Assembly (NCBI GenBank): GCA_963798915.1 | Contig: CAWCVB010000002.1 | Span: 640,001 to 704,000, forward strand | Length of the DNA stretch: 64,000 bases | DNA from: an uncultured Gemmatimonadales bacterium | GTDB taxonomy: Bacteria; Gemmatimonadota; Gemmatimonadetes; Gemmatimonadales; GWC2-71-9 | Direction of reading: 5' to 3' | Made by a program: the position numbers and the translations under genes | The notes under the pieces: model-generated | The model's database searches: none | Told to the model about the DNA's origin: nothing | The model's input: the letters and a program-made list of their open reading frames with translations, nothing else | Shown here: piece by piece, positions 1 to 64,000 of the stretch | Position numbering within the stretch: the first letter of the stretch is position 1 | Layout: each line of letters starts with the position of its first letter

Positions 1-870
1 GGACTCAACCGCGCTGACCTGCTTCAACGCGAAGGCAGGTATCCAGCGCCGGCTGGCTGGCCTTCCGACGTGCCGGGACTGGAATTCTCGGGTATCGTGC
101 AGGCGTCCGGAAACGGGGTGACCCGGTGGCAACCGGGTGACCGGGTGATGGGGCTCATCGGTGGCGGTGCGCTGGCGGAGATGGTCGTTGCCCATGAGGC
201 GGAACTGCTGCCGGTGCCGGATGTGATGGCGCTGGTCGATGCGGCTGCCGTACCCGAGGCCTTCCTGACGGCATTCGATGCGCTCCGGATCCGGGCGCGA
301 CTCCAGTCCGGCGAGCGGCTGCTGATTCATGCCATTGGAAGCGGGGTGGGGACGGCAGCGCTCCAGCTGGGCAAGCTGGCAGGTGCGACCGTCGTGGGTA
401 CTTCCCGAACTGCAGCGAAGCTGAAGCGCGCGGCAAACCTGGGGCTGGATCTGGGGATTGATACGTCTGCCGGCCGGTTTCCGGATGCCATGCGTGAACC
501 GGTGGATGTGGTGCTCGACGTGCTGGGTGGGCCCGCGCTGACAGCGAATCTCGCGGTGCTGGCGCAGCGGGGCCGGCTGATCCTGGTGGGACTCCTGCAG
601 GGCGGGGCCAGTGAAATGTCACTGGACCCGGTGCTGCACAAGCGCCTGGAGATCGTCGGCACGGTCATGCGATCGCGCTCCCACGCAGAACGCGCGGAAC
701 TGGTGCGTTCCTTTGCCGAGGCCGTGCTGCCCGCCTTGTGGGATGGCCGGCTCGCGCCGGTGGTGGACAGCCGCTACGCGATGGACGACGTAGCGGCGGC
801 GCACGCACGGATGGCGAGCAACGAGAGCTTTGGGAAGATTGTCATCACGGTGGGCGGCGAAAAAGAGTGA
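1..870 (+). CDS. NAD(P)H-quinone oxidoreductase, PIG3/zeta-crystallin (MDR) family; 5'-truncated by window edge
   Basis: Frame is open from base 1 (GLNRADLLQREGRYPAP...PGLEFSG); AIGSGVG nucleotide-binding motif; C-terminal FGKIVI. Confidence 0.9.
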   Translation, partial: GLNRADLLQREGRYPAPAGWPSDVPGLEFSGIVQASGNGVTRWQPGDRVMGLIGGGALAEMVVAHEAELLPVPDVMALVDAAAVPEAFLTAFDALRIRARLQSGERLLIHAIGSGVGTAALQLGKLAGATVVGTSRTAAKLKRAANLGLDLGIDTSAGRFPDAMREPVDVVLDVLGGPALTANLAVLAQRGRLILVGLLQGGASEMSLDPVLHKRLEIVGTVMRSRSHAERAELVRSFAEAVLPALWDGRLAPVVDSRYAMDDVAAAHARMASNESFGKIVITVGGEKE

Positions 871-886
871 TGCTCTTGCGCCCGCT

Positions 887-1921
887 TCAGAGCAGCGGCA
901 GCTGGGAGCCTGTTCCCGGCCGCTCAATGGCGGCGTCGGTTGATCCCGCCCGGAACTGGCGGTCGCCCACCGGGAAGCCATGGCGGGCTTTGAGCATATC
1001 GAGGCGCTCCCGGAGCGCCGTGCGATAGGCATCCGGCGGGTGATCCTGCGTGCCGTATGCCCGGTGGTACCGCGCCGCCAGCTCGGGAAACTCGCGTTCG
1101 AGTTGGGGAATGAAGGAGCGGCGGGCGGCCGGACCCAGCCGCAGTGACGACCCGTCCACGAAGCTGGCGTCGGCCCGACGGGCGGCGCCGATCAGCGCGT
1201 CCAGGTCCTGGGAAGAATCGGTAATGCCAGGGAGAATGGGCGCGATCAGCATTCCAGCATCGATTCCCGCCGAGCGGAGCGCCGCCAATGCGCGAAGCCG
1301 CGCCGAGGGGGTGGCGGTTCGCACCTCCAGGCGCCGGGCGAGCAGCCGGTGGATGGTGGCAAGCGATACGTGCACGCGGACATCATGGGCTTGCGCCAGT
1401 TGACAGAGCAGGGCGGAATCGCGGACGACCAGCGGTGACTTGGTGATGATCTCGATTCGGAGGTTCGCAAAGGACCGAAGCGCTTCAAGGATCGAACGAG
1501 TAATGCCGAAGCTGCGCTCGGCGGGCTGGTATGGATCGGTGGAGGAGCCAATGACGAGATAGGCCGTCGCCATCTCGCGACCGCTCAAGGCACGGCTCAA
1601 CAGGGCGCCAGCGTTCTGCTTGACCAGAATGTTCCGCTCGAAGGATTCCGCCGCTGGCAGCAGCGGCAGTGACGCAGGCAGGACACCGGAGGCGGATGCA
1701 CGCTCCAGGGTGTAGCGGTGGGTATCCCTCGCATAGCAGTACGAGCAGCCGAACTCACATCCTACATACGGATTGACCGACCAGAACGGCATCCCGGTGG
1801 CAGACGGGCTGTTGAGCACAGTGCGGGCCGGCAACTGGAAGAACCGGGCGCCGCGAGCGCGCTTATCAAGCAGCTCCCAACGTGCCAGTTCGGGGTCGAG
1901 CAGCGTAAGCTGGCGTGCCAT
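887..1921 (-). CDS. Radical SAM protein, SplB/Rv2578c-like DNA-repair family
   Basis: NPYVGCEFGCSYCYAR (CxxxCxxC), STDPYQPAE, ITKSPLVVRD, APILPGITD. Confidence 0.88.
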   Translation of the reverse strand: MARQLTLLDPELARWELLDKRARGARFFQLPARTVLNSPSATGMPFWSVNPYVGCEFGCSYCYARDTHRYTLERASASGVLPASLPLLPAAESFERNILVKQNAGALLSRALSGREMATAYLVIGSSTDPYQPAERSFGITRSILEALRSFANLRIEIITKSPLVVRDSALLCQLAQAHDVRVHVSLATIHRLLARRLEVRTATPSARLRALAALRSAGIDAGMLIAPILPGITDSSQDLDALIGAARRADASFVDGSSLRLGPAARRSFIPQLEREFPELAARYHRAYGTQDHPPDAYRTALRERLDMLKARHGFPVGDRQFRAGSTDAAIERPGTGSQLPLL

Positions 1922-1924
1922 GCG

Positions 1925-2077
1925 TCAGCCGCACCTGCCCCAGCCACAATGTGCGCATGCGACGCAGCCAGAGGCGTGCACCAGTGGCCCGGCACATTCG
2001 GGGCAGACGCGGAGCAGAACGGTGGGGGCCAGACGACCAGTGCGGGGGCGAGCGGCAAGAATGGGCGGACAGGACAT
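1925..2077 (-). CDS. 50-aa four-Cys zinc-ribbon microprotein
   Basis: CPECAGPLVHASGCVACAHCGWGRCG; GAGG 6 nt before the ATG at 2077; stop lies 3 nt upstream of the radical SAM start. Confidence 0.65.
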   Translation of the reverse strand: MSCPPILAARPRTGRLAPTVLLRVCPECAGPLVHASGCVACAHCGWGRCG

Positions 2078-2103
2078 GAAGCGCCTCAACGATCGGTGTC
2101 TCC

Positions 2104-2134
2104 CCGAAATTACCGAAGAAACACCGAAAGTCAA
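2104..2134 (-). promoter_or_regulatory. Sigma70-like promoter overlapped by TTCGG direct repeats (candidate LexA-type operator)
   Basis: Minus strand reads TTGACT-16 nt-TAATTT; CCGAA occurs on + at 2104, 2113 and 2124. Confidence 0.55.
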
Positions 2135-2155
2135 GTTGCCTGAATCTTCATTCCT

Positions 2156-3439
2156 TCAGCTGCAGCTGTCGGGCGTCTTGCCGTTCTTGACGTTAAACAA
2201 ACCGGAACTCACCGAGTCCGCGGCGAAGGCCTGGACGTCCGGGTCGGAGGCAGACGGAACGGTGTGGGCCACCAGTCGGTAGCCGCCCGCCTTGTTCACC
2301 GATGCCGTAGCAAACGTCGCAAGCCCGTCCGCGTCAGTGTCGGCCTGATCATGGCAGACCGCCACGAACGAACCTTCGTTCTTCAGCGCCGAAAGCTGGA
2401 CCCGGACGCCTTCCCACGGCGTGCCATTCTGTGCGGTCGCCTTGACGGTCACGATGCTTCCGCCCTGACCCCGCAAGGGCTCATTTGCGGCTCCGTTGGT
2501 CGGCTCATGAACGAACGTGAGATTCACGCTGCCGGGAAAGACCACCTCGTGCGGGCTGAAATTCCGCACCGTGCCGCCGACGCCGCCTGATGCAGCGGCC
2601 AGGGCGAGTGAGAGCCCGGACGCCGCCGACCGCAGCGTCGGCTCCGAGGCCTGAACGCAAGTCAGGAATTCCCCACTGGCGACAGGCAAGACGTGCGAGG
2701 TCTTCTGGACCCTGAGTTGCGCGTTGTCAAACCCCTGCGGATTCACGTTGGGGCAGAGCGCGACCACGCCATCGCCCAGCAGCGCGCTTGGCTGGGTCGC
2801 GGGCGGCGTCACGGGGCGAGCAACGGAGATGTCCATGGCGTAGCCACCGAACACTTCGACGCCGAACGTAACAATTGGGTAACCATAGAAGAGCCCGCGT
2901 CCGCTGAGCCAGGTTCCGAAGCCCGCAGCGGGAGGCTGGACACCTCCCTTGGCGTCGTGGGCAATGGCCTCACTGCTGGGATCGGCGCTTCCTCCCCGAA
3001 CCTCATACAATCCCGAACTCCGAAGCGCGGCGCTGAATGCCTCGGCCGTGGCTGCTCCGGTCAGCGCGATGTTGCCGCAGGCGAGACCCAGTGTCGTCAC
3101 CTTGGCACCATCGAGACTGTTCTGCTCGGTCCAGGAGCCGGCAGCATGACCGGCATCGGCCAGCTGGGCCACCTCCGCAAATACGTTGAATACCAACGCG
3201 GTGCCCGCGGCGGTGCCGGCATTCTGGGACGTGATCTGGGAGGCAAGGTCAACCAGCGCGCTGGGTCGGCCGGCCAGGTCAGCGGCGGCCTTGACCAGGT
3301 CGTTGGGCGAACAGGAGGAGCTGGGCGGCGGCGCACCCGGCTTCAAGGACGCATTGGTTGCAACAGGGGTGCTGGCGTCGCAGGCACCGAGCAAAAGCAC
3401 GGTTCCCGCCGCGAGCGTGAAGGTGAGGCTTCGGCGCAT
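2156..3439 (-). CDS. Hypothetical lipoprotein with C-terminal Ig-like beta-sandwich
   Basis: Signal peptide with lipobox LLGAC; beta-rich C-terminus (TDADGLATF...GGYRLVA). Confidence 0.7.
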   Translation of the reverse strand: MRRSLTFTLAAGTVLLLGACDASTPVATNASLKPGAPPPSSSCSPNDLVKAAADLAGRPSALVDLASQITSQNAGTAAGTALVFNVFAEVAQLADAGHAAGSWTEQNSLDGAKVTTLGLACGNIALTGAATAEAFSAALRSSGLYEVRGGSADPSSEAIAHDAKGGVQPPAAGFGTWLSGRGLFYGYPIVTFGVEVFGGYAMDISVARPVTPPATQPSALLGDGVVALCPNVNPQGFDNAQLRVQKTSHVLPVASGEFLTCVQASEPTLRSAASGLSLALAAASGGVGGTVRNFSPHEVVFPGSVNLTFVHEPTNGAANEPLRGQGGSIVTVKATAQNGTPWEGVRVQLSALKNEGSFVAVCHDQADTDADGLATFATASVNKAGGYRLVAHTVPSASDPDVQAFAADSVSSGLFNVKNGKTPDSCS

Positions 3440-3528
3440 GGGGTGTCGCTTCTTTCAAGTTCTGACGATGATTTTCGCTGTGACTACAGCGGTTGATGAT
3501 GCATGCTCCCGACCACCCCCGCAAGGGC

Positions 3529-6057
3529 TCAGGTGCCCGCGGCCACCAGGGCGGCGAACCGCGGGTCGTCCCGGAGGGACTTGAACCAGGGATCGCTGGG
3601 GAGGGAACGGCGCATCTGGGGGTTGGCGGCGAGGTAGACCGCGAGCTGATGCAGCGCCTCGTCGGTGTCGCCCAGCATGGTGCGGGTGATGGCCTCGAAC
3701 TGGGCCAGCTCCCGCGGGGGGTCTTCATCAGCTTCGACGCGGGAGCGGGTAACTACATGGCGGGCGCTGTCCTTGAGGCCGGCCCGCGCCAAGGCCCAGG
3801 ACACCAGGATGGAGCCACGCTTGCGCATGAAGTCACGCTGGTTGGGCGGGTTCAGCTCCACGTACTGGTCGAGCAGCTGCCAGAGGCGCGGCACGTCGGG
3901 CGATGTTCCGGGCAGCGCGAAGAGCATGATCTGGCACTCGACCGACCGAGGATCGGCCGCCAGGCGCTGCTGGGCCTCGGCGCACCAGTGCTGGGCCTGC
4001 ACCGGATCACCGAGATCGAAGGACGTTGTGAACAGACGCCAGATGGTGCGATCGACATTGGCGAGGTAAGGATCCAGCTCATACGCTCGGCGCGCAGCCA
4101 GGTTGGCCTCGTTCGGCTCCGGCTTGTTGATGAGCAGGTGGCTGAGGGAGTTGTATGCCGATGCCTGGCCGGGATTGGCGGCGATGGATGCGCGGTAGTC
4201 GGCCTCGGCGCTGGCCATCAGCCTGTCGGCGGCGGCACCGTCCGGCTCGAGCCCCACCAGCCAGCCGTAATATTGGAGCGTGCCACGCAGCTCCAGGGCG
4301 TCGGCATCGGAGGCGTCGAGCTTGAGTGCCGCACGAGCGAACTCCATGGCTCGCGCGAGCTCGCGCCCGTTGTAGGTCTTGTCGAGCGAACCTGACTGGC
4401 GCAGGCGGTCGAAAACGAGCCAGCCGCGTCGCAAGACCGGGGTGATCCAGCGCGAGTCAAGCGCTTCGGCCTCAGCGAGCAGCGAATCGGCATGCTGGTA
4501 CTGCCGGCTGGCGGCGGCGGTATCACCCAGCGCGATGAGCGGCTCTGCGGCGTTGATCTCCTCCTGCGCCCGCTGCAGTGATTCCCACGCGTCGGGATTC
4601 CGCGTGCCCGCCCGGGTCTGCGCGAATTGAATTTCCTGCCCCAGCTGGCGACGCAGGAAGCCGGACACCTGCTCGGCCATGGCATCCTGCAGCCCGAAGA
4701 TATCGCGCCGTGACCGCACCAGCGGGAGACTCTTGATTTCCTCGCCGGTGACGGCGTTGACCAGGGACACCGTTACCCGCAGCGAATCGCCGAACGGGCT
4801 TACCGTGCCGCTCACGAGTGTGCCGACCTTGAGCGCACGGGACAGACTGTCGGGACTGACGGGATTGTCGCGATAGGGCCGCACGCCGTTCTGTGAGATC
4901 ACCTGCAGCGGCTTGACGGCGCTGAGATCGTGAATGAGCGCCTCGGTGAGGCCGTCGGCCAGGAACTGGAGGCTGTCGTCGTTCTGGCGTGTCTCGAAGT
5001 AGAGCACCGCGATGCGCCTGGGATCCGGTCCGGTGGCAGCCGCGGTTGACGCGGTGGACTTCCAGAAATGCCAAGCCGCCAATCCGAGTGCGGCAACCAG
5101 TACCGCTCCGCCCGCCCACCCGGCCCAGCGGGGCACGCGGGAGCGTCGCCCCAGGCGCGGTCGTGATTGGGAGATCCGCCGCGCCATGGTCTGCGACCGG
5201 CGGGCGGCCGGGCTCAGGTCGGCGCGCTTCAGCGCATCGGCAAATTCATTCAGGTCCCGAAACCGGTCGGCCGGCGTCTTCTCGAGCGCTTGGAGAATGG
5301 CCTCCTCGATTTCGTCTGGTACTGATTGGCGAACCACCTGGATGCTGGGCGGCGGCTCCATGGCGTGCTTGGCCAGGATTGCCATGGTGGTCGGCCCCTG
5401 GAACGGCGGCTCCCCCGACAGCAGCTCATACAGCATGCATGCCACGCTGTAGAGATCACTGCGCGCATCCACCGTGCCGAGGCCCGCGGCCTGCTCGGGG
5501 CTCATGTAGGTCGGCGTCCCGATCGACATGCCGGTTTCGGTCAGCTTCTCGGCGCCCGCCTGACTGGCCGCCCGCGCAATACCGAAGTCGGCCACGACCG
5601 CGTGGCCCTGTTCCAGCAGGATGTTTTCCGGCTTGATGTCGCGGTGGACAATGCCCTGGCGGTGCGCGTACTGGAGCGCATCGGCCACTTCGCAGGTGAT
5701 CCGAATGGCGTCGGGCAGGGGAAGCTGCTGTTCCCGGTCGAGGCGATGACGAAGCGACTCGCCGGTAATGAAAGGCATGACGAAATACAGAATCCCGTCG
5801 GCCTCGCCCGAATCGTAGATCGCCAGGATATTGGGATGCTGGAGCTGCGTCGCCAGATGGATTTCGCGCAGGAATCGCTCGCCGCCGAGAGCGGCGGCGA
5901 GCTCGGGTCGGAGGACCTTGATGGCAACGGTGCGGTTGTGCTTGAGGTCGCGCGCCAGATAGACCAGGGCCATGCCGCCCTGACCCAGCAGGCGCTCGAC
6001 CGCATAGCGATCGGCCAGCGCGGTGCGAATCCGGTCGAGGGAGTCGCGCACGTCCAT
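3529..6057 (-). CDS. Hanks-type Ser/Thr protein kinase with TM segment, TolB-like domain and TPR repeats
   Basis: LGQGGMALVY, VAIK, HRDIKPEN, DFGIA, GTPTYMSPEQ; RIAVLYF...ADGLTEALIHDL; start placed at MDVRDSL. Confidence 0.93.
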   Translation of the reverse strand: MDVRDSLDRIRTALADRYAVERLLGQGGMALVYLARDLKHNRTVAIKVLRPELAAALGGERFLREIHLATQLQHPNILAIYDSGEADGILYFVMPFITGESLRHRLDREQQLPLPDAIRITCEVADALQYAHRQGIVHRDIKPENILLEQGHAVVADFGIARAASQAGAEKLTETGMSIGTPTYMSPEQAAGLGTVDARSDLYSVACMLYELLSGEPPFQGPTTMAILAKHAMEPPPSIQVVRQSVPDEIEEAILQALEKTPADRFRDLNEFADALKRADLSPAARRSQTMARRISQSRPRLGRRSRVPRWAGWAGGAVLVAALGLAAWHFWKSTASTAAATGPDPRRIAVLYFETRQNDDSLQFLADGLTEALIHDLSAVKPLQVISQNGVRPYRDNPVSPDSLSRALKVGTLVSGTVSPFGDSLRVTVSLVNAVTGEEIKSLPLVRSRRDIFGLQDAMAEQVSGFLRRQLGQEIQFAQTRAGTRNPDAWESLQRAQEEINAAEPLIALGDTAAASRQYQHADSLLAEAEALDSRWITPVLRRGWLVFDRLRQSGSLDKTYNGRELARAMEFARAALKLDASDADALELRGTLQYYGWLVGLEPDGAAADRLMASAEADYRASIAANPGQASAYNSLSHLLINKPEPNEANLAARRAYELDPYLANVDRTIWRLFTTSFDLGDPVQAQHWCAEAQQRLAADPRSVECQIMLFALPGTSPDVPRLWQLLDQYVELNPPNQRDFMRKRGSILVSWALARAGLKDSARHVVTRSRVEADEDPPRELAQFEAITRTMLGDTDEALHQLAVYLAANPQMRRSLPSDPWFKSLRDDPRFAALVAAGT

Positions 6058-6133
6058 CCTTCCGGTAATGAAGCTTGGCCTGCAGAGACCTGAGTATAGA
6101 CGCGGTGGCGGGGCGGCGCGAGTGGCGGCGACG

Positions 6134-6550
6134 CTATGCCCGCCGTGGAGCGGCCGGTTCGGCCGGAAGCTCGAAGTCCTCGACCGTTGCAGGCCGGACC
6201 CAGAGATCGAACGCCAGAAAAAGCGTTCGCGAAAATGGGAAGCCGGCAATCGGCATGACCAGCATCAGCGCCAGCGTGGTGGCGAGGAGGAGCAGCCAGT
6301 CGGGCGAGGGCCAGCTCAGTACCAGGTACCCGACAAACCAGAGCACGAAGGCTGTCTCCATCAACACCAGGTTGACGAAATAGGCGCCCAGCCAGTAGCC
6401 GCGCTCACCCCGTTCAAAGCGGAACCCGCAGGCAGGGCAGGTCGGGAGCATGCTGAACCAGCTAGTGAACACGGGGTGGCCCCCGCAGGAGGGACAGCGG
6501 AGCCGGATCGCCCGGCCGGCCAGACGTCCCGCCTCAGCAAGCGTGCTCAT
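6134..6550 (-). CDS. DUF983-family membrane protein
   Basis: RCPSCG...CPACG...RGERGYWLGA followed by two TM helices. Confidence 0.8.
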   Translation of the reverse strand: MSTLAEAGRLAGRAIRLRCPSCGGHPVFTSWFSMLPTCPACGFRFERGERGYWLGAYFVNLVLMETAFVLWFVGYLVLSWPSPDWLLLLATTLALMLVMPIAGFPFSRTLFLAFDLWVRPATVEDFELPAEPAAPRRA

Positions 6551-6564
6551 CCTGACGGCGCCCG

Positions 6565-7101
6565 CTAGCTGCGGAGGACCAGGGTTGGCCGGCCCTCGTC
6601 CAGCCACGTGCCGGGATCGGACCGCACCGCGGCGATTGTCGTGGTTGCGACCGGCTCAGGTGGTTCGCGTCCATCGAACGGCAGCATCGCAAACGGCTGC
6701 GCGGCGAACTCATGGTAATACAGGCTTCGACCCGCATTGCGCAGGTGCTCGGCGACAAAGGCGGCCAGCACGGCCTGCCATTCTTCCGGGCTGCGATCGA
6801 GGTGGCTGCCCTCGCGATGCCGATCGAGCGCAGCGATCATCTCGGCCCGGGTCAATCCAAGTGCGCGGTAGCGGTGGCGCAGCTCCGATTCTTCGCGGTG
6901 GTGCCGGGGATCGCGCTGGAGGAAGAAATCACAGGCGCAGGACCCCACGAGCAGCCGGGCCGCCGTCTGCCCGCCCGAGATGAGCGCGAGCAGCTGCCGG
7001 CCCGGGCCGGGAGGGAGCGAATCCGCGACCAGCCCCGCTGGCAACATGGAGCGCACTTCGCTGAGGGTGAGCGGGCTGGCACAGTAGAGGAAGTGACACA
7101 T
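6565..7101 (-). CDS. Hypothetical protein with Cys motifs
   Basis: 178-aa ORF (MCHFLYC..., GSCACDF) filling the gap in a co-oriented gene run. Confidence 0.7.
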   Translation of the reverse strand: MCHFLYCASPLTLSEVRSMLPAGLVADSLPPGPGRQLLALISGGQTAARLLVGSCACDFFLQRDPRHHREESELRHRYRALGLTRAEMIAALDRHREGSHLDRSPEEWQAVLAAFVAEHLRNAGRSLYYHEFAAQPFAMLPFDGREPPEPVATTTIAAVRSDPGTWLDEGRPTLVLRS

Positions 7102-7124
7102 GGATGGGCGCGGCGCCGGGGAGA

Positions 7125-7508
7125 TCAGCTATCCACGTCGTCGCGCATCAGCACGAGGATCGCTGCCTGGGGCACCACCAGGTATTTCTGGTTTTCGAAG
7201 GAGATCTCGACCGCTGCCTTCCGGAAGAAGATGGCATGATCTCCCACCTGCGCCTGCATGCCGCGACGGGATGGCTTCCGCGACACGGCCTTCCATGGCT
7301 CGTCATCCAGGCTGGAAAAATCGGCGACCGGTTCGCCGGGCCCCACCACCACGATCACGCCGCCCTGCACCTGCTGCGACTCGATGGCCGTGGCGGGCAG
7401 ATAGAGTCCCACGTGCGTGCGGTCCTCGCCCTCCTCGGGACGAATGAGCACGCGGTCGCCGACCACCATGAGGTGGGGCGGGGTCGGCTTCATCGGGTCG
7501 GGCGTCAC
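7125..7508 (-). CDS. GroES/Cpn10-family co-chaperonin (no groEL in window)
   Basis: VVGDRVLIRP, GLYLP mobile loop, VVVGPG, QVGDHAIF, KYLVVPQAAIL. Confidence 0.85.
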   Translation of the reverse strand: MTPDPMKPTPPHLMVVGDRVLIRPEEGEDRTHVGLYLPATAIESQQVQGGVIVVVGPGEPVADFSSLDDEPWKAVSRKPSRRGMQAQVGDHAIFFRKAAVEISFENQKYLVVPQAAILVLMRDDVDS

Positions 7509-7990
7509 TCCTCCGCTGCCCCTTCCATCTGATGAATGGTCACGATCTCAGTCACGCGCAGCTGGCGTGCGCCGGCTGGCAGGCGCAGGGAAATCTCGTC
7601 GCCCTCCTGCCGGTCCTTGAGTGCGCGGCCGAGCGGTGATGCGAGCGAGATGTGACCCGCATCGATGTCCATCATTTCCGCCAGCACCAGCATGTACGTA
7701 TCGGTTTCCCGGGTCTCGAGATCGAAGACCGTGACACGGGAGCCGAGACCCACCCGGTCGGTGGGCGCTTCAGTGCTGGCGAGCTGGGTCAACTGATTGA
7801 GGCGGGCATGGAGCTGCCCCAGGCGGGCCTGCACGAACTGCTGCCGCTCGAGCGCCGCCTTGTACTCGGAATTTTCGCGCAGGTCGCCCATTTCCACGGC
7901 GGTGGCGATGGCCTGCGGGAGTGTCACATTCAATTCTCGGCTCAACGCGTCTATCTCGCGGCCGAGCTTTTCGCGCATTTCTCGAATCAT
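7505..7990 (-). CDS. greA: GreA/GreB transcription elongation factor
   Basis: GDLRENSEY acidic tip; ISLASPLGRAL. Confidence 0.88.
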   Translation of the reverse strand: MIREMREKLGREIDALSRELNVTLPQAIATAVEMGDLRENSEYKAALERQQFVQARLGQLHARLNQLTQLASTEAPTDRVGLGSRVTVFDLETRETDTYMLVLAEMMDIDAGHISLASPLGRALKDRQEGDEISLRLPAGARQLRVTEIVTIHQMEGAAEE

Positions 7991-8196
7991 GGGAGTTTCG
8001 ATAAGGGACAATAAAGACAGGGCCCGGGACCGCTCGGCCCCGGGCGTCGGATATTCATGTCCATAATAGTATACGGCCGGGGGAACCCCGCGGCCAGAGG
8101 GCCCGGCGCATTGCCAAGCCCTGCCGGGCCCTCCTACGTTTGGCTCCGGCCGAGCCGTGGATGGTCTCGGCGTTCACCATTGCGACTCCCAAGAGG

Positions 8197-8646
8197 ATGT
8201 TTCGAGTGTCGACCGTTCATGCCCGCCTGTTTTCCCTGCTCTCTTTGCTCGTGGTTGCCATTGTGGTACTGACGGGCGCCAGGAGCATGCATCTTCACCT
8301 CGAAGCGTCGGTGCCGGCGGCTGACAGCCGTGTGACCAGCGCTCCCCGGCAGATCCTGCTGCGCTTCAGTTCCCATCCCGAAGTCGCGCTGGCCCGGGTG
8401 CAGCTCCTGGGTCCCGACAGCGCCGTCGTCGCCACCGGCAAGCCGACGGAAGCGGCTGACTCGCTGACCCTGGCCGTTCCTGTTCGCGGCAAGCTCGGGC
8501 CCGGGCGTTACACGGTTCGCTGGCGAGCGGCCGGCCGTGACGGGCACCCGGCCATGGGAGAGTTTGTGTTTGCCGTGCGTGAGGAGCCACAGCAGCAATC
8601 CGCGCCCAACAGCACCTCACGCGATCATTCGACCAACCAGAGCTGA
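8197..8646 (+). CDS. copC: CopC periplasmic copper-binding protein
   Basis: Signal peptide, then HLHLEASVPAADS...YTVRWRAAGRDGH; start uncertain (8197 or 8206). Confidence 0.88.
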   Translation: MFRVSTVHARLFSLLSLLVVAIVVLTGARSMHLHLEASVPAADSRVTSAPRQILLRFSSHPEVALARVQLLGPDSAVVATGKPTEAADSLTLAVPVRGKLGPGRYTVRWRAAGRDGHPAMGEFVFAVREEPQQQSAPNSTSRDHSTNQS

Positions 8647-8712
8647 TCGCGTGATACCAGGCGCAGTCGCCGCCGAGCCCTCGACCTACAGTCCGGAAGG
8701 TGTCGCTTCCTG

Positions 8713-9633
8713 ATGGATCCGACGCCTCTGATCGATGCCGCGACGCCGGTGCGCTGGGTCGGCTACCTGGCCCTTTTCCCGCTGGCTGGCACACTAGTGT
8801 TGCGCAGGCTGGTGCAAGGAATGGTGGGCCAGAGTCATCCCGTGGCGGCGCACGCGCTGATCGAGCGTGCCCGGACGCTCGGGCTGCTGGCCGGTCTGGT
8901 GCTCATGCCATCGCTGGCGCTGCGACTCTACTTTCAGGTGCGTTCCTTTGCCCTGCCGGGCGAGCCGCTGACGTGGAGTGCTGCGCAGCCCATCCTGGAG
9001 TCCACCAGCTGGGGACACGGATGGGAGTGGCAGGCGGCCTCAGGATTGCTGGCCCTCTGCGGACTGTTCCTGGCCGGCCGGCATCGTGCAGGGTGGACCA
9101 TCGCGGCCCTGGCTGTTGTGTCGCTGATCTGGGCCTTTCCGCTCACGGGACACGCCGCTGAACATCGCTGGGGTCCGTTGGTCGGCGTGGGCCTTCAGGG
9201 CCTGCACCTGGGCGGCGGTGTGCTCTGGCTCGGGAGTCTCAGTGTCATGATGGCAGTTGTCTATCGCGAGCGTTCCGCTTCAGCCGAACGTGAAGAAATC
9301 CTGGCCCGCCTGGTGAAAGGGTATTCGCCGCTGGCCCTGACCGGAGCGGCCATGGTGGCTGGGGCAGGGGTGCTTCTGGCCCTCAGCGATGTTGCCTCCT
9401 GGAGCGCGCTCGCCAGCACGACCTACGGCAGGGTGCTGCTCCTCAAGCTGGCGCTGCTCGGTGGCATCGTGCTCCTCGGCTATCACAATTGGCGGCGAGT
9501 CCGGCCCGCTCTGGGCACTCCACCAGCCGCCAGGCGGCTGGCGCGCTCGGCCTCCCTCGAACTCCTCATCGGCACGCTGGTGCTCGCCGCGACGGCGACG
9601 CTGGTGGCTCTTCCCGCACCGGGACTCAACTGA
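8713..9633 (+). CDS. copD: CopD copper-uptake membrane protein
   Basis: Multiple TM helices, LTGHA, GLHLGGGVLWLGSL, TTYGRVLLLKL; follows copC. Confidence 0.85.
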   Translation: MDPTPLIDAATPVRWVGYLALFPLAGTLVLRRLVQGMVGQSHPVAAHALIERARTLGLLAGLVLMPSLALRLYFQVRSFALPGEPLTWSAAQPILESTSWGHGWEWQAASGLLALCGLFLAGRHRAGWTIAALAVVSLIWAFPLTGHAAEHRWGPLVGVGLQGLHLGGGVLWLGSLSVMMAVVYRERSASAEREEILARLVKGYSPLALTGAAMVAGAGVLLALSDVASWSALASTTYGRVLLLKLALLGGIVLLGYHNWRRVRPALGTPPAARRLARSASLELLIGTLVLAATATLVALPAPGLN

Positions 9634-10292
9634 TGCGACGACTCATTCTTTTCATGACGATCATGGGCGCGGCTGGCTGCGCCCACCGCGGCCAGCCCGC
9701 CACGACACCGCCGCCGGTGGTGTCCGACGCAGCGGCCGATTCGTTGCTGATGGACGTGCGCCAGGTGGATTCCACCATTCAAGTGGAACTCCGATACGCC
9801 ACCACCAATAACTTTACCGGTGCGGTGCTGCCGGGCTACCAGGGGAACACGGCCTACCTTCGGCGGGAGGCGGCCGCCGCGCTGGGCCGAGTGCAGCGGG
9901 ATTTGCGGACCGAGGGGTTGGGGCTCAGGATCTACGATGCCTACCGGCCGGTGCGCGCCACCCTCGGCATGGTGACGTGGGCCGAGCGGACCGGACAGGT
10001 GCACCTGCTGGACGACGGCTACATCGCGCGGCGAAGCCAGCACAACCTCGGTGTGGCGGTTGATCTCACCCTGGTGGATCTGGCCACCAACCAGCCGCTC
10101 CCCATGGGCACGCCATTCGACACCTTTTCGGCGGACGCGCACACGGCCAATGCCAGGGGCCCGGCGCGCATCAACCGCGACCGGCTGGTTGGCGCAATGG
10201 AACGTGAGGGATGGAGCAATTATGCGCAGGAATGGTGGCACTTTACGTTCCGGGTGGAAGACCCGGTCGCGTTTGACAGAATCGTTCGCTGA
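9633..10292 (+). CDS. ddpX: D-Ala-D-Ala dipeptidase (M15D, VanX/DdpX-like), lipoprotein
   Basis: LRYATTNNFTG, YDAYRP, SQHNLGVAVD, EWWHF; TGATG overlap with copD. Confidence 0.88.
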   Translation: MRRLILFMTIMGAAGCAHRGQPATTPPPVVSDAAADSLLMDVRQVDSTIQVELRYATTNNFTGAVLPGYQGNTAYLRREAAAALGRVQRDLRTEGLGLRIYDAYRPVRATLGMVTWAERTGQVHLLDDGYIARRSQHNLGVAVDLTLVDLATNQPLPMGTPFDTFSADAHTANARGPARINRDRLVGAMEREGWSNYAQEWWHFTFRVEDPVAFDRIVR

Positions 10293-10383
10293 TTCCTTGA
10301 TTTTGGAGGAGTGACCCGATAACATGTCTCCTCTTGGACCGGGCCCCGGTCCCATGTCTTCATTCCGACAGGAACCGTCTGTC

Positions 10384-11493
10384 ATGGCTTTGTGGACTCG
10401 TGTGGCCTGCCGTTTCCGCCGGTGGGTGCCCGCCGTCCTGATTCCGCTCGCGACCGTGGCGTGCATCGGGACATCGGCGCAATACCCGCAGAGCACCTTG
10501 CATCCCAAGTCCGATTTCACGCGACTGCTGGACGGCGTCCTGATGAACTCCGTCTGGGCGGCCATCGTGGTATTCGTCCTGGTCGAGGGCGCGCTGGTCT
10601 GGGTGGTGTTCCGCTACCGGGGCCGGCCGGACGATCCGGAGCCGCGGCAGGTGCATGGCAACACCACACTGGAGATCATCTGGACCGCCATTCCGGCGCT
10701 GTTGCTGGCCGTCATCGCGGTGCCGACCGTCAAGGCGATTTTCCAGACCTATGAATTTCCCAAGGATGCGCTGAACGTCGAGGTGATCGGTCACCAGTGG
10801 TGGTGGGAGTTCCGCTACCCCGACTACGGGGTGCGTACGGCCAACGAGCTGCACGTGCCGGTCGGGAAGCGGGTCCTGCTCAAGATGAAGACCGCCGATG
10901 TCCTGCACAGCTTCTGGTCCCCGGAATTCGCCGGCAAGCGCGATGTGTTCCCCAATCGGACCAACACGCTCTGGTTTACGGCCGACACCACGGGCTATTT
11001 CTCGGGGCAATGCGCGGAGTTCTGCGGGACCCAGCACGGCCGCATGGCGTTCGAAATCAAGTCCACCTCACCCGACGAATTCGCGACCTACATCGCCGGC
11101 CTCAAGGCCACGGCTCCAAAGGCCGCGGCCGATTCGGCGGCGACGGCGCCGGCGAACCCCGAGCCGACCAGGGTGAGCACGCTGGCGGCGGCCACACGGC
11201 AGCTCGACCCGGCGGACCAGGCGGCGGTGGACAGCGGGGCCAAGATCTTCCGGATGTGCAGTTCCTGCCATTCGCTCGACGCCACCTCGACGGCCAACAT
11301 GATCGGCCCCAACCTGGCCAACATCGGCAGCCGGCGCTATATCGGCGCCCGCACCCTGCTCAACACGGAAGCAAACCTGGCCACCTGGATCTTCGATCCA
11401 CAGGCCATCAAGCATGGCGTCATCATGCCGAAGCTCGGGCTCACGCACGAGCAGGCGGCCATGGTGGCCAAGTATCTCGGGACGCACCGGTAA
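10384..11493 (+). CDS. ctaC: Cytochrome c oxidase subunit II with fused cytochrome c (caa3-type)
   Basis: GHQWWW, DVLHSFW, CAEFCGTQHGRM CuA site, CSSCH heme motif. Confidence 0.95.
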   Translation: MALWTRVACRFRRWVPAVLIPLATVACIGTSAQYPQSTLHPKSDFTRLLDGVLMNSVWAAIVVFVLVEGALVWVVFRYRGRPDDPEPRQVHGNTTLEIIWTAIPALLLAVIAVPTVKAIFQTYEFPKDALNVEVIGHQWWWEFRYPDYGVRTANELHVPVGKRVLLKMKTADVLHSFWSPEFAGKRDVFPNRTNTLWFTADTTGYFSGQCAEFCGTQHGRMAFEIKSTSPDEFATYIAGLKATAPKAAADSAATAPANPEPTRVSTLAAATRQLDPADQAAVDSGAKIFRMCSSCHSLDATSTANMIGPNLANIGSRRYIGARTLLNTEANLATWIFDPQAIKHGVIMPKLGLTHEQAAMVAKYLGTHR

Positions 11494-11505
11494 CCCAAGG
11501 CGATC

Positions 11506-13338
11506 ATGGCAACCTCCGCGGTCTCACACGCTGACCAGATTCCCGACATCCATGCAGAGAAACGGGGTCTCTGGAGCTGGATTACCACGGTCGATCACAA
11601 GCGGATCGGCATTCTCTACGGCGTCAGTGCCTTCACCTTCTTCCTGATCGGTGGCCTGGAGGCGCTGGTCATCCGCTGGCAGCTGGCCCGGCCTGACAGT
11701 ACGGTGGTCACGCCGGAGTTCTACAACGAGCTGTTCACCATGCACGGCACGACCATGATCTTCCTGGCCGTGATGCCATTGAGCGCGATGTTCTTCAATT
11801 TCTTCATCCCGCTCCAGCTGGGCGCCCGCGACGTGGCGTTCCCGCGGCTCAATGCGTTCAGCTACTGGGTGTTCCTGTTTGGCGGGTTGTGGCTCAACCT
11901 GAGCTTCCTGTTCCACGCGGCACCCAACGCAGGCTGGTTCGGCTACGCCAACCTGACCTCAAAGGAGTTCTCGCCCGGGCTCAACATCGATTTCTGGGTC
12001 ATCGGTCTCCAGATCCTTGGCATCTCCTCGCTGGCGGCGGCCGTCAACTTCTTCACCACGATCGTGAACCTCCGGGCCAAGGGCATGAAGTTCATGCGGA
12101 TGCCCATGTTCACGTGGATGAGCTTCATTACCCAGGTCCTGCTCCTGCTGGCCTTTCCGGTCATCACGGTCGCGCTGATCCTGCTGATGTTCGACCGCTT
12201 CTTCGGCACGCATTTCTACATTCCGGCCAGCGGCGGCGACCCGATCCTGTGGCAGCATCTCTTCTGGATCTTCGGCCACCCTGAAGTGTACATCCTCATT
12301 CTCCCGGGCTTCGGCATTGTGAGCGAGGTGCTGCCGGTGTTCGCGCGCAAGCCGCTGTTCGGCTACGCGGCGATGGTCTTCTCCGGCGTGTTCATCGCCT
12401 TTCTTGGCTTCGGAGTCTGGGCGCACCACATGTTCGCCACCGGCATGGGTCCGATTGCCGATACCGCCTTCAGCCTGAGCACGATGCTCATCGCGATCCC
12501 GACGGGCGTCAAGATCTTCAACTGGCTGGGCACGCTGGCGGGCGGCTCACTCCAGATGAAGACGCCGCTGTACTTCGCGATCGGCTTCATTGCGATGTTC
12601 ATCATCGGCGGTCTCTCGGGCGTGATGCACGCGTCGCCGCCGGCCGACCTGCAGCAGACCGACAGTTACTTCGTGGTGGCGCACTTTCACTACGTGCTGT
12701 TCGGCGGCTCCATCTTTGCGCTGACCTCGGGGGCGTATTACTGGTGGCCCAAGATGTTCGGCCGCATGCTGAGCGAGTCGCTGGGCAAGGCCCACTTCTG
12801 GCTCATGCTCATCGCCTTCAACATGACCTTCTTCCCCATGCACTTCGTGGGGCTGCACGGCATGCCGCGGCGGGTGTACACCTACCCCGCCGGTCTGGGC
12901 TTCGAGACCATGAACATGCTGGAGACGGTGGGCGCATTCCTGCTGGCGCTGTCCCAGTTGATCTTCATCTACAACATCATCAAGACCTGGCGCGGCCCTC
13001 GGAACGCGCCGGCCGACCCGTGGAACGGGGCGACACTGGAGTGGGCCATTCCCTCGCCGCCGCAGGAATTCAACTTCCCGGTTGAGCCGGAAGTCCACAG
13101 CCGCGACCCGCTGTGGGAGCAGAAGCGCCAGGAGGGGCGGCTGCCGGAGCCAGTGCGGGTGGGCGGTGCCGGCATTCACCTGCCCAATCCGTCGTTCTGG
13201 CCGCTGCTGACGGCCACGGGCGTCGGCGGCATTTTCGTCTCCCTGATGGTCCTGCCGCATCTGGGCTGGTGGTTTGTGGTCGCCATGGTGCTGTGGTTCC
13301 TGTTCAGCGTGTATAACTGGATCTTTGAACCTGCGTGA
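11506..13338 (+). CDS. ctaD: Cytochrome c oxidase subunit I, A1 type
   Basis: FTMHG, GHPEVY, WAHHM, PTGVKIF (K-channel Lys), AHFHY, GMPRR. Confidence 0.97.
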   Translation: MATSAVSHADQIPDIHAEKRGLWSWITTVDHKRIGILYGVSAFTFFLIGGLEALVIRWQLARPDSTVVTPEFYNELFTMHGTTMIFLAVMPLSAMFFNFFIPLQLGARDVAFPRLNAFSYWVFLFGGLWLNLSFLFHAAPNAGWFGYANLTSKEFSPGLNIDFWVIGLQILGISSLAAAVNFFTTIVNLRAKGMKFMRMPMFTWMSFITQVLLLLAFPVITVALILLMFDRFFGTHFYIPASGGDPILWQHLFWIFGHPEVYILILPGFGIVSEVLPVFARKPLFGYAAMVFSGVFIAFLGFGVWAHHMFATGMGPIADTAFSLSTMLIAIPTGVKIFNWLGTLAGGSLQMKTPLYFAIGFIAMFIIGGLSGVMHASPPADLQQTDSYFVVAHFHYVLFGGSIFALTSGAYYWWPKMFGRMLSESLGKAHFWLMLIAFNMTFFPMHFVGLHGMPRRVYTYPAGLGFETMNMLETVGAFLLALSQLIFIYNIIKTWRGPRNAPADPWNGATLEWAIPSPPQEFNFPVEPEVHSRDPLWEQKRQEGRLPEPVRVGGAGIHLPNPSFWPLLTATGVGGIFVSLMVLPHLGWWFVVAMVLWFLFSVYNWIFEPA

Positions 13339-13407
13339 TGGGTCACTGGTCGAGGGTCATGGGTCACGAGACCCGTGACTCATGACTCATGACTCACGAC
13401 TCATGAC
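13339..13407. repeat. Inverted heptamer tandem-repeat array
   Basis: Left arm GGGTCAY units; right arm TCATGAC/TCACGAC x4-5, able to pair with the left arm. Confidence 0.8.
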
Positions 13408-13418
13408 CGGAGTCCTCA

Positions 13419-14021
13419 TTGTCCGACCATAGCCTCGCCCTGGAGCACCATACCACCACCGGCCTCGACAGCCGGAAGATCGCGATCTGGACCTTCATCG
13501 GGTCGGAGTGCATGTTCTTCGCCTCGCTGATCGGGACCTACCTGGTTTATCACGGGCAGAGCCCAAGTGGGCCGACGGCCGGCGAGACCCTCGAGATTCC
13601 GCTGGTCACCGGCGGCACCGCCGTCCTCCTGTTCAGCTCGTTCTTCGTGGTGATGGCGCTCAATGGCGCGCAGCGCGGCAAGCGAGGGTCGCTGCTTCTC
13701 TGGCTCAGCCTCACGGTGCTTGCCGGCCTCAGCTTCGTGGGGATGCAGGTCTACGAATTCTCGCACTTCGTGCATGAAGGCGTCACCATCAAGAGCAACC
13801 TGTTCGGGGCCACGTTCTTCACGCTCACTGGTTTCCATGGCACCCACGTCTCGATCGGGGTGCTCTGGCTCACGACGCTGCTCATCCTGGCCTTTCGCGG
13901 CAAGATCACGCCCGAGAAGGCGATCAACTTGGAGATCGCCGCACTGTATTGGCACTTCGTGGACGTGGTCTGGGTGGTGATCTTCCCGGTCGTGTACCTG
14001 ATGAAGGATTGGAAGCCCTGA
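13419..14021 (+). CDS. ctaE: Cytochrome c oxidase subunit III
   Basis: WTFIGSECMFF, TGFHGTHV, YWHFVDVVW; TTG start after GGAG. Confidence 0.93.
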   Translation: MSDHSLALEHHTTTGLDSRKIAIWTFIGSECMFFASLIGTYLVYHGQSPSGPTAGETLEIPLVTGGTAVLLFSSFFVVMALNGAQRGKRGSLLLWLSLTVLAGLSFVGMQVYEFSHFVHEGVTIKSNLFGATFFTLTGFHGTHVSIGVLWLTTLLILAFRGKITPEKAINLEIAALYWHFVDVVWVVIFPVVYLMKDWKP

Positions 14022-14031
14022 GGAGATCCGC

Positions 14032-14382
14032 ATGGAAGCGCATGTAGCCGAGGCCGACGCCCACAGCCATCCGGGCCCGGCGCTCTATTTCAAGATTGCC
14101 TTCGTGCTGTTCATCGTGACGGCACTGGAGGTCGCGACCTACGAGCTGTCGCATCGCGGCGGGACACCGCAGTCGATCGTGAAGCCGGTGCTGGTCCCGA
14201 TCCTGCTTGTCCTCAGCGCCGTCAAGTTCGCGCTGGTGGCCATGTTCTACATGCACCTGAAGCAGGACAACAAGCTCTTCTCGGGGCTGTTCGTCTTTCC
14301 ATTGATTATCGCCGCCATCATCGTGGTCTCGCTGATGCTGCTGATGTCCTACCACATGCACTACAACGCAGGCCTGGTGTGA
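14032..14382 (+). CDS. ctaF: caa3-type oxidase subunit IV family
   Basis: Three TM helices, KFALVAMFYMHLKQD; position in operon. Confidence 0.85.
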   Translation: MEAHVAEADAHSHPGPALYFKIAFVLFIVTALEVATYELSHRGGTPQSIVKPVLVPILLVLSAVKFALVAMFYMHLKQDNKLFSGLFVFPLIIAAIIVVSLMLLMSYHMHYNAGLV

Positions 14383-15254
14383 CGCTGCCGGGCCTGCTGC
14401 TGCATGCTCGCGCCCCGGCCACCGTGCCCTGGACACCGGCGCTCTCGCTGCACTGGAGTACACTGCTGGGCACTGCGGTCTTCGGTGCCCTTTATGTTTG
14501 GGGAATCACGGTGGCGCGTCGGCGCTGGAACCTGGGACCGCCGGCCGGCCGCTGGCGGGTGGCGGCCTTCAGCGCCGGACTCGCAATCCTGCTGGTCTCG
14601 CTCAATGGCCCGATCCACGACCTGAGCGACGATTATCTCTTCAGCGCCCACATGGTGCAGCACCTGCTGCTGACACTGGTCTTTCCACCGCTCATCCTGC
14701 TTGGGCTTCCCGGATGGCTCCTGCGGCCACTGGTACGACCAGCCTGGGTGCGGCATGCCGGCCGCCTGCTCGGTCACCCGCTCGTGGCCGGGGCGGTATT
14801 CACGGTGGCGCTGTCCGCCTGGCACCTGGTACCAGTCTACGATCTCATGATGCGCAACCACGACATTCATATCGTGGCCCACCTGCTGTTCATCGTGGCA
14901 GCCTTCATCATGTGGTGGCCGGTCATGAGCCCGGTCGAGGAACTGCCCCGGCTCCCGCCCGCACTCGGCATGCTCTATCTGTTCCTTGTCAGCGTCCCGA
15001 TGCAGATCCCGGCCGCCATGATCTCCATGGCGGATTCGCCACTCTACGAATGGTACGTCCGAGCACCGCGCACCTTCGGGCTCTCGCCGCTGGAGGACCA
15101 GCGCATCGGTGGCCTGCTGATGTGGATACCCGGCAACCTCTGGATGTTCGGGGCGATCGGCGTGCTCTTCTTCCTCTGGAACCGGGAACAGGTGCGGGAG
15201 GATGCGCGGGACGCGCTGCTGGGTGCCGCCGGACGCCTGGGCGTCCAGCGTTGA
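14379..15254 (+). CDS. ctaG: Caa3_CtaG-type oxidase assembly protein
   Basis: YLFSAHMVQHLLL...PPL, LEDQRIGGLLMWIPG. Confidence 0.88.
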   Translation: MTLPGLLLHARAPATVPWTPALSLHWSTLLGTAVFGALYVWGITVARRRWNLGPPAGRWRVAAFSAGLAILLVSLNGPIHDLSDDYLFSAHMVQHLLLTLVFPPLILLGLPGWLLRPLVRPAWVRHAGRLLGHPLVAGAVFTVALSAWHLVPVYDLMMRNHDIHIVAHLLFIVAAFIMWWPVMSPVEELPRLPPALGMLYLFLVSVPMQIPAAMISMADSPLYEWYVRAPRTFGLSPLEDQRIGGLLMWIPGNLWMFGAIGVLFFLWNREQVREDARDALLGAAGRLGVQR

Positions 15255-16693
15255 CGACCGGACCGGCTGCGGGCACGCGCCGTGGTGGGGCGCCAGGGTG
15301 GCTGCGCCGCTGCTTGATGGCAGTACTGATGCTGATGCCCAGCCCGGCATGGGCGCAGGGAAAGGCGCCGCCCGACTTTGATGCCCTCGCCCGCGAGGTC
15401 ACCACCTGGCTCGCCGGTTATCTTCGCGTGGAGACCGTCAACCCGCCGGGCAACGAGACCGCCGGCGCTCACTACCTGCAACAACTCCTGGCCAACGAGG
15501 GAATCGAAAGCCGGATCCTGGAGAGCGCGCCGGGTCGGGGGAATCTCTATGCCCGGCTTCGCGGCACCGGGAAGCGCAGGCCGCTGATCCTCCTGCACCA
15601 CATCGATGTGGTGCCGGTGGACTCGAGCGAGTGGACCATGCCGCCCTTCGGGGGCGAGCTTCGGGACGGCTATCTCTACGGCCGGGGCGCGCTCGATACC
15701 AAGGGCGAGGGGATCATCCAGCTGGCAGCGATGGTCGCGCTCAAGCGGCGGGGCATTCCACTCTCGCGCGACATCATCTACCTCGCCAACGCGGACGAAG
15801 AAACCGGCTCCACCGGCGCCGACTGGTTCAGCACCGAACACGCCGACCTGGTGCGCGACGCCGAGTTTCTGATCAATGAAGGCGGGACCAATCTGGCCGA
15901 CTCGGCCGGCCGCACCATCTTCTACGGCCTCGATGTGACCGAGAAAGTCCCGTCGTGGATTCACCTGAATGCCCACGGCACCGGCGGTCACGGCTCGGTG
16001 CCAACGGCCGACAATCCGGCGGCGCGTATTGCACGCGCGCTGGGCCGGCTGGCCGAGTGGGAGACGCCGCTGACGCTGACGCCGCCGGCCGAGAGCTTCC
16101 TCAAGGCATCGGCAGCATTCGAGCAGGAACCCCGGCACCGGGCCTGGCTGTCGGATCCGGCGGCGGCCCTGGCGGATTCAGCAGGCCGGGCGTTCCTCCT
16201 CTCGGACCCGTATCGCAACGCAATTCTTCGTAACACCGTGTCGATCACGGTCATGCGCGGCTCCAACAAGACCAACATCATCCCGTCACGTGCCTCGGCC
16301 GAGGTGGACATCCGGCTGCTGCCCGGCACGGATCACGACGAATTCATGGATGATGTTCGCCACGTCATTGACGATTCGCTGGTAGAGGTCACCGCCGTCT
16401 CGGCGCCGCGCGAGGCGTCCAGCGCGCCCCTCAGCGGCGCGCTGGTGGATGCCCTCCGGAAGACCGTCGCGGCAATGGATCCGGGCGTGCCCATCACCAC
16501 GCCGATGCTCACTGGCTTTACCGACAGCTACTATTATCGCCGCCTCGGCATTGGCGCATACGGCGTCGATCCGTTTCGCCTCTCGGAGGCGGAGAACGCC
16601 ACGGTCCACGGCACCGACGAGCGGGTGAGCCTGGCGAACATCCGGTTCGGGACGGAATTCTTCTATCGGCTGGTGGAGCGGGTAGCGCGGTAG
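15251..16693 (+). CDS. Exported M20/M25/M40 metallo-hydrolase
   Basis: HHIDVVP, GRGALDTKG, ADEE, INEGG, GGHGS, HGTDER; start at TTG 15251 or ATG 15317. Confidence 0.88.
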   Translation: MTTGPAAGTRRGGAPGWLRRCLMAVLMLMPSPAWAQGKAPPDFDALAREVTTWLAGYLRVETVNPPGNETAGAHYLQQLLANEGIESRILESAPGRGNLYARLRGTGKRRPLILLHHIDVVPVDSSEWTMPPFGGELRDGYLYGRGALDTKGEGIIQLAAMVALKRRGIPLSRDIIYLANADEETGSTGADWFSTEHADLVRDAEFLINEGGTNLADSAGRTIFYGLDVTEKVPSWIHLNAHGTGGHGSVPTADNPAARIARALGRLAEWETPLTLTPPAESFLKASAAFEQEPRHRAWLSDPAAALADSAGRAFLLSDPYRNAILRNTVSITVMRGSNKTNIIPSRASAEVDIRLLPGTDHDEFMDDVRHVIDDSLVEVTAVSAPREASSAPLSGALVDALRKTVAAMDPGVPITTPMLTGFTDSYYYRRLGIGAYGVDPFRLSEAENATVHGTDERVSLANIRFGTEFFYRLVERVAR

Positions 16694-16755
16694 GGGCGCA
16701 TCAGGTTGCGTTCCTTCGGGCGCCAGACTCGTTCGCCCCTGCGGGGCGACGGACA

Positions 16756-17196
16756 ATGAACGCGGACATCCAAATGCCCCACGACCATACGCCCAACAAC
16801 GACCACCGCCTGCTTGCCATCGGCGGCATCCTGGCCGGCCTGGGCGTGGCGGCCGGCGCCTTCGCGGCCCACGCGCTGCGAACTCGGCTGGCTCCCGACA
16901 TGCTCGCGGTGTTCCACACCGGTGCCACCTATGAAATGCTCCACGGTATCGCGATTGTGGCCGTCGCAGGTGCCATGTCGCATTTTGACCGCGGCCGGCT
17001 GCGAGCCGCCTGCTGGCTCTTCATTGCAGGGATCGTGCTGTTCTCAGGAAGCCTTTATCTGCTGGCGATGACTGGCACGAGGGCGTTCGGCCTGGTCACT
17101 CCGCTGGGCGGACTGGCATTGCTGGCGGGATGGGCGATGGTGGTGGCAGGGGCGAAGAAAGGCGGGAAGACGGGAAGGCGGGACGACGGGAGGTAG
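16756..17196 (+). CDS. DUF423 (YgdD/TMEM256) membrane protein
   Basis: GAFAAHAL, LFSGSLYLLA, TPLGG. Confidence 0.88.
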   Translation: MNADIQMPHDHTPNNDHRLLAIGGILAGLGVAAGAFAAHALRTRLAPDMLAVFHTGATYEMLHGIAIVAVAGAMSHFDRGRLRAACWLFIAGIVLFSGSLYLLAMTGTRAFGLVTPLGGLALLAGWAMVVAGAKKGGKTGRRDDGR

Positions 17197-17282
17197 GCGT
17201 TGGCCAAAGCCTGATTCGCCCGCCGACTTTGTCGCCTGCCTAGCTTCCCTCCTGCCCGTCCTGCCCGTCCTGCCCGTCCTGC
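17161..17282. repeat. Facing 8-mer and 9-mer tandem repeats at a convergent gene junction
   Basis: RCGGGAVG x4 in the DUF423 3' end; CCTGCCCGT x3.5 encoding the [10 protein letters not shown] tail of FabI. Confidence 0.7.
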
Positions 17283-18163
17283 AAGGCCATCCCCATCGCG
17301 TGGTATCCATTATCCACGAAGAGCACGGTGCCGGTGATGGCGGCGGCGAGGGGGCTCGCGAGGAAGGCCGCGGCGTGCCCCACATCGTCTGCCTCGAAGT
17401 GACGGGTGAGCGGCGAATTGGATTCGGAGTAACGGATCATCGTGTCAATGAAGCCGATGGCGCTGGCCGCACGGGACGCCCAGGGGCCGGCGCTGATGCA
17501 GTTGACTCGCACGCCCCACCGCCGGCCCGCCTCAAACGCCAGTGTTCGCGTATCCGACTCGAGCGCCGCCTTGGCTGACGACATGCCGCCGCCATAGCCG
17601 GGAATCACCCGCTCGCTCGCCATGTAGGTGAGCGACACGAATGAGCCGGCCGAGCGCATCAAAGGCGAGAGCGCCCGCACCAGCGCGACGTTGCTGTACG
17701 CGCTCACGCTCAACGCCTCGAGGTAGCCGCGCCGGCTGGTGTCCACCAGCGGATTCTTCACCTCTGGTCCATTGGCGAGGCTGTGGACCACGATGTCGAG
17801 GCCCTGCTCGCCGAAATCAGTTCGCAGGCGCTCGGTCAATCCTGCGATGGTGAAGTCACCTCGTTCGGCGTACCGCTTGCTCTCGCGAACCGACGCCGGC
17901 ACCTGGTCCATGGAATCGAAGGCCGCGTCGAGCGGATAAATCCGTTCAAACTCCATCCGTGCCCCATCCTGGAGGGTCATGGAGCTGTCCATCTTGCCGC
18001 GTTCGAGCAGTTTCTCGAAGATGCCCATCGCCGGCGGCCAGGTGCCCACACAGATGCTGGCCCCCGCCTGGGCCAGCGACTTGGCAATCGCGAAACCGAA
18101 TCCGCCGTCATCAGCGACGCCCGCGACGAAGGCTCGCTTTCCGGAGAGATCGATGGGAAGCAT
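17240..18163 (-). CDS. fabI: Enoyl-ACP reductase, plant/Chlamydia-type FabI
   Basis: [50 protein letters not shown]. Confidence 0.92.
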
Positions 18164-18198
18164 GATGGTCCTGGTTGAGGGTAATGGGCTGGCTGCCA

Positions 18199-18314
18199 GG
18201 CGCTCTGCGCTATGAGCCAAGCGCTATGCGCCAGGAGCGCCTGACACCAAAGCGCACAGCGCACAGCGCTCTAAGCCTAAGGCTTAAGCCCATCTTCGCA
18301 CAGCCCTCAGCGCC
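18199..18314. repeat. GCACAGC-family heptamer array with inverted GCGCTAT arm
   Basis: gcgctct/gcgctat units followed by agcgcac units; same family as 42761-42820. Confidence 0.7.
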
Positions 18315-20837
18315 TCACTCCAGCATCCCGCGCAGCACACCCAGCGGCGTTTGTCGAGCGACGTCGAGCGCTGACCAGAGACCGACCAGCATGGTGAGCA
18401 CGGCCGTGGAGACGACGAGTGCCGCGATCGCCCCGGCCGGCACCGAGAACGGCACCTGGAAGACCCAGTGTGCCAGCGCCCAGCCGCCGGCGCCGCCCAG
18501 CAGCACGGCCGCCAGGCCGGCCACCAGGCCAAGGGCGCCGTATTCCGCCAGCGCAATGCCAACCAGCTGGCGCCGGCTCGCGCCCAGCGTGCGAAGAAGC
18601 GCGCCCTCGCGCACTCGCTGAAACCGGCTGGTTGCGATGGTGCCCACGAGCACCACCAGTCCGGTCAGGAGACTGAAGAGCGCCATGAACCGAATGGCAA
18701 GCGTCACCTTGCCGAGCAATCTGGCAATTGCATCCTGCACAAAGGTGAGGTCCAGTGAGGTGATGTTCGGATAGCGTTCGGCAATGCGTCGCGAGAGCGT
18801 GCCGCGCAGTCCGGCGCCCTCGATCCGCACCAGCGTCACCCAGGTGTGGGGCGCTTCTTCGAGCACGCCCGGTTCGAAGACCACGAAGAAATTGGGTTCG
18901 AACCGGGCCCAGTCCACCGTGCGGATGCTCGCGACCCTGGTCGGGATCATGGAGCCCTGCACGTCCCAGACGACGGCATCGCCCACCGAGACGCCAAGTT
19001 CCTGGGCGACGTCCTGCTCCATCGACACGCGAGCCGTATCCGGACGAGGTCCGCGCCACCACTGACCCGCCACCAGCTTTTCGGAGGACACCATGCTGTC
19101 GCGCCAGGTCGACCGGTACTCCCGCCGAAGCGCCCAGCGTCCCTGGTGGAGTGAGTCGGTCAGCAGCGCGCTTACCGGCACGCCGCGTACCGAGGCGATT
19201 CTCATTGGCACAATGGCGACCGGCGGCGACGGCACGACTGCCGACGCGCGAAGCAGCGAGTCCAGGCCCGACAGCTGCGACGGCTGCACGTCGAAGAACA
19301 CCATGTTGGCGTTGCGCGAAGCGGGGGAGGAGACGTCGAGCGCAGCGAGCAGCGTATGCTGCACCAGCAGAACGGCGGCCAGCAGGAACCCACCGAAGCC
19401 GATCGCCAGGATGACCGTGGTCGTCTGGTTGCCGGGGCGTCGCAGGTTGAGCACGCCCTGCCGCGCCGCATACGGGAGCCCGGTGGCCAGCCAGCGGGCT
19501 GCCCGGGTGAGCGCCGCCGCCGTCAGGCGAAGCAGCAGGAGCACCAGCAGGACGGCCAAGGCAAAGAAGGCACCGGTCTGCCAGCGTCCCGATTGCCAGA
19601 CCGAAAGCAGTACCACAGTGGCGCACAATGCGACCAGCGTGGCCGCGCGCCACCAGTCGCGGCCAGGCTCCGCGGGCGCGACTTCGCGGCGGAGGGCGGC
19701 CAGCGGCGGGACTCGCCGCACTTCCAGCAGCGGAAGCAGGGCAAACGCGACGGCGACCCATACGCCCATGATCATGCCGGCGGCCGCTGAGCCCCACGAT
19801 GGTGCGAAGACGACGTCCACCGGAATCAAGTCGCCCAGCAGGCGGGGCAAGGCCTGCTGCACCAGGAGTCCGATCCCCGCGCCAAGCAGGCTGCCAGCCA
19901 GCGCCAGCAGAGCTGCTTGCGTGAGGTAGACACCGACCATCTGGCGCGACGTCGCGCCCAGACATCGCAGCATCGCGATGGTGGGGAGCTTGCCACGGAT
20001 GTGCACATGAATGGCGCTGGCGACGCCCAGGCCGCCCAGCAGCAACGCGACCAGCGCCACCAGTCCGAGAAAATTCGCGAGGCGCGTCAGGGCGTTGTCC
20101 AGTCGCGCCCGATCATCGGCGGCGGTCGTAATCCGCACGCGCTCCGTCCGGAGCCGCGGCCGCCAGAGTGCCGCGAGCTTCTGGACGTCGGCGCCCGGCG
20201 CCAGCTTCACGAACGTGGCGTACTCCACCCGTGCGCCAAACCCCAGCAGCCCGGTGGCCTCGAGGTAGGCGCCATTCATGAAGGCCCTGGGGCCGAATGC
20301 GTTCCGGACACCGACGTCGCCCGGCACTGCGACGATGGTACCGACCACCTGGAGGCGGGCCTCCCCCACGGCGATGGTGTCGCCCACATTGATGTCGAGC
20401 GAGGCAAGAAGCGACGGGTCAACGATGGCGTGAGGACCGTCCTGCAATCGCTGCCAGGCCCCGGCAGGCGAAGTCTCGATCGTGCCGTAGAATGGCCAGC
20501 CGCCCCGCACCGCGCTCATCTGCGTCAGGCGCGCGCTCTGGCTGGTGCTGGCATAGGTCATGGCGCTGAAGCTGGTCACCGCCGACGTCGTGCCGCCGAT
20601 GGTGTCCAGTGCGGCGCGGCCAACCTGGGGCAGCGGTGACCGGCTTTCCAGGGCCAGGTCCGCGCCCAGCAGCGCCTGTGCCTCGCTGGCAATGGAATCG
20701 CGCAGGTTGCTGGTGAAGCCGTTGATGGCGACGAGCGCCGCGACGCCGGCGGTGACGCCGGCGGCCAGCAGCAGGAGGCGGCGTGCGCTTGCCCGGGCCT
20801 CGCGCTGGGCCATGCGGAAGACGAACGGCAGCGTCAT
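18315..20837 (-). CDS. ABC transporter permease, YbbP/FtsX-MacB type
   Basis: Duplicated FtsX-like halves (LLGADL...; LRCLGA, LRTLGA); NFFVVF. Confidence 0.9.
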   Translation of the reverse strand: MTLPFVFRMAQREARASARRLLLLAAGVTAGVAALVAINGFTSNLRDSIASEAQALLGADLALESRSPLPQVGRAALDTIGGTTSAVTSFSAMTYASTSQSARLTQMSAVRGGWPFYGTIETSPAGAWQRLQDGPHAIVDPSLLASLDINVGDTIAVGEARLQVVGTIVAVPGDVGVRNAFGPRAFMNGAYLEATGLLGFGARVEYATFVKLAPGADVQKLAALWRPRLRTERVRITTAADDRARLDNALTRLANFLGLVALVALLLGGLGVASAIHVHIRGKLPTIAMLRCLGATSRQMVGVYLTQAALLALAGSLLGAGIGLLVQQALPRLLGDLIPVDVVFAPSWGSAAAGMIMGVWVAVAFALLPLLEVRRVPPLAALRREVAPAEPGRDWWRAATLVALCATVVLLSVWQSGRWQTGAFFALAVLLVLLLLRLTAAALTRAARWLATGLPYAARQGVLNLRRPGNQTTTVILAIGFGGFLLAAVLLVQHTLLAALDVSSPASRNANMVFFDVQPSQLSGLDSLLRASAVVPSPPVAIVPMRIASVRGVPVSALLTDSLHQGRWALRREYRSTWRDSMVSSEKLVAGQWWRGPRPDTARVSMEQDVAQELGVSVGDAVVWDVQGSMIPTRVASIRTVDWARFEPNFFVVFEPGVLEEAPHTWVTLVRIEGAGLRGTLSRRIAERYPNITSLDLTFVQDAIARLLGKVTLAIRFMALFSLLTGLVVLVGTIATSRFQRVREGALLRTLGASRRQLVGIALAEYGALGLVAGLAAVLLGGAGGWALAHWVFQVPFSVPAGAIAALVVSTAVLTMLVGLWSALDVARQTPLGVLRGMLE

Positions 20838-21502
20838 GCCGCGCTGTCGCTCACGATCTGTCCGTCGGCCAGGTGCACGATGCGACGCGCCTGTTCGGCC
20901 AGCGACGGATCGTGGGTGACGAGGACCAGTGTCGTCCCGTGCGAGTGGTTCAGCCGGTTCATCAGTGCAATGATCGTGGCGCCGGTGGTGGCATCGAGGT
21001 TGCCGGTCGGCTCGTCCGCAAAGAGAATGCGTGGCGTGTTGACGAACGCACGCGCGAGCGCCACCCGCTGCTGTTCACCGCCTGAGAGCTGCGCCGGATA
21101 GTGATGCTCACGGCCGCCGAGGCCGACATCGGCCAGAAGCGCCCTGGCGCGCTGGAGGTCGGGCCGGCCAAGGAGTTCGAGCGGTACCAGCACATTTTCG
21201 AGCGCGGTGAGCGTCGGCACCAGCTGGAACGACTGGAAAACGAAGCCCACCCGCTCCCCACGGAGCCGGGCCCGGTCGTCCTCCGAGAGCCGATCGAGAC
21301 GCACCCCATCGAGCGTCACGGTGCCCTCGCTGGGCTGGTCCAGCCCGGCCAGCAGGCCCAGCAGGGTAGTCTTGCCGCTCCCGCTTGGTCCCACGATCGC
21401 GAGGAACGCCCCCGCTTCCGCGGAGAGCGTGATATTGTTGAGCACTGTGAGCATGCTGCCGCCCGACTGGTACCGTCTGGTGAGCCCTTCGCAACTGATC
21501 AT
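20834..21502 (-). CDS. ABC transporter ATP-binding protein, YbbA/LolD type
   Basis: GPSGSGKT, LSGGEQQRVALARA, ADEPTGNLD, VTHD. Confidence 0.93.
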   Translation of the reverse strand: MISCEGLTRRYQSGGSMLTVLNNITLSAEAGAFLAIVGPSGSGKTTLLGLLAGLDQPSEGTVTLDGVRLDRLSEDDRARLRGERVGFVFQSFQLVPTLTALENVLVPLELLGRPDLQRARALLADVGLGGREHHYPAQLSGGEQQRVALARAFVNTPRILFADEPTGNLDATTGATIIALMNRLNHSHGTTLVLVTHDPSLAEQARRIVHLADGQIVSDSAA

Positions 21503-21526
21503 CGTCCATCCTGAGGTTCTGGAATC

Positions 21527-22201
21527 CTGCAAAGATACCTGACCCCGCTCCTCCTGCTGCTCGCGGCATGCGGCGGCGCCGATCGCAGCGACCCGCCTGC
21601 GGCGGCCTCCGGCGGGACACCATCCGCACGCCGCGATAACCGACCGGCGATCGTGTTTGTGGGCACCAGCCTGACCGCAGGCCTGGGCGTGGACCCCTCG
21701 GAGTCGTATCCCGCGCTGATCCAGCAGAAGCTTGATTCCGCGGGTCTCGACTATCGTGTGGTGAACGCGGGGGTGAGTGGTGAGACATCATCCGACGCGC
21801 GTGCGCGTATCGGCTGGCTGCTCCGCGCGAACCCGGCCGTGCTGGTGGTGGAGACGGGTGCCAACGACGGGCTGCGGGGCCTCAGCGTCGAAGCGCTCCA
21901 GGCGAATCTGGACACGATCCTGACGGTGGCGAGGCGCCATGTCCCCGGTCCGCAGCTTGTGGTCATCGGGATGGAAGCCCCGCCCAATCTCGGCCGGCCC
22001 TACACGTCGGCGTTCCGCGAGGTCTTCCCGCGCGAGGCGGAGCGGCATGACGCCGCACTGGTGCCGTTCCTGCTGGCAGGTGTGGGCGGTGTGGACTCGC
22101 TGAATCAGGCGGACGGCCTGCATCCGACCGCAGCCGGTCACCGGATCCTGGCCACGACGGTATGGCGGGTACTCAGGAGCGTGCTGGACAGTACCCGGTA
22201 G
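21527..22201 (+). CDS. GDSL/SGNH arylesterase (TesA-like), predicted lipoprotein; probable CTG start
   Basis: GTSLTAG, NAGVSGETS, GANDGLRG, DGLHP; in-frame upstream segment QRYLTPLLLLLAAC; divergent from the ybbA-like gene as in ybbA/tesA loci. Confidence 0.85.
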   Translation: MQRYLTPLLLLLAACGGADRSDPPAAASGGTPSARRDNRPAIVFVGTSLTAGLGVDPSESYPALIQQKLDSAGLDYRVVNAGVSGETSSDARARIGWLLRANPAVLVVETGANDGLRGLSVEALQANLDTILTVARRHVPGPQLVVIGMEAPPNLGRPYTSAFREVFPREAERHDAALVPFLLAGVGGVDSLNQADGLHPTAAGHRILATTVWRVLRSVLDSTR

Positions 22202-22233
22202 CAGCGCAGGAAGAGCGGAGTTGTGCGGGCGCG

Positions 22234-23199
22234 CTAGCGCGGCACATCGACACTGAGCGTCCCGAAGGCAGCGCCGGGTGTGCTGGCATAGCGCAGATCG
22301 ATGATGTGCACCACGTAGTCTGCCGCACCACTGTCAATGGCAAAGGTCGGAAACCGGGCCCACTCGAGGAATTGTCGTCCAGCCAGCGTCGCCTCGGCGC
22401 CGACCACGGCCGGGTGCGCGGGCGGAGTCGCGGGAAAGCTCTGGATCGAGGCGGCCACAATATGCGGCTGCCGCAGCCAGTCGAACTTCGCCAGTCGATA
22501 GACTTCGCCCTGGCGCACGACGATGTCACGCCGGAACGGGTTCATGAAGACCGGCCCCGCCATGACGGCCCGGACCGGATCCGGCGCGAGACGTTGCATG
22601 GCCTCTCTTGCGCGTTGCGCCACAGCCCGGCTGCTTCCCAGCATGACCGCGATGTAGGCCAGACTCGCCACGAGCGCGAGCCGGGCCGGCCGTTCCGGAA
22701 TCACGGTCCGCTGCCGCGAGAGTCTCCGGCTGCGGCTGGCCCAGACGCCGAGAAACAGGATGATGATCAGCCAGGGATCGAGGATGAACAGCGTGTCACC
22801 GTAGGTCCACCGGTCGTTCCACGGCAGCATCCAGCGCACGCCGTACGTGTTCAGCGTGTCCAGCAGCGGGTGACTGATGACGCCTGCGTACGCCAGCAGG
22901 AGGAGCTGCCCCGGGCGGACCTTGGATGGCAGCACCGCCGAGCTCAGTTTGCGGGCGGTCGTGTCGAGCAGCAACAGGACGAGCGTGAGCAGCACCGGAA
23001 GCACGACGACCGCCACGATGCCGTGGGTCCAGCCACGGCGCCAGTGCAGTGCCGCCTCCGGGCCATTCAGGTAGGCAACGATGTCCAGGTCCGGGAGATT
23101 GGCCGCGATGAGCAGGGTGGCGTAGCCCATTGCCGTACGGCGAGCCAGCCCGCTTTCGGCCAGGGCCGCGCCGGCAAGTGTGTGGCAGAGATTGTCCAT
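22234..23199 (-). CDS. Membrane-bound metal-dependent hydrolase (YbcI/YdjM-like)
   Basis: MDNLCHTL, ANLPDLD, RRGWTHG, SHPLLDTLNTYG. Confidence 0.85.
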   Translation of the reverse strand: MDNLCHTLAGAALAESGLARRTAMGYATLLIAANLPDLDIVAYLNGPEAALHWRRGWTHGIVAVVVLPVLLTLVLLLLDTTARKLSSAVLPSKVRPGQLLLLAYAGVISHPLLDTLNTYGVRWMLPWNDRWTYGDTLFILDPWLIIILFLGVWASRSRRLSRQRTVIPERPARLALVASLAYIAVMLGSSRAVAQRAREAMQRLAPDPVRAVMAGPVFMNPFRRDIVVRQGEVYRLAKFDWLRQPHIVAASIQSFPATPPAHPAVVGAEATLAGRQFLEWARFPTFAIDSGAADYVVHIIDLRYASTPGAAFGTLSVDVPR

Positions 23200-23220
23200 T
23201 CGCTCAGGCGGCCCTGGCGC

Positions 23221-23649
23221 TCATTCGAGTGCCGCGTCCAGTTCCACGGTTACGTTGTTCTTGAGCGCCATCGAAACCGGGCAGCCGTTCTTCGCCTCAT
23301 CGGCGGCCTTCCGGAACCCTTGCGCGTCCAGGCCCGGCACGACGCCCCGCAACGTGAGCTTCATTGTGGTGATCCGAAACCCGCCATCCACCTTGTCGAT
23401 GGTGCAGGCCGCGCTGGTCGTGATCCGGCTTGCGGGCGTTCCGGCTGCTTCCAGAGCGGCGCCAAGCGCCATGCTGATGCAGGCCGCATGCGCGGCGGCC
23501 AGCAATTCCTCCGGCGTGGTGCCCTTGGCGCCCTCGAAACGGGTCTGGAATGAATAGTTGCCGCTGAAGGCGCCGGAGTCTGCCTGGAATGTTCCGGTGC
23601 CCTGCTTGAGGCCGCCCTCCCAGACAGCCCGGGCCTTGCTCGTCGTCAT
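23221..23649 (-). CDS. osmC: OsmC-family peroxiredoxin
   Basis: YSFQTRFE, GTTPEELLAAAHAAC, AKNGCPVS. Confidence 0.92.
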   Translation of the reverse strand: MTTSKARAVWEGGLKQGTGTFQADSGAFSGNYSFQTRFEGAKGTTPEELLAAAHAACISMALGAALEAAGTPASRITTSAACTIDKVDGGFRITTMKLTLRGVVPGLDAQGFRKAADEAKNGCPVSMALKNNVTVELDAALE

Positions 23650-23775
23650 GATGAGACCTCGCAGATGGAAATGCACGGCGGCCGGATCGGCCAACTGCAC
23701 GGTATGGGGAACTTAGGGCCGCCCGGGTGTCCCTCGCCAGCGGGACGGGACCGGGATAGCTTGCCAACCACGACC

Positions 23776-25005
23776 ATGACTCGACTCCCAAGTGCTGCAC
23801 TCACACTGCTTTTCCTCACGGCCGCCATGAGTTGCCGGGATGGCCGGCCGGCGCTGTCCGGGGGAACGGTGATCCGCGACAGCGCGGGCGTCCATATCAT
23901 TTTGAACACGGCGCCGGCCTGGCCACGCGACTCGGGATGGGAGGTGGTTGACACGCCATTCTTTGACGCGGGCGGGAAGCCCGGTACCGACTTCCAGGAC
24001 ATTGTCAGCGTGGTGCGGATGCCAGGTGGGGCACTGGCGGTAGCGGACGGCGGTGACCAGCGGATTCGGGTGTTCGATGCCTCGGGCGAAGTGATTCGCA
24101 TCCTGGGCGCCCGTGGCACCGGGCCCGGCGAGTTCCGCTCGCTGTCCTGGATGGTCGCTGCCGGCGACTCGCTTCTGGCCTACGACCTGGTGGAGCGACG
24201 CCTCACGCTGTTCGGCGCCAACGGGCGTGTACGCACCGCCGAACTCGGTACCGGCGACGGGCTGTTTACCGAGCCGCTTGGCCGGTTTCGCGACGGCACG
24301 CTGATGGTGAAGTCGGGCGGCCCGGTGTTTCCGTTTCCCGGTCACGCCGGTCAGGTTCGCCGGGACTCAGCGCTGTTGCTCCGCTTCGATGCCGACGGCC
24401 ACATGCTGGACACGCTCGCGCACGTACCCTGGAGCGAAAGTTTCGGGCTTGCGTTGGGAACAGACGACCGACAGTTCATGGCGCCGATGCCGCGCCCCTT
24501 TGCACGCCGGACCAGTGCGGTGCCCCTGAGCGATGGTTTCGCGGTGGGCGCCGGCGGCAACTTCGTGATTGACGTGTACGACCGGAAAGGCTCGCTCAAG
24601 CGCTCCGTCCGGCGCAACCTGCGGGGCACGCCGGTCACGCCAGAAGCTGTCCAGGCTTTCAAGGACGCACGGCGCGCCATGCCGACGACTGGCGGGCTGC
24701 AGGGGTCGCTCGATTCAGCGCAGGTGGCCGCGCTCGATAGCGCGCCGTTTCCCCGGACGATGCCGATCTTCGAGCAGGTCCTCGCCGACCAGGTGGGCAA
24801 CCTGTGGGTGGAGAATTACTCGATCCGCGGCGATGAGCCTCGACGGTGGAGCGTGTTTGACGACGATGGGCGCTGGTTGGGCGATGTGCTCACCCCGCCG
24901 CGATTTGACGTGCACTTCATTGCCAGGGATGCCATCTACGGCGTCTGGCATGCTGGGAGTGACGTTCCGCGAGTGCGCGGGTACCAGCTTATCAAGCCGA
25001 ACTAG
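23776..25005 (+). CDS. 6-bladed beta-propeller (NHL-like) exported protein
   Basis: Signal peptide ending AMSC; GARGTGPGEFR; GNLWV...WSVFDDDGRWLG. Confidence 0.75.
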   Translation: MTRLPSAALTLLFLTAAMSCRDGRPALSGGTVIRDSAGVHIILNTAPAWPRDSGWEVVDTPFFDAGGKPGTDFQDIVSVVRMPGGALAVADGGDQRIRVFDASGEVIRILGARGTGPGEFRSLSWMVAAGDSLLAYDLVERRLTLFGANGRVRTAELGTGDGLFTEPLGRFRDGTLMVKSGGPVFPFPGHAGQVRRDSALLLRFDADGHMLDTLAHVPWSESFGLALGTDDRQFMAPMPRPFARRTSAVPLSDGFAVGAGGNFVIDVYDRKGSLKRSVRRNLRGTPVTPEAVQAFKDARRAMPTTGGLQGSLDSAQVAALDSAPFPRTMPIFEQVLADQVGNLWVENYSIRGDEPRRWSVFDDDGRWLGDVLTPPRFDVHFIARDAIYGVWHAGSDVPRVRGYQLIKPN

Positions 25006-25011
25006 CTGCGC

Positions 25012-25386
25012 TCAGCGGATTCCGGTATCACACACCAGGGTGACACGGTTATCACTTCCGGGGCCGGCGGTGAACGGCTCGGGCTGGGGTGGCGCCAGAC
25101 TGCCAGGGCAGATGGTGATCCGTGCCACGTATCTCCCCGGCTCGAGGGTCACTGTCGCCAGCCCGTTCGATCCAGTGTCCTCCACCTTGATCGTCGCTTC
25201 GTCCCGCAGGATGCGCACCTCAGCGTTATCTACCGGTGCCGTGTTGTCCTGACCCGGCTGCTCTACCGGTTGGATTGGTCCCCGTCTCACCGATATCGTG
25301 ACCGCCACGCCGTTATCAGGATCGGTGCTGCAGCGCCACATCGCCGCCGTTGACGCTGCCAGCAGCAGCAGGAGCAGATATTTCAT
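25012..25386 (-). CDS. Small exported protein, prealbumin/carboxypeptidase-regulatory-like fold
   Basis: MKYLLLLLLAAS signal; TGSNGLATVTLEPGRYVARI. Confidence 0.7.
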   Translation of the reverse strand: MKYLLLLLLAASTAAMWRCSTDPDNGVAVTISVRRGPIQPVEQPGQDNTAPVDNAEVRILRDEATIKVEDTGSNGLATVTLEPGRYVARITICPGSLAPPQPEPFTAGPGSDNRVTLVCDTGIR

Positions 25387-25495
25387 CGGGTCACCATTTC
25401 GAGATCTTTCCGATCAAGACGAAGCATGTCACGTGAAAGATGGCACAACCGGCTTCGATTGACAGGCGACGGGACCACGGCGCGGCGTCTGGCCG

Positions 25496-26068
25496 TCAGC
25501 GGCGGCGGATCAGTATGAGCCCCAGCCCGATCGGCAGCAGTGCCAGGGCCAGGGCGCGGGCGCGCTGGTCCTGTGACGCCCCGTCACTCGCCGCTGCCAG
25601 CTCCTTGAGGGCTTGGTCTACGTCGCTCTGGGTCACCTTCCGGCCCATGATAAATCCATCCTGCGTTCGTGTCGGCACGTTCACCTCCCGCACCTTGCCG
25701 TCGGCGATACTGACCAACGCCGTGGGGCCGTCGTCGCCGCCGATATTGATGGCCAGCACCCAGGTTCCTTCCACCGGCCAGCTCCGGCGCAGCGCCGAGA
25801 CGCCAGCCATGCTGGTCCTCTCAAAGGCAAGCGTCCTTACCTGGCGCTCGCCGTTCACGAGCCCGGTCGCGGTGCCCGAAATGGGATATTGGACGATGGC
25901 TCCATGATGGTAGCTATGGACCAGGAGATAGGCGCCGCGGGTCGTGCTGTTGAGCGGATTGGCGGGAAGTTCAATGGAGACCCAGGGCGGTCCCGCGTGC
26001 GCTGGGGTGACAATGGCGGCGACCGCCAGGTTGGCGATCGCAACGGCAGCGAGGAGCGAGCGATTCAT
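25496..26068 (-). CDS. Hypothetical exported protein with C-terminal TM anchor
   Basis: AHA|GPPW signal cleavage; C-terminal hydrophobic helix ending RRR; GGAGG RBS. Confidence 0.8.
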   Translation of the reverse strand: MNRSLLAAVAIANLAVAAIVTPAHAGPPWVSIELPANPLNSTTRGAYLLVHSYHHGAIVQYPISGTATGLVNGERQVRTLAFERTSMAGVSALRRSWPVEGTWVLAINIGGDDGPTALVSIADGKVREVNVPTRTQDGFIMGRKVTQSDVDQALKELAAASDGASQDQRARALALALLPIGLGLILIRRR

Positions 26069-26109
26069 GGTGACCTCCAGTCAAGGGACATCGCATGGGT
26101 GACCTGTCC

Positions 26110-26142
26110 CTTTGATGACGGTCATTCATGGAGCGTTTGAAC
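26110..26142 (-). promoter_or_regulatory. Candidate ECF sigma-dependent promoter (copy 2)
   Basis: Minus strand GTTCAAAC-N17-CATCAAAG, matching 28205-28237. Confidence 0.65.
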
Positions 26143-27019
26143 GGCCGAAGTCCTGCCGTGCAATCGTGACGCTGCCCTTGAGCGAGCGCACGCTGACATG
26201 CGCGCTGCCCTCGCCAAGGACATACCGCACCGGTTGGCCCTCGGCGGCTGTCCGGCGAGCGGCCGGAAAGCCGCTCATGATCTTGCCACTGAAGGCGACC
26301 ACGTCGATCGTGGCGCTTTGCTGCTCCGGCAGACTGATGTGGATCGGCGCCTGGTGTGTCTGCAGGTCCAGCGTGCCGTCCCGCCCAACCGGCCCGTCGA
26401 AGCTCACCCGGCCCGTGACGCTTTCCACCTGGCCTGCAATCACATCACGCGCCGCGTGCACCGAGATCGGGCCACTCACGCTCGAGACTGTCAGGTCGCC
26501 GCCGCCTTTCCGGATCGTAATGGCGCCATCAGCCGTCTTGGCGCGCGTGACCGCCGCGACGGCATCGAGCTCGATCGCCCCATCCATGGATTCCACGGTG
26601 ATCAGGCCCGGCTCGCCGGTGACCCTGATGGTTCCGCTGACGCTTGCCAGATCGAGCGCGCCCGAGACCCCGTCGACCTGGATGCTGGCCGTCGCCGACT
26701 TGACCCATACCCGGGCCCGGCGCGGCACCAGGATCTCCAGGGTCGCTCCCGGGGCGTCAAGTTGATTGCCGGTTTCCACGCCGAGCTTCATGCTGCGGCC
26801 TGTGCCGCCGATGAAGAAGCGGCCGGCACCGCTCGGGACCCTTGCGACGACGCGAACGCTGTCCGCGTCCCAGCCCGTGACGTGCGTGCTGCCAACCAGG
26901 TTGAAGATCCGGATGGAGGCGTCGGGATCGGCCGGCAGCTGTCGAGTCAGCGGTTGCTGAGCGCCCGCCTGTGCCACGCCGACGAGCAGCATTGCAGCCA
27001 GCCAGGTTCTGGTGCGCAT
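26126..27019 (-). CDS. DUF4097-family beta-strand repeat exported protein
   Basis: Signal peptide; repeated SVSGTIRV/SMDGAIEL/TADGAITI units; lies in ECF operon. Confidence 0.85.
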   Translation of the reverse strand: MRTRTWLAAMLLVGVAQAGAQQPLTRQLPADPDASIRIFNLVGSTHVTGWDADSVRVVARVPSGAGRFFIGGTGRSMKLGVETGNQLDAPGATLEILVPRRARVWVKSATASIQVDGVSGALDLASVSGTIRVTGEPGLITVESMDGAIELDAVAAVTRAKTADGAITIRKGGGDLTVSSVSGPISVHAARDVIAGQVESVTGRVSFDGPVGRDGTLDLQTHQAPIHISLPEQQSATIDVVAFSGKIMSGFPAARRTAAEGQPVRYVLGEGSAHVSVRSLKGSVTIARQDFGRSNAP

Positions 27020-27020
27020 G

Positions 27021-27629
27021 CTAGAGGTCACGCGCAATGCGGGTCGCCTGCTCCAGCAGCGCGACGCGCTGGGCCTGCCCGGTGCGGAACAGGGTTCGCA
27101 GGTCGGGATTCGACGGGTCACGCTCGAGGGCATCGCGTGATTCCGTGATGGCCCGGTCGATGATTGTCAGGTTGCGCTCGATCGTCGCCACGGTCTCGGG
27201 CGCCAGGGTCGGGCGCTCGCGGCGAAATTCTGCTTCCAGCGCCTCGGCCCTCGGCGCATACTGCGCCTGGATCAGCTCGACCACTGCCGCGGATGTTGGC
27301 GGCGCTGGGGCAGCCGGTCGCCGGCGAACCAGCACGGCCGTGGCCAGGGACGAGGCAGCCATCAGGACGATCGCCGCGGCAGCCGCCAGGATCCGTCCAC
27401 GCCACCTGGCCGGCGCGATGCGGCGCGCCACGTGGGGCCAGAGATCCGCTGGCGGGGCAATGCCAGGCCGGAGCGCAGCCACTGGCCCGGCCAGCATCCT
27501 GGCCGCCTCCAGGTCGTCCCGGCAGCCCTCACAGCCCTGCACATGCTGCCGCATCTGTTGCTGCTGGGCTTCGGAGAGTCGTCCGGCCAGGTAGTCGTCC
27601 AGTTGGTCCCGGTACTGCGCGCAGGTCAT
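27021..27629 (-). CDS. Zinc-binding anti-sigma factor (zf-HC2/ZAS)
   Basis: MTCAQYRDQLDDYL...HVQGCEGC, one TM helix. Confidence 0.88.
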   Translation of the reverse strand: MTCAQYRDQLDDYLAGRLSEAQQQQMRQHVQGCEGCRDDLEAARMLAGPVAALRPGIAPPADLWPHVARRIAPARWRGRILAAAAAIVLMAASSLATAVLVRRRPAAPAPPTSAAVVELIQAQYAPRAEALEAEFRRERPTLAPETVATIERNLTIIDRAITESRDALERDPSNPDLRTLFRTGQAQRVALLEQATRIARDL

Positions 27630-28200
27630 CGGCTCATCATCTCCCGCAGGAGCCGCCTGGCCCGGAAGAGCTGGGCCTTTGACGTACCCTCTGCAATGCC
27701 GGCGTGGCCGGCGATTTCCGCATGGGTATACCCCTCCACGTCGTGCAGCACGAAGACGGTCCGTGCCCCGGGTGGCAACTGCGCAATGGCGCCTTCGAGG
27801 TCGAAGTCACGCATGGGTACGTCGGCGCCGCGCTCGAATTGCTCGGGCCGATCCGTGGTCAGCAGCCGGCGGCTTCGCCGGAAGGCCGAGCGGCGGTCGG
27901 CCAGTACCACATTGACAGCAAGCCGGTGCAGCCAGGTACCGAAACTGCTGTCCCCCGGAAGCTGCTGAGCCGCTCCCAGGCGCGCACAAATACATCCTGG
28001 GTGAGCTCACTCGCACGCTCCGGGCTGGCTTCGAGCCGCATGCACAACGCATAGATCCGGTCCACGTGGCGGTGGTACAGATCGGCGAAGGCCCGCTGGT
28101 CTCCCGACTGGGCCCGCCGGACAGCCGGTTCGGCCCTCCCGGGCGGGCTCATCCCCGCCATGCCGAACCGCAGCTGAGCCGCCAACACGTGAGTGGACAC
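27626..28200 (-). pseudogene. ECF (sigma24-type) sigma factor with a 1-nt frameshift near 27955 (probably a sequencing indel)
   Basis: Region 2 (ELTQDVFVRAWERLSSFRG) and its continuation (DSSFGTWLHRLAVN...VLHDVEGYTHAEIA...GTSKAQLFRAR) are in different frames; one extra G in the G5 run restores the ORF. Confidence 0.85.
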
Positions 28201-28204
28201 AGTG

Positions 28205-28237
28205 CTTGGATGCCGGAGAGCGCGACAGGGTTTGAAC
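28205..28237 (-). promoter_or_regulatory. Candidate autoregulatory ECF promoter (copy 1)
   Basis: Minus strand GTTCAAAC-N17-CATCCAAG, ending 4 nt before the GTG at 28200. Confidence 0.65.
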
Positions 28238-28289
28238 CGGTCATCGGGACGCTGGCGGCGGGGCCGGAACCTGTCTACACTCCTGCCTC

Positions 28290-29420
28290 ATGGCATTCTT
28301 CGACACCGACAAGCAGCGGGCCTCCGGCCTCATTGCGATCCTGGGCATCGCCCTGGTCATTGCGCTATGGCCATTCACGGTCGGGCTCATCGGCGCACCG
28401 GTGCTCTACGTGACCTTCGCGCCGCTCTACCGGGTGCTGACCCGGCGATTGCCGCCGGCGATCGCCATCTGGCTGATCATCATCGTTGCGTTGCTGCTCA
28501 TTGCGGGCCCGGTGGCGTCCATTGTGTCGCTGGTCGCGACGCAGGGCCCGGAAATGCTTCGCAGCGTGGTGAACAGTCCGCTGCTCGACCGGCTGACCAG
28601 CATCCGCATCGGCTCCTACGATGTGGGAGAGCAGATCAGCCAGCAATTCCGGACCATCGGCTCGCAGCTGCTGAGCCGCGCCGGGCCAGCGGCGCTCGCC
28701 ATCCTCGGATCGGCCACACGGCTGACGCTGCAACTTACGGTCGCATTCTTCGGGTTCTACTACCTGCTTCGGGCGCCCAAGCGGGCCTGGGCACGCATCC
28801 GGCCGTTCGTGCCATTCAGTGCGGAGAATGCCGACTCCCTGAAGAAGCGGTTCAAGGACGTCACCATCTCCACCCTGATCGGAACCTTCCTCACCGCCGC
28901 GGTGCAGGGCGCCCTTCTGGGTGTCGCGTTTCAGGTGGCAGGGCTGGCCAATCCGCTGTTCTGGGGAGTGATGACGACCCTCTTCGCCATCCTGCCCGTG
29001 GTGGGAAGCGGACTTGTCTGGGTGCCGGCGGTGGTGGTGCTCTACCTGCAGGGGCGACTCATCGCAGCCGTGCTGATGCTGGTCTGGGGACTCTTTGGCG
29101 TCGGGGGCGTGGACAACATCATCCGGCCCTGGGTCTACCGCCGGTACGCACGGATTCATCCCTTCATCACCGTGATCGGCGCATTCGCCGGCATTGCCTA
29201 CTTTGGGCTGCTGGGCCTCCTGATCGGCCCCCTGGCCATCTCATATTTCTTCGAGCTGATCCGGATGTATCAGGAAGAATACCTGGCGCACATTTCGCCG
29301 CCCCCGCCGGAGCCGGAGCCGGCACCACGCCGGCGGTTCTCGATTCCCGGCTTTCGCCGGGCGGGCGATCCGGTGGCGCCACCGCCGCCCTTGCCCAGCC
29401 CGCCCGACCAGTCCGTCTGA
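28290..29420 (+). CDS. AI-2E family transporter
   Basis: Multi-TM; LPVVGSGLVWVP, DNIIRP, FGLLGLLIGP. Confidence 0.9.
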   Translation: MAFFDTDKQRASGLIAILGIALVIALWPFTVGLIGAPVLYVTFAPLYRVLTRRLPPAIAIWLIIIVALLLIAGPVASIVSLVATQGPEMLRSVVNSPLLDRLTSIRIGSYDVGEQISQQFRTIGSQLLSRAGPAALAILGSATRLTLQLTVAFFGFYYLLRAPKRAWARIRPFVPFSAENADSLKKRFKDVTISTLIGTFLTAAVQGALLGVAFQVAGLANPLFWGVMTTLFAILPVVGSGLVWVPAVVVLYLQGRLIAAVLMLVWGLFGVGGVDNIIRPWVYRRYARIHPFITVIGAFAGIAYFGLLGLLIGPLAISYFFELIRMYQEEYLAHISPPPPEPEPAPRRRFSIPGFRRAGDPVAPPPPLPSPPDQSV

Positions 29421-30764
29421 CTACGCCCTTGCCCGGCGCGACTTCCAGTACAGGTAGATCGGCACTCCGAGCGCCAGGATGACGGCGCCGCGTCCTGCGT
29501 TGGCCGGATTCGATGCCACCGAGCCCACCACCACGTACGCCGCGGCCAGGATGAAGAGAAGGGGAAGCAGCGGATAGCCGGGCATGCGATAGCCGGGCTG
29601 GCCTGAGGGCCGGCCCTCGCGCTCCCGCCGGCGATAGACCAGCAGCGCGGCGGCGGCCAGGCCGAAGAAGATCCAGTCGGCAAACACGACATAATCGAGC
29701 AGCTGACCATAGCGATTGGTCTGCAACAGCAGGATGGCCCAGACCGCCTGAATGATGATTGCGGCCGACGGCGTCCGGAAACGGGGATGCAGGCGGGAAA
29801 ATCGCTCGAAGAATAACCCGTCAGCGGCCACCGCCTGGTAGACACGTGGGCTGACCAGGATGACCAGATTGAGGAAGCCGAAGGTGGAGACCACGATCCC
29901 CATGGCGACCAGGGTGCGGCCGGCCGGTCCGATCAACGCAAGCATGGCGTCGGCGGCCGGCGCGTCAGTTGCTGCGAGGCCGGCGGCCCCGAGGCCGTGC
30001 AGGTAGGTCGCATTGGCCAGGATGTAGACCAGCACCACGCCAGCCACTCCAATGATCAGCGCGCGAGGCAGATTGCGCTCCGGCGCGATCATCTCCTCCG
30101 CCACGAAATTGGTCTGCTGCCACCCACCGTAGGAGAACAGCACCGGAACCAGCGCGGCCCCCAGGGCGAAGAGCAGCGATGATGGTGCCGCGGGCTCGGG
30201 CAGGGCGGCTGCCGGCGCCGGAAGCGCCCCCAGCACTGACGCAACGCCTGCAGCGATGATCAGCCCCAGGGCAAGCAGCTTGAGCAGCGTGAAGAGGTTC
30301 TGGGTGGCGGCACCCCAATGGACGCCGACGTAATTGATGACCGACAGGAGCACGATGGCGCCGCCCGCCAGCGGCAGCTGCCAGCTCTCCTGGATGTGCG
30401 CGAGCGAGAGCGCGTAGTCGGCAAAGGTGACGGCCACGGCGGCGATCGCACCAGTTCCGATGATCAGCAGCAGCGCCCAGGCATAGAGAAAGGCAGGGAG
30501 CCCGCCAAAGGCATCGCGGATGTAGACGTAGTGGCCGCCGGCCCTGGGGGACCTGGCTCCCAGTTCGGCAAAGACCAGCGCGCCAACCATGGCAATGGCC
30601 CCGCCCAGAATCCACGCACCGAGCGTGAGCGGCGTGGTGAGCACACGCTGGGCGACCACCTGCGGATTCCGGAAGATCCCAGCCCCGATGATGCCGCCCA
30701 TGACCAGCATGACGCCGGAAAACAGGCCGACTCGCCGGGCGTACGTTACGGGCGCGTCACTCAT
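29421..30764 (-). CDS. APC-family amino acid permease
   Basis: GGIIGAGIF, AELGARSPRAGGHY, FSYGGW, PERNLPRA. Confidence 0.92.
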   Translation of the reverse strand: MSDAPVTYARRVGLFSGVMLVMGGIIGAGIFRNPQVVAQRVLTTPLTLGAWILGGAIAMVGALVFAELGARSPRAGGHYVYIRDAFGGLPAFLYAWALLLIIGTGAIAAVAVTFADYALSLAHIQESWQLPLAGGAIVLLSVINYVGVHWGAATQNLFTLLKLLALGLIIAAGVASVLGALPAPAAALPEPAAPSSLLFALGAALVPVLFSYGGWQQTNFVAEEMIAPERNLPRALIIGVAGVVLVYILANATYLHGLGAAGLAATDAPAADAMLALIGPAGRTLVAMGIVVSTFGFLNLVILVSPRVYQAVAADGLFFERFSRLHPRFRTPSAAIIIQAVWAILLLQTNRYGQLLDYVVFADWIFFGLAAAALLVYRRREREGRPSGQPGYRMPGYPLLPLLFILAAAYVVVGSVASNPANAGRGAVILALGVPIYLYWKSRRARA

Positions 30765-31116
30765 GCGCGCCATTCGCGAATCGCATGCGCACCCCTTCGA
30801 GTTCGGTGAGAAACTGGTGGCTGAGGTCCGCGAGCCTGGCCACGTCGGCACTCAGCTGATCCCAGGCCTGGACCGGCGCCGCGAGTTCAATTCGCCGGGC
30901 CAGCTCCGAGACCTCGAAGGCGCCGAAATTCCCGGTGGTCGAGATGAGGCTGTGTGCCGCCGGTGCCAGGGCCTCGGCGTCGCGAGCCGCCGCCGCCGCC
31001 TCCAGGCGGGCCAGACGGCCGGGCAGTTCGTCGAGCACCAGCACGACGAGGCTGCGCACGAGCCCGTGTCCGCCGATCGCCTCGAGCCGCGCGATGGCGT
31101 CAGGATCCATGATCAT
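30757..31116 (-). CDS. Stand-alone Hpt (histidine phosphotransfer) domain protein
   Basis: Helical 119-aa protein; AAHSLISTTGNFGA H-box. Confidence 0.78.
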   Translation of the reverse strand: MIMDPDAIARLEAIGGHGLVRSLVVLVLDELPGRLARLEAAAAARDAEALAPAAHSLISTTGNFGAFEVSELARRIELAAPVQAWDQLSADVARLADLSHQFLTELEGVRMRFANGAHE

Positions 31117-31186
31117 GCTGTTCCTTCCCAAGGTGGAGCGATACGGTATGGCAGCACCGCCGTGACTCCGCTATCATGCGCGCCTT

Positions 31187-32080
31187 ATGGATCGCCCGGA
31201 ACGGTCCCGCGCGCTGCTGTTGGCTGCCTTCGCCATCGTGTACCTGGTGTGGGGCTCGACCTACCTCGCGATACGCATCGCCATCGAAACGGTGCCGCCG
31301 CTCCTGATGGCGGGCACCCGATTCCTCGTCGCCGGCAGTGCGCTCTATGGCTGGGCGCGCTTCCGTGGCGCCGCGGCGCCCGCACCCCGCCCTGCGCGCA
31401 ATGCCGCACTCCTCGGCGGGCTGTTCCTCTTTCTTGGCAACGGCGGCCTGGTCTGGGCCGAGACCCGGGTCCCGTCCGGTATCGCGGCCGTACTGGCCGC
31501 CACGACTCCCCTGTGGACCGTGCTGATCGAACGGTTCCGCGGGGCACCGCCCGTGCGACCTGCGGTGTACGCGGGCCTGGCGCTGGGCCTCGGCGGTGTC
31601 GTCGTGCTGATGCTTCCGGGAGGCGGGCACCCGTCGGTGGACCTGATCGGAGCCGGGGTCATCGCCGTCGCGGCGATGATCTGGGCCTACGCCATGGTGC
31701 TCTCCGGGACGCTCGCGCTGCCGGAGTCGGGATCGGTCTCGGCCGCCGTGCAGATGCTCGCTGGCGGGATCCTGCTGCTTGCCACCGGCAGCGCCGCGGG
31801 CGAATGGAGTGGATTTCATCCATTCGCAGCCAGCGTGCGATCGCTCGCCAGCCTGGCCTACCTGATCATCTTCGGTTCGCTGATTGCCTACAGTGCCTTC
31901 ACGTGGTTGCTGCGCGCCGCTCCCGCCGACCGGGTCTCCACGTACGCCTACGTCAATCCGGTTGTCGCAGTCCTGCTTGGCTGGCTGGTGGTCTCGGAGC
32001 CGTTCGGTGCGCGTGAACTGGTCGCCTCGGCAGTGATCATTGCCGGCGTGGCCATGATCATCAGTACCCGCCGGCGCTAG
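31187..32080 (+). CDS. EamA/DMT transporter (YedA-like)
   Basis: VYLVWGSTYLAI, STYAYVNPVVAV. Confidence 0.92.
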   Translation: MDRPERSRALLLAAFAIVYLVWGSTYLAIRIAIETVPPLLMAGTRFLVAGSALYGWARFRGAAAPAPRPARNAALLGGLFLFLGNGGLVWAETRVPSGIAAVLAATTPLWTVLIERFRGAPPVRPAVYAGLALGLGGVVVLMLPGGGHPSVDLIGAGVIAVAAMIWAYAMVLSGTLALPESGSVSAAVQMLAGGILLLATGSAAGEWSGFHPFAASVRSLASLAYLIIFGSLIAYSAFTWLLRAAPADRVSTYAYVNPVVAVLLGWLVVSEPFGARELVASAVIIAGVAMIISTRRR

Positions 32081-32834
32081 CGGCGCCGGGCTCGCGCGCC
32101 TTTCCGGCCGAGCAACCATTCGCGTCGACCTTATCGCCAGCCGGAGTGGCAGGGCAGGCATCGTTGATGTCAATCACGCCGTCGCCATCGGTATCCCGGC
32201 GTCGCACGCAGCCGATCCCGTCCACCGTCGCACCGGGCGCCGTTCCTGGGCAGGCATCATCCCCGTTGCGAACGCCGTCGGCGTCGTCGTCAGCACCGGG
32301 CCCGGCTCCGCCGGCCCGGCCCGGAAAATACGACAATCCAAGAGTGGCGCCGAGGTTCCCGTACGAGGGGCTGCCAGCCTGGGTGATCATGACCCAGTCC
32401 CACGTGCCGCTCAGGCGCAGCATGACCCGGGACGTGATGCCGAAGCGTGCGCCCGCCGCGGTGCCGAGACCAAGGTTTGTGGCGGCGAGATCCTTGCCGT
32501 AGAGGTCCAGGACAGGACCGGTGCCAAGGAAGGCGGACAAGCGCTCCGAGAAGGGCAGGTTGAGCAGGATGCGCAGGTGCACCGGGACATGAGAGCCGGT
32601 GAGGGCGCCCACGTCGCTGCTCGACCAGGAGCCATCGGCATCAATGGAGAGCACCGGAGACAGGTAATACGCGGCGAGGACGCCGGGGCCGGCCGCATCG
32701 CCCAGCCCGATGTCGGAGGAATAGTGCGTGTAGCGGGCGAACACGCCCGCTTCGATGGCGTGGGGCTGCTGCGCCAGGAGCGGCGGGGCGACGATACTCA
32801 GGACGGCAATGGCATGGATGGCGTATCGGCTCAC
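32061..32834 (-). CDS. Outer-membrane beta-barrel protein with TSP type-3-like repeats; no OmpA C-domain
   Basis: Signal peptide; barrel ending LGLSYF; DADGVRNGDDACPGT and DGDGVIDINDACPAT. Confidence 0.78.
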   Translation of the reverse strand: MSRYAIHAIAVLSIVAPPLLAQQPHAIEAGVFARYTHYSSDIGLGDAAGPGVLAAYYLSPVLSIDADGSWSSSDVGALTGSHVPVHLRILLNLPFSERLSAFLGTGPVLDLYGKDLAATNLGLGTAAGARFGITSRVMLRLSGTWDWVMITQAGSPSYGNLGATLGLSYFPGRAGGAGPGADDDADGVRNGDDACPGTAPGATVDGIGCVRRRDTDGDGVIDINDACPATPAGDKVDANGCSAGKAREPGAASAGGY

Positions 32835-32891
32835 GATGGTGCCCCGGGCATGGATGCGATTGACAAGTTAGCGGCGTCGCATCCCGAATGG

Positions 32892-32926
32892 CGAACCGCC
32901 TCCCGGCACTGCCGGGAGGCGGTTCG
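32892..32926. terminator. Perfect 17-bp inverted repeat downstream of ompA-like gene
   Basis: CGAACCGCCTCCCGGCA-c-TGCCGGGAGGCGGTTCG; weak U-tract. Confidence 0.65.
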
Positions 32927-32948
32927 ATCGTTCGGTGCGGCGGGTGAC

Positions 32949-34247
32949 TTACTGCAGGCGGACCAGCTCGGTCCGGCGGTTACGCGCCCGCCCAGCCTTG
33001 GTGGAATTGGACGCCACCGGGCGATCCCATGCATAACCCTTGGTGGTCATGCGATCGGCGGCGATACCCTTGCTTACGAGATAATTCTTGACCGCATCAG
33101 CGCGCTGCTGCGAAAGGCGCTCGTTCAGCGCACGCGGCCCGGTATTGTCAGTATGCCCCGCGACCTCGACCCGCACGTTGGGGTTCTCGGAGAGCGTGGC
33201 CGCAACTTCGTCGAGGATGAAGCGAGAACTCTGCGTCAGCGTGGAGGTGCCGGTGGCGAAATTGACACCCGGCAGGGTCACGTTGGCGTTGGCATTTGCC
33301 GTCAGCTTGGCCAGGCTGTCGCGCAGGGCGTCGATCTGGCTGCGGCTGATGCCCGCGGCCATGGCCGCGCTGTCACGCGCCGCCTGGGCAGCGGCTCGCT
33401 CAGCGGCTGCGATGGAATCGGCGCGGGCGCGCTCAACCTTGGCGATCGAGTCGGCACGAGCCCGCTCAGCGGCGGCGATGGAATCTTCACGCGCCTTGGC
33501 GGCAGCGGCCTGTGCGGCAGCGGCCTGCGCCGCGTTGATGGAATCCTGATTGACCGGCGGGCACCCCGAGGCGTTGACTTCGCTGCCACGCGGTGAGTCG
33601 GGACACTGGTCAATGTCGTCCTTCACGCCGTCCTTGTCGGCATCGCCCACACGGCCCATACCGGCATTGTTGCCGAAGAGCCAGGACAGACCGGCGGTGA
33701 AGCCCCAGTGCTGGTCGGTCGTATCGGGCGCCGAGTTCAGGGCAAAGTTTGGATCGCCCATCAGGCCCATGAAGTCCAGGGTGCCGTCAACCCGGACGGA
33801 CAGGCGGCTGCCGAGCCCAAACCGAAAGCCGGCAATGGCGCCGGGGCCGGTCTCGTCACCTTCGGCAGAAATGCCCGGGATGGAATCGCCGCGATCCCAG
33901 TACTTGTTGAAGACGTAGCGGCCGCCAAGGAACATGGCGGCATGCTCGCCCAAGGGGATATGCCCAAGCAGCTCAGCCGCGGCGTTCAGGGCGTCCACCC
34001 GGCCATTGCGGAGGTCATAGCGCGTGGGCGTATAGGCCGCGCTCACGTCGAGTTCAATCCCACCCACGGGGAAGATGCCCAGGCGCAAGCCACCGCCAGT
34101 GCGATCGGCGAGACCGTAGCTGGTTCCGTACCAGTTCTTGCGCGCGAACAAGCCGAACTCAACCGTGCCCGCCCCCTGGGCACTCGCCGCGGGCGCGAGC
34201 AGCGCCGCCAGCAGCCCGGACAGTACAAGGCCTCGAAGCTTCATCAT
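32949..34247 (-). CDS. OmpA/OprF-family protein (barrel, TSP3 repeat, Ala-rich linker, peptidoglycan-binding domain)
   Basis: DADKDGVKDDIDQCP; VAGHTDNTG...NERLSQQRA...GRARNRRTE. Confidence 0.92.
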   Translation of the reverse strand: MMKLRGLVLSGLLAALLAPAASAQGAGTVEFGLFARKNWYGTSYGLADRTGGGLRLGIFPVGGIELDVSAAYTPTRYDLRNGRVDALNAAAELLGHIPLGEHAAMFLGGRYVFNKYWDRGDSIPGISAEGDETGPGAIAGFRFGLGSRLSVRVDGTLDFMGLMGDPNFALNSAPDTTDQHWGFTAGLSWLFGNNAGMGRVGDADKDGVKDDIDQCPDSPRGSEVNASGCPPVNQDSINAAQAAAAQAAAAKAREDSIAAAERARADSIAKVERARADSIAAAERAAAQAARDSAAMAAGISRSQIDALRDSLAKLTANANANVTLPGVNFATGTSTLTQSSRFILDEVAATLSENPNVRVEVAGHTDNTGPRALNERLSQQRADAVKNYLVSKGIAADRMTTKGYAWDRPVASNSTKAGRARNRRTELVRLQ

Positions 34248-34458
34248 GCACTCCGCTGGAAAAGTTGAAAACGTGGCGGACACGCCCGCCCCTGATCAGT
34301 GCTGCTGCAACTTGCGCTGCCTATCCATGCATCGCGGTGAGGCGTCTCACGCATGCAACGCCTCACCCTCCAGTGCTGCCGACGGAAACCGCCGAAGAAA
34401 AAATCCGCCTCGAAGCCTCGCAAAAGGCACGGCGACAAGGGTTTCCCCGTCGGGTAGT

Positions 34459-34486
34459 AAGATACACCTCCTCTCCCGAAAGTCGA
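34459..34486 (-). promoter_or_regulatory. Putative sigma70 promoter of ompA-like gene
   Basis: Minus strand TCGACT-16 nt-TATCTT, directly before a folded leader. Confidence 0.4.
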
Positions 34487-34746
34487 GATTACGGGGCCGA
34501 GCCGGTGAGGTCGTCCGGATGATGAAACATTGGGACGGCTGCCGCCCGGCCCGCGCCGGTCGCCTGAGCGGCCGATCCCCCGGCGCTTTCGGTATTTGTT
34601 CTCTGACGGAACCGGGCCCATCCCCCAATATGGAGTTGGTGCGTTCGGCCGGGTCGTGGCCTGTGCCGGCGAGTGGCGCCTCCAACCATCATTCCTGTTG
34701 CCGGCGCCGTGCCACGCGCCGGCCCGGCCGCATGAGGGACTATGTG

Positions 34747-35058
34747 ATGACCACCATTGCCCTCGAGCAGGAGCGCCTGCTGGTTGCCGAGCGCATCCTG
34801 CACGAAACAGAACGGCGACACGGCCTTCCCTTTTCCGACCACCCCGACCTCCAACCAGCAGTCATCGACCGTTTCCTCGTGGCGTACCTTCCCGAGACCC
34901 GGGATGGCGAACCCGCGCCCGTCACGGTCGAGTATGCCTTCACCAGTTCGATTACCGACGCCGTCGAGTTGCTGCGGCGGGTGGTGGATGAATCCCCTGA
35001 TGGCTGGGGAAGCGCCGCCTACGTTCACGACCTCGACACCGGCACCGGCACGCGTTGA
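34747..35058 (+). CDS. Hypothetical 103-aa acidic protein
   Basis: GAGGGA before the ATG; protein-like composition; occupies the intergenic gap. Confidence 0.65.
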   Translation: MTTIALEQERLLVAERILHETERRHGLPFSDHPDLQPAVIDRFLVAYLPETRDGEPAPVTVEYAFTSSITDAVELLRRVVDESPDGWGSAAYVHDLDTGTGTR

Positions 35059-35161
35059 ATCCAGCGGCATGAATCGCCCTGTTGGCTGACCGGACCGGAA
35101 CGCCAATCCCTGTCCGGTCGCCGATGCGGCAACACACGAACCCACCCACCCCGACTCTCCC

Positions 35162-36100
35162 ATGAGAACAGGCAGTCTTGCGGCAGCGATCGTTACGCTT
35201 GCGGCAGCGCCGCTCACCGCCCAGCAGGGCACCTCCGCCGCGCTGGTCCTGCGGCTGGCGGCCATCCCGGCCCCCCTTGGCTACGAGAAGCGCCTGGCCG
35301 ACACGCTCGCCGCTCTCCTGCCGCGCGCGACGCTCGACCGCGCCGGCAACGTCATTGTGACGCTCGGGAGCGGGCAACCCCGGCGCATGATCGCGTGCCC
35401 AATGGATGAGCCGGGCTGGGTGGTTGGCGGCATTCGGGAGGATGGCTACCTGACCGTTCGGCGCCTGCCTGGTCGCACACCCGCACTGTTCGACCAGCAG
35501 GCCGAAGGACAGCGCATCACCCTGCTCGGCACCCATGGCGACTTGCCTGGCGTGGTGGGCGTCCGCTCCGTACATCTGACGCGCGGCCGGGCCAGCAGCG
35601 ACAGTCCGTTCACCGCGGATGACGCTTTTGTGGATGTGGGCGCCAGTTCAGCGGACGAGGCCCGGGCACTTGGAGTCCGAGTCACCACCCCCTTCGTCCT
35701 CAGCAAGGCCCCGCTCCGCTATGGCGCCAACCTCGCCGCGGCACCGTCCATCGGCACCAGGGCGGCCTGCGCCGCCCTGGTCCGGGCGGCTTCGGCCCGG
35801 TCCCGGGGCACGGTCGTGCTCGCGTTCGTGGTGGAGCAGGGCCTCTCTGCACGCGGGCTGCTCGCCGCCGCAACCATGCACGGGCCCTTCGCCGAGACCC
35901 TGATCCTCGGTGCCGCGCCCGGCGACAGCGCCGTCCATGCTGATTCGCTGCCCCGCCTCCGTCAGGGAGCGGGGCTCGGCCACGTCAGGGTGTGGCGCCT
36001 TCGCGATCGATTCGATGGCTGGGCGGTGGAAACCGTGGCGCTGGACGACGTGGACCTGCTCCAAGCGCGCTTGCGCGCGTGGATCGGGGGCGCGCCATGA
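35162..36100 (+). CDS. M42 (TET) peptidase homolog lacking metal ligands; signal peptide
   Basis: M42 fold motifs (DRAGNV, FVDVGASS) present, but CPMDE, SIGTR and VEQG replace AHxDE, DDR and EE. Confidence 0.8.
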   Translation: MRTGSLAAAIVTLAAAPLTAQQGTSAALVLRLAAIPAPLGYEKRLADTLAALLPRATLDRAGNVIVTLGSGQPRRMIACPMDEPGWVVGGIREDGYLTVRRLPGRTPALFDQQAEGQRITLLGTHGDLPGVVGVRSVHLTRGRASSDSPFTADDAFVDVGASSADEARALGVRVTTPFVLSKAPLRYGANLAAAPSIGTRAACAALVRAASARSRGTVVLAFVVEQGLSARGLLAAATMHGPFAETLILGAAPGDSAVHADSLPRLRQGAGLGHVRVWRLRDRFDGWAVETVALDDVDLLQARLRAWIGGAP

Positions 36101-37182
36101 CTCGCTTTGGACTGACAGCCATGATGCTCGCAAGCGTCGTGTCATCGCTCGCCGGGCAGGGTGCTCCCGTGAATGAGGCCGAGTCGGTGCTCCGGACGCT
36201 GGTGGAGAGCTACGGGCCGTCCGGCGCCGAAGCGCCGGTGCGAGACGCCGTGAAGCGATTGCTGCCGTCCGGCCTGCATACCGAAACGGACAGTGCAGGC
36301 AATCTGTGGGTGCGCTTTGGCCGGGGGCCGTCCCCCACGGTGTTCGTGGCACATCTCGACGAGATCGGCTGGCGCGTCACGGACATCAATGCCGACGGCA
36401 CGCTCTCGCTGGAGCGCCTTGGCGGATTCTTCCCCTCGCTCTATGAAGGGAAACCGGCGCTGATCCACACGCCGGCGGGCCCGGTCAGCGCCGTCTTCAT
36501 GCCACGTGATTCGGTTGGCCGGCGACCAGACCGGACCCCGGAGGCGATCCGGGTGGATCCAGGCACCGGTTCTGCCGCAGCCAGCCGCCAGAAGGGCATC
36601 GCCGTCGGCAGTACCGTGACCATGCCCAAGTCGTATCAGCGGCTCGCCGGCACCCGGGCAACCGGACGTTCCTTCGATGACCGGGTCGGCTGCACCGCGC
36701 TGATCCTGGCCGCGCGGCGCCTCGCCGACCGCCCGCCGGCACATCCGGTGGTGTTCATCTGGAGTGTGCGCGAAGAGGTGGGCCTCGAAGGTGCCGCCGT
36801 CGCGGCCGATGCCCTGGGTGTCGGTGTCTCCCGGGTGCACGCAGTGGATACCTTTGTCTCCGCCGACGCGCCGCTGGAACTTCCGGCCTACGGGCTCGCG
36901 CCCCTGGGGGCGGGCGCGGTGATCCGGGCCGTAGACAACAGCAACGTGGCGCCCGCCGCGCTGGTGGACTCGGTACTTGCCCTGGCAGCGCGTGAGGAGA
37001 TTCCCCTCCAGTTCGGCGCCACCAGTGGCGGCAACGACGGATCGGTCTTCGCGCCATGGGGAGTGCCGGACATTCCGCTGGCGTGGCCACTGCGCTACTC
37101 GCATTCGCCAGTCGAGGTGGTGGACCTCAAGGATGTGGTGGCACTGGGCCGGCTGGTGGAGGCGCTGGCGCGCCAGGAGTAA
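36097..37182 (+). CDS. M42-family metallo-aminopeptidase; signal peptide
   Basis: AHLDEIG, SFDDRVG, REEVG, AVDT, GGND, YSHSPVE; ATGA overlap with upstream gene. Confidence 0.9.
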   Translation: MTRFGLTAMMLASVVSSLAGQGAPVNEAESVLRTLVESYGPSGAEAPVRDAVKRLLPSGLHTETDSAGNLWVRFGRGPSPTVFVAHLDEIGWRVTDINADGTLSLERLGGFFPSLYEGKPALIHTPAGPVSAVFMPRDSVGRRPDRTPEAIRVDPGTGSAAASRQKGIAVGSTVTMPKSYQRLAGTRATGRSFDDRVGCTALILAARRLADRPPAHPVVFIWSVREEVGLEGAAVAADALGVGVSRVHAVDTFVSADAPLELPAYGLAPLGAGAVIRAVDNSNVAPAALVDSVLALAAREEIPLQFGATSGGNDGSVFAPWGVPDIPLAWPLRYSHSPVEVVDLKDVVALGRLVEALARQE

Positions 37183-37220
37183 GCGGCCCGCGAGCCGCGA
37201 CTTGCGACATCCCGATCCCG

Positions 37221-37238
37221 TCTGCATATTTATGCATT
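37221..37238 (+). promoter_or_regulatory. ARG box (ArgR operator)
   Basis: tcTGCATATTTATGCAtt palindrome fits WNTGNATWWWWATNCANW; abuts the argG ATG; argR ends the operon. Confidence 0.85.
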
Positions 37239-38465
37239 ATGCAGAAACGCCCGATTGTCGCCCTCGCCTTCTCCGGCGGCCTGGATACCTCCTACTGCGT
37301 CCCTGTTCTCGCCGAGGCGGGCTACGACGTCCACACCGTCTTCGTCAACACGGGCGGCGCCTCCGCCGCCGACCGGGAGGCCATTGACCGCCAGGCCCGC
37401 GCGGTCGGCGCGGTCCAGCACCATGAAGTCGATGCCCGCGAAGCGGTGTTCGATCGCTTTGTCCGTTTTCTGATCCAGGGCAACGTGCTCCGCGGTGAGG
37501 TCTACCCGCTGTCCGTTGCCGCCGAGCGCACCCAGCAGGCCATGTCCGTCATCGGCATCGCGCGCGCCGTCGGCGCACGGGCGGTGGCGCATGGTTCCAC
37601 CGGCGCCGGCAACGACCAGATCCGCTTTGACATCGCCCTTCGGGTGCTGGCTCCGGAACTCGCCATCATCACGCCCATTCGCGAGCAGGCGGTCAGGCGT
37701 GAGGAATCCATCGCCTATCTCGAGGTGCGGGGCCTTCCGGTGCCGGCCCGGGCATCAGCGTACTCCATCAATCGCGGGCTCTGGGGCACCACCTGGGGCG
37801 GCGGCTGGACCCACGACACCTGGGCTGGCCCGCCGCCCGAATTGATCGAGCCACCTGCCGACGCGCCAGCACCGACCGAACTGGAGTTGGGCTGGGACCG
37901 GGGACTACCGGTGACGCTCGATGGAGCCAACCTGGCGGGGGCCGAACTGGTCGACCGTCTGGGTGCCATCGCCGAGTCGTACGGCATCGGCCGCTCGATT
38001 CACGTCGGCGAAACCGCGCTTGGCATCAAGGGTCGGATCGGATTCGAGGCGGGTGCCGCGCTGCTGCTGATCGGGGCGCACCGCGAGCTGGAGAAGCTGG
38101 TGCTCACTCGCTGGCAGGCGTTCTGGAAGGATCAGCTGGGCCGTTTCTATGGTGACCGGCTGCACGAGGGGCAGTACTTCGATCCGGCGCTGCGCGACAT
38201 CGAGGCGATGGTCACCAGCTCACAGCAGCGCGTCAGCGGCGAGACCCGAGTGCGCCTTTGGCCCGGCCGGTTTCAGGTGGTCGGTACCCGCAGTCCGTAC
38301 TCCATGATGGACCCGGGCGTCGCGACGTACGGCGAGGAGAACCGGCTCTGGACCGGTGAGGAAGCCCGCGACTTTGCGCGGGTATCGGCCATTCCGTCCT
38401 TGCTGGCCGTGCGTGCGGCCGAGCACAGCAAGGCGGCTGGGGCGGAGGCGACATCATGGTCGTGA
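37239..38465 (+). CDS. argG: Argininosuccinate synthase
   Basis: ALAFSGGLDTS, AHGSTGAGNDQIRF, GIKGRIGFE. Confidence 0.95.
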   Translation: MQKRPIVALAFSGGLDTSYCVPVLAEAGYDVHTVFVNTGGASAADREAIDRQARAVGAVQHHEVDAREAVFDRFVRFLIQGNVLRGEVYPLSVAAERTQQAMSVIGIARAVGARAVAHGSTGAGNDQIRFDIALRVLAPELAIITPIREQAVRREESIAYLEVRGLPVPARASAYSINRGLWGTTWGGGWTHDTWAGPPPELIEPPADAPAPTELELGWDRGLPVTLDGANLAGAELVDRLGAIAESYGIGRSIHVGETALGIKGRIGFEAGAALLLIGAHRELEKLVLTRWQAFWKDQLGRFYGDRLHEGQYFDPALRDIEAMVTSSQQRVSGETRVRLWPGRFQVVGTRSPYSMMDPGVATYGEENRLWTGEEARDFARVSAIPSLLAVRAAEHSKAAGAEATSWS

Positions 38466-39547
38466 CCACGCGCGTCCGGCTGGATCGAATCGCGTCCAGC
38501 ACCCGCAATGCCCAGCTGGCTTCCGAAGTGATTATCGGGAACGAAATCGTGGCGCAGGAAGGCTACGTGCTGGCGGTGCGCATCCTGGCCGACAAGGCCA
38601 GCTACAACACGCTCGAAGACCTGAGCGGGCGCATGGTCTCGCTGCGCGGGGGAGACGTCATCGCGGGTGTGCTGGGTGCGCGCCGGGCACTGCGCGGGTA
38701 CGCCGGCGAGGTGCCCCGGCACGTCGCTGCGGGCGACACCATCCAGGTGCTCAATCTCGGCGGCATCCTGGGGCGCTGCACCTCGGAAAATCCCGACATA
38801 GGTCCGCCCTTCGATGCCGAGGTGCTGGGCGCCGTGCTGACCTTTCCGGCGTTGGGTGACCGGGTGGGCCGGCCGGCCCACATCCGCGACCGCGCGGTTC
38901 CGCCGGCCGATCGCCTGGAGAGCAGGGTGCCGGTCGTCTACGTCGCGGGCACCTGCATGAACGCCGGGAAGACGGTCGCTGCAACCGAGCTCGTGCGCGG
39001 GCTCGCGCGGGGCGGGCTCAAGGTGGCAGCCGCCAAGCTGACCGGAGTCTCGCTGATGCGCGACGCGCTGTCGATGCAGGATGCCGGCGCGTTGTCGGCG
39101 CTCACGTTCAACGATGTGGGAATTGCAACCACGCATCCGGGCGTGACGGTGGCCACAGCCAAGGGCGTCTTCAACCGGCTGGCAGCGAGCAAGCCTGATG
39201 TCATCGTTGCCGAGCTGGGCGACGGCATCCTGGGCGAATACGGCGTACAGGATATTCTGGCGGACCCGGAGCTGGCCGCGATCGGCGCCGCCTGGGTCAT
39301 GGCCGCTCCCGACCCGGTCGCCTGCTGGGGTGCTGTGGAACTGATGCGCCGCCAGTTCGGCCTGCCGGTCACGGTGATTACCGGACCGGCCACCGACAAT
39401 GACGTGGGCCGGAGCTACATCCGCGGCTCCCTCGGGTTGCCGGCGCACAACGCCCGTCGTGATGCCGCGGGGCTCCTGGCGGCGGTGCGCGAGAGCCTCG
39501 ACGCGTGGGTTGCGCCGGAGCCGACCACGGCCGGGGCCGAGTCGTGA
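38456..39547 (+). CDS. DUF1611-like P-loop protein in the arg operon; candidate N-acylglutamate synthase
   Basis: VAGTCMNAGKT P-loop, AAAKLTG, VIVAELGDG; overlaps argG by 10 nt and argC by GTGA. The CDS is confident; the function is inferred. Confidence 0.8.
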   Translation: MVVTTRVRLDRIASSTRNAQLASEVIIGNEIVAQEGYVLAVRILADKASYNTLEDLSGRMVSLRGGDVIAGVLGARRALRGYAGEVPRHVAAGDTIQVLNLGGILGRCTSENPDIGPPFDAEVLGAVLTFPALGDRVGRPAHIRDRAVPPADRLESRVPVVYVAGTCMNAGKTVAATELVRGLARGGLKVAAAKLTGVSLMRDALSMQDAGALSALTFNDVGIATTHPGVTVATAKGVFNRLAASKPDVIVAELGDGILGEYGVQDILADPELAAIGAAWVMAAPDPVACWGAVELMRRQFGLPVTVITGPATDNDVGRSYIRGSLGLPAHNARRDAAGLLAAVRESLDAWVAPEPTTAGAES

Positions 39548-40593
39548 CCCAGGCCCTGCGCGTGGCGGTTGTCGGAGCCGCGGGTTATGCAGGAGGCGAG
39601 TTGCTTCGCCTGCTGTTGCAGCATCCCCACGTGGGGGAAGTGCTGGCGACGAGCCGCAGCCAGGCGGGCAAGCCCATTGCCGACGTCCATCCTGGTCTCG
39701 CACCACTCACCGAGGCTCGCTTCTCGGGCTTCTCGCCGGGAGAAGCGGCCGATGGCAGGGACGTGGTCTTCCTCGCCCTGGAGCATGGTGAGTCATCCCG
39801 GCTTGCGAGTGAGGTCTTTGCCGCCGGTCCTGGCCTGGTCATCGACCTCGCCGCGGATTTCCGGATCCAGGAGCCGCGTCTCTACGAGCAGTTCTACGGT
39901 CCGCATGCCGCGCCCGACTATGTGCACCGCTTTGCCTACGGTCTGGCCGACGTCGCCGGCACCGGGCTTCGCGGCGCCGCCGCGATCGCGGCACCGGGTT
40001 GTTTTGCGACTGCCGCACAGCTGGCGCTCTGGCCCATCGCACGGGCCGGACTGGCGTGCGAACCCGCCATGTTCGCCATCACCGGATCCAGCGGCGCCGG
40101 CGTGCATCCGCGTCCGACCACGCATCATCCCGCCCGGGCCAACAACGTGTTTGCCTACGCCGTGTTGTCGCACAGGCACGAGGCCGAAGTGCTGGCAAGC
40201 TGGCGCACCTGGACCGGCCGGAGCGACGCCCACGCACGGCTGATGGTCCACGCGGGACCATTCGTCCGCGGGATCTACCTGACGCTGCATGCCCGACTGT
40301 CCGCTGCCGACGCGTCGCGGCTCGAGGCCGCACTGCCACTCTATCGCGAGGCGTACGCCGGCCGGCCCTTTGTGCGAGTGCTTGACCGGGTTCCCGACCT
40401 CACCCAGGCGGTGGGTACCAATTTCGCCTTTATCCACGCCGCCAGGTCCGCGGATGGCCGGGAGCTTCAGGTCGTGGTCGCCGAAGACAACCTGGTGAAG
40501 GGGGCGGGCGGCCAGGCCATCCAGGCCATGAACCTGGCCCTGGGTCTCGATGAGACTGCCGGACTCGAGTCGGTCGGATTCCATCCATGCTGA
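39544..40593 (+). CDS. argC: N-acyl-gamma-glutamyl-phosphate reductase
   Basis: VVGAAGYAGGEL, DLAADFR, APGCFAT, DNLVKGAGGQAIQAMN. Confidence 0.95.
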   Translation: MTQALRVAVVGAAGYAGGELLRLLLQHPHVGEVLATSRSQAGKPIADVHPGLAPLTEARFSGFSPGEAADGRDVVFLALEHGESSRLASEVFAAGPGLVIDLAADFRIQEPRLYEQFYGPHAAPDYVHRFAYGLADVAGTGLRGAAAIAAPGCFATAAQLALWPIARAGLACEPAMFAITGSSGAGVHPRPTTHHPARANNVFAYAVLSHRHEAEVLASWRTWTGRSDAHARLMVHAGPFVRGIYLTLHARLSAADASRLEAALPLYREAYAGRPFVRVLDRVPDLTQAVGTNFAFIHAARSADGRELQVVVAEDNLVKGAGGQAIQAMNLALGLDETAGLESVGFHPC

Positions 40594-41738
40594 GCACGGC
40601 CGGCGTGGGTGCGTTGCTACCGGTCTATGCCCAGATGCCGGTGAAGCCAGTCACGGGTCGTGGGTCATGGGTCATGGATGAAGATGGCAACCGCTGGCTC
40701 GATGCCTACGGAGGCCACGCGGTGGCGGCCACCGGCCACAGCCATCCGGCAGTGGTGAAGGCGATCAGCGAGCAGGCCGAAGCACTCCTGTTCTACTCCT
40801 CGGTGCTGCCCCATCCGAACCGGGAGCGGCTGGCGGCCGAGCTGGTGCGGCGCATGCCGGCGGGCTTGTCGCATGTGTTCTTCGCCAACTCCGGAGCGGA
40901 AGCCAACGAATCCGCCATGCTGCTGGCGCGGAAAGTGACCGGTCGCTCGCGCATGCTCTCGGTCGCTGGCGGGTGGCACGGTCGTACCATCGCGTGTCTC
41001 TCCGTCACCGACGGCGAGAAGTACGAGGCCGGTGCTCGCGCCGCCGGCATGCCGCTGTCGGTCAAGGTCGGGTTCAACGATGTCAGCGCGCTCGATGAGC
41101 TGATTGACGACTCGGTCGCCGCGGTCATCGTGGAACCAGTGCAGGGAATGAAGGGCGCCCGTGACTGCGCTCCCGAATTTCTGGACGCTGCGCGTCAGTT
41201 GACTGCCGCGCGTGGTTCCCTGCTCATTTTCGACGAGATTCAGTGTGGCGTGGGCCGGACCGGCGCATTCACCGCCGCCGAGTCATTCGGGGTCGTGCCC
41301 GATCTCCTGACCATGGCCAAGGGACTCGGTTCCGGGCTGCCGATCAGTGCGGTCGTGGCGACTGCAGCAATTGCCGGTCAGGTCAAGGTGGGGGACCTGG
41401 GCAGCACCTTCGGTGGCGGGCCGGTGCCCTGCGCCGCCGCCCTCGCCACGCTTCAGGTTATCGATGACGAGGACCTGCTGCTCAACGTGCGCAGGATGGC
41501 ACAGCGGCTTCGCGCTGGCGCATTGCGGGCGGGAGTGCAGGCGGTGCAGGGCCGGGGCCTGCTGCTTGGACTTCGGCTCGATCGGCCGGCGACTGACGTG
41601 CAGCGCGCGCTGTTCCAGCGACGGATTCTGACCGGCACGTCCACCGATCCCGCCGTGCTTCGGCTGATGCCCCCATTGTCATTTTCCGCCGACGAGGCGG
41701 ACCTGCTGATCGCGACGCTGGTCGAGGTCCTCGCATGA
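40587..41738 (+). CDS. argD: N-acylornithine aminotransferase (class III PLP)
   Basis: NSGAEANE, WHGRT, FDEIQCGVGRTG, AKGLGSG, STFGG. Confidence 0.9.
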   Translation: MLSTAGVGALLPVYAQMPVKPVTGRGSWVMDEDGNRWLDAYGGHAVAATGHSHPAVVKAISEQAEALLFYSSVLPHPNRERLAAELVRRMPAGLSHVFFANSGAEANESAMLLARKVTGRSRMLSVAGGWHGRTIACLSVTDGEKYEAGARAAGMPLSVKVGFNDVSALDELIDDSVAAVIVEPVQGMKGARDCAPEFLDAARQLTAARGSLLIFDEIQCGVGRTGAFTAAESFGVVPDLLTMAKGLGSGLPISAVVATAAIAGQVKVGDLGSTFGGGPVPCAAALATLQVIDDEDLLLNVRRMAQRLRAGALRAGVQAVQGRGLLLGLRLDRPATDVQRALFQRRILTGTSTDPAVLRLMPPLSFSADEADLLIATLVEVLA

Positions 41739-42748
41739 GCGGCCGCGACTTCCTGGCGATGGAGGACTGGGGCAGCGAGGGCGTGGAATCCCTTCTCTCG
41801 CTGGCGGCGCGCATCAAGCGCGGGGAGGTGACGGGTGGACTCGAGCGCAAGATCCTGGCCGCCATCTTCATGGACCCGAGCCTGCGCACCCGGTCCAGCT
41901 TCGAGGCCGGCATGTTCCTTCACGGCGGGCACGCGATCATCCTGGAGCCGGGGAAGGGAAGCTGGGCCCTGGAAACGGAACATGGCGTCGTGATGGACGG
42001 TGCCTCGGTCGAGCATGTGATCGAGGCGGCACGGGTGCTCAGCCGTTATGCCGATGCGCTCGCGGTCCGGGCATTTCCGAAGGGCGGGACCTGGCAAGCG
42101 GCGCGCGAGGACCGGGTCATCCGGGACTTCGCACGCCATGCGTCGAAGCCGGTCATCAACATGGAGAGCACGCGCCGCCATCCCTGCCAGGGGCTGGCCG
42201 ACGCCATGACCTTGCGCGAACACCTGGGCACCACCCGGCGGAAGCGGTTCGTCCTCGCCTGGGCGTGGCACCCCAGGGCGCTTCCGACGGCCGTGCCCGC
42301 CAGCGCCGCCATTGCGGCCGCGATGCTGGGAATGGATGTGGTGATTGCCCGGCCCCCGGGCTATCAGCTCGACCCCGATGACATGGCCACCATCGCGCGC
42401 TGCGCCGATGAGGCGGGCGGCAGTGTGACGGAATCGGAGGAGCTCGACGCGGCCCTGGAGGGTGCCGACGCCGTGTACGTCAAGTCATGGGGCGCGCTCT
42501 CCGCATTTGGCCGACCGGAGGCCGAGGCCGTGCTGCGCGAACCGCACCGTGGCTGGCGCATGACCGCCGGCCGCCAGCACCTGAGCCGTGGCGGTGCGGG
42601 TATCGTCATGCACTGCCTGCCGGTGCGTCGGAACGTCGAGATCGATGATGCCGTGCTCGACGGCCCGCACTCGGTGGTCGTGGATGAAGCGGAGAACCGC
42701 CTGCATGTACAGCGGGCGTTGTTGCTCGAGATACTCGCTGAACGCTGA
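41735..42748 (+). CDS. argF: N-acylornithine carbamoyltransferase (ArgF'; predicted succinyl-specific)
   Basis: SLRTR, GSWALE...MDGASVEH, HPCQ, WAWHPRALPTAV, HCLPVRRN (AOTCase/SOTCase signatures). Confidence 0.9.
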   Translation: MSGRDFLAMEDWGSEGVESLLSLAARIKRGEVTGGLERKILAAIFMDPSLRTRSSFEAGMFLHGGHAIILEPGKGSWALETEHGVVMDGASVEHVIEAARVLSRYADALAVRAFPKGGTWQAAREDRVIRDFARHASKPVINMESTRRHPCQGLADAMTLREHLGTTRRKRFVLAWAWHPRALPTAVPASAAIAAAMLGMDVVIARPPGYQLDPDDMATIARCADEAGGSVTESEELDAALEGADAVYVKSWGALSAFGRPEAEAVLREPHRGWRMTAGRQHLSRGGAGIVMHCLPVRRNVEIDDAVLDGPHSVVVDEAENRLHVQRALLLEILAER

Positions 42749-42760
42749 GGCACTATTGTC

Positions 42761-42820
42761 GCACAGCGCACAGCGCACAGGAAGCGCACAGCGCACAGCG
42801 CACAGCGCACAGCGCATAGC
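42761..42820. repeat. GCACAGC heptamer tandem array (8 units) inside the arg operon
   Basis: gcacagc x2, gcacagg, aagc, gcacagc x4, gcatagc. Confidence 0.9.
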
Positions 42821-42823
42821 CTC

Positions 42824-43786
42824 TTGTCACCCAAGGAGCTCACCCTGTCACTGGATCCAACTCAGGGCATTGCCGGCCTCAAGGGCGCGCTGCGCTACGT
42901 ACGCGCCTATCGCGACCAGGTGTTCGTGGTCAAGCTGGGCGGCGACGTGCTGCGGGATGCCGACCTGCTCGACCAGGTCGCCACTCAGCTGGCCTTGCTC
43001 CACTCGCTGAGCATCCGTCTCGTCGTCGTCCATGGCGGCGGGCCCCAGGCGTCGGCGCTGATGCGCCGCCTGGGCCAGGAGCCCGTCATGGTCGGCGGCC
43101 GCCGGGTCACCGACGATGCGGCGCTGGAAGTCGTCAAGATGGTGTACGCCGGGTTGCTGAACACCGATCTCGTTTCCGCGCTGCGCGGGCATCGGGTGCA
43201 GCCGGTCGGCTTGAGCGGAGTGGATGCCGACCTGCTCACCGCCCATCGGCGGCCCCCGGTGGATGTGGTGGACGATGAGGGACGCAGCCGCCTGGTGGAC
43301 TTCGGCCATGTTGGCGACCTGGACCGGGTGGATGTCCGTGTCCTGGTCACGCTCATGGATGCGCGGTTCGTGCCGGTGGTGGCGAGCCTCGCGGGAGACG
43401 ACGACGGCAATGTGTTCAACGTCAACGCCGACACCGTGGCCGAAGCACTCGCCACGGCGCTGCGGGCCCAGAAACTGATCTTCCTGACCGGCGTGCCTGG
43501 TGTGCTTCGGGATCGCAACGATCCTTCCACGCTCGTGACATTCGCCGATCCGGACGACCTGATCGGCCTGATGCAGAGTGGCGCTCTGGCCGGAGGCATG
43601 CGGCCCAAGGTGGAGGCCTGTATCCGCGCCGCCACTGGCGGCGTCGAGCGGACCCACATCGTGGATGGCCGTCAGCCCGACGCGTTGCTGACCGAGGTCT
43701 TCACTGGTGCTGGTTGCGGGACCATGATCGTCGGCAGGAAGGAGAAGGCGACCTACCTTGGCGTTGACCTGGCCGCCCGAGATTGA
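42824..43786 (+). CDS. argB: N-acylglutamate kinase
   Basis: VVKLGG, VVHGGGPQ, GRRVTD, NVNADT, GGMRPKV; start approximate. Confidence 0.93.
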   Translation: MSPKELTLSLDPTQGIAGLKGALRYVRAYRDQVFVVKLGGDVLRDADLLDQVATQLALLHSLSIRLVVVHGGGPQASALMRRLGQEPVMVGGRRVTDDAALEVVKMVYAGLLNTDLVSALRGHRVQPVGLSGVDADLLTAHRRPPVDVVDDEGRSRLVDFGHVGDLDRVDVRVLVTLMDARFVPVVASLAGDDDGNVFNVNADTVAEALATALRAQKLIFLTGVPGVLRDRNDPSTLVTFADPDDLIGLMQSGALAGGMRPKVEACIRAATGGVERTHIVDGRQPDALLTEVFTGAGCGTMIVGRKEKATYLGVDLAARD

Positions 43787-44834
43787 GCTGCTCCGCAGCC
43801 TGGTCGCGACTCCTTCGGTCAGCGGGACCGAGGCGGCGGCAGGCGAGGTCGTGGCGGTGCAGGCCCGCGAGTGGGGACTCGACGCGGTGCGCGATGCGCA
43901 TGGGGTGCGCGTGGAAGTTCGCGGCGGGCTCCCGGGGCCGACCCTGGCCCTGGTGTCGCACCTCGACACCGTGCCTCCGGGCGAGGGGTGGACTCGCGAT
44001 CCCTACCGGGCCACCATCGAGGCCGGGCGGCTGTACGGTCGTGGCGCGGGCGATGCGAAAGGGCCGGTTTCAGCGATGCTCGCTGCCGCCTGGGACGTGG
44101 CGCGCGAGCAGCGCCTGGCCCGCGGGCGCTTGCTGGTCCTGCTGGGCTATGGCGAGGAGACACGGCACACGACCATGCCCGCCGCGGTAGCCGGCGCAGG
44201 CCCCATTGACGCGGCCATCATCGGCGAGCCAACCAATCTGGACTTTGCGGTGGCCCAGCGCGGCCTCATGATGGTGGACCTTGTGGCTGCGGGCGATCAG
44301 CGGCATGCGGGGTACGCCGCGGCTGATGGCGAGTTCACCAACGCGGCGCTGGTGCTGGCGGCCGACCTGCTCCGGCTGGGCCAGCTCTTCCATGAACGGG
44401 CGCACCCGATGCTCGGTTTTCCTACCATCACTCCAACCATGCTCGAAGCCGGGGTAAGCCGGAACGTGACTCCGCCATCCGCTCGAGCCGTGCTCGACAT
44501 CAGGAGTACGCCGACATGGCCTCACGCTGAAATCGCCGAGCGTCTTCGGCGCGAGCTTCGGTCGGAGGTGGCCGTCACCTCGGACCGGCTGGTTCCCTGC
44601 GAGACGCCGGAGAGTTCGCGACTGCTTGGCGTGATGCGACAGGCCCGCGCGGCCTCCCGCTCGTACGGCAGCCCGACCTGCTCGGACTGGGTATTCCTGC
44701 GCGATCACGACACCGTGAAGTGCGGGCCCGGCACCAGCCGTCGCTCGCATACGCCCGACGAATTCATTGACCTGCATGAGGTGAGTGCCGCGCGAGACCT
44801 CTACGCACGGGTCGCGGAGAGTTACCTCCAGTGA
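43758..44834 (+). CDS. argE: M20 deacylase, ArgE-like (N-acylcitrulline/ornithine deacylase)
   Basis: SHLDTV, GRGAGDAKG, GEE, GEPT, YGSPTCSD, GPGTSRRSHTPDE. Confidence 0.85.
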   Translation: MALTWPPEIELLRSLVATPSVSGTEAAAGEVVAVQAREWGLDAVRDAHGVRVEVRGGLPGPTLALVSHLDTVPPGEGWTRDPYRATIEAGRLYGRGAGDAKGPVSAMLAAAWDVAREQRLARGRLLVLLGYGEETRHTTMPAAVAGAGPIDAAIIGEPTNLDFAVAQRGLMMVDLVAAGDQRHAGYAAADGEFTNAALVLAADLLRLGQLFHERAHPMLGFPTITPTMLEAGVSRNVTPPSARAVLDIRSTPTWPHAEIAERLRRELRSEVAVTSDRLVPCETPESSRLLGVMRQARAASRSYGSPTCSDWVFLRDHDTVKCGPGTSRRSHTPDEFIDLHEVSAARDLYARVAESYLQ

Positions 44835-46198
44835 GACGCCCGGAAATGCTCTGGTCTCCCGGGGCCGAACCCAATGTGCAGATGCTGGCGTACACAGTGG
44901 GCGATGATCCGGTGTGGGATGCGGCGCTGCTCCGCTGGGACGTGCTGGGCAGTCTGGGGCACGTGGCTGGGCTCAAGGCATCGTCGCTGCTGAGCGAACG
45001 GGAGTATCGCAGTCTTCGCGCCGGACTCCGCGCGGCGCTCAAGGCGGTGGATGCCGGCCGCCTGACCATTGGCCGGAACCATGAGGACGCCCACTCTGCC
45101 GTCGAGGCGTGGCTGACTGGCCGCAGCAGGGTGGCGGGCGAGCGGTTGCATACCGGACGTTCGCGCAACGACCAGATCGCCGTGGACCTGCGGCTGTTCC
45201 TGAAGCACACCCTGCTCGAGATTCATGCCTCGGCGAGCTCCTTGGCCATGGCGCTGGTGCGGTTCGGCGTTGGCCATCGCGCCGTCCTGTGGCCGGGCTA
45301 CACCCATCAGCGCCGGGCAATGCCGTCCTCGGCGGCGCTCTGGGCCGGCGCACTCGCCGAAGGTCTGCTCGACACCCTGGAAGACCTGCCGACCCTCTGG
45401 CGGCGGGTGGACCGCTCGCCGCTGGGCAGCGCCGCTGGTTACGGCGTGCCGCTTCCGCTCAAGCGCGAGGCGGCAGCGCGGGCCCTCGGCTTCGCCGGGC
45501 TGGACCGGAACGTGGCCAGTGTGCAGAACAGCCGGGGCAAGCTCGAGGCCTCGGTGCTGGCCTGGTGTGGCCAGCTGGGTCACGACCTGTCCAAGCTGGC
45601 GAGCGACGTCATGCTCTTCACAGCGGAGGAATTTGGCTACCTCATCCTGCCGCCGGCCCTGGCCACCGGTTCCAGCATCATGCCCCATAAGCGGAACCCG
45701 GATCTCTTCGAATTGACCCGCGGGCGGGCGGCCGCGTTGGACGGCGATCTGGTCACCATGCTGCTGCTCAAGGGCAAGCTCGGCACGGGCTATCACCGCG
45801 ACTTTCAGTTGCTCAAGGAGCCGCTCTTCCGGGGATTGCACCGCACCCAGGAGATGCTGGCCATGATGACCACCGCCGTGCCGATGCTGAAGGTGGACCC
45901 GGAGCGCTGTCGCGCTGCGCTGGCTGGCGGTGCACTCGCCACGGACGAAGTGATGCGGCGGGTCGAAGCGGGCGTTCCCTTCCGCCGGGCCTACCGCGAG
46001 GTGGCCGCTGCCATCCGTCGGGGCGAAGCATTCGAGGCGCCGAGCCCGCGGCAGATCGTCGCGCGCCGGCGCTCAACCGGCGGCCTCGGCAATGTGGGGC
46101 TGGCCGAGGCGGCGGCCCGGATCCGCGCGGCGGAACGCTGGCAGCGTGCCGAGCGAAGGCGATTCATGACGGCGATGCGCCGTCTGGCTGGGAGCTGA
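44831..46198 (+). CDS. argH: Argininosuccinate lyase
   Basis: LHTGRSRNDQ, PGYTHQRRA, TGSSIMPHKRNPD. Confidence 0.95.
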   Translation: MRRPEMLWSPGAEPNVQMLAYTVGDDPVWDAALLRWDVLGSLGHVAGLKASSLLSEREYRSLRAGLRAALKAVDAGRLTIGRNHEDAHSAVEAWLTGRSRVAGERLHTGRSRNDQIAVDLRLFLKHTLLEIHASASSLAMALVRFGVGHRAVLWPGYTHQRRAMPSSAALWAGALAEGLLDTLEDLPTLWRRVDRSPLGSAAGYGVPLPLKREAAARALGFAGLDRNVASVQNSRGKLEASVLAWCGQLGHDLSKLASDVMLFTAEEFGYLILPPALATGSSIMPHKRNPDLFELTRGRAAALDGDLVTMLLLKGKLGTGYHRDFQLLKEPLFRGLHRTQEMLAMMTTAVPMLKVDPERCRAALAGGALATDEVMRRVEAGVPFRRAYREVAAAIRRGEAFEAPSPRQIVARRRSTGGLGNVGLAEAAARIRAAERWQRAERRRFMTAMRRLAGS

Positions 46199-46202
46199 GA
46201 CG

Positions 46203-46661
46203 GTGAGCAGCGATCGCCGCAAACGCCAGCTCAAGATCCTCGAGATGATCGAGACCCGGGCATTGCGTACCCAGGAGGAGGTGGCGGACGCACTCGCATC
46301 GGAAGGCTGGGACGTGACCCAGTCCAGCGTGAGCCGGGATATCGCAGCGCTTGGATTGGTCAAGGTGGGCGGGGCATACCGGCGTCCCGCTGCGATCGCT
46401 GTCAATGCGGACGATCCCGACGAGCGGCGTCTGGCCGAGGGTGTGCTGACGGCCGAACCGGCGGGTGACGGACTGGTGGTGCTGCACACGCCTCCGGGCG
46501 AGGCGAGTCGCGTGGGGGCGGCACTCGACCGGCTGGCCTGGAATGAGATCGTGGGAACCATTGCCGGTGACGATACCATTTTTCTCGCCACCAACGGCCG
46601 GGCCGCGCAGCGGCGACTGCTGCGGCTGGTGGGGCGATTTGTGAGCACCGGGCGAGCTTGA
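46203..46661 (+). CDS. argR: Arginine repressor
   Basis: TQEEV, VTQSSVSRDI, GTIAGDDT. Confidence 0.95.
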   Translation: MSSDRRKRQLKILEMIETRALRTQEEVADALASEGWDVTQSSVSRDIAALGLVKVGGAYRRPAAIAVNADDPDERRLAEGVLTAEPAGDGLVVLHTPPGEASRVGAALDRLAWNEIVGTIAGDDTIFLATNGRAAQRRLLRLVGRFVSTGRA

Positions 46662-46724
46662 CGGCTCGGTGGCTCGGCGGAAAGATGGCGCGTTGCGAGC
46701 TCGGTACCTCCAGCCGTCCAGCCG

Positions 46725-48416
46725 TTACTCCTTCCGCCACCCTGGTCCCCGCAGGAACCGCCCCGGCGTCGCGCCGGTATGCTCACCGTCCTTGAGCACC
46801 TGCATGCCGTTCACGAACACGTCCCGGACGCCGGTCGAGTACTGGTGTGGCTTCTCGAAGGTCGCATGGTCAATGATGGTTGCCGGATCGAAGATGACCA
46901 CGTCCGCGAAGTACCCGGGAGCGAGCCGGCCCCGTCGGACAAGCTTGAGATTGGCAGCCGGGAGCGACGTAAGCTTCCGAATCGCCTCGGTCAGCGGCAA
47001 AGCGTGCTGCTCCCGCACGTAGCGGCCGAGCAGCCGGGCCACGTTGCCATAGGCGCGCGGATGGGTACCGGTTCGAAGGAAGACTCCCTCGGTGGCATAG
47101 CTTCCCGCGTCCGACCCGAAGCTCACCCACGGGATCGCCACCTTCTTCCTGACATTCTCTTCTGACATGGTGAAGAAGACACAGCCGACGCGGCTGTCGT
47201 CCTGGATGACCAGGTCCATGGCAGTGGCCTCTGGTGAGGTGCCGCGCAGCCGTGCTACTTCGCCCAGGGTCTTGCCAATCAGGTAGCGCAACGAATCCTG
47301 GCGGAAGCTCACGAGGAGGATGCCGTCCGGGCCGCCCGCGTTGGCAAACGAATTGTCGTAACCGTCCGCGCCACCTCGCATTTCCCGCACGAGGCGCGCA
47401 CGAATGGCGGGATCGCGAAGCCGGGCGACCCACGCATCGTGACCGCCCTCCTGCACCCAGGTTGGCATGGTGGCGTCGAGACCCGTGGAGCTGGCAGGGT
47501 ACGTATACATGTCGGCCGTGATGGCGAGGCCGGCCCGGCGCGCTGAGTCCACCTTGGCGACAATGGAATCGAGTTTGCCCCAGTTGGCCCGGCCCGAAGC
47601 CTTGAGGTGATAGATTTCGGCGGGCACGCCTGCTGCGTCGGCGATGTGAATCAGTTCGTCCAGGGCGTCGAGCACGTGCGAGCCCTCGTCGCGCATGTGC
47701 GAGATGTACATCCCGTGATACTCACCGGCCGCCCGCGCCAATCCGACCAGCTCCTCGGTCGTGGCGTAGTTGTCCGGGGCGTAGATCAGCGAGGAACCGA
47801 CGCCAAGCGCCCCCTCGCGCATCGCCTGGCGCACCAGCTCCTTCATGCGGTCCAGCTCTGCCGGCGTGGCGGGCCGGTTGGCGTAGCCGACCTCGTGGAT
47901 CCTGACGGTGCCCGCACCGACGAACGAGGCCACGTTGGTCGAGATGCCGCGCCGCTCGAGATATTCCAGGTACTCGCCGAGGGTGGTCCAGGGTATTGCA
48001 TACTTGATGTCCTGCTGGCGGGCGATGGCCTCGGCGCGCATCGAATCGGTCAGCGGGCCCATCGAGCTGCCTTCGCCCATGACCTCGAGCGTTACGCCCT
48101 GGCGGATCCCGCCCTGCGAGCGCCCGTCCTGGATCAGGGAAACATTTGCCCAGCTCAGCATGTTGATGAAGCCGGGCGCCACGGCCATGCCCCTGGCATC
48201 GACTTCGGTGGCCGCGCTGCCGGGTGGCACCGGCCCCACAGCGGCAATGCTGTCGCCGATCAGGGCCACGTCGGTCATGACGGGTGGCGATCCGCTGCCG
48301 TCGTACACGGTGCCGCCCCGGATAACGACGTCGTAGCGATGCGCCGCCGCGCTGGTGCCACAACCTGCGATTCCCAGAAGCAGCCCCCCGGACGCCGCCA
48401 GGGCGACGGTGCGCAC
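46725..48416 (-). CDS. N-acyl-D-amino-acid deacylase family amidohydrolase, lipoprotein
   Basis: GGTVYDGSG, APGFIN, SHMRDE, YHLK, GSDAG, HPRAYG; GTG start at 48416 with GGAG. Confidence 0.88.
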   Translation of the reverse strand: MRTVALAASGGLLLGIAGCGTSAAAHRYDVVIRGGTVYDGSGSPPVMTDVALIGDSIAAVGPVPPGSAATEVDARGMAVAPGFINMLSWANVSLIQDGRSQGGIRQGVTLEVMGEGSSMGPLTDSMRAEAIARQQDIKYAIPWTTLGEYLEYLERRGISTNVASFVGAGTVRIHEVGYANRPATPAELDRMKELVRQAMREGALGVGSSLIYAPDNYATTEELVGLARAAGEYHGMYISHMRDEGSHVLDALDELIHIADAAGVPAEIYHLKASGRANWGKLDSIVAKVDSARRAGLAITADMYTYPASSTGLDATMPTWVQEGGHDAWVARLRDPAIRARLVREMRGGADGYDNSFANAGGPDGILLVSFRQDSLRYLIGKTLGEVARLRGTSPEATAMDLVIQDDSRVGCVFFTMSEENVRKKVAIPWVSFGSDAGSYATEGVFLRTGTHPRAYGNVARLLGRYVREQHALPLTEAIRKLTSLPAANLKLVRRGRLAPGYFADVVIFDPATIIDHATFEKPHQYSTGVRDVFVNGMQVLKDGEHTGATPGRFLRGPGWRKE

Positions 48417-48447
48417 CAATTCACTCCACAACGAGGCAGAATCGGTC

Positions 48448-48945
48448 ATGGCCATCAGAGACGGACTCCTTGGAGAATTCGATCACGAGATGAGGAATAC
48501 CCGGAGGACGCTCGAGCGGGTGCCCTTCGAGAAGGCGGACTGGCGGCCGCACGGCAAGTCCCCTACGCTGGGTGGCCTCGCCGTGCATCTGGCGATGCTC
48601 CCGCGCCTGGCCGTGCCGGTGCTGACCGCGACGGAACTGGATATCACCACTGCCGGCAGCAAGGACGCGGCACCGGACAGCACGACGGCCCTGTTGCAGC
48701 GCTTCGACGCCTGCACAGCGGCCGCCCGGACGGCGCTGCTCGGACTGGATGACGACGATATCCGCACGCCCTGGACCTTGCGGGTCGGTGAGCGCGAACT
48801 CTGGACGATGCCCCGGCTCGCGGCCTACCGTGCGTTTGTGATGAATCATCTGGTGCATCACCGGGCACAGATTGGCGTGTACCTCCGGCTCAACGACGTG
48901 GCGGTCCCGGCCATCTATGGCCCGTCGGCCGATGAGGCGGTCTGA
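48448..48945 (+). CDS. DinB-family protein
   Basis: WRPHGKS, LAVHLA, HLVHHRAQIGVYLR, YGPSADE. Confidence 0.9.
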   Translation: MAIRDGLLGEFDHEMRNTRRTLERVPFEKADWRPHGKSPTLGGLAVHLAMLPRLAVPVLTATELDITTAGSKDAAPDSTTALLQRFDACTAAARTALLGLDDDDIRTPWTLRVGERELWTMPRLAAYRAFVMNHLVHHRAQIGVYLRLNDVAVPAIYGPSADEAV

Positions 48946-49391
48946 GCTTCGCTGACCCGGCGCGCAAAGTCATTCCAGAAATCTTCCGTAAATGAACGCA
49001 CCACGCCCTCCAGCAGGCGGGCGCCCAGCCCGGCCAGGGCGCCTTGCACTTCTCCCTCGGCGTTCCAGTGGAGCCGTTGGCGATCGGCAGCGAGCGTCTC
49101 GATGCGGACGCGCGATCGCACCTCGACCTCCGTGCCCGGCGCCGTGCCCGTGGCGGTAAGGCTGGCGTGTTCCTGGGGCACGAGGTCGTGCATGCGCACA
49201 TGCATCACGATATGAAGCTTGAAGACGGAAACGCCCAGGCCCAGATGCAGGTCGTAGCGTTCCGGCGAGAGCACCTCGACGTCATCCACACCTGGCGCCG
49301 AGGCGGCGACAAACCGCGGATCGAGCAAGGCGCGCCAGACCCGGTCGCGGGTGGCGGTGACGTCTGGCGAGCCCGCGAAGTGCAGTTTCAT
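48915..49391 (-). CDS. CoxG/SRPBCC-family protein
   Basis: VWRALLDP...PG; GALAGLGARLL. Confidence 0.8.
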   Translation of the reverse strand: MKLHFAGSPDVTATRDRVWRALLDPRFVAASAPGVDDVEVLSPERYDLHLGLGVSVFKLHIVMHVRMHDLVPQEHASLTATGTAPGTEVEVRSRVRIETLAADRQRLHWNAEGEVQGALAGLGARLLEGVVRSFTEDFWNDFARRVSEAQTASSADGP

Positions 49392-49450
49392 GAAGGGGCT
49401 GTCCGGGTCATGGTCGCGAGTTTCCGCCTCATGGCGATAAGTTAGGGTGC

Positions 49451-50596
49451 ATGCGCGTAGCCATCTTCTCCGAAGTCTACTGGCCGATGGTCAGTGGCGT
49501 GGGGGTGACCCTCCGGCGCCTGGCCGACAGCCTGCTGGCGCGGGGCCACGCCGTGCGGGTCTATTCCGCATCCTACGCGCTGCCGCATTCCGGCGATCGG
49601 CCGGAAGTCTGCCGCTCCCCCAGCCGGCCCTTCTTTCTGTACCCCGACGTGCAATGGGCCTTCCCTCGTCATCGGACGCTGGTAGCCGATGTCGCGCGGT
49701 TTCAGCCGGACGTTGTTCACCTGGCCACCGAATTTGCCATGGGATACGCCGGCGCCAGGGTGGCGCGCCAGCTGGCCCTTCCGGTGGTGGCCTCCGCCCA
49801 TACCGATTACGAACAGTACGCCTCCCGTTATCGGGTGGACTGGGCGGTCCGCGCTGGTTGGCGCTATCTCCGCTGGTTTTACGGCCAGGCCGAAACCGTG
49901 CTTTGTCCGACGCGAATCTATGAGGAGCACCTGCATGCTCGAGGCGTGACCAACACCGGGATCTGGTCGCGCGGGGTGGACGCCCGCGTCTTTCATCCCG
50001 ACTTCCGCTCCAACGCGTTTCGCGGGGCGCTGGGCGCCCGCGAAGGCGACCTGGTGGTAACCTACATCGGGCGGATGGCGCGGGAAAAGAATCTGGAGCT
50101 GCTGCTCGAGGCGTGGACGCTGCTTCGGGCGAGGCATCCGTCGGCCCGGCTGGTGCTGGTGGGGGAGGGTCCCCTGGAGGAGCAGATCGCGCAACGCGCC
50201 CTCCCAGGTGTGCACCTCACCGGCCTCCTCACCGGCCGTGACCTCGCCGAAGCCTACGCCTCGGCCGACCTGTTCGCATTTCCCAGCGTCACCGAGACAT
50301 TCGGCAATGTCCTGCTCGAGGCAATGGCGTCAGGACTCCCGTCGGTGGTGGCAGCGGCCGGTGGCGTGCTGGAGTTCGCGCGCCACGGCCGGAATGCCTG
50401 GCTGGTCGAGCCGAGCTCGGCCGACGCCCTCGCTCACGGCATGGACCGCCTGCTGACCGACCATGAACTTCGCCACGGACTCGGCCGGGGCGCGCTCGCA
50501 ACGGCGGCGGCGCGGGGATGGGAAGGGGTGGATGACCAGCTTCTGCAGGACTACCAGGAGGTGGCGGAGCGCTTTGCCGCTCGGCAGGCGGCATAG
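49451..50596 (+). CDS. GT4 glycosyltransferase
   Basis: MRVAIFSEVYWPMVSGV, GRMAREKN, TETFGNVLLEAMASG. Confidence 0.93.
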   Translation: MRVAIFSEVYWPMVSGVGVTLRRLADSLLARGHAVRVYSASYALPHSGDRPEVCRSPSRPFFLYPDVQWAFPRHRTLVADVARFQPDVVHLATEFAMGYAGARVARQLALPVVASAHTDYEQYASRYRVDWAVRAGWRYLRWFYGQAETVLCPTRIYEEHLHARGVTNTGIWSRGVDARVFHPDFRSNAFRGALGAREGDLVVTYIGRMAREKNLELLLEAWTLLRARHPSARLVLVGEGPLEEQIAQRALPGVHLTGLLTGRDLAEAYASADLFAFPSVTETFGNVLLEAMASGLPSVVAAAGGVLEFARHGRNAWLVEPSSADALAHGMDRLLTDHELRHGLGRGALATAAARGWEGVDDQLLQDYQEVAERFAARQAA

Positions 50597-51413
50597 CGGG
50601 CCCGCTCACTCGACGATCCCTCCGATCGATCCACTGCACGAAAAGCATACCCGCTGTCACCAGGTAGATGAGCCCGGCCGGTATCCACATGATCAGGCCC
50701 GCCACCTGCTGGTCCTGCATTGGTGTCAGGCCCCAGGCGGCAGTCGCCGCTGCATGCACGGCATACCACGGTGATCGCGAAAGCGTCAGCAGCGCACCGA
50801 GCAGCCCGCACTGGAGCCCGGCGGTAAAGACGTACAGGATCCCAAGCCCCCGGTCCATGCGGCGTCCGGGATGGCGAAAGAGCAGCCACCAGAAGGCGAA
50901 GCCGGTGCAGAGGAAGGATGCGTGCTCGAGCGCATGAATGGTCTCATGGCGAACTGCCGCATCGTAGGCGCGCGGCAGGTGCCAGCTCCAGAGCACGATG
51001 GCGCTGGCGACCCAGACGCTGGCCGGCCGCAGGGCCTGCCGGACCAGCGCGCGGAGCCCGTCGGTGGCTCGCCACCACCTGCCCAGCCAATGCCGCCATC
51101 GTCTCGGTAGTGCCCAGAGCGAGATATGAACTGGCGCTGCCATGACCAGGAGCGGCGGCGCCACCAGCAACAGCAGCAGGTGCTGCACCATGTGCGCGGA
51201 GAAGAGCACGTGACCCAGTTCGTCGAGGGGGGAGAGCAGCGCCAGAACCAGTACCATCAGTGCCGCCGCCGCACTGACGACGCGCCACATTGCCACCCCC
51301 CTGCCGCGGCCGGCCCGGTGCCAGAGACGCGTGATACCGGTGCTGTAGACGGCCGCGCCGCATGCGAGCCCGGCCATCACACCAGGATGGAAGTCCCAGC
51401 CGATCGTCAACAC
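50289..51413 (-). CDS. ctaG: Second Caa3_CtaG-type assembly protein; 3' end runs about 300 nt into the convergent GT4 gene
   Basis: LFSAHMVQHLLL, WHLPRAY, HALEH, DQQVAGLIMWIP; homology ends near 50620. Confidence 0.75.
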   Translation of the reverse strand: MLTIGWDFHPGVMAGLACGAAVYSTGITRLWHRAGRGRGVAMWRVVSAAAALMVLVLALLSPLDELGHVLFSAHMVQHLLLLLVAPPLLVMAAPVHISLWALPRRWRHWLGRWWRATDGLRALVRQALRPASVWVASAIVLWSWHLPRAYDAAVRHETIHALEHASFLCTGFAFWWLLFRHPGRRMDRGLGILYVFTAGLQCGLLGALLTLSRSPWYAVHAAATAAWGLTPMQDQQVAGLIMWIPAGLIYLVTAGMLFVQWIDRRDRRVSGPAMPPAERQSAPPPPGSPAEAGHPPLPIPAPPPLRARPGRVRGEVHGRSAGGPCRERGRRPSSARPARHSGRGARTPARHRPLPPPTGVLTPLPRAGHCRMSR

Positions 51414-51754
51414 AGCGGCGCCAGCACAAGGGCAATCGCAAAGAAGACAAGCCCGCCAAGGAACAGCAGGTTCAGGAATATTCCAGCTCGTGCCATGAAG
51501 CGGATGCGCCGGGCGTGCGGGCCATCAGCCTGACGGAAGGCACGGACAGACGCCCGGAAGGACCACGCGCTCGCCGCGGTCGCCGCGATCGTAATTCCGG
51601 CTAGCAGCCACCATCCCGGGCCGAACCGCGACATGCCTGCCGGTGATCGCAGGCACCGGGCGGCTCCGATGGAGACGACAAGCAACAGGTCGCCACTCCA
51701 GGCCGCCGCAGCACCGAATGCCGCCAGCCAGAGCGTGCGCGCGCTGGTACTCAC
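51407..51754 (-). CDS. Small 3-TM membrane protein in oxidase operon 2
   Basis: GTGA coupling to subunit III; two Cys; hydrophobic. Confidence 0.7.
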   Translation of the reverse strand: MSTSARTLWLAAFGAAAAWSGDLLLVVSIGAARCLRSPAGMSRFGPGWWLLAGITIAATAASAWSFRASVRAFRQADGPHARRIRFMARAGIFLNLLFLGGLVFFAIALVLAPLC

Positions 51755-52350
51755 AGGCCGAATCGCGGGCTCAGGTACAGTGACGTGAAGACCGCGATCC
51801 ACACGGCATCAACGAAATGCCAGTACAGCGCCGCATTGTGGAGGTAGTGTCGATGCGTCCGATCCAGCTGGCCTCGCAAGGCCATGGCGAGCACAAAGCC
51901 CAATACGAAGAGACCCACCAGTACGTGCGTCCCATGCAGCCCGGTGACGATGAAGAACACCGATCCGTATGCGTGGCTCGCAGGGGTAAAGGTCTGCTTG
52001 CTGTATTCGACACCCTGCAAGGCCAGGAAGGAGGCACCAAGGATGATCGTCGCGGTCAGGCCCAGCCATGACCGCTGCAGCTGCCCGCGATCCAGGTTCC
52101 GCTCCGCCCACCAGAGCGCAACGCTGCTGGCAAGCAGGAGCCCCGTGTTGGGGAGTGCAATGGTGAGTTCCGGCGGCCCGCCTGGGGGCCACGGTGTGGC
52201 GGACCGTGCCGCCAGGTAGAAGTAGCTGAAGAGCAGGTAGGCAAAGAGCGATGCTTCCGTCACGATCAGGAGCAGCATGCCCCACTGGCCCGGCGGGTGC
52301 GGCTCGGCGGCCTTTCCGACCGGCATGGAGGCGAGCGTGGAAGCCGTCAT
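51751..52350 (-). CDS. ctaE: Heme-copper oxidase subunit III (copy 2)
   Basis: IVTEASLF, TGLHGTHV, YWHFVDAVW. Confidence 0.92.
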   Translation of the reverse strand: MTASTLASMPVGKAAEPHPPGQWGMLLLIVTEASLFAYLLFSYFYLAARSATPWPPGGPPELTIALPNTGLLLASSVALWWAERNLDRGQLQRSWLGLTATIILGASFLALQGVEYSKQTFTPASHAYGSVFFIVTGLHGTHVLVGLFVLGFVLAMALRGQLDRTHRHYLHNAALYWHFVDAVWIAVFTSLYLSPRFGL

Positions 52351-54275
52351 GGCGCGCGCTCCGGCGACATCCGCTCACCACGATCCTCGAGATGCACGGC
52401 ATGTGCTCCGGGCCAGAGCCACGCGCCGACACACACTGCGCTGGCCACCGCTCCAATCACCGCCAAGACCCATTGACTGAAGAGCAGTGCGTAGAACAGC
52501 ACCAGGAGGGCGACGGCCAGGTAGAACGGCCAGAGGCTGTCGCCTGGCATCGGGAGGATGGCAGTCGGCTCGGCGTCCAGGGCCGAGGTGCTGACCGCCT
52601 GGTGGCCATCGTCGAGCGCCGGGCCCTGGTCCAGGACCGTGCCGCCGCCGCCCAGGTCTGCCTCCCAGAGCGGATGACGGCTCGCCACGCGCGGGATGCA
52701 GGCAAAGTTGTAGGGCGGCGGCGGCGATGGCGTCGACCATTCCAGTGTGCCCGCGCCCCAGGGATTGCCCTCCGCGGGCACGCCATGATGCCGGCTTCGC
52801 CAGACATTCACCAGGAAGAGCAGGACGCCGAGGGCGAAGGCAAAGGATCCCGCGGTCACCACCAGGTTCCACGGACCCCACCCCAGCCCGGCGGGATAGG
52901 TGTAGATCCGGCGGGGCATGCCCAGGAAGCCCAGGATGTGCATGGGGAAGAAGCCCACGTTGAACCCGAGCAACATGAGCCAGAAACTCCACCGGCCCAG
53001 CCGCTCCGACATCATGCGGCCGGTCATCTTGGGGAACCAGTAGTGCACCGCAGCAAAGACCGGGAAGAGATTGATGCCGACCAGCACGTAGTGCAGGTGG
53101 GCAACCACGAAATACGAATCGGTGGCCTGCCAGTCGAACGGCACCGCCGCCGTCATGGAGCCGCTCACTCCCCCGATGACAAAGAGGATGATGAACCCCG
53201 CCAGGAAGAGGAACGGCGTCCGGAAGACGGGCCGGCCCTGCCAGATGGTCGCGATCCACGCGAATACCGACACCGCGCTGGGCACCGCGATCACCATGCT
53301 GGCGCCGCTGAAGAAGGAAAGTGAGACGGTCGAGAGTCCGGTGGCGAACATGTGGTGCACCCACACGCCAAAGCCAAGAATGCCGACGGCCACCGTGGCG
53401 AGGGCGACGTAGGCGTAACCGACAAGCGGCCGGCGACAGAACACCGGGATCATGTCCGATGCCATGCTCATGGCTGGCAGGACGATGATGTAGACCCAGG
53501 GATGCCCGAAGATCCAGAAGAGGTGCTGCCAGAGCAGCGGCTGTCCGCCATGCGCCGCGTCGTAGAAGTGGGTCCCGAAGTGGCGATCGAGGTACAGGAA
53601 CAGACAGGCGGCCGTGAGTGAGGGGAGCGCGAACAGGATCGAGACCGATGCCGTCACCGTGCCCCAGAGCAGGATGGGCAGGCGGTCGAGCGACATGCCC
53701 GGCGCCCGCATCTTGAAGAACGTGACCACGAAATTGATGGCGCCCACTGTCGTGGACATGCCGAGGAAGATCATCCCCAGGGCAAAGAAATCGATGTTGG
53801 GTCCCGACAGGTAGCTGGAAGAGGCGAGCGGCACATAGTTGAACCAGCCGGCATTCGGCGCCAGCCCCAGCGGGAAGCTGGTATAGAGAAAGATGCCGGC
53901 GGCCAGGAAGAGCCAGTAGCTCAGCGCATTCACCCTGGGGAAGGCCATGTCGCGCGCGCCGATCATCAGTGGCCAGAGGTAGTTGCTGAAGCCCGACAGG
54001 ATCGGCAGCGCAAACAGGAAGAGCATGGTGACGCCGTGCATCGTGAACAACTGGTCATACGCCGCCGGCGAGACGAGCGATGCGTCCGCATGGGCAAGCT
54101 GGATGCGCATCACCAGCGCCTCGAGTCCGCCCAGCACGAGGAAGGCAAAGGCCGTCACCAGGTAGCGAATGCCGATGACCTTGTGATCCACGCAGGCGAG
54201 TGCCCCGAGGGCCCCGGGCGGCGTTTCCCACAGGCGATGAAGCCGTTCGCGCGCGTCGAGGCACGGCGCCGTCAC
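52347..54275 (-). CDS. ctaD: Heme-copper oxidase subunit I (copy 2), atypical
   Basis: All six His ligands and the cross-link Tyr present (FTMHG, GHPWVY, WVHHM, AHLHY); GMPRR. Confidence 0.95.
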   Translation of the reverse strand: MTAPCLDARERLHRLWETPPGALGALACVDHKVIGIRYLVTAFAFLVLGGLEALVMRIQLAHADASLVSPAAYDQLFTMHGVTMLFLFALPILSGFSNYLWPLMIGARDMAFPRVNALSYWLFLAAGIFLYTSFPLGLAPNAGWFNYVPLASSSYLSGPNIDFFALGMIFLGMSTTVGAINFVVTFFKMRAPGMSLDRLPILLWGTVTASVSILFALPSLTAACLFLYLDRHFGTHFYDAAHGGQPLLWQHLFWIFGHPWVYIIVLPAMSMASDMIPVFCRRPLVGYAYVALATVAVGILGFGVWVHHMFATGLSTVSLSFFSGASMVIAVPSAVSVFAWIATIWQGRPVFRTPFLFLAGFIILFVIGGVSGSMTAAVPFDWQATDSYFVVAHLHYVLVGINLFPVFAAVHYWFPKMTGRMMSERLGRWSFWLMLLGFNVGFFPMHILGFLGMPRRIYTYPAGLGWGPWNLVVTAGSFAFALGVLLFLVNVWRSRHHGVPAEGNPWGAGTLEWSTPSPPPPYNFACIPRVASRHPLWEADLGGGGTVLDQGPALDDGHQAVSTSALDAEPTAILPMPGDSLWPFYLAVALLVLFYALLFSQWVLAVIGAVASAVCVGAWLWPGAHAVHLEDRGERMSPERAP

Positions 54276-55195
54276 CGCAGCCCCCTGAGGTATCGGTTTA
54301 CATCCGTCGTCTCTTGATCGGTGAGTCCGGTGCGGGGCATGAGCACTCCCGGCTTGATGGAATCGGGAGCCGAGAGCCACCGGTCGAGTGCCGCTGCCGT
54401 GTTTGGAAGGACGCCAGCGGCAATGGTGGCCCGGCTGGCCAGGTGAGTCAGGTCCGGACCTGCGTCGCCGTCAGCCGCAGAGCCTCGGATCGTGTGGCAC
54501 GCGGCGCAGCCTCGCTCGAAGAACAGGCTGTCCGGGGCCGTGCGCGCTGGCTCGCGCTGGCGGTGTTCCCAGCGGGCAAAGCCCGCCCCGTCATCCACGA
54601 CCACCGCGAGCCGCATGTTGGCGTGCGCCAGCCCGCAGAACTCCGCACACTGTCCATAAAGGCGCCCTGCCGAGTCGGCCTCGATCCACATCGTGTTGGT
54701 CTGGCCAGGAATGAGGTCGGTCTTCCCGGCGAGCGCCGGCACCCAGAAGCTGTGGATCACGTCGCCAGACAGGAGCTGGAGGCGCACCCGCATGCCGGCG
54801 GGGATATGGAGCTCGTTGGCGGTGACGAAGTCCGTCGCGCCGGACGGCGCCAGGTATTCGAGTTTCCACCAGTAGCGATAGCCGGTGACGCGAACGGTCA
54901 ACCCGGGATCGCGACCGCCACGGGCATAGTCGGTGAGCACGGTCAGGGTGTAGGCAAAGATGCCGAGGAGAATGACCACCGACACGCCAGCGCCGATCAC
55001 GATCCACCGACGTCCCGCGGCCTCGCCGTCGTCCGAGATGCCGACCGCGGGCACGCGGCGGCGGAACAGCGCCATCAGCAGGAGGCCCGCGACCACCAGT
55101 ACTACTACAGTGGCCGTGGCGGCGAGCACCCAGCTCAGCCGCCCGATGGCGAGCGAGGAAGCGCTGCCGTGCGACACGATCGTTGGCGCGCTCAT
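54272..55195 (-). CDS. ctaC: Oxidase subunit II with fused cytochrome c (copy 2)
   Basis: DVIHSFW, CAEFCGLAHANM, CAACH. Confidence 0.93.
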   Translation of the reverse strand: MSAPTIVSHGSASSLAIGRLSWVLAATATVVVLVVAGLLLMALFRRRVPAVGISDDGEAAGRRWIVIGAGVSVVILLGIFAYTLTVLTDYARGGRDPGLTVRVTGYRYWWKLEYLAPSGATDFVTANELHIPAGMRVRLQLLSGDVIHSFWVPALAGKTDLIPGQTNTMWIEADSAGRLYGQCAEFCGLAHANMRLAVVVDDGAGFARWEHRQREPARTAPDSLFFERGCAACHTIRGSAADGDAGPDLTHLASRATIAAGVLPNTAAALDRWLSAPDSIKPGVLMPRTGLTDQETTDVNRYLRGLR

Positions 55196-56610
55196 GGCCC
55201 CTGGCCTGTCGGCTCACGCCGCCGTGTCACAAGAAAGGCTCGCAAGGTGTCGACCTGGCCTGCCGAGAGCACCTTGCCGAACGCCGGCATGTTGTGGCCG
55301 CCATTCTCGATCCATTGGGCGATCTGGGGCCCGGGCAGGCGATCACCCACATGGGTGAGGTCTGGGCCGCGGATTCCTCCCAGGCCAGCGATGCGATGGC
55401 AGTTCTCGCATCCCCGGCTGTGAAAGAGCACCGCACCGCGCTGCACGGCCACGTCGCTTGATGCGACAACGGAGTCCGGCAAGAGCGGGGCGTCGAAATG
55501 GGGTGACCACGGAGCCCTGACCCCGAGCCGCCAGAAGACGCCGACACCCGCGACGATGACCAGGACGGACACGAGCGCCCACGGCCGTCGCCGGACATGG
55601 CGTTCGCCCCGGTTGAAGAGAATGGGGAGCAGCAGCAGGACGAGGCCGCCCGTGAGCGGCAGGATCCAGATGAGGTACTCCTCGGACCCATGCGGCAGTA
55701 CCGCGAGGATGGCGAAGTACCAGAGCAGGTACCAGTCCGGCCGTGGCTGGGCATCAACCAGCGAAGGATTGGGCGGCTTGCCGAGAGGCTTGGGGCCAAT
55801 GACAATCGCAAGCCCGAGCACGATCAGCACCACCACGAGCGCAAAGACCACGTCGCGCCAGGCCGCGTCCGGCCAGTAGGGGACGCCGCGCTCGTTCAGG
55901 AGCTGCTGGTAGTCCGCCTGGTAGGTGGCAGGGTCCACCGGCCGGCCCGGCTCCGCGGGCTCCGAGATGCCATGCCGGATCACGAGATACAGGTGGAGCC
56001 CGATCAGCAGAATGATGAGCCCCGGTACGACGAAGACATGGTACGCAAAGAGGTGGCTCAGCGTCGCGGCGCCGATTCGCTCTCCCGCGAGGATGAAACG
56101 TGCAAGGGCGTGCCCGAAGAACGGCACCCGTCCCGCCTGTTCGGCGGCCACCACGGTGGACCAGACGCCGTCCTGGTCCCACCGAAGCACCTGACCACTG
56201 AATCCCATCACGATGGTCAGGCCGAGGAGCACGACGCCCGAAATCCAGTTGAGCTCACGCGGGAACTTGAACGATCCCGTCAGGAACACCCGGATCGCGT
56301 GCACGCCGATCAGCAGGATCATGGCGGACGCGCCAAAGTAGTGCAGGCCGCGGAGCACGCGCCCGAGCAGTGCCTGATGGGAGATGTACTGGAGGCTCTG
56401 GTAGGCATCCCCGGCTGCGGGGACATAGATGGTGGCCAGGGCGATGCCGGTCACAACCTGCAGCAGGAACGCCGCCAGCACGGCACTGCCGAAGACGTAT
56501 TTCCAGCGTGCGCCGGGCGGTACCTTGTGCCGAAGCACCGGAAGGATGTTCTCCCGGAACCCGATCCTGCGATCGAGCCAGTCGAGCAGGCGACGCCACG
56601 CGCCGCTCAT
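55192..56610 (-). CDS. qcrB: Cytochrome b of a bc complex with fused C-terminal cytochrome c
   Basis: RGLHYFGAS, VHAIRVFLTG, PRELNW, PDWY Qo motif, CENCH. Confidence 0.92.
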   Translation of the reverse strand: MSGAWRRLLDWLDRRIGFRENILPVLRHKVPPGARWKYVFGSAVLAAFLLQVVTGIALATIYVPAAGDAYQSLQYISHQALLGRVLRGLHYFGASAMILLIGVHAIRVFLTGSFKFPRELNWISGVVLLGLTIVMGFSGQVLRWDQDGVWSTVVAAEQAGRVPFFGHALARFILAGERIGAATLSHLFAYHVFVVPGLIILLIGLHLYLVIRHGISEPAEPGRPVDPATYQADYQQLLNERGVPYWPDAAWRDVVFALVVVLIVLGLAIVIGPKPLGKPPNPSLVDAQPRPDWYLLWYFAILAVLPHGSEEYLIWILPLTGGLVLLLLPILFNRGERHVRRRPWALVSVLVIVAGVGVFWRLGVRAPWSPHFDAPLLPDSVVASSDVAVQRGAVLFHSRGCENCHRIAGLGGIRGPDLTHVGDRLPGPQIAQWIENGGHNMPAFGKVLSAGQVDTLRAFLVTRRREPTGQGP

Positions 56611-57122
56611 TCGATGATGGGAATCGGCCGAGTCCAGACCTCCACCTGGCCATTCCGGACTCGAACGGGATGATGTTTCAGCGGTTCAGGGGGAGGACCG
56701 GCGGCAACCTGGCCATCACGGTAGAAGACGCCACCGTGGCAGGGGCACATGAAGAGGTCGGCATCGGGCAGCCAGCGCACCGGGCAGCCGAGGTGCGTGC
56801 AATCCAGCGAGAAGGCGGTGAAGCTCCCGTCCTGTTCGCGGCGGAGCCAGGCGCCCATTTCGGATGCGACGCCGGACCAACGCTCGGGCGACGGGTCGCG
56901 GAAAGTCACTTCCACCGTGGCGCCGGCGGAAAAGCCGGCCTCCGGACCCACCGGGCGCCACACCCCGCGGCGTGCGCGCACGATCGGCCCCAGGAGCGTC
57001 GCCACTGGCGGCAGTGCCACCACTGCAGCGGCGAGCGCCCCCAGTGCCAGTGAGATCCGGGAAAGAAATGCACGCCGCTCGACCCCATCGTGGGTCTCGC
57101 GGCCTGGGGAATTCATGAGCAT
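56607..57122 (-). CDS. qcrA: Rieske iron-sulfur subunit
   Basis: Tat motif ERRAFL; CTHLGC; CPCHGG. Confidence 0.93.
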   Translation of the reverse strand: MLMNSPGRETHDGVERRAFLSRISLALGALAAAVVALPPVATLLGPIVRARRGVWRPVGPEAGFSAGATVEVTFRDPSPERWSGVASEMGAWLRREQDGSFTAFSLDCTHLGCPVRWLPDADLFMCPCHGGVFYRDGQVAAGPPPEPLKHHPVRVRNGQVEVWTRPIPIIE

Positions 57123-57262
57123 GAACCTTCCCGTGGCCGCAACACGCGGCCCGCGGAGCCGTCAGTGCTCTGCGCACCCGGGAAACCTGCGAGTCATCCC
57201 TGCTGCAACGCCTGCATTTTCAACTTGAGCGTGCCCCTACAGCGATGCAAGGCCGCGCCGAA

Positions 57263-59083
57263 TCACCGCGCGGCTGGCGCCCGGGGTGTCCCGTCACGCG
57301 ACGGCTCCCGGCAGTGCTCGAGATCGAATGCGGTGTTGGTCAGCGCAATATGGGAGAGTGCCTGCGGGAAGTTGCCGCAGAGGCGGCCCTCAGCCGTGTC
57401 ATACTCCTCTGCCAGGAGGCCCACATCATTGGCCAGCCCGAGCACCCGCTCGAAGAGGGCAGTCGCGTCGTCGAGCCGCCCCATGAACGCAAGATCGCTC
57501 GCCATCCAGCAGCTGCAGGCAATGAAGGCGCCCTCGGCACCGGGAAGTCCGTCATCTGACGCCGAGGTGTCGTACCGCAGGATCAGCCCATCGCGCGACA
57601 GGTTGCGCTGGATGGCCTCGACGGTGCGCCGAACCCGTTCGTCGTCGTGCGGCAGGAAGCCGACCAGCGGCATGAGCAGGAGCGACGCGTCGAGCGCATC
57701 GGTGTCGTAGGCCTGAATGAAGGTGCCGCGTCGCCTGCTGTAGCCGCGCTGGCACACCTCGGCATGGATGGCGTCACGAAGCTGACGCCACCGGTCAAGC
57801 GGCGCGTTGGTGCCCAGTTGGGTCGCGATACGGATCGCGCGGTCGAACGCCACCCACGCCATGACCCGGGAGTGCGTGAAGTGCTGCCGCTCGCCGCGGA
57901 TCTCCCAGATGCCCTCGTCGGGCTCCTGCCAGACCTGCTCCAAGTGGCCGACCAGCCCGCAGATCAGCGCAAAGTCCAGTTCGCGCGAAGCGCCCAGTCC
58001 GCCCAGCGCATGGAAAAAGGCATCGGTGACCTCGCCATAGATGTCGAGCTGCAGCTGGCCAGCCGCGGCATTGCCGATGCGCACCGGCTTCGAGCCCGCG
58101 TATCCGGACAGCCAGTCGACCGTCCACTCGGGCACGTTCCGCCCGCCCCGAATATCGTAGAGGACCTGGACCTGATCGGGGCTGCCGGCCACGGCGCGGA
58201 GGAGCCAGCGCATCCAGTCACGCGCCTCCGCATGGCGGCCGCCATTGACCAGCGCGAGCAGCGTGAAGGTCGCATCGCGCAGCCAGCAGTAGCGGTAGTC
58301 CCAGTTGCGCGGACCGCCGAGCTGCTCCGGCAGAGACGTCGTGGGCGCCGCAACGATGCCGCCGGTAGGGAGGAATGTCAGCGCCTTGAGGGTGATGAGC
58401 GAGCGCTCCACCGCGGGACGATAGCGCCCCTGGTAGCTGCAGTTCTCGACCCACCGGGTCCAGAAGTCACGCGTCTCGGCGAGCGCCGCATCCGGATCAA
58501 TGGGGCGGGGCGTTTCCAGGTGAGAGGCGCCATAGGTCAGGACGAACGGTACGCACTCATCGGGGCCCACGGTGAATTCCGCATGGGTCCGCAGGTCCTC
58601 ACTGGTGAGCGGAACCGGGGTTCGCAGGACCACCAGGTCCGGGCCACCCACCGCTGTCCACCCTGACTCCTCGTGACGAACCCAGGGCACCAGGCTTCCG
58701 TAACTGAACCGCACGACCAGCTCCATGCGCATTGGCACCCGGCCGCGGATCCCGCGCACCAGGCGCACTACATCGGAGTTCTCGCCGCGGAGCGGCATGA
58801 AGTCCAGCAGCTGGACCGTGCCGTCGGGCGTCTCGAAGGTCGTTTCGAGTATGAGCGAGTGAGCTTCGTACCGGCGGTGGGTGGCGGTGATTTCGCCGGC
58901 GGGGCCCAGGCGCCAGAACCCGTTGTCGTCATCGCCGAGCAGGCGGCCAAAACAGGAGGTGGAACTGAAGTCGGGCCAGCAGAGCCAGTCGATGCTGCCG
59001 TCGCGCCGGACCAGCGCGGCGGTCTGGCAGTCACCGATCAGGGCATAATCTTCAAGTGGTGCGCTCACGTCGCCTCGCGTCAT
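57263..59083 (-). CDS. Glycoside hydrolase family 15 (trehalase/glucoamylase-like)
   Basis: LEDYALIGDCQTAALV, RNWDYRYCWLRD, PDEGIWE, LLAEEYD, GNFPQALSH. Confidence 0.94.
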   Translation of the reverse strand: MTRGDVSAPLEDYALIGDCQTAALVRRDGSIDWLCWPDFSSTSCFGRLLGDDDNGFWRLGPAGEITATHRRYEAHSLILETTFETPDGTVQLLDFMPLRGENSDVVRLVRGIRGRVPMRMELVVRFSYGSLVPWVRHEESGWTAVGGPDLVVLRTPVPLTSEDLRTHAEFTVGPDECVPFVLTYGASHLETPRPIDPDAALAETRDFWTRWVENCSYQGRYRPAVERSLITLKALTFLPTGGIVAAPTTSLPEQLGGPRNWDYRYCWLRDATFTLLALVNGGRHAEARDWMRWLLRAVAGSPDQVQVLYDIRGGRNVPEWTVDWLSGYAGSKPVRIGNAAAGQLQLDIYGEVTDAFFHALGGLGASRELDFALICGLVGHLEQVWQEPDEGIWEIRGERQHFTHSRVMAWVAFDRAIRIATQLGTNAPLDRWRQLRDAIHAEVCQRGYSRRRGTFIQAYDTDALDASLLLMPLVGFLPHDDERVRRTVEAIQRNLSRDGLILRYDTSASDDGLPGAEGAFIACSCWMASDLAFMGRLDDATALFERVLGLANDVGLLAEEYDTAEGRLCGNFPQALSHIALTNTAFDLEHCREPSRDGTPRAPAAR

Positions 59084-59342
59084 GCGTGAATGGTCGTGCC
59101 ATCACGAGGGAAGTCCCAGATCGAAACGGATGGCGGCGCCCGGCAGGCGGCGGCATGTGGCGGAGGACACGGTCACACCATGCGACATGCCTTATGTTGC
59201 AAAAGTATGCCGTTGCGGCGGTCCATGCATGCAGCCTGCAGTCACTGTATTTCCGCCCGAACGGCCATCTGACGACTGATTTCCGGTCAGGCCGCCTGGC
59301 ATGACTGCAGCCGCGGCCGCCGGACGTGAAGGGATATTCCGC

Positions 59343-59726
59343 ATGGCAACCCCACCCGGTCGCACTCGGTGGGCCATCGCCGAGGGCTACATCCCCGGCT
59401 GGAGCACCGGTCCGGAGCCGCAGTTCACCAGCCACGAGACCGCCTGCATCCTCAACGCCGGGCCGACGCCGGCCCACGTCACGATCACGGTGTACTTCAG
59501 CGATCGCGACCCTGCAGGCCCCTATCGCCTGACCGTGCCGGCGGCGCGCACCCGGCACATTCGCTTCAACGATCTTACCGATCCCGAGCCGATTCCGCGG
59601 GACACCGACTACGCCAGCGTCCTCGAGTCGGACGTCCCGGTGGTGGTCCAGCACACCCGCCTTGATTCGCGACAGGCCGAGAACGCACTGCTCTCGACGG
59701 TTGCCTATGCCGACAGCCCGTCCTGA
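59343..59726 (+). CDS. Anabaena sensory rhodopsin transducer (ASRT) family protein
   Basis: WAIAEGYIP, SHETACILN, RTRHIRFNDL, VQHTRLDSRQ. Confidence 0.88.
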   Translation: MATPPGRTRWAIAEGYIPGWSTGPEPQFTSHETACILNAGPTPAHVTITVYFSDRDPAGPYRLTVPAARTRHIRFNDLTDPEPIPRDTDYASVLESDVPVVVQHTRLDSRQAENALLSTVAYADSPS

Positions 59727-59801
59727 CTCGCCAGTCAGGCCGGGCCTTGAACTCCTGCCGTGTGCCGCCGGGGTGGTACGCCGCGGGGAAAGGTCACAGC
59801 A

Positions 59802-61631
59802 ATGACATCCACGATCGCCAGACTGCTCCACAGCGACACGACCAGCGATTTCCTCATCAAGCGGCTCCATGAATGGGGCGTGCGCCGGATCTATGGCTAC
59901 CCCGGCGACGGAATCAACGGGGTCATGGAAGCGCTCAATCGTCACCAGGACGAGATCCGGTTCATCCAGGCCCGCCATGAGGAGCTGGCCGCATTCATGG
60001 CCTGCGCGCACGCCAAGTTCACCGGCGAGGTGGGCGTGTGCGTCGCCACCTCGGGTCCGGGAGCCATACACCTGCTGAATGGCCTGTACGACGCGAAGAT
60101 GGACCACCAGCCGGTGGTGGCGATCGTGGGGCAGCAGGCCACCATCGGGCTGGGTGCCGACTTTCAGCAGGAAGTGGACCTGATCAGTCTCTTCAAGGAC
60201 GTGGCGCACGAGTACGTCCACATGGCCTCGGACCCGGCGCAGATCCGCCACCTGGTGGACCGCGCCATGCGAATCGCGAAGGCGGAACGCACCGTCACCT
60301 GCATCATCCTGCCCAACGACGTGCAGGAGATGGAGGCGGTGACGAGCCCGCCGCGTACGCACGGGGCGACCTTCTCGGGCGTGGGCTACACCCGGCCCCG
60401 CGTGGTGCCCTATGAGGATGATCTGCGGCGCGCAGCAGAGGTGCTCAACAGTGGTGAGAAGGTGGCCATGCTGGTGGGCGCTGGCGCCTTCGGTGCCGAG
60501 GCCGAGGTGATCGAGGCGGCCGAGCGCCTGGGAGCCGGCGTGGCCAAGGCGCTGCTCGGCAAGGCGGTGCTCCCGGATGACCTGCCCTTTGTCACCGGTG
60601 CCATTGGCCTGCTCGGCACGAAGCCGAGCTGGGACCTCATGATGGACTGCGACACCCTGTTCATGATCGGCACCGCCTTTCCCTATTCGGAGTTCCTGCC
60701 CCCGGAAGGGCAGGCGCGGGCGGTGCAGATCGACATCTCCCCCCGCATGCTCGGGCTGCGCTACCCCACCGAGGTGAATCTCTGCGGCGACAGCCGCGAG
60801 ACCCTCCGCGCCCTGCTCCCGATGCTCAGGCGGAAGGAAGACCGCACGTGGCGCGAGGGCATCGAAGCGGGCCTCAAGGATTGGTGGGAGGTGCTCGAGG
60901 CGCGTGCCATGAACAGCGCCGACCCGATCAATCCACAGCGGGTCTTCTGGGAGCTGTCCCCTCGGCTGCCGGACCGGTGCATTCTGACCTCGGATTCGGG
61001 CTCGTCCGCCAACTGGTTCGCGCGTGACATCAAGATTCGCGAGGGGATGATGGCCTCGCTCTCCGGCAACCTCGCGACCATGTGCCCGGGCGTGCCCTAT
61101 GCCCTCGCCGCAAAATTTGCGTATCCCGACCGGGTCGTGGTGGCGCTGGTGGGCGATGGCGCCATGCAGATGCTGGGCAACAACGGCCTCGTCACCATGG
61201 CCGAGCACTGGAAGGAATGGGAGGACCCCCGGCTCATCGTGCTGGTGCTCAACAACCAGGACCTGAACCAGGTCACCTGGGAGCAGCGCGTACTGTCGGG
61301 CGACCCGAAGTTCGAGGGCTCCCAGCACCTGCCCGATTTCCCCTTCGCCGCGTACGCCGACCTGCTGGGCCTGAGCAGCGTGCGTATGAACACGCCTGAC
61401 GACATCGGACCGGGCTGGGACGCTGCCCTGCGGGCCGACCGGCCAGTGGTGGTCGAGGCCCGGACCGATCCGGAAGTGCCACCGCTCCCCCCGCACATCA
61501 CCCTGAAGCAGGCGCGCGGCTTCAGTGAGGCCGTGGCCAAGGGCGATCCCGACTCCGGCCACATGATCAAGCAGGCGATGAAGGATGCGGTGGAGCAGTT
61601 CCTCCCGCACAAGCGGGGGCAGAAGGTGTGA
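59802..61631 (+). CDS. Thiamine-pyrophosphate enzyme, pyruvate oxidase/PoxB-like
   Basis: YGYPGDGING, RHEE, TSGPGAIHLLNGLYDA, GDGAMQM...NN. Confidence 0.93.
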   Translation: MTSTIARLLHSDTTSDFLIKRLHEWGVRRIYGYPGDGINGVMEALNRHQDEIRFIQARHEELAAFMACAHAKFTGEVGVCVATSGPGAIHLLNGLYDAKMDHQPVVAIVGQQATIGLGADFQQEVDLISLFKDVAHEYVHMASDPAQIRHLVDRAMRIAKAERTVTCIILPNDVQEMEAVTSPPRTHGATFSGVGYTRPRVVPYEDDLRRAAEVLNSGEKVAMLVGAGAFGAEAEVIEAAERLGAGVAKALLGKAVLPDDLPFVTGAIGLLGTKPSWDLMMDCDTLFMIGTAFPYSEFLPPEGQARAVQIDISPRMLGLRYPTEVNLCGDSRETLRALLPMLRRKEDRTWREGIEAGLKDWWEVLEARAMNSADPINPQRVFWELSPRLPDRCILTSDSGSSANWFARDIKIREGMMASLSGNLATMCPGVPYALAAKFAYPDRVVVALVGDGAMQMLGNNGLVTMAEHWKEWEDPRLIVLVLNNQDLNQVTWEQRVLSGDPKFEGSQHLPDFPFAAYADLLGLSSVRMNTPDDIGPGWDAALRADRPVVVEARTDPEVPPLPPHITLKQARGFSEAVAKGDPDSGHMIKQAMKDAVEQFLPHKRGQKV

Positions 61632-62738
61632 GTCCCGCTCCCTCGGCAGGTGACCCGCTCGTCCAGCGCGTCACCGTGAGCTGCTTCACCGTGCCAACGG
61701 ACGCACCGGAATCCGATGGTACCCTGACGTGGGAGTCCACCACGATCGTTGTCGTCGAAGTGACCGGGGGTGACACCGCCGGGCTCGGCTACACCTACGC
61801 GCACCCCGCGGCAGGACTCCTGATCCAGTCGACGCTGGCAGAGGTCGTGACGGGCCGGAGCGCGCTGGCGGTCCCCGCCGCCTGGCAAGCCATGGTGCAC
61901 GAGGTGCGCAACCTCGGTCGACCGGGGCTCTGCTCCATGGCCATCGCGGCGGTGGACAGCGCCCTCTGGGATCTCAAGGCCCGGTTGCTCGGCCTCCCGC
62001 TGGTCACGCTGCTGGGACAGATGCGCCAGGCCGTTCCCCTCTATGGCAGCGGGGGATTTACCTCCTACGATGAACAACGACTCCGCGACCAGCTCGGCAG
62101 CTGGGCGTCTGACGGATTCTCGATGGTCAAGATGAAGGTCGGGCGCGACCCGGCGGCCGATCCGGCGCGGGTGCGATCTGCGCGTGAAGCCATCGGGCCG
62201 TCGACAGCGCTGTTCGTTGACGCCAACGGTGCCTACCGGCGAAAGCAGGCTCTCGAGCTGGCGATGCACTTTGCCGAGAGCTGGGGTGAGCTGGTTCGAG
62301 GAGCCGGTGTCCTCCGATGACCTGGCCGGCCTCCACCTGCTGCGCGATGCCGGACCTTCCGGCATGGCCATCGCGGCAGGCGAATACGGGTGGGGATTGC
62401 CGTATTTCCGGCAGATGCTCGACGCCGGTGCCGTCGACATCCTGCAGGCCGATGCGACGCGCTGCGCGGGCATCACCGGGTTCATGCGGGTGGGTGCGCT
62501 CTGTGAGGCCTGCGGCATCCCGCTCTCGGCCCATACCGCACCGGCGCTGCATCTGCACCCGTGCTGCGCCCTGCCATCCATCATTCACCAGGAATTCTTT
62601 CATGATCACGTGCGCCTGGAGCGGATGCTGTTCGACGGCATCACCGAGCCTCGCGCCGGAACTCTCGCCCCCGACCTGTCCCGCCCCGGCATGGGGCTCG
62701 AGCTGCGACGCGCCGACGCCCGGCGCTTCGCGGCGTGA
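61628..62738 (+). pseudogene. Mandelate racemase/enolase-superfamily enzyme with frameshift near 62279 (probably an indel error)
   Basis: KMK and VDANG in one frame; WFEEP, AGEY, QAD and SAH in another. Confidence 0.85.
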
Positions 62739-62761
62739 CAGCGGGGAGGAAGGCTGTTCGC

Positions 62762-64000
62762 ATGGCCACTGCCAGCCGTCCTGATCTCTCTGCCCGGTCC
62801 CGTGCCACGCCCACCGCCGGGAATCTCAGGTCGCACGACGTGGATGCACGCCACCTCGCTTCGGCACTCCGGGAGGTCGTGAAGGGCGAGGTGCGCTTTG
62901 ATGACGGGAGTCGGGCGCTCTATGCGACGGATGGGTCGAATTACCGACAGGTGCCGATCGGCGTCGTGCTTCCCCGCGACAAGGAGGACGTGGTTGCCAC
63001 GGTCGGTCTCTGCCGGCGCTACGGTGCGCCGGTCCTCTCCCGAGGAGGCGGGACCAGCCTGGCAGGCCAGTGCTGCAACGTCGCGGTCGTGATGGACATG
63101 TCGAAGTACCTGAGCGGCGTGCTGGAAATTGACGCCGACCGTCGCCTTGCCCGGGTGCTGCCGGGCACGGTCCTCGACGACCTGCGCAAGGCCACGGCGC
63201 CATACGGCCTCACGTTCGGCCCCGACCCCGCCACGCACACCCACTGCACCCTGGGCGGGATGATCGGCAACGACTCCTGCGGCATCCACTCCGTCATGGC
63301 CGCGCGTGATGGCGACGGGGCGCGCGTCGCTGACAACATCGCTGAACTGGAGATTCTGACCTGGGACGGCGCGCGGTTCCGGGTGGGCCGGACGAGCGAT
63401 GACGAGCTGCGACCGCATCGTGGGAGGAGGGAGGACGTCGTGGTGCCATCTACGCGGGCCTTCGCGACCTCCGGGACCGCTACGCCGATCGCATCCGGGC
63501 TCGGTTTCCCGACATTCCGCGTCGAGTCTCGGGCTACAATCTCCCGCAGTTGTTGCCGGAGCATGGATTCGACGTGGCCCGGGCCCTGGTTGGTTCGGAG
63601 GGCACCTGCGTCACGGTGCTGGAGGCGACGGTCAACCTGATTCCCGCGCCAGCGGCCCGCTCACTCCTGGTGCTGGGCTACCCTGACGTCTTCGCGGCGG
63701 CGGACCACGTCCCCGCCATCATGGAGCACGGCCCGGTGGGTCTCGAAGGGCTGGACGACCGGCTCATCAGCTACATGCAGAAGAAGGGCCTGCACCCGAA
63801 GGACGTGAAGCTGCTTCCCGATGGCAGCGGCTGGCTGCTGGTCGAGTTTGACGGGGCGAGCAAGGCCGAGTCCGATGACAAGGCTCGTCAGGTAATGGCG
63901 GCGCTCAAGGAAAAGGGCGACGCGCCGAGCATGAAGCTGTTCGACGACCCGGCGGAGGAGGCGCAGGTCTGGGAGGTGCGTGAGTCGGGGCTTGGTGCGA
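62762..64000 (+). pseudogene. FAD-linked (GlcD/YdiJ-like) oxidoreductase, 3'-truncated by window edge, frameshifted near 63410-63432
   Basis: YATDGSNY, SRGGGTSLAGQ, GPDPAT, CTLGGMIGN; continues as PRRVSGYNL...VGSEGT in another frame. Confidence 0.85.

Follow-up and report, generated by a model that had tools for sequence, protein, structure and literature searches.

On the forward strand (+) of the window, that is, the whole 64-kb stretch of soil-bacterial DNA that was analysed, lies an operon with the gene order argG-X-argC-argD-argF'-argB-argE-argH-argR, a layout which had been proposed in a first-pass annotation and which Pfam and NCBIfam domain matches bear out from argG to argR. It opens with argG (37239..38465), for argininosuccinate synthase (PF00764, PF20979; TIGR00032 at 280.7 bits, cut-off 268.2), whose start has been corrected to the ATG at 37239, and not the 37056 of a longer open reading frame (ORF), because it is from residue 68 of the latter onwards that Pfam and TIGR00032 match. 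There follow the gene that we call X (38456..39547), without a named family, which starts with ATG and encodes 363 residues, a predicted N-succinyl-L-glutamate synthase that is neither GNAT nor ArgJ; argC (39544..40593; TIGR01850, 328.5 bits), with a GTG start and with model matches that set in at residue 19 of an ORF listed as starting at 39505; and argD (40587..41738), for an N-acylornithine aminotransferase (PF00202, 315 bits), whose top NCBIfam matches are argD-type models, though under their cut-offs. Then comes argF' (41735..42748), for an N-acylornithine carbamoyltransferase; databases name this protein for the acetyl enzyme (NF003384, N-acetylornithine carbamoyltransferase; 419 bits, cut-off 288), while it carries a succinyl-type signature.

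The second half of the operon holds argB (42824..43786), for an N-acylglutamate kinase of 320 residues (TIGR00761, 219 bits), and an argE-like gene (43758..44834) for an M20 deacylase (PF01546, PF07687), both with an uncertain start codon, and then argH (44831..46198), for argininosuccinate lyase (TIGR00838 at 281.4 bits, cut-off 279.5), and argR (46203..46661), for the arginine repressor (PF01316, PF02863; TIGR01529 at 107.9 bits, under the cut-off of 130.45). The deacylase, of the ArgE/DapE type, scores under all equivalog cut-offs and has 3ct9 as its top PDB sequence match (E 4e-45); we infer N-succinylcitrulline as its substrate and predict it to be the desuccinylase of this compound. ArgB has the amino-acid kinase domain alone and ArgH the Lyase_1 domain alone, both being unfused, as had been noticed beforehand.

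Taken as a whole, the operon covers all the dedicated steps of arginine synthesis save the first. The earlier statement that it lacks ArgA, ArgJ and any GNAT domain holds in the Pfam and NCBIfam scans, in which the operon proteins gave neither a GNAT nor an ArgJ domain, and none was found either, at E<=1e-6, in the 124 further ORFs of at least 150 aa in the window. Because the operon is complete except for step 1, and has neither GNAT nor ArgJ, X is a candidate for that step.

X shares 10 nt with argG, which ends at 38465, and its stop codon overlaps the GTG start of argC at 39544 in the letters GTGA; both overlaps had been claimed and both are present in the sequence. A GGAGG lies at 38444-38448, 7 nt 5' of the ATG of X. 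In turn, the ARG-box-like palindrome TGCATATTTATGCA (37223..37236, no strand assigned) stands 2 nt 5' of the argG start and, judged by its pattern and place, is the probable operator bound by ArgR. It is the sole match in the window with one mismatch tolerated, none of 100 shuffles containing any match, and 21 of 80 related loci contain the pattern without mismatch, its first letter being in every case 10-21 nt 5' of argG, and have it nowhere else. X had been described as lying downstream of an ARG box, and the palindrome does exist, but it heads the operon, before argG, and not X itself. We place X in arginine synthesis because it is coupled to argG and argC behind this conserved palindrome.

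The X family and its surroundings

At E<=0.001 the family counts 1453 representatives, of which 173 remain at E<=1e-30, and the best 120 of 3796 relatives (E<=0.001) are 79-90% identical, all of them unnamed or called 'hypothetical protein'. The three motifs that had been pointed out in X are found at their claimed sites, and were followed through 57 aligned, diverse relatives, whose identity to X is 28-59%: the Walker A motif GTCMNAGKT (residues 165-173; 38948..38974), with G171 and K172 in 57/57 and T173 in 56/57; AAAKLTG (residues 191-197), whose K194 (codon 39035..39037), 22 residues past the Walker Lys, is kept in 57/57; and VIVAELGDG (residues 249-257), a Walker B-like hhhhE-x-G-D-G motif with E253 (codon 39212..39214) also in 57/57. 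P87 joins G171, K172, K194 and E253 among the invariant residues, and in the Pfam search X and these 57 relatives were devoid of GNAT and ArgJ domains. To judge from such alignments, the family is under strong constraint.

Genome matches to X were confirmed in 587 cases, and the best 80 served as the sample for synteny. In 79 of these loci argG or argC is next to X (within 640 nt), and in the eightieth argG is one gene away, so that X is conserved in arg operons; argC lies at most 640 nt downstream of X in 77 and argG at most 640 nt upstream in 72, and all eight other arg genes are present in 43. By their record titles, the loci span at least six phyla (Gemmatimonadota, Acidobacteriota, Myxococcota, Planctomycetota, Pseudomonadota and Elusimicrobiota), the Acidobacteriota being represented by, among others, the cultured Holophaga foetida DSM 6591, and the gene order differs by group, with X-argC-argD-argB-argE in Myxococcota and argH-argG-X-argC in Holophaga. 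Unassigned stretches of at least 300 nt inside the arg spans amount to just 7 over the 80 loci, and their ORFs are alpha/beta hydrolases or lack a Pfam family, with no GNAT and no ArgJ; because the arg clusters of these loci hold no rival gene of either kind, the first step falls to X with greater reason.

Fusions of X with ArgB and with ArgC occur, each as a single sequence, which read-through or faulty assembly may have produced. In the former (P0236; 626 aa, N-terminus cut), a complete C-terminus of X, 39% identical to X over its part, is joined to a full ArgB domain, 35% identical to the ArgB of the window, which mirrors the kinase-plus-synthase layout of ArgA, the synthase domain differing; we have counted this fusion in favour of X as the step-1 enzyme. 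The idea that X stands outside arginine synthesis, as a passenger gene or as part of another pathway that shares the regulation, seems scarcely credible given its translational coupling to argG and argC, the existence of the fusions to ArgB and ArgC, and a position kept over at least six phyla despite the changing gene order nearby.

Domains and fold of X

X is modelled with confidence in two domains. The first (residues 1-150; 38456..38905) is all-beta with one short helix, at a pLDDT of about 92-97 (91.9 when folded alone), and has neither a fold relative in the PDB (top match E 0.34, TM 0.30) nor a Pfam match, in X or in the 57 relatives. Over 27 sequences its mean column identity is 67%, and its invariant residues include K47, E54, R59, D67, R76, N100 and R136; we propose that this domain binds substrate. 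The second (residues 151-363; 38906..39547) is, by Foldseek, a SIMIBI/BioD-like P-loop domain, in agreement with the likeness suggested at the outset: the top match of the X model is the structure 3of5 of BioD, dethiobiotin synthetase (E 2.1e-6, TM to target 0.54), further BioD structures (1dts, 1dae, 1dbs, 4wop, 3fgn) are among the matches, and after BioD come FtsY, Ffh, MeaB and HypB, all of them, BioD included, ATP- or GTP-using proteins.

The other class that had been put forward, DUF1611, fared worse. X and DUF1611 have in common a SIMIBI-type P-loop with GxxxxGK[ST], which in X is GTCMNAGKT. However, the Pfam profile DUF1611_C (PF07755) gives X 18.1 bits against a cut-off of 25 (E 0.0019; residues 155-195, 41 residues) and touches 14 of the 57 relatives at E<=0.01 (best E 1.3e-5), CbiA (23/57) and MobB (22/57) being commoner; the DUF1611 structure 2g0t is outranked by BioD, coming 46th with the X model (E 1.1e-4, TM 0.38, 230 columns); and DgcN, which we take to be a DUF1611 family member, does not appear with its structure 7XRJ among the best 50 of at least 500 fold matches. 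DUF1611 proteins have a Rossmann-like alpha/beta N-terminal domain, according to their Pfam description, whereas that of X is all-beta and unlike anything in the PDB. On its Pfam score, its N-terminal domain and the rank of BioD over 2g0t, X was rejected as a member of DUF1611.

Nor was X accepted into the BioD family proper, as it lacks a match over the cut-off to AAA_26, which has no match on X and is matched by 5 of the 57 relatives at E<=0.01, or to the NCBIfam BioD models, none of which matches X. The two proteins share the GTxxxxGKT loop, a Lys 22 residues on and a strand of the hhhhE-G-x-G type; in BioD, K37, about 22 residues past the Walker Lys, is the second catalytic lysine. K194 of X aligns with K37 of 1a82, E. 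coli BioD (HMMER, residues 5-37; weak alone, E 0.26). The similarity in sequence is weak, covering some 33-50 residues round the P-loop (E 0.00025-0.26), and ends past that region. In addition, X has a 150-residue beta domain besides, where BioD consists of one domain of some 220 aa, and the two differ in pathway and in substrates.

The acyl group

In a review (PMC4581275), of which the accessible part gives the specificity residues, ArgF' of the acetyl type is described with Glu92/Asn185/Lys302, and that of the succinyl type with A/S/P/V/Q, P, and V/I/E. The ArgF' of the window has V92, P184 and E302. Over 60 loci, position 92 is V in 54, A in 2, S in 2, T in 1 and I in 1, never Glu, and in every one of the 60 the other two signature positions hold P and one of E, V or I, respectively. 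The top PDB match of ArgF' is the E92V mutant 3l06, and the mutations E92A/P/S/V reportedly make N-succinylornithine the substrate of the enzyme (Shi et al. 2007, a reference taken from the available text of bioRxiv 10.1101/2024.10.14.618325). Since this signature is of the succinyl type, the acyl group of the pathway is predicted to be succinyl and not acetyl; of the two that had been considered for X, succinate or acetate, only the former finds support in the ArgF' signature.

The alternative in which X would be an N-acetyl-L-glutamate synthase, with acetylated intermediates, could appeal to the NF003384 score of ArgF', to its closest structures, which are entries for the N-acetylornithine transcarbamylase of X. 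campestris, and to DgcN being, in the preprint, an acetyltransferase. Against it, the three residues V92, P184 and E302 are all succinyl-type, as is the signature in 60/60 loci, the nearest PDB entry carries E92V, and the reported effect of the changes at Glu92 is the use of N-succinylornithine; we regard the acetyl alternative as very improbable.

The reaction of X

That X is the step-1 N-acylglutamate synthase, with whichever donor, is in our opinion probable from its sequence and context, and somewhat over half of that probability is assigned to succinyl-CoA as the donor. Our preferred reading, in which X would be the first enzyme of a succinyl pathway and would work by succinyl-CoA:L-glutamate N-succinyltransfer in analogy with the D-glutamate acetyltransferase DgcN, has, donor included, a probability of about 0.44. 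The view of X as a non-orthologous replacement of ArgA, which comes from the first-pass annotation, gains from the synteny across phyla, from the step that the operon lacks, from the BioD-like catalytic set and from the ArgF' signature. X would N-succinylate L-glutamate, and its product would pass through ArgB, ArgC, ArgD, ArgF' (as N-succinylornithine transcarbamylase), the M20 deacylase, ArgG and ArgH; in this way a protein of two domains, one new and all-beta and the other a BioD-like SIMIBI P-loop, would stand in for the synthases of the GNAT or ArgJ type. The P-loop domain could hold the nucleotide-diphosphate part of succinyl-CoA, and the conserved basic residues K47, R59, R76 and R136 of the N-terminal domain could bind both glutamate and succinate through their carboxylates.

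The donor could also be another. X would then be a BioD-type ATP-dependent succinate:L-glutamate ligase making N-succinyl-L-glutamate, in which MgATP at the P-loop would give succinyl phosphate, the amine of glutamate would attack it, and ADP and phosphate would be released, without acyl-CoA. In BioD, CobB/CobQ, the N-terminal domain of CTP synthase and adenylosuccinate synthetase, an oxygen is phosphorylated and an amine then attacks. The ligase is favoured because the invariant K172, T173, K194 and E253 (the last in E253-x-G-D-G) form a phosphoryl-transfer set, for which a CoA-thioester transferase would have no obvious need, and also by BioD being the best structural match, over the DUF1611 structure, and by K194, which lies 22 residues from the Walker Lys just as does K37 of E. 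coli BioD, with which it aligns. However, the match to BioD in sequence is weak and restricted to the surroundings of the P-loop, the sequence of X cannot tell an ATP site from one for the ADP moiety of CoA, and every biosynthetic N-succinylation known to us uses succinyl-CoA. Moreover, the sole characterised remote relative named in print, as far as the available text of the preprint goes, is an acetyltransferase. On balance we hold the ligase to be unlikely, though it deserves attention: were it true, arginine synthesis would start without acyl-CoA in Gemmatimonadota and many Acidobacteriota, Myxococcota and Planctomycetota, glutamate would be committed to arginine by a novel chemistry, and the BioD superfamily would gain an activity not known from it before.

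A different possibility is that X takes part in arginine synthesis, though not in its de novo first step, either as an ArgJ-like transacylase that would return succinyl from N-succinylcitrulline or N-succinylornithine to glutamate, or as an NTPase that would load metal into, or regulate, the M20 deacylase or ArgB. The fold matches to G3E metallochaperone GTPases, MeaB (4lc1, 3.5e-5) and HypB (2hf8, 4.8e-5, TM to target 0.62), are in keeping with the NTPase, and the M20 deacylase belongs to a metalloenzyme family; but X has neither an [NT]KxD guanine motif nor a CxCC metal motif in its sequence, and its N-terminal domain, highly conserved and with Arg and Lys residues that never vary, has the look of a site for a small molecule. 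The accessible part of bioRxiv 10.1101/2024.10.14.618325 describes Steroidobacter denitrificans as keeping an X-like gene without a recognisable ArgE, which a recycling transacylase would explain and which speaks against a chaperone of ArgE. In the operon of X, unlike S. denitrificans, ArgE is encoded, so the pathway there is linear, and the operon would in any event still want a step 1; this possibility is rather improbable.

Known synthases and the published prediction

The first step of arginine synthesis is a classic case of non-orthologous replacement, with ArgA, ArgJ, short GNATs and the GNAT of Bacteroides, and a P-loop X, if its role is true, would add an unrelated fold to these enzymes. 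The gap in the pathway would then be closed in abundant soil and sediment phyla, and genome-based tools for auxotrophy would stop calling arginine dependence there. The classical and short N-acetylglutamate synthases, all of which, to our knowledge, have GNAT or ArgJ (DmpA/OAT) folds and use acetyl-CoA or N-acetylornithine, carry out the same step as is predicted for X, committing glutamate by N-acylation, and X differs from them in being a P-loop protein. The types listed in the accessible text of PMC3827942 are ArgA, the bifunctional ArgJ, ArgO, S-NAGS and that of C. glutamicum. Closer in reaction is BT3761 of Bacteroides thetaiotaomicron, a GNAT-type N-succinylglutamate synthase whose mutants need arginine (PMC8121099, in its available part); it has in common with X the predicted reaction, the place in the arg operon and an ArgF' acting on N-succinylornithine, although X has no GNAT domain and an unrelated fold.

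The link of X with DgcN is, on comparison of models, remote. DgcN, whose acyl donor is reportedly acetyl-CoA, resembles the predicted X in the N-acylation of the amino group of glutamate, yet it is catabolic and takes D-glutamate and acetyl, whereas X would be anabolic and take L-glutamate and succinyl; and, because the N-terminal domain of X is unlike anything in the PDB, the analogy covers half of X at most. That DgcN acetylates D-glutamate had been stated in the first-pass annotation, and agrees with the way in which Yu et al. 2023 is cited for this D-glutamate N-acetyltransferase in the accessible text of bioRxiv 10.1101/2024.10.14.618325.

X had been put forward as a new candidate for step 1, but the same idea is already in print: this preprint (version 2026-07-02; PLoS Genet 2026-11-12) predicts, in the text available, the same role for ACG33_RS14135. 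Compared by description only, the two proteins look like the same family: ACG33_RS14135 is likewise a hypothetical protein in arg clusters with argG, argC, argD, argF', argB, argE, argH and argR, resembling the D-glutamate acetyltransferase DgcN in structure only remotely (PDB 7XRJ, Foldseek E 1.4e-7 in the preprint) and with an identical predicted reaction. A search from a proteobacterial member of the X family gave no Steroidobacter name among the matches listed. As far as the available part of the preprint tells, the homologs of ACG33_RS14135 are virtually always in arg operons and never share a genome with an ArgA of the P. aeruginosa type, the only comparator. We take the agreement of this independent prediction, made for a protein of like description, as a further reason to regard X as the step-1 enzyme.

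The present analysis documents the family in six phyla, Gemmatimonadota among them, with Holophaga foetida DSM 6591 as a cultured member, sets X apart from DUF1611, describes an N-terminal domain without a solved relative, and brings out BioD-type phosphoryl-transfer residues that bear on the choice between succinyl-CoA and succinate plus ATP as donor. In its accessible portion, the preprint names neither Gemmatimonadota nor Holophaga and is silent on the new N-terminal domain, the BioD-type Lys and an ATP-dependent route. It does report A/P/S/V at position 92 in 90% of 70 neighbouring ArgF' proteins; the ArgF' neighbours of ACG33_RS14135 and of X alike are without Glu92.

The arginine operon and its missing step

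Nine tightly packed genes of the + strand occupy positions 37239-46661 of the window, in the order argG, X, argC, argD, argF′ (encoding an N-acylornithine carbamoyltransferase), argB, an M20 deacylase of the ArgE/DapE type, argH and argR. Gene X (38456-39547, +) encodes 363 aa and begins with an ATG that has GGAGG 7 nt upstream; its first 10 nt are shared with the 3′ end of argG, and its stop codon and the GTG start of argC share the tetranucleotide GTGA, so that every particular of gene order and overlap described in the first-pass annotation is borne out by the open reading frames and their junctions. For argG, the start is placed at the ATG at 37239 rather than at 37056, where the longest open reading frame begins, since in that longer frame the matches to the family models begin at residue 68.

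ArgB consists of the amino-acid kinase domain alone and ArgH of the lyase alone, and the domain search of the operon proteins finds no GNAT or ArgJ domain, all of which had been correctly read from the sequence; nor does either domain appear in 124 further open reading frames of the window (at least 150 aa each). No N-succinyl-L-glutamate synthase of known type is encoded in the operon, although one is needed, and X is the only gene there without a role.

The ARG box previously noted upstream corresponds to the palindrome TGCATATTTATGCA, which lies 2 nt upstream of argG, is arranged 5+4+5 like an ARG box, and is unique within the window, while none of 100 shuffles contains any. Of 80 related loci, 21 carry exactly this pattern, in each case starting 10-21 nt before argG and at no other place in the locus, and it would be a putative operator to which ArgR binds. 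In scans of the operon nothing resembled a promoter, and sites resembling terminators were no more frequent than expected by chance. Directly upstream, on the same strand, lie two open reading frames of the M42 aminopeptidase family (35162-36100 and 35992-37182), the former with a match confined to the first half of the Pfam profile.

The acyl group of the pathway

The residues at positions 92, about 185 and 302 of ArgF′ separate the acetyl from the succinyl type: according to a review by those who determined the structures, the acetyl enzyme has Glu92, Asn185 and Lys302, and the succinyl enzyme A/S/P/V/Q, P and V/I/E, respectively (PMC4581275). The window ArgF′ (41735-42748) has V92, P184 and E302, and its best PDB match is the E92V mutant of the Xanthomonas campestris N-acetylornithine transcarbamylase. 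In all 60 related loci with ArgF′ the second signature position is P and the third E, V or I, while position 92 is V in 54, A in two, S in two, T in one and I in one, and Glu in none. Given this signature, the intermediates of the pathway are predicted to be N-succinylated, like those of Bacteroides, in which the GNAT protein BT3761 catalyses the first step (PMC8121099). An acetyl product of X would be very improbable; the model NF003384 does name the window ArgF′ an N-acetylornithine carbamoyltransferase (419 bits), in what looks like a systematic annotation error in the clade.

Conservation of X in other genomes

Loci were scanned with a 12-sequence alignment (A2), one genome per species, and the best 80 of 587 confirmed relatives were kept. 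Of these 80, 77 have argC no more than 640 nt downstream of X, 72 have argG no more than 640 nt upstream, and 79 have at least one of the two within that distance, the exception being locus L079, where argG is one gene away; all eight other arg genes are present in 43. The loci come from records labelled Gemmatimonadota, Acidobacteriota, Myxococcota, Planctomycetota, Pseudomonadota and Elusimicrobiota, and Holophaga foetida DSM 6591 (Acidobacteriota) is a cultured carrier of the family. Gene order varies, with X-argC-argD-argB-argE in Myxococcota and argH-argG-X-argC in Holophaga, and X stays in the cluster regardless. That X should have no role in the arginine pathway is, with such a record, a reading we would hardly entertain.

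The arg spans of the 80 loci contain in total seven unassigned stretches of at least 300 nt, whose open reading frames are alpha/beta hydrolases (three loci) or have no Pfam match, and include no GNAT or ArgJ. In two Gemmatimonadales loci the hydrolase gene lies between argD and argF′ (L018:12973-14064; L028:12999-14084), and in a proteobacterial MAG between argG and X (L079:9028-9960), with no ArgE in the stretch examined; these hydrolases could be alternative N-succinylcitrulline hydrolases.

Four loci from Myxococcota and "Deltaproteobacteria" MAGs (L062, L064, L067 and L073) have the arrangement X-argC-(argD)-argB-argE-(argR)-argG-argH, and lack argF′ in the 10 kb examined; there the acyl group is not readable from ArgF′ residues, and ArgG and ArgH are only 32-35% identical to those of the window. 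In a MAG labelled Verrucomicrobiae (L076), X is 76% identical to that of the Gemmatimonadales window, and the matches to X, argC and argD are all fragmentary; rather than a copy native to Verrucomicrobiae, this suggests a mis-binned contig or a frameshifted sequence.

Family and predicted structure of X

Among the candidates scored, 3796 proteins match X at E≤0.001, the best 120 being 79-90% identical to X and either unnamed or "hypothetical", and an exhaustive search gave 1453 cluster representatives at E≤0.001 and 173 at E≤1e-30. The closest relatives bearing a name, among the matches listed, are all labelled Gemmatimonadales, in keeping with the origin of the window in a Gemmatimonadales bacterium, and in a tree of 75 sequences X is nested within Gemmatimonadota. 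In 57 diverse full-length members (the wide alignment, A1), P87, G171, K172, K194 and E253 are invariant, and S14, E54, R76, T173, D203, D220, D248 and D286 are kept in at least 90%.

The earlier assignment of X to DUF1611 does not hold, given the Pfam score, where the only match is to DUF1611_C and below threshold (residues 155-195, 18.1 bits where 25 are required), and the architecture of the N-terminal domain. There is no match of X to NCBIfam models and none of note in the PDB by sequence; PDB searches with the C-terminal half and with the profiles A1 and A4 gave matches to the P-loop region only (FtsY, BioD, MobB), and no DUF1611 or DgcN entry appears in any of these PDB sequence searches even at E≤10. 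Of the 57 members, 23 touch the Pfam family CbiA, 22 MobB, 14 DUF1611 and 5 AAA_26, a spread that, at the level of sequence, reads as generic P-loop likeness in a family belonging to none of them.

The AlphaFold2 model made with the 57-member alignment (pLDDT 96.8, pTM 0.93) has two domains. Residues 1-150 form in the model an all-beta N-terminal domain, which folded alone gives pLDDT 91.9; Foldseek against the PDB finds nothing for it below E 0.34, and the named Atlas clusters yield one uninformative match at 0.85 and no other. Its mean column identity in 27 sequences from the loci (67%) exceeds that of the P-loop domain (59%), whereas in the wider set A1 the order is reversed (mean top-residue fraction 0.43 against 0.48). 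Invariant in those 27 sequences are its K47, R59, R76 and R136, which would be suited to a substrate bearing several carboxylates.

Residues ~151-363 are modelled as a SIMIBI-class P-loop domain. The first-pass annotation had likened X to both BioD and DUF1611, and in the Foldseek comparison of X with the PDB the first likeness stands, with the dethiobiotin synthetase 3of5 leading (E 2.1e-6), followed by FtsY/Ffh, MeaB and HypB; the second is weaker, with the DUF1611 structure 2g0t in 46th place (E 1.1e-4) and the DgcN structure 7XRJ not among the best 50 matches listed. The profile of this domain against Escherichia coli BioD aligns GTxxxxGKT...K, with K194 on BioD residue 37, a match weak when taken alone (E 0.26) but of identical spacing. 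The reading of X as a metallochaperone GTPase was set aside because X has no [NT]KxD or CxCC motif and an X-like gene is kept in a genome where ArgE is reported missing.

Five longer homologs were found, three with ArgC-type domains. In the single sequence P0236 a complete X C-terminus is joined to a full ArgB domain, a possible X-ArgB fusion; in P0240, P0272, P0273 and P0274 (661-731 aa, all single-member clusters) X is joined to an ArgC-type domain. The latter may be read-through artefacts, since the X stop and argC start overlap in GTGA and a single-base error would create them, and they were set aside as evidence.

The probable role of X

The missing step, the sole gene without a role, the coupling to its neighbours and the place kept across phyla together argue that X is the pathway's N-succinyl-L-glutamate synthase, whatever the donor, with a probability of about 0.7; they favor the non-orthologous first-step enzyme that had been proposed from the sequence. 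That X might instead be a recycling transacylase like ArgJ, or an accessory NTPase, seems to us improbable.

As to the donor, X may transfer the succinyl group from succinyl-CoA to L-glutamate, a proposal to which we would give slightly less than even odds. To our knowledge, every biosynthetic N-succinylation uses succinyl-CoA. DgcN, the only remote relative named in print to have been characterized, is an acetyltransferase (bioRxiv 10.1101/2024.10.14.618325), which we also count for this donor; the available text of papers citing the DgcN study, or on D-glutamate, gives no detail of its mechanism. An ATP-dependent ligation of free succinate to L-glutamate is rather unlikely, with the following in its favor: (i) BioD is the nearest fold by Foldseek; (ii) the invariant residues, namely Lys and Thr of the Walker motif, a second Lys as in BioD and the Walker-B Glu, are those of phosphoryl transfer; (iii) and finally, the usual chemistry of the BioD superfamily is to phosphorylate an oxygen, which an amine then attacks. 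Whether by succinyl-CoA or otherwise, the chemistry of X may still surprise.

Relation to the published prediction

The candidate had been called new, and the same prediction is already in print: a first-step role for such a protein has been described in the GapMind paper (bioRxiv 10.1101/2024.10.14.618325; PLoS Genet version 2026-11-12, PMC13759103), where it is offered as a prediction, with no experiment. According to the preprint, Steroidobacter denitrificans grows in minimal medium with no recognizable ArgA or ArgE, and its arg cluster holds the hypothetical protein ACG33_RS14135, remotely similar to DgcN (7XRJ, Foldseek E 1.4e-7), whose homologs are virtually always in arg operons, never co-occur with ArgA of the Pseudomonas aeruginosa type, and in 90% of 70 cases adjoin an ArgF′ whose residue 92 is A, P, S or V (bioRxiv 10.1101/2024.10.14.618325). 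The points open to comparison, a place in arg operons and a neighbouring ArgF′ without Glu at position 92, are independently reproduced by the present results, and from the matching descriptions X and ACG33_RS14135 very likely belong to the same family. A homolog search from the proteobacterial member at L079 gave no Steroidobacter name among the matches listed; the text supplements of PMC13759103 contain no mention of ACG33_RS14135, its UniProt id or "Gemmatimon"; and no further paper on an X-type protein was found in the literature searched.

What is added here is the extension of the family to six phyla, Gemmatimonadota among them, with a cultured carrier; its separation from DUF1611 and an N-terminal domain with no solved relative; the BioD-type lysine with the alternative of an ATP ligase; the succinyl signature at all three positions of ArgF′ in every one of 60 loci; and the conserved operator-like palindrome together with the possible X-ArgB fusion.

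Other features of the window

Two clusters for caa3-type cytochrome c oxidase are present, at 10324-15254 (+) and 50289-57122 (-), each with COX2, COX1, COX3 and the assembly factor CtaG, the second adjoining cytochrome b and Rieske genes. A gene of the mandelate racemase/enolase superfamily is split over two overlapping frames (61628-62320 and 62184-62738), with the N-domain and the start of the C-domain in one and C-domain positions 70-217 in the other; this is a frameshift, reflecting either a pseudogene or an assembly error, and the gene is flanked by those of a thiamine-diphosphate enzyme (59760-61631) and an FAD-binding oxidase (62735-63640).

Follow-up and report, generated by a model that had tools for sequence, protein, structure and literature searches.

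The window (the whole 64-kb stretch of DNA that was analysed) harbors an arginine biosynthesis operon with the order argG-X-argC-argD-argF'-argB-argE-argH-argR, in which X designates a gene for a two-domain protein (Table 1). This order and the unfused state of ArgB and ArgH had been proposed in the initial annotation and were both borne out by Pfam and NCBIfam searches with the neighboring genes. The same searches agreed with the earlier view that the operon encodes no GNAT or ArgJ domain, as there was no match to these families among the 12 proteins scanned. The first 10 nt of X are shared with the end of argG, and its last four, GTGA, with the start of argC, as described before.

Table 1. 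Features of the arg operon and of the protein encoded by X. Conservation counts refer to 59 diverse homologues.
Feature	Position	Strand	Remarks
Palindromic operator, probable ARG box, TGCATATTTATGCA	37223..37236	.	2 nt ahead of the inferred argG start
argG, argininosuccinate synthase	37239..38465	+	PF00764, PF20979 and TIGR00032 above cut-off; start inferred at MQKR
X, two-domain protein, predicted N-succinylglutamate synthase	38456..39547	+	family of UniProt A0A127FCT3
X, N-terminal all-beta domain, residues 1-154	38456..38917	+	AF2 pLDDT 95.3; conserved S14, E54, R76, P87
X, Walker A GTCMNAGKT, residues 165-173	38948..38974	+	G171 and K172 in 59/59; T173 58 T and 1 S
X, K194, second lysine, 22 residues past the P-loop lysine	39035..39037	+	59/59; matches the lysine in 'CKP..TG' of BioD in an alignment to PDB 3fgn
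X, D203, candidate Mg ligand (inferred)	39062..39064	+	57 D and 2 E of 59
X, E253 of ELGDG, Walker B position	39212..39214	+	59/59; aligns with EGQGS of DUF1611
argC, GTG start at 39544	39544..40593	+	TIGR01850 328.7 bits, cut-off 233.6
argD, class III aminotransferase	40587..41738	+	PF00202; top NCBIfam matches acetylornithine transaminase, under cut-offs
argF', N-acylornithine carbamoyltransferase, Val92 at codon 42008-42010, predicted succinyl type	41735..42748	+	NF003384 419 bits, cut-off 288
argB, unfused acylglutamate kinase, 320 aa	42824..43786	+	TIGR00761 above cut-off; AA_kinase only; PDB matches are acetylglutamate kinases
argE-like M20 deacylase	43758..44834	+	PF01546, PF07687; TIGR01892 117.7 bits, under cut-off 297.7
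argH, unfused, Lyase_1, 455 aa	44831..46198	+	TIGR00838 281.4 bits, cut-off 279.5
argR	46203..46661	+	PF01316 and PF02863 above cut-off

X is a real gene under selection. The open reading frame encodes 363 aa and has no internal stops, the GC content at codon positions 1, 2 and 3 is 0.73, 0.52 and 0.85, and in comparisons with five close loci 146-162 of about 200 differences each fell on the third codon position. Among 8000 candidates scored, 3796 were homologues of X, and its close relatives belong to the Gemmatimonadales.

The initial annotation had placed X downstream of an ARG box, and a palindrome was indeed found before argG. It was the sole match in the window, where 0.03 matches were expected. 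An operator with at most 2 mismatches was present just ahead of the argG start in 70 of 71 loci scored and in none of 284 control windows; in the remaining locus argG sits inside the operon. By its resemblance to the ARG box consensus, we take the palindrome to be a probable ARG box, to which ArgR would bind. A promoter scan detected no sigma-70 promoter site.

The position of X between arg genes was retained in all 80 close loci, which were the best 80 of 458 and, being 78-90% identical, are not independent of each other. Among these 80, 79 had argG upstream of X and 79 had argC on its downstream side; in both exceptional loci the contig ends there. The order of the whole operon was maintained to the extent of each contig. 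A second operon type, argR-X-argC-argD-argB, was present in five more distant genomes. Here argF', argE, argG and argH are located elsewhere, except that argG-argH follows the cluster in two of them. Since X is retained together with argC-argD-argB, it keeps to the upper part of the pathway, in which the intermediates are acylated.

We then compared the presence of X with that of other enzymes for the first step in 201 genomes of the phylum, i.e., 200 genomes of at least 90% completeness and the genome of the window. Genome-wide searches covered X, argC, ArgJ (PF01960), short ArgA (NF005840), long ArgA (TIGR01890), ArgF' and carB; the Bacteroides- and Xanthomonas-type GNAT ArgA enzymes lie outside the families profiled. 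X was present in 65 of the 201 genomes, all of which also had argC. Not counted as X were 25 genomes with weak P-loop matches only (E>1e-8) and genome G035, which has a distant homologue that is not beside argC. None of the 65 genomes with X had ArgJ, long ArgA or short ArgA, which is in line with the idea that genomes with X do not keep argA or argJ. ArgJ was found in 64 of the 201 genomes and short ArgA in 71, never together with X, at a short-ArgA threshold (E<=1e-20) that was set after inspection of the data, genomes with X showing partial GNAT matches down to 5e-16. Long ArgA was not found in any of the 201 genomes. These tallies include the unpublished genomes G082 (X), G200 and G175 (both ArgJ); without them the counts drop by 1-2 and the outcome is the same.

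Of 94 genomes with argC but without X, 79 had a match to ArgJ or short ArgA. Two of the remaining 15 were opened; the clusters of both resembled the LysW type, and a LysW-like gene was visible in one of them. Within the family of the window's genome, argC was present in 82 of 97 genomes. Of these, 56 had X and the remaining 26 had ArgJ. Short ArgA likewise occurred in all 26, one of them with a partial match and the other 25 at E<=8e-39, in a profile that compares whole operon types among related and thus not independent genomes. In the window's own genome ArgJ, long ArgA and short ArgA were all not found. This genome is 84.8% complete and carB, which was detected in 198 of the 201 genomes including all 64 other genomes with X, was not found in it either; the absence of ArgA and ArgJ from this genome alone therefore proves little. 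It contains 13 generic GNAT genes. A search with PF04768 was blank in this genome, and so was its control.

In the AF2 model of X (pLDDT 96.5), a fold search identified residues from about 155 to 350 as a SIMIBI P-loop domain. No GNAT or ArgJ domain was matched by X in Pfam or NCBIfam. The motifs GTCMNAGKT, AAAKLTG and VIVAELGDG, which had been noticed earlier, are all present in the translation. The alignment of homologues comprised 59 full-length sequences out of 151 proteins plus 18 closer relatives, and conservation was counted in the 59. The best fold matches of the C-terminal domain were 2g0t (Z 17.7), 2obn (16.6), BioD 1a82 (15.6), ApbC (15.5) and DgcN 7xrj (15.5). Matches within 1 Z were treated as tied, so BioD and DgcN cannot be told apart by fold. 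For the N-terminal domain there was no clear match among 48161 chains, the best Z being 3.2 for C-domains of LexA/lambda repressors, and Foldseek gave no match at E<=0.001. In the model this domain thus appears to lack a clear structural counterpart, which does not in itself prove a new fold. A PDB sequence search with X alone yielded nothing meaningful, and all clusters obtained from the ESM Atlas were either unnamed or labeled 'DUF1611 domain-containing'.

The initial annotation had assigned X to a DUF1611/BioD class of P-loop proteins. The part of this assignment that held is the C-terminal P-loop fold, which is common to X and DUF1611/DgcN (PF07755, NF041892, PDB 7xrj, 2obn, 2g0t), with an rmsd of 2.8-3.0 over 177-185 residues at Z 15.5-17.7. 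Both also have a nine-residue Walker A and a Walker B led by Glu and, if the prediction for X is correct, both acylate the nitrogen of glutamate. Membership in DUF1611 was rejected: PF07755 scored 18.1 bits over residues 155-195 against a cut-off of 25, and NF041892 gave no match at E<=0.1. Weak matches to PF07755 were obtained for 27 of 77 X homologues, with a best E of 1.3e-5. X shares only 12-16% identity with DUF1611/DgcN. DUF1611 proteins are marked by G[ST]DCxxGKM and TGQTG, whereas all 59 sequences of the X family carry GK[T/S] and K194 instead. In the comparison set, which comprised 15 of 25 DUF1611 loci, all 15 proteins had GKM and no lysine at the position of K194, and DgcN (7xrj) has GKMY. 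When profiles of X and DUF1611 were compared by hhalign, the C-domains matched over 188 columns (E 0.0002, probability 47%), and the alignment began only at residue 156. No alignment was obtained for the N-terminal parts of the profiles, and DUF1611 chains were absent from the Z>=2 matches listed for the all-beta N-domain of X. The window's genome carries a genuine DUF1611 gene at another site (C5:473753).

The suggested likeness to BioD and other SIMIBI proteins was confirmed for the layout of the catalytic domain, which combines the P-loop fold with GK[T/S] and a second lysine 22 residues further on, as in BioD. The aligned BioD structure 1a82 had an rmsd of 3.3 over 182 residues, the best Foldseek match of X was 3of5, and the best sequence-profile match was 3fgn, with the P-loop and the second lysine aligned. 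PMC8659263 gives Gly8-Thr16 as the P-loop of BioD and Lys37 as a further lysine. X differs from BioD (TIGR00347) by its score (15.9 bits, cut-off 83.3), its additional N-domain of 150 residues and its location among arg instead of bio genes. CobQ/CbiA, CTP synthase and formyl-THF synthetase are related SIMIBI ligases. ArgA, in its long (TIGR01890) and its short GNAT form (NF005840), and ArgJ (PF01960) catalyze the step predicted for X and have folds unrelated to it.

Homologues with 25-37% identity to X and the same catalytic set also occur outside arg operons. In G035 such a gene is followed by genes for a CapA/MslH-like protein and an ABC exporter, on plasmids of Sulfitobacter and Paracoccus it precedes ABC exporters, and in Priestia it belongs to a phosphonate-peptide cluster that also encodes an M20 hydrolase and ATP-grasp ligases. 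An identification of the Priestia cluster as the argolaphos cluster was discarded, as no such protein appears in the PMC8976061 gene table. Judged by sequence, the distant homologues are members of a broader unnamed superfamily, and since they share the catalytic set, the substrate cannot be read off from the motifs.

The nature of the acyl group was addressed through ArgF'. ArgF' of the window aligned without gaps to the Xanthomonas-type enzyme PDB 3l06, its best PDB match; both have V at site 92, where 3m5c has E. Among 62 loci, V was found at this site in 61 and H in one. According to the S1B text of GapMind, which cites Shi 2007, A, P, S or V at position 92 of ArgF' indicates succinylated intermediates (PMC13759103). 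Val92 together with this rule points to succinylated intermediates in the pathway of the window, and X is predicted from these sequence features to be probably succinyl-specific in this genome. ArgF' was present in 54 of the 65 genomes with X. The argument does not extend to the other 11, which lack ArgF'. In five of these that were checked, a canonical OTC scored above cut-off in every case. In the five near-closed genomes with the second operon type, M20 genes resembling argE (E 1e-52 to 1e-64, below cut-off) are present away from the cluster. Genomes with X may differ in the acyl group that they use.

The initial annotation had presented X as a new candidate, which did not hold. In the GapMind 2026 article (PLoS Genet, PMC13759103), the Steroidobacter protein A0A127FCT3 is predicted to be an alternative N-succinylglutamate synthase, with evidence listed as 'no', and its family is said to occur in 109 genera. 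Read by eye, the 357-codon gene in the GapMind plasmid pALF12 contains GTCMEAGKT, KATG and ELGDG and starts like P0128 and P0347, and P0347 from Steroidobacteraceae shares 48% identity with X over 341 aa. Through these indirect links we placed X in the A0A127FCT3 family. X has the same arg context, the same exclusion of ArgA and the same position-92 argument of ArgF' as described there for this family. In the parts of the text consulted, the proposed transferase chemistry derives from an analogy to DgcN and the comparison is with long ArgA only, and the same sections are silent on ATP use, the N-terminal fold, the exclusion of ArgJ and short ArgA, and genomes without ArgF'. The plasmid archive of that study includes expression plasmids for the Steroidobacter gene and for E. 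coli argA; an argA strain is absent from the strain table passage, and the searched parts of PMC13759103 give no result for either plasmid. Proposals of ATP-dependent ligation for this family were not found in the limited literature searched. While the role in the first step has already been predicted in print, new here are the BioD-like invariant residue set, the N-terminal domain without a clear match and the X genomes without ArgF'.

We predict that X encodes the enzyme missing from the first step of arginine synthesis, with a probability of roughly 0.78. The observed position, conservation, exclusion of ArgA and ArgJ, fold and Val92 of ArgF' all point to this role, and the constant arg context and the exclusion also favor the earlier proposal that X is a predicted non-orthologous replacement of ArgA. 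X would form N-succinyl-L-glutamate and so open a linear succinylated pathway, which would continue with ArgB, ArgC, ArgD, ArgF' (forming N-succinylcitrulline), the ArgE-like deacylase, ArgG and ArgH, under the control of ArgR. By the route that we slightly favor, in the P-loop domain, with K172, T173, K194, D203 and E253, Mg-ATP would phosphorylate succinate to succinyl-phosphate, which would then be attacked by the alpha-amine of glutamate. The beta-domain, as a speculation, probably assists in the binding of glutamate or a regulator.

In SIMIBI ligases, such a residue set fits a reaction in which Mg-ATP phosphorylates a carboxylate or carbamate that is then attacked by an amine. Because the residues of X fit this chemistry, we lean to ligation of succinate with ATP by a BioD/CobQ-like route over transfer from CoA. 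The lean is only slight because DgcN (NF041892, PDB 7xrj), the sole characterised glutamate-acylating relative from DUF1611, is named D-glutamate N-acetyltransferase. It reportedly uses acetyl-CoA as the acyl donor. In its full form, our proposal is that X would be an N-ligase that joins succinate (or acetate) to L-glutamate with the use of ATP and independently of CoA. It would consist of a BioD-type catalytic domain and an N-terminal beta-domain with no relative among solved structures, and would provide an entry into arginine synthesis distinct from ArgA, ArgJ and the LysW carrier route. Lineages without ArgF' would perhaps use another acyl group, and the distant homologues from the phosphonate-peptide cluster and next to ABC exporters would be further amide ligases of this superfamily. 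Taken as a whole, this is tentative, with chances somewhat below even.

The same first-step role could also be carried out by acyl transfer from succinyl-CoA, with the P-loop holding the CoA pyrophosphate. This is suggested by DUF1611 proteins and DgcN being the top fold matches and by the match of the C-domain profiles, and known ArgA enzymes use acyl-CoA. However, GK[T/S], the second lysine and the aspartate of X fit Mg-NTP catalysis, DUF1611/DgcN having GKM and no second lysine, and the modest hhalign probability and the unaligned N-domains also argue against transfer, which we regard as a realistic possibility that is not the favored one. X might instead be an accessory SIMIBI NTPase, delivering metal to the M20 deacylase or activating ArgB, while an unrecognised GNAT acylates glutamate. 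The fold is shared with HypB, UreG, MeaB and ApbC, the generic GNAT genes of the window's genome would offer candidates, and a distant X homologue is also located near an M20 gene. Nevertheless, X stays with argC-argD-argB where the cluster is without argE, and an accessory role leaves unexplained why short ArgA and ArgJ occur in 26 of 26 argC genomes of the family that lack X versus 0 of 56 that have it, which makes this reading unlikely.

A function as an ArgJ-like recycler or deacylase, returning the acyl group from N-acylornithine or N-acylcitrulline to glutamate, would account for X and ArgJ never occurring together and for the clusters without argE in genomes with a canonical OTC; S. denitrificans is also without a clear ArgE according to bioRxiv 10.1101/2024.10.14.618325. 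Yet the operon of the window carries its own argE-like gene, the second-type genomes hold the unlinked M20 genes mentioned above, and X does not have an Ntn-hydrolase fold, so that we rate recycling as less likely still. Supply of carbamoyl phosphate by X came into consideration because carB was not found in the window's genome, the operon is without carAB and BioD phosphorylates a carbamate. This was rejected as highly improbable, given the presence of carB in nearly all genomes of the sample and in all other genomes with X.

With X assigned to the first step, the gap at the entry of the arginine pathway would be filled for a family that is present in 65 of the 201 genomes of the phylum. If X is indeed a ligase, it would represent a new entry reaction into arginine synthesis.

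The argG start codon, an ATG, lies 0-2 nt past the palindrome that probably represents the ARG box, and a Shine-Dalgarno sequence is absent both at window positions 37202-37241 and at the compared loci. In the same region, a TTG[C/T]G-like hexamer about 20 nt 5' of the palindrome is repeated across most loci. A simple promoter scan gave no hit. The argG transcript is possibly leaderless, with the operator overlying the -10 region. The gene that converges with argR (Table) presumably encodes a D-aminoacylase-like protein.

At locus L056, one N-acylornithine carbamoyltransferase (ArgF') has His replacing Val at position 92, as read from the tblastn alignment. carB was not found in the whole assembly of the window (G000) and is present in 198/201 genomes of the phylum; the missing carB is an assembly gap. 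The 'argC' match in two other genomes, G083 and G088 (loci L144 and L145), looks like lysY of the LysW carrier pathway. In G088, a 54-aa LysW-like ORF is followed by a LysX-like gene.

G000 harbors a separate, true DUF1611/DgcN-like gene, flanked by a pspA-like gene on one side and an ABC transporter on the other. PF07755 was detected in 44 of the 61 genomes of the class. The annotation 'DUF1611 domain-containing' is carried by plasmid members of the X sister subfamily. Members of this subfamily are encoded upstream of an ABC exporter, with a CapA/MslH-like gene intervening in G035. An X homologue with 25% identity is part of a Priestia megaterium phosphonate-peptide cluster, together with genes for PEP mutase, a TPP decarboxylase, two ATP-grasp ligases, an OTC-like protein, M20 and an LLM oxygenase; YqcI/YcgG is close by. 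We rejected this cluster as the argolaphos gene set.

Table. Coordinates of features at the arg operon and other loci
Feature	Position	Strand	Remarks
Two M42 aminopeptidase genes, tandem	window 35162-37182	same as argG	immediately 5' of argG
Amidohydrolase_3 protein gene	window 46725-48455	-	convergent with argR
DUF1611/DgcN-like gene	L127:1087-2154 (G000:C5)		NF041892 285 bits, under cut-off 480
X sister subfamily, upstream of ABC exporter	L093:8874-14173 (G035), L149:6986-9756, L151:6890-9528		
Phosphonate-peptide cluster	L150:3715-12403		Priestia megaterium plasmid NZ_CP085446

Follow-up and report, generated by a model that had tools for sequence, protein, structure and literature searches.

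The 64,000-nucleotide stretch of DNA analysed here (the window), from an uncultured Gemmatimonadales bacterium, encodes a complete A-family heme-copper oxidase subunit I, P0001, in which the glutamate atop the D-channel is replaced by tryptophan and the lysine of the K-channel by serine (Table 1). We propose that this protein is a member of a distinct subfamily of A-family heme-copper oxidases, here named the Trp-type and mobile by horizontal transfer, and that it is a working caa3-type cytochrome c:O2 oxidoreductase with altered proton handling and an accessory role. This reading, which is drawn from sequence comparison, is given a probability of about 0.5.

The reading frame of P0001 is open and begins with a GTG codon that overlaps the TGA stop of the subunit II gene. 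The product scores 697.5 bits against the NCBIfam model TIGR02891 CtaD_CoxA (cut-off 670.75), among solved structures in the PDB its best matches are subunit I chains of actinobacterial aa3 oxidases (E 1e-146), and its AlphaFold2 model has a mean pLDDT of 85.5 and a pTM of 0.88. As the preliminary description of this DNA had read, the His ligands of the metals (H80, H258, H307, H308, H393 and H395), the cross-link Tyr262, the Arg pair R455/R456 and the D-channel entry RDMAFPRVN (residues 108-116) are all intact; the six His and Tyr262 are invariant in an alignment of 120 sequences of the group and in the Trp-type loci. The window also holds a canonical A1 paralog, P0002, which aligns with P0001 at 51% identity over 519 residues with no gap and, having retained both Glu and Lys, serves as the internal control that it had been taken to be.

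Table 1. Positions in the window of the oxidase genes and of the codons discussed in the text
Feature	Position	Strand	Remark
Subunit I (P0001, 642 aa), Trp-type A-family heme-copper oxidase	52347..54275	-	two-helix C-terminal extension
Trp260, codon TGG (R. sphaeroides Glu286 site)	53496..53498	-	context I-F-G-H-P-W-V-Y
Ser336, codon TCG (Lys362 site)	53268..53270	-	context A-V-P-S-A-V-S-V-F
Asp109, D-channel entrance (Asp132), retained	53949..53951	-	D in 120/120 sequences; 52 loci: D51, E1
Thr294, helix VII, clade signature	53394..53396	-	T in 120/120 sequences, 53/53 loci
Thr375, P-side end of helix IX, clade signature	53151..53153	-	T in 120/120 sequences, 52/52 loci
Asn402, helix X, clade signature	53070..53072	-	N in 120/120 sequences, 51/52 loci
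Rieske iron-sulfur protein, first operon gene	56607..57122	-	NCBIfam Rieske/PetC-type, E 8e-15 to 4e-12, under curated cut-offs
Cytochrome b (b6-like N part + C part) fused to C-terminal c-type cytochrome	55192..56610	-	Pfam PF00033, PF13631, PF00032, PF13442
Subunit II, CuA site + fused cytochrome c (caa3-type)	54272..55195	-	no K-entry Glu at TM2 start
Subunit III (199 aa)	51751..52350	-	NCBIfam subunit III models, E 1e-27 to 2e-21, under cut-offs
131-aa membrane protein between subunit III and CtaG	51407..51802	-	no Pfam/NCBIfam match
Caa3_CtaG-type assembly factor	50289..51413	-	Pfam PF09678, 199.6 bits
Canonical A1 paralog P0002, subunit I (GHPEVY, PTGVK)	11506..13338	+	own caa3 cluster 10324-15254

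The codons behind the two substitutions, GHPWVY for GHPEVY and PSAVS for PTGVK, were confirmed at the positions where they had first been placed. P0001 therefore lacks the Glu of the A1 mark xGHPEV, and it also lacks the Tyr-Ser pair of the A2 mark YSHPxV, as had been noted, since helix VI reads F256-G257-H258; in the 120 W-group sequences this pair is likewise Phe (118/120) and Gly (119/120). Trp occupies the site in all 119 of the closest database homologs (P0004-P0122) and thus, with the query, in 120/120. Of 80 loci fetched from genomes, 53 are W-type and 27 are not, and Trp is present in 53/53 of the former, in 11/11 relatives of the same phylum (at least 56% identity) and so in 64/64 W-type loci, being constant over at least four phyla at 52-80% identity. 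These conservation counts refute the reading of the gene as a decaying copy or an assembly error, under which the substitutions would have been unique to this assembly and which now appears next to impossible. The frame is open and translationally coupled to subunit II, and since no Glu codon (GAR) can become the Trp codon TGG in fewer than two base changes, a single miscalled base is excluded as the cause.

In phylogenetic trees the W rows form one clade, with a FastTree support of 100 (117 rows) and an IQ-TREE SH-aLRT of 99 (75 rows), and Trp requires a single state change. The nearest neighbours of the Trp-type are A1 enzymes. Together with a second group, the Q-type, which comprises I+III fusions of Proteobacteria and second oxidases of actinobacteria, the Trp-type makes up one lysine-less superclade (support 100), so that the phylogeny suggested earlier as a check places the W forms as a single clade within a larger group. 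Both types have lost Lys362 and the subunit II Glu and both have Arg37 and Ser326, but position 260 still carries an acidic residue, Glu or Asp, in the Q-type. Gln is found at the Lys site in three W-type loci, L005 and L040 among them, which fits an order of changes in which Lys first gave way to Gln, Glu was next replaced by Trp, and a small residue finally took the place of Gln.

The preliminary description held that both canonical proton-channel residues were lost. Both substitutions stand, but the D-channel lacks its terminal Glu only and is otherwise intact. The residues of this channel are, in P. denitrificans numbering, Asp124, Asn199, Asn113, Asn131, Tyr35, Ser134, Ser193 and Glu278 (PMC3084760), and seven of the eight are present in P0001 as D109, N181, N98, N116, Y38, S119 and T175 (for Ser193), Glu278 being Trp260. 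Besides the entrance Asp109, the residues Asn116 (120/120 sequences, 52/52 loci), Asn181 and Ser174 (each 120/120 and 53/53) and Tyr38 (120/120 and 52/52) are invariant; Asn98 is present in 120/120 sequences and in 46/52 W-type loci, the other 6/52 having Val, Ile or Phe. Thr175 (T in 118/120 sequences) and Thr176 belong with Ser174 to a near-invariant polar ladder, and the Trp-type has further hydroxyls at Ser94 and Ser97. In the proteobacterial branch of the Q-type, three D-channel Asn are replaced and Glu94, Glu172 and Glu181 are added. Since this sister group has replaced D-channel residues, the fold alone does not dictate them, and that eight D-channel positions have been kept in the Trp-type argues that the channel is in use. 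The loss in the D-channel of the Trp-type is thus confined to the terminal Glu, with the entrance and the ladder near-invariant.

Three other residues, Thr294, Thr375 and Asn402, arise together with Trp260; their depth in the membrane is an estimate made from helix boundaries. Position 375 is Leu in canonical enzymes, and position 402 is Ala, Val or Ser in canonical enzymes and A23, M3, S1 in the non-W loci. What appears to be new here is this signature combined with a near-invariant D-channel below the lost Glu. At position 297 the query has Val and the clade majority Thr. In the engineered I112E enzyme, an acidic residue on helix II compensates for the missing Glu. Such a residue was considered for the Trp-type and rejected, the corresponding position being Ser, Leu or Ala and unconserved.

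The K-pathway, on the other hand, is dismantled in both subunits of the Trp-type. Of the set Lys354, Thr351, Ser291 and Tyr280, Ser273 and Tyr262 are present in P0001, while Lys has become Ser336 and Thr has become Ser333. The Lys362 site is never Lys, either in the 120 clade sequences (A60, S44, G10) or in the 53 W-type loci (A37, S10, Q3, T2). Hence, of the two sites whose conservation was to be checked, Trp proved invariant and Ser did not, varying among Ala, Ser and Gly. In subunit II the Glu at the entry to the K-pathway is absent in 39/39 W- or Q-type sequences, the canonical paralog reading LEIIWT at this place.

We propose that in the Trp-type protons would enter from the cytoplasmic side via the retained D-channel and that a wire of water and hydroxyl groups, in place of a carboxylate shuttle, would then carry them to the active site. 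The absence of the Glu by which protons are normally divided between chemistry and pumping would probably leave pumping reduced or lost, whereas the charge separation that comes from the chemistry would stay. In laboratory A1 enzymes, a non-ionisable residue at Glu286 nearly abolishes turnover, which means that a simple water wire is not a trivial substitute.

The clade signature on helix X bears on a different possibility, namely that the Trp-type is a fully coupled proton pump using a route other than Glu286 and Lys362. This route would be either a water-only gate above the D-channel or an H-pathway-like path under heme a, where Gly has become Ile401 and Ala has become Asn402, and we regard it as rather unlikely. 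Asn402 and Ile401 arise with Trp and lie two to three residues past the position of Ser425 (bovine Ser382); PMC4550891 places the segment of Ser425 between the hemes and describes its motion as redox-dependent and coupled to the behaviour of Glu286, and in PMC12901375 a helix X-gated water channel is argued to be conserved. Furthermore, oxidases of the B- and C-families pump with no equivalent of Glu286 (PMC11214002), so that loss of the Glu does not imply loss of pumping. However, the His that bridges cavities in the H-pathway (R. sphaeroides His456, PMC12901375) falls by offset mapping on residue 430, which is Ser in the query and Asn in the clade consensus, and no new invariant ionisable residue is found in the membrane part of the W-clade. 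It is doubtful that the Trp-type still translocates protons with neither an ionisable residue atop the D-channel nor a K-channel Lys, its gating being provided by a water wire or by a route on the helix X/heme a side of which Asn402 would be the mark.

A convergence on the B-family, with one hydroxyl-lined channel at the K position (Asp274, Ser273, Ser333, Ser326, Thr294 and Tyr262) carrying all protons and the D-channel residues being structural, seems to us quite improbable. In the clade, Ser273, Ser326, Ser333 and Thr294 vary little or not at all, Asp274 is present in 113/120 sequences, and the alternative K-channel of B-type enzymes is made of Thr, Ser and Tyr (PMC3084760). Position 294 is Glu in 15/27 loci of the actinobacterial sister group, which marks the site as functionally active. 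Yet the Lys position itself is not conserved and holds Ala, Ser or Gly, Ala predominates at position 339, the entry Glu of subunit II is gone, and the eight D-channel positions are near-invariant although the Q-type replaced them; nor does P0001 carry the marks of the B-family, since the D-channel residues are present and the neighbours in the tree are A1.

The missing residues of both textbook channels could also be read as a sign of changed chemistry, such as NO reduction, a peroxidase-like activity or a role in sensing, in which cytoplasmic protons are no longer needed. In Methylocella tundrae T4, an aa3-type oxidase adjacent to xoxF3 (T4_00359-61), a related enzyme that may be of the Trp-type, is reported to be up 17- to 60-fold in anoxic methanol + N2O cultures (10.1101/2024.01.15.574570). 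Against this stand the three His of CuB together with the cross-link Tyr, which are invariant and, by the criterion of PMC11214002, are marks of an O2 reductase rather than of an NO reductase; the new NOR families are derived from the B-family and lack the Tyr (PMC11214002). P0001 has H258-P-W-V-Y262 and H307-H308-M-F-A in place of the NOR motifs H-X-Arom-X-E and H-H-X-Arom-Arom-X17-E (PMC3084760), and the conserved D-channel implies proton uptake from the cytoplasm. Such a change of function is very improbable, and the other substrate offered as one option in the preliminary description has become less likely.

Gene context also points to a working caa3-type oxidase, since a subunit II with CuA and cytochrome c, a subunit III and CtaG travel with the Trp-type subunit I. 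In the window, subunit II scores 161.6 bits against TIGR02866 CoxB (cut-off 147.7), matches Pfam COX2 and Cytochrom_C, and contains the motifs CAEFCGLAHANM and CAACH. Subunit III comes after subunit I at most loci. The 131-aa membrane protein, to which tblastn finds weak matches in the corresponding place at L037, L075 and L094, is probably a fast-evolving small subunit.

Electrons would reach the enzyme from periplasmic c-type cytochromes, which at half of the loci would be fed by a XoxF-like PQQ dehydrogenase. A gene for such a dehydrogenase lies in the flanks of 32/64 W loci compared with 0/27 non-W loci. In XoxF3 systems (Voutsinos et al. 2024, PMC10875860; also Keltjens et al. 2014, as cited there) the cox genes adjoin xoxF3, xoxG and xoxJ, and their order of CoxII, CoxI, CoxIII, a hypothetical protein of ~110-130 aa and CtaG matches that of the window. 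The oxidase encoded in the published XoxF3 gene clusters hence appears to be that of the Trp-type clade; the main text of PMC10875860 contains the word "proton" 0 times and makes no mention of proton channels. Unlike those systems, the cluster of the window is joined to genes for a Rieske/cytochrome b-c complex directly upstream, and no match to a PQQ dehydrogenase was found in this genome (84.8% complete). The cytochrome b gene is the single PF00033 match in the same genome and marks the only Rieske/cytochrome b complex found in it, and in this organism the cytochromes would be fed by this adjacent complex. The link to Rieske/cytochrome b was considered as a trait of the clade and rejected, as it occurs in 0/11 other W-type loci of the phylum within ~7 kb. 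A search of sequencing runs gave one DNA run with a small share of the words and no RNA run, which has no bearing on expression.

Compared with canonical A1 aa3 and caa3 enzymes (P. denitrificans, R. sphaeroides, M. smegmatis CtaD 6ADQ and P0002), the Trp-type has in common the fold, TIGR02891, the six His, the Tyr and the Arg pair, as well as a CuA subunit II and a subunit III. It differs in having Trp for Glu278/286, Ala, Ser or Gly for Lys354/362 and Ser for Thr351/359, in lacking the subunit II entry Glu, and in the new invariant Thr294, Thr375 and Asn402. The A2 oxidases, such as the caa3 enzymes of Thermus (2YEV) and Rhodothermus, resemble the Trp-type in lacking the helix VI Glu and keeping the rest of the D-channel, but in them a Tyr-Ser pair one turn below replaces the function of the Glu and the K-channel Lys is kept, where the Trp-type has Phe-Gly and no Lys. 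Degli Esposti et al. (10.1101/2020.03.01.968255, PMC8239418) describe natural A-family oxidases with neither the K-channel Lys nor the subunit II Glu, namely A2 enzymes, found in acidophilic iron oxidisers and their relatives, that have no K-channel. Identity with the Trp-type was rejected since those enzymes, as described, have YS (A2), branch deeply and replace Lys by a hydrophobic residue, e.g. Ile, whereas the Trp-type lies beside ordinary A1 enzymes and has no YS. A literature search by motif, mutant names, A-family subfamilies and relevant taxa, with subscription journals, bioRxiv supplements and the supplements of PMC10875860, PMC8239418 and PMC11214002 outside its scope, returned no study or description of the Trp variant, in keeping with the earlier statement that no biochemical characterisation was known.

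The Trp-type would represent a third, non-ionisable solution at the Glu286 site, fixed in a large multi-phylum clade that also has no K-channel Lys. In A-family oxidases proton transfer is taken to branch at Glu286, a residue regarded as indispensable, and to our knowledge the Tyr-Ser pair of the A2 enzymes is its only accepted natural substitute. Turnover of the enzyme would oblige current models to account for the delivery of protons to the active site with no carboxylate shuttle; should it pump as well, the gating model would itself come under challenge, and were proton translocation true, the clade would be a natural experiment discriminating between D-pathway and H-pathway models of pumping. 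Since the oxidase is wired to lanthanide-type XoxF dehydrogenases, its coupling efficiency would set the energy yield of that pathway, which is of relevance to soil and methylotroph physiology. The clade occurs in cultured, tractable bacteria and the question is therefore testable at the bench.

The expectation that such paralogs exist in other bacteria was borne out many times over, cultured ones included. Within the phylum, 12 of the 151 sampled genomes hold a Trp-type gene, every one of them with another A-family copy, in line with an accessory role. Culturable strains of Paraburkholderia, Methylocystis, Nitrosospira and Bradyrhizobium are among the holders, and one locus (L013) is located on a plasmid.

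The product of the subunit I gene under study (P0001) is an A-family oxidase, as judged by its model score (697.5 bits against NCBIfam TIGR02891, cytochrome c oxidase subunit I; cut-off 670.75) and its metal ligands, and the closest solved structures are actinobacterial aa3 subunit I chains (E 1e-146). The preliminary description had read Trp and Ser at the Glu286 and Lys362 sites (R. sphaeroides numbering) of an otherwise intact enzyme. The codons TGG and TCG bear this out, and the heme/CuB histidines (H80, H258, H307, H308, H393 and H395), Tyr262, the arginine pair R455/R456 and RDMAFPRVN are all retained. As had also been stated, there is no compensating A2 motif, Phe-Gly preceding His258 where A2 enzymes have Tyr-Ser, and the window's canonical A1 paralog at 11506-13338 (P0002) keeps both residues (GHPEVY and PTGVK); the two proteins align without gaps over 519 residues at 51% identity. 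A change from a Glu codon (GAR) to TGG requires at least two substitutions. Residue 385 is Thr in both P0001 and P0002, where most A-family enzymes have the Mg/Mn-site His (H411 in R. sphaeroides numbering); since both paralogs carry Thr, the change is not specific to the Trp-type, that is, to oxidases with Trp at position 260.

Coordinates of the subunit I gene, its altered codons and neighbouring genes in the window
Feature	Position	Strand	Remark
Subunit I ORF (P0001)	52347-54275	-	642 residues; GTG start overlaps TGA stop of upstream subunit II gene
Trp260 codon TGG	53496-53498	-	within IFGHPWVY; Glu286 site
Ser336 codon TCG	53268-53270	-	within AVPSAVSVF; Lys362 site
CoxG/SRPBCC-family gene	48915-49391	-	just downstream of operon
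DinB-family gene	48355-48945	+	just downstream of operon
PoxB-like thiamine-diphosphate enzyme	59760-61631	+	operon flank; NF006129, 1043 bits
GH15 trehalase-like hydrolase	57263-59083	-	operon flank
ASRT-family protein	59301-59726	+	operon flank
Enolase-superfamily gene	61628-62320	+	operon flank

The Trp is not private to this assembly, as decay or sequence error would have it. Among the best 120 of 7,999 proteins scored in a word-indexed search, all 119 homologs (P0004-P0122, carrying Gemmatimonadota names and 64-79% identical) have HPWVY, with no Lys at the K site in any of them. An exhaustive representative search gave HPWVY in 10 of the 150 top-ranked cluster representatives, and all 11 relatives fetched from the same phylum have it as well. 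A scan with one genome per species gave 80 loci, in which residue 260 is Trp in 53, Glu in 18, Asp in 8 (non-Trp, actinobacterial loci in which it replaces Glu) and Leu in 1. The expectation of similar paralogs in other bacteria therefore held: the Trp loci belong to Gemmatimonadales, one Bryobacteraceae genome and many Proteobacteria, including cultured Paraburkholderia phytofirmans, P. graminis, P. acidipaludis, Caballeronia, Burkholderia pseudomultivorans, Bradyrhizobium sp. ORS 375, Nitrosospira multiformis, Methylocystis sp. JAN1, Massilia horti, Rhodanobacter and Roseovarius spongiae, and the locus of Pararobbsia alpina is plasmid-borne. The Trp-type oxidase is a patchy accessory gene, since only 12 of 151 sampled genomes of the phylum hold it (match of at least 56% identity, own genome counted, and the unpublished genomes G057 and G097 counted among the non-holders), all 12 have a second A-family match (44-52% identity), and the single sampled genome of the same genus is without it. 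Its conservation, its wide distribution and the chance to test it in cultured strains make it of interest.

A FastTree phylogeny of 117 rows contained one Trp clade (25 rows, support 100), nested in a 48-row clade (support 100) where the other rows carry Gln or His in place of the Lys. A quick IQ-TREE search (LG+G4, 75 rows) likewise gave a single Trp clade (28 rows, SH-aLRT 99), sister (support 94) to nine actinobacterial sequences that combine Glu, Asp or Leu with Gln, and a lysine-less superclade (57 rows, support 100) that adjoins ordinary A1 enzymes including P0002. On the latter tree Trp/non-Trp and Lys/non-Lys each change once. Three Trp-type loci have Gln at the Lys site, including one that branches basally in the Trp clade (L040) and one deeper inside (L005), and in the simplest order of substitution Gln would have replaced Lys first, Trp would have replaced Glu next, and a small residue would have replaced Gln last. 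Of the two altered sites, that of Trp defines one clade, and that of Ser varies (mostly Ala, Ser or Gly).

We aligned 120 Trp-type, 111 Q-type (sister lysine-less), 39 A1 and 11 A2 sequences, and the 80 loci separately. The K-pathway is dismantled in the Trp-type. Position 336 is Ala in 60, Ser in 44 and Gly in 10 of the 120 sequences (37 Ala, 10 Ser, 3 Gln and 2 Thr in the loci), and the Thr359 site is Ser333 in 119/120; Ser273 of the pathway is retained. Subunit II of the canonical paralog has a Glu where TM2 begins (LEIIWT); this residue is absent from all 39 Trp- and Q-type subunit II sequences, which comprise the window's own and those of the 38 of 80 loci from which our script recovered one. 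The D-channel of the Trp-type is conserved, ending in Trp: D109, N98, N116, N181, S174 and Y38 are each found in 120/120 sequences, T175 in 118, T176 in 117 and S119 in 115, and the loci match apart from 6/52 with Val, Ile or Phe in place of N98. This conservation is not forced by the fold, since proteobacterial Q-type enzymes have Val/Met/Ile, Ser/Gly and Glu at the same sites.

Both the O2-reducing site and electron entry are intact in the Trp-type; changed chemistry is a rival reading, and the motifs of NORs are lacking. We propose that protons would still enter via the D-channel, since it is strictly conserved in the Trp-type though replaced in the sister group, and would then pass along water and hydroxyl groups, since the channel ends without a carboxylate. 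A B-like single hydroxyl channel is a rival to this D-channel route. Since the proton-sorting role of Glu286 could not run in the usual way, pumping is expected to be reduced or absent, with charge separation preserved. The rival here is full pumping via another route; in the Trp-clade alignments the membrane core shows no additional invariant Asp, Glu, His or Tyr.

Signature residues of the Trp clade (P0001 numbering)
Residue	Sequences	Loci	Canonical
Ser94	118/120	50/52	Gly or Ala
Ser97	117/120	51/52	Gly or Ala
Trp101	120/120	43/52	
Thr294	120/120	53/53	
Thr375	120/120	52/52	Leu
Ile401	118/120	47/52	Gly
Asn402	120/120	51/52	Ala, Val or Ser

At helix VII position 294, 15/27 non-Trp loci carry Glu, a feature of the actinobacterial sister group. 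Ile401 and Asn402 lie just past the Ser425 position of helix X; one study (PMC4550891) places this segment between the hemes, with redox-dependent movement that affects Glu286-linked proton transfer. This location would make Asn402 the leading candidate for a compensatory change.

The Trp-type lacks the Glu that defines A1 enzymes, the Tyr-Ser that defines A2 enzymes and the Lys that defines the A-type K-channel. The lysine-less A-type oxidases of iron oxidisers are of the Tyr-Ser type and branch elsewhere. The Q-type enzymes (P0126-P0148, P0273-P0391; L061, L062, L074, L080) are mostly proteobacterial I+III fusions of ~840 aa that keep Glu286; Gln takes the place of the K-channel Lys, none of the three D-channel Asn is retained, and there are near-invariant buried glutamates at 94 (105/111), 172 (108/111) and 181 (106/111). 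The actinobacterial sister group (non-Trp loci among L034-L073) keeps the canonical D-channel Asn, with Gln at the Lys site.

The window operon comprises, in order, a Rieske protein, a cytochrome b fused to a c-type cytochrome, subunit II with a fused cytochrome c, subunit I, subunit III, a 131-aa membrane protein and Caa3_CtaG, all on the minus strand. Since no second cytochrome b was found in the window's genome (G000, 84.8% complete), the canonical caa3 oxidase would have to be fed by something other than the operon's cytochrome b complex; neither a PQQ dehydrogenase nor cytochrome bd was found in that assembly. The genome has three heme-copper oxidases. The third subunit I (L003, G000:C10:37399-38748; 569 aa, PF00115, 254.6 bits) adjoins a small cupredoxin/COX2-like protein; this enzyme is probably B-family-like.

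The core conserved from locus to locus consists of subunits II, I and III, often CtaG, plus an additional c-type cytochrome. The Rieske/cytochrome b link recurs in 0/11 other Trp-type loci of the phylum, whereas a cytochrome b (Rieske/cytochrome b in the actinobacterial sister group) lies downstream in 16/27 non-Trp loci, mostly actinobacterial. A XoxF-like PQQ dehydrogenase flanks 32/64 Trp-type loci compared with 0/27 non-Trp loci, and most of these proteins have the DYD motif, which marks lanthanide-type PQQ dehydrogenases. Methylocystis has the genes for PQQ dehydrogenase, binding protein and cytochrome c, in that order, ahead of the cox genes. This XoxF-adjacent cluster is the published XoxF3 system (PMC10875860), whose main text does not discuss proton channels. 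The gene cluster is already known from XoxF3 work and lysine-less A-type oxidases from iron oxidisers; the literature searched contained no mention of Trp at the Glu286 site.

The CoxG/SRPBCC and DinB neighbours were not seen to recur in the 80 loci. Close homologs of the four flank genes recur beside other Trp- or Q-type cox clusters: those of the thiamine-diphosphate enzyme (52-66% identity) in 10/80 loci (7 Burkholderiaceae, 3 Actinomycetota), and those of the GH15, ASRT and enolase-type genes in 4, 2 and 6. The flank thus resembles a neighbourhood that is shared and transferable. The enolase-superfamily ORF has only 230 aa (MR_MLE_N plus the start of MR_MLE_C) and is followed in another frame by a 155-aa ORF without a family match; the gene, at 61628-62784 (+), may be frameshifted or split.
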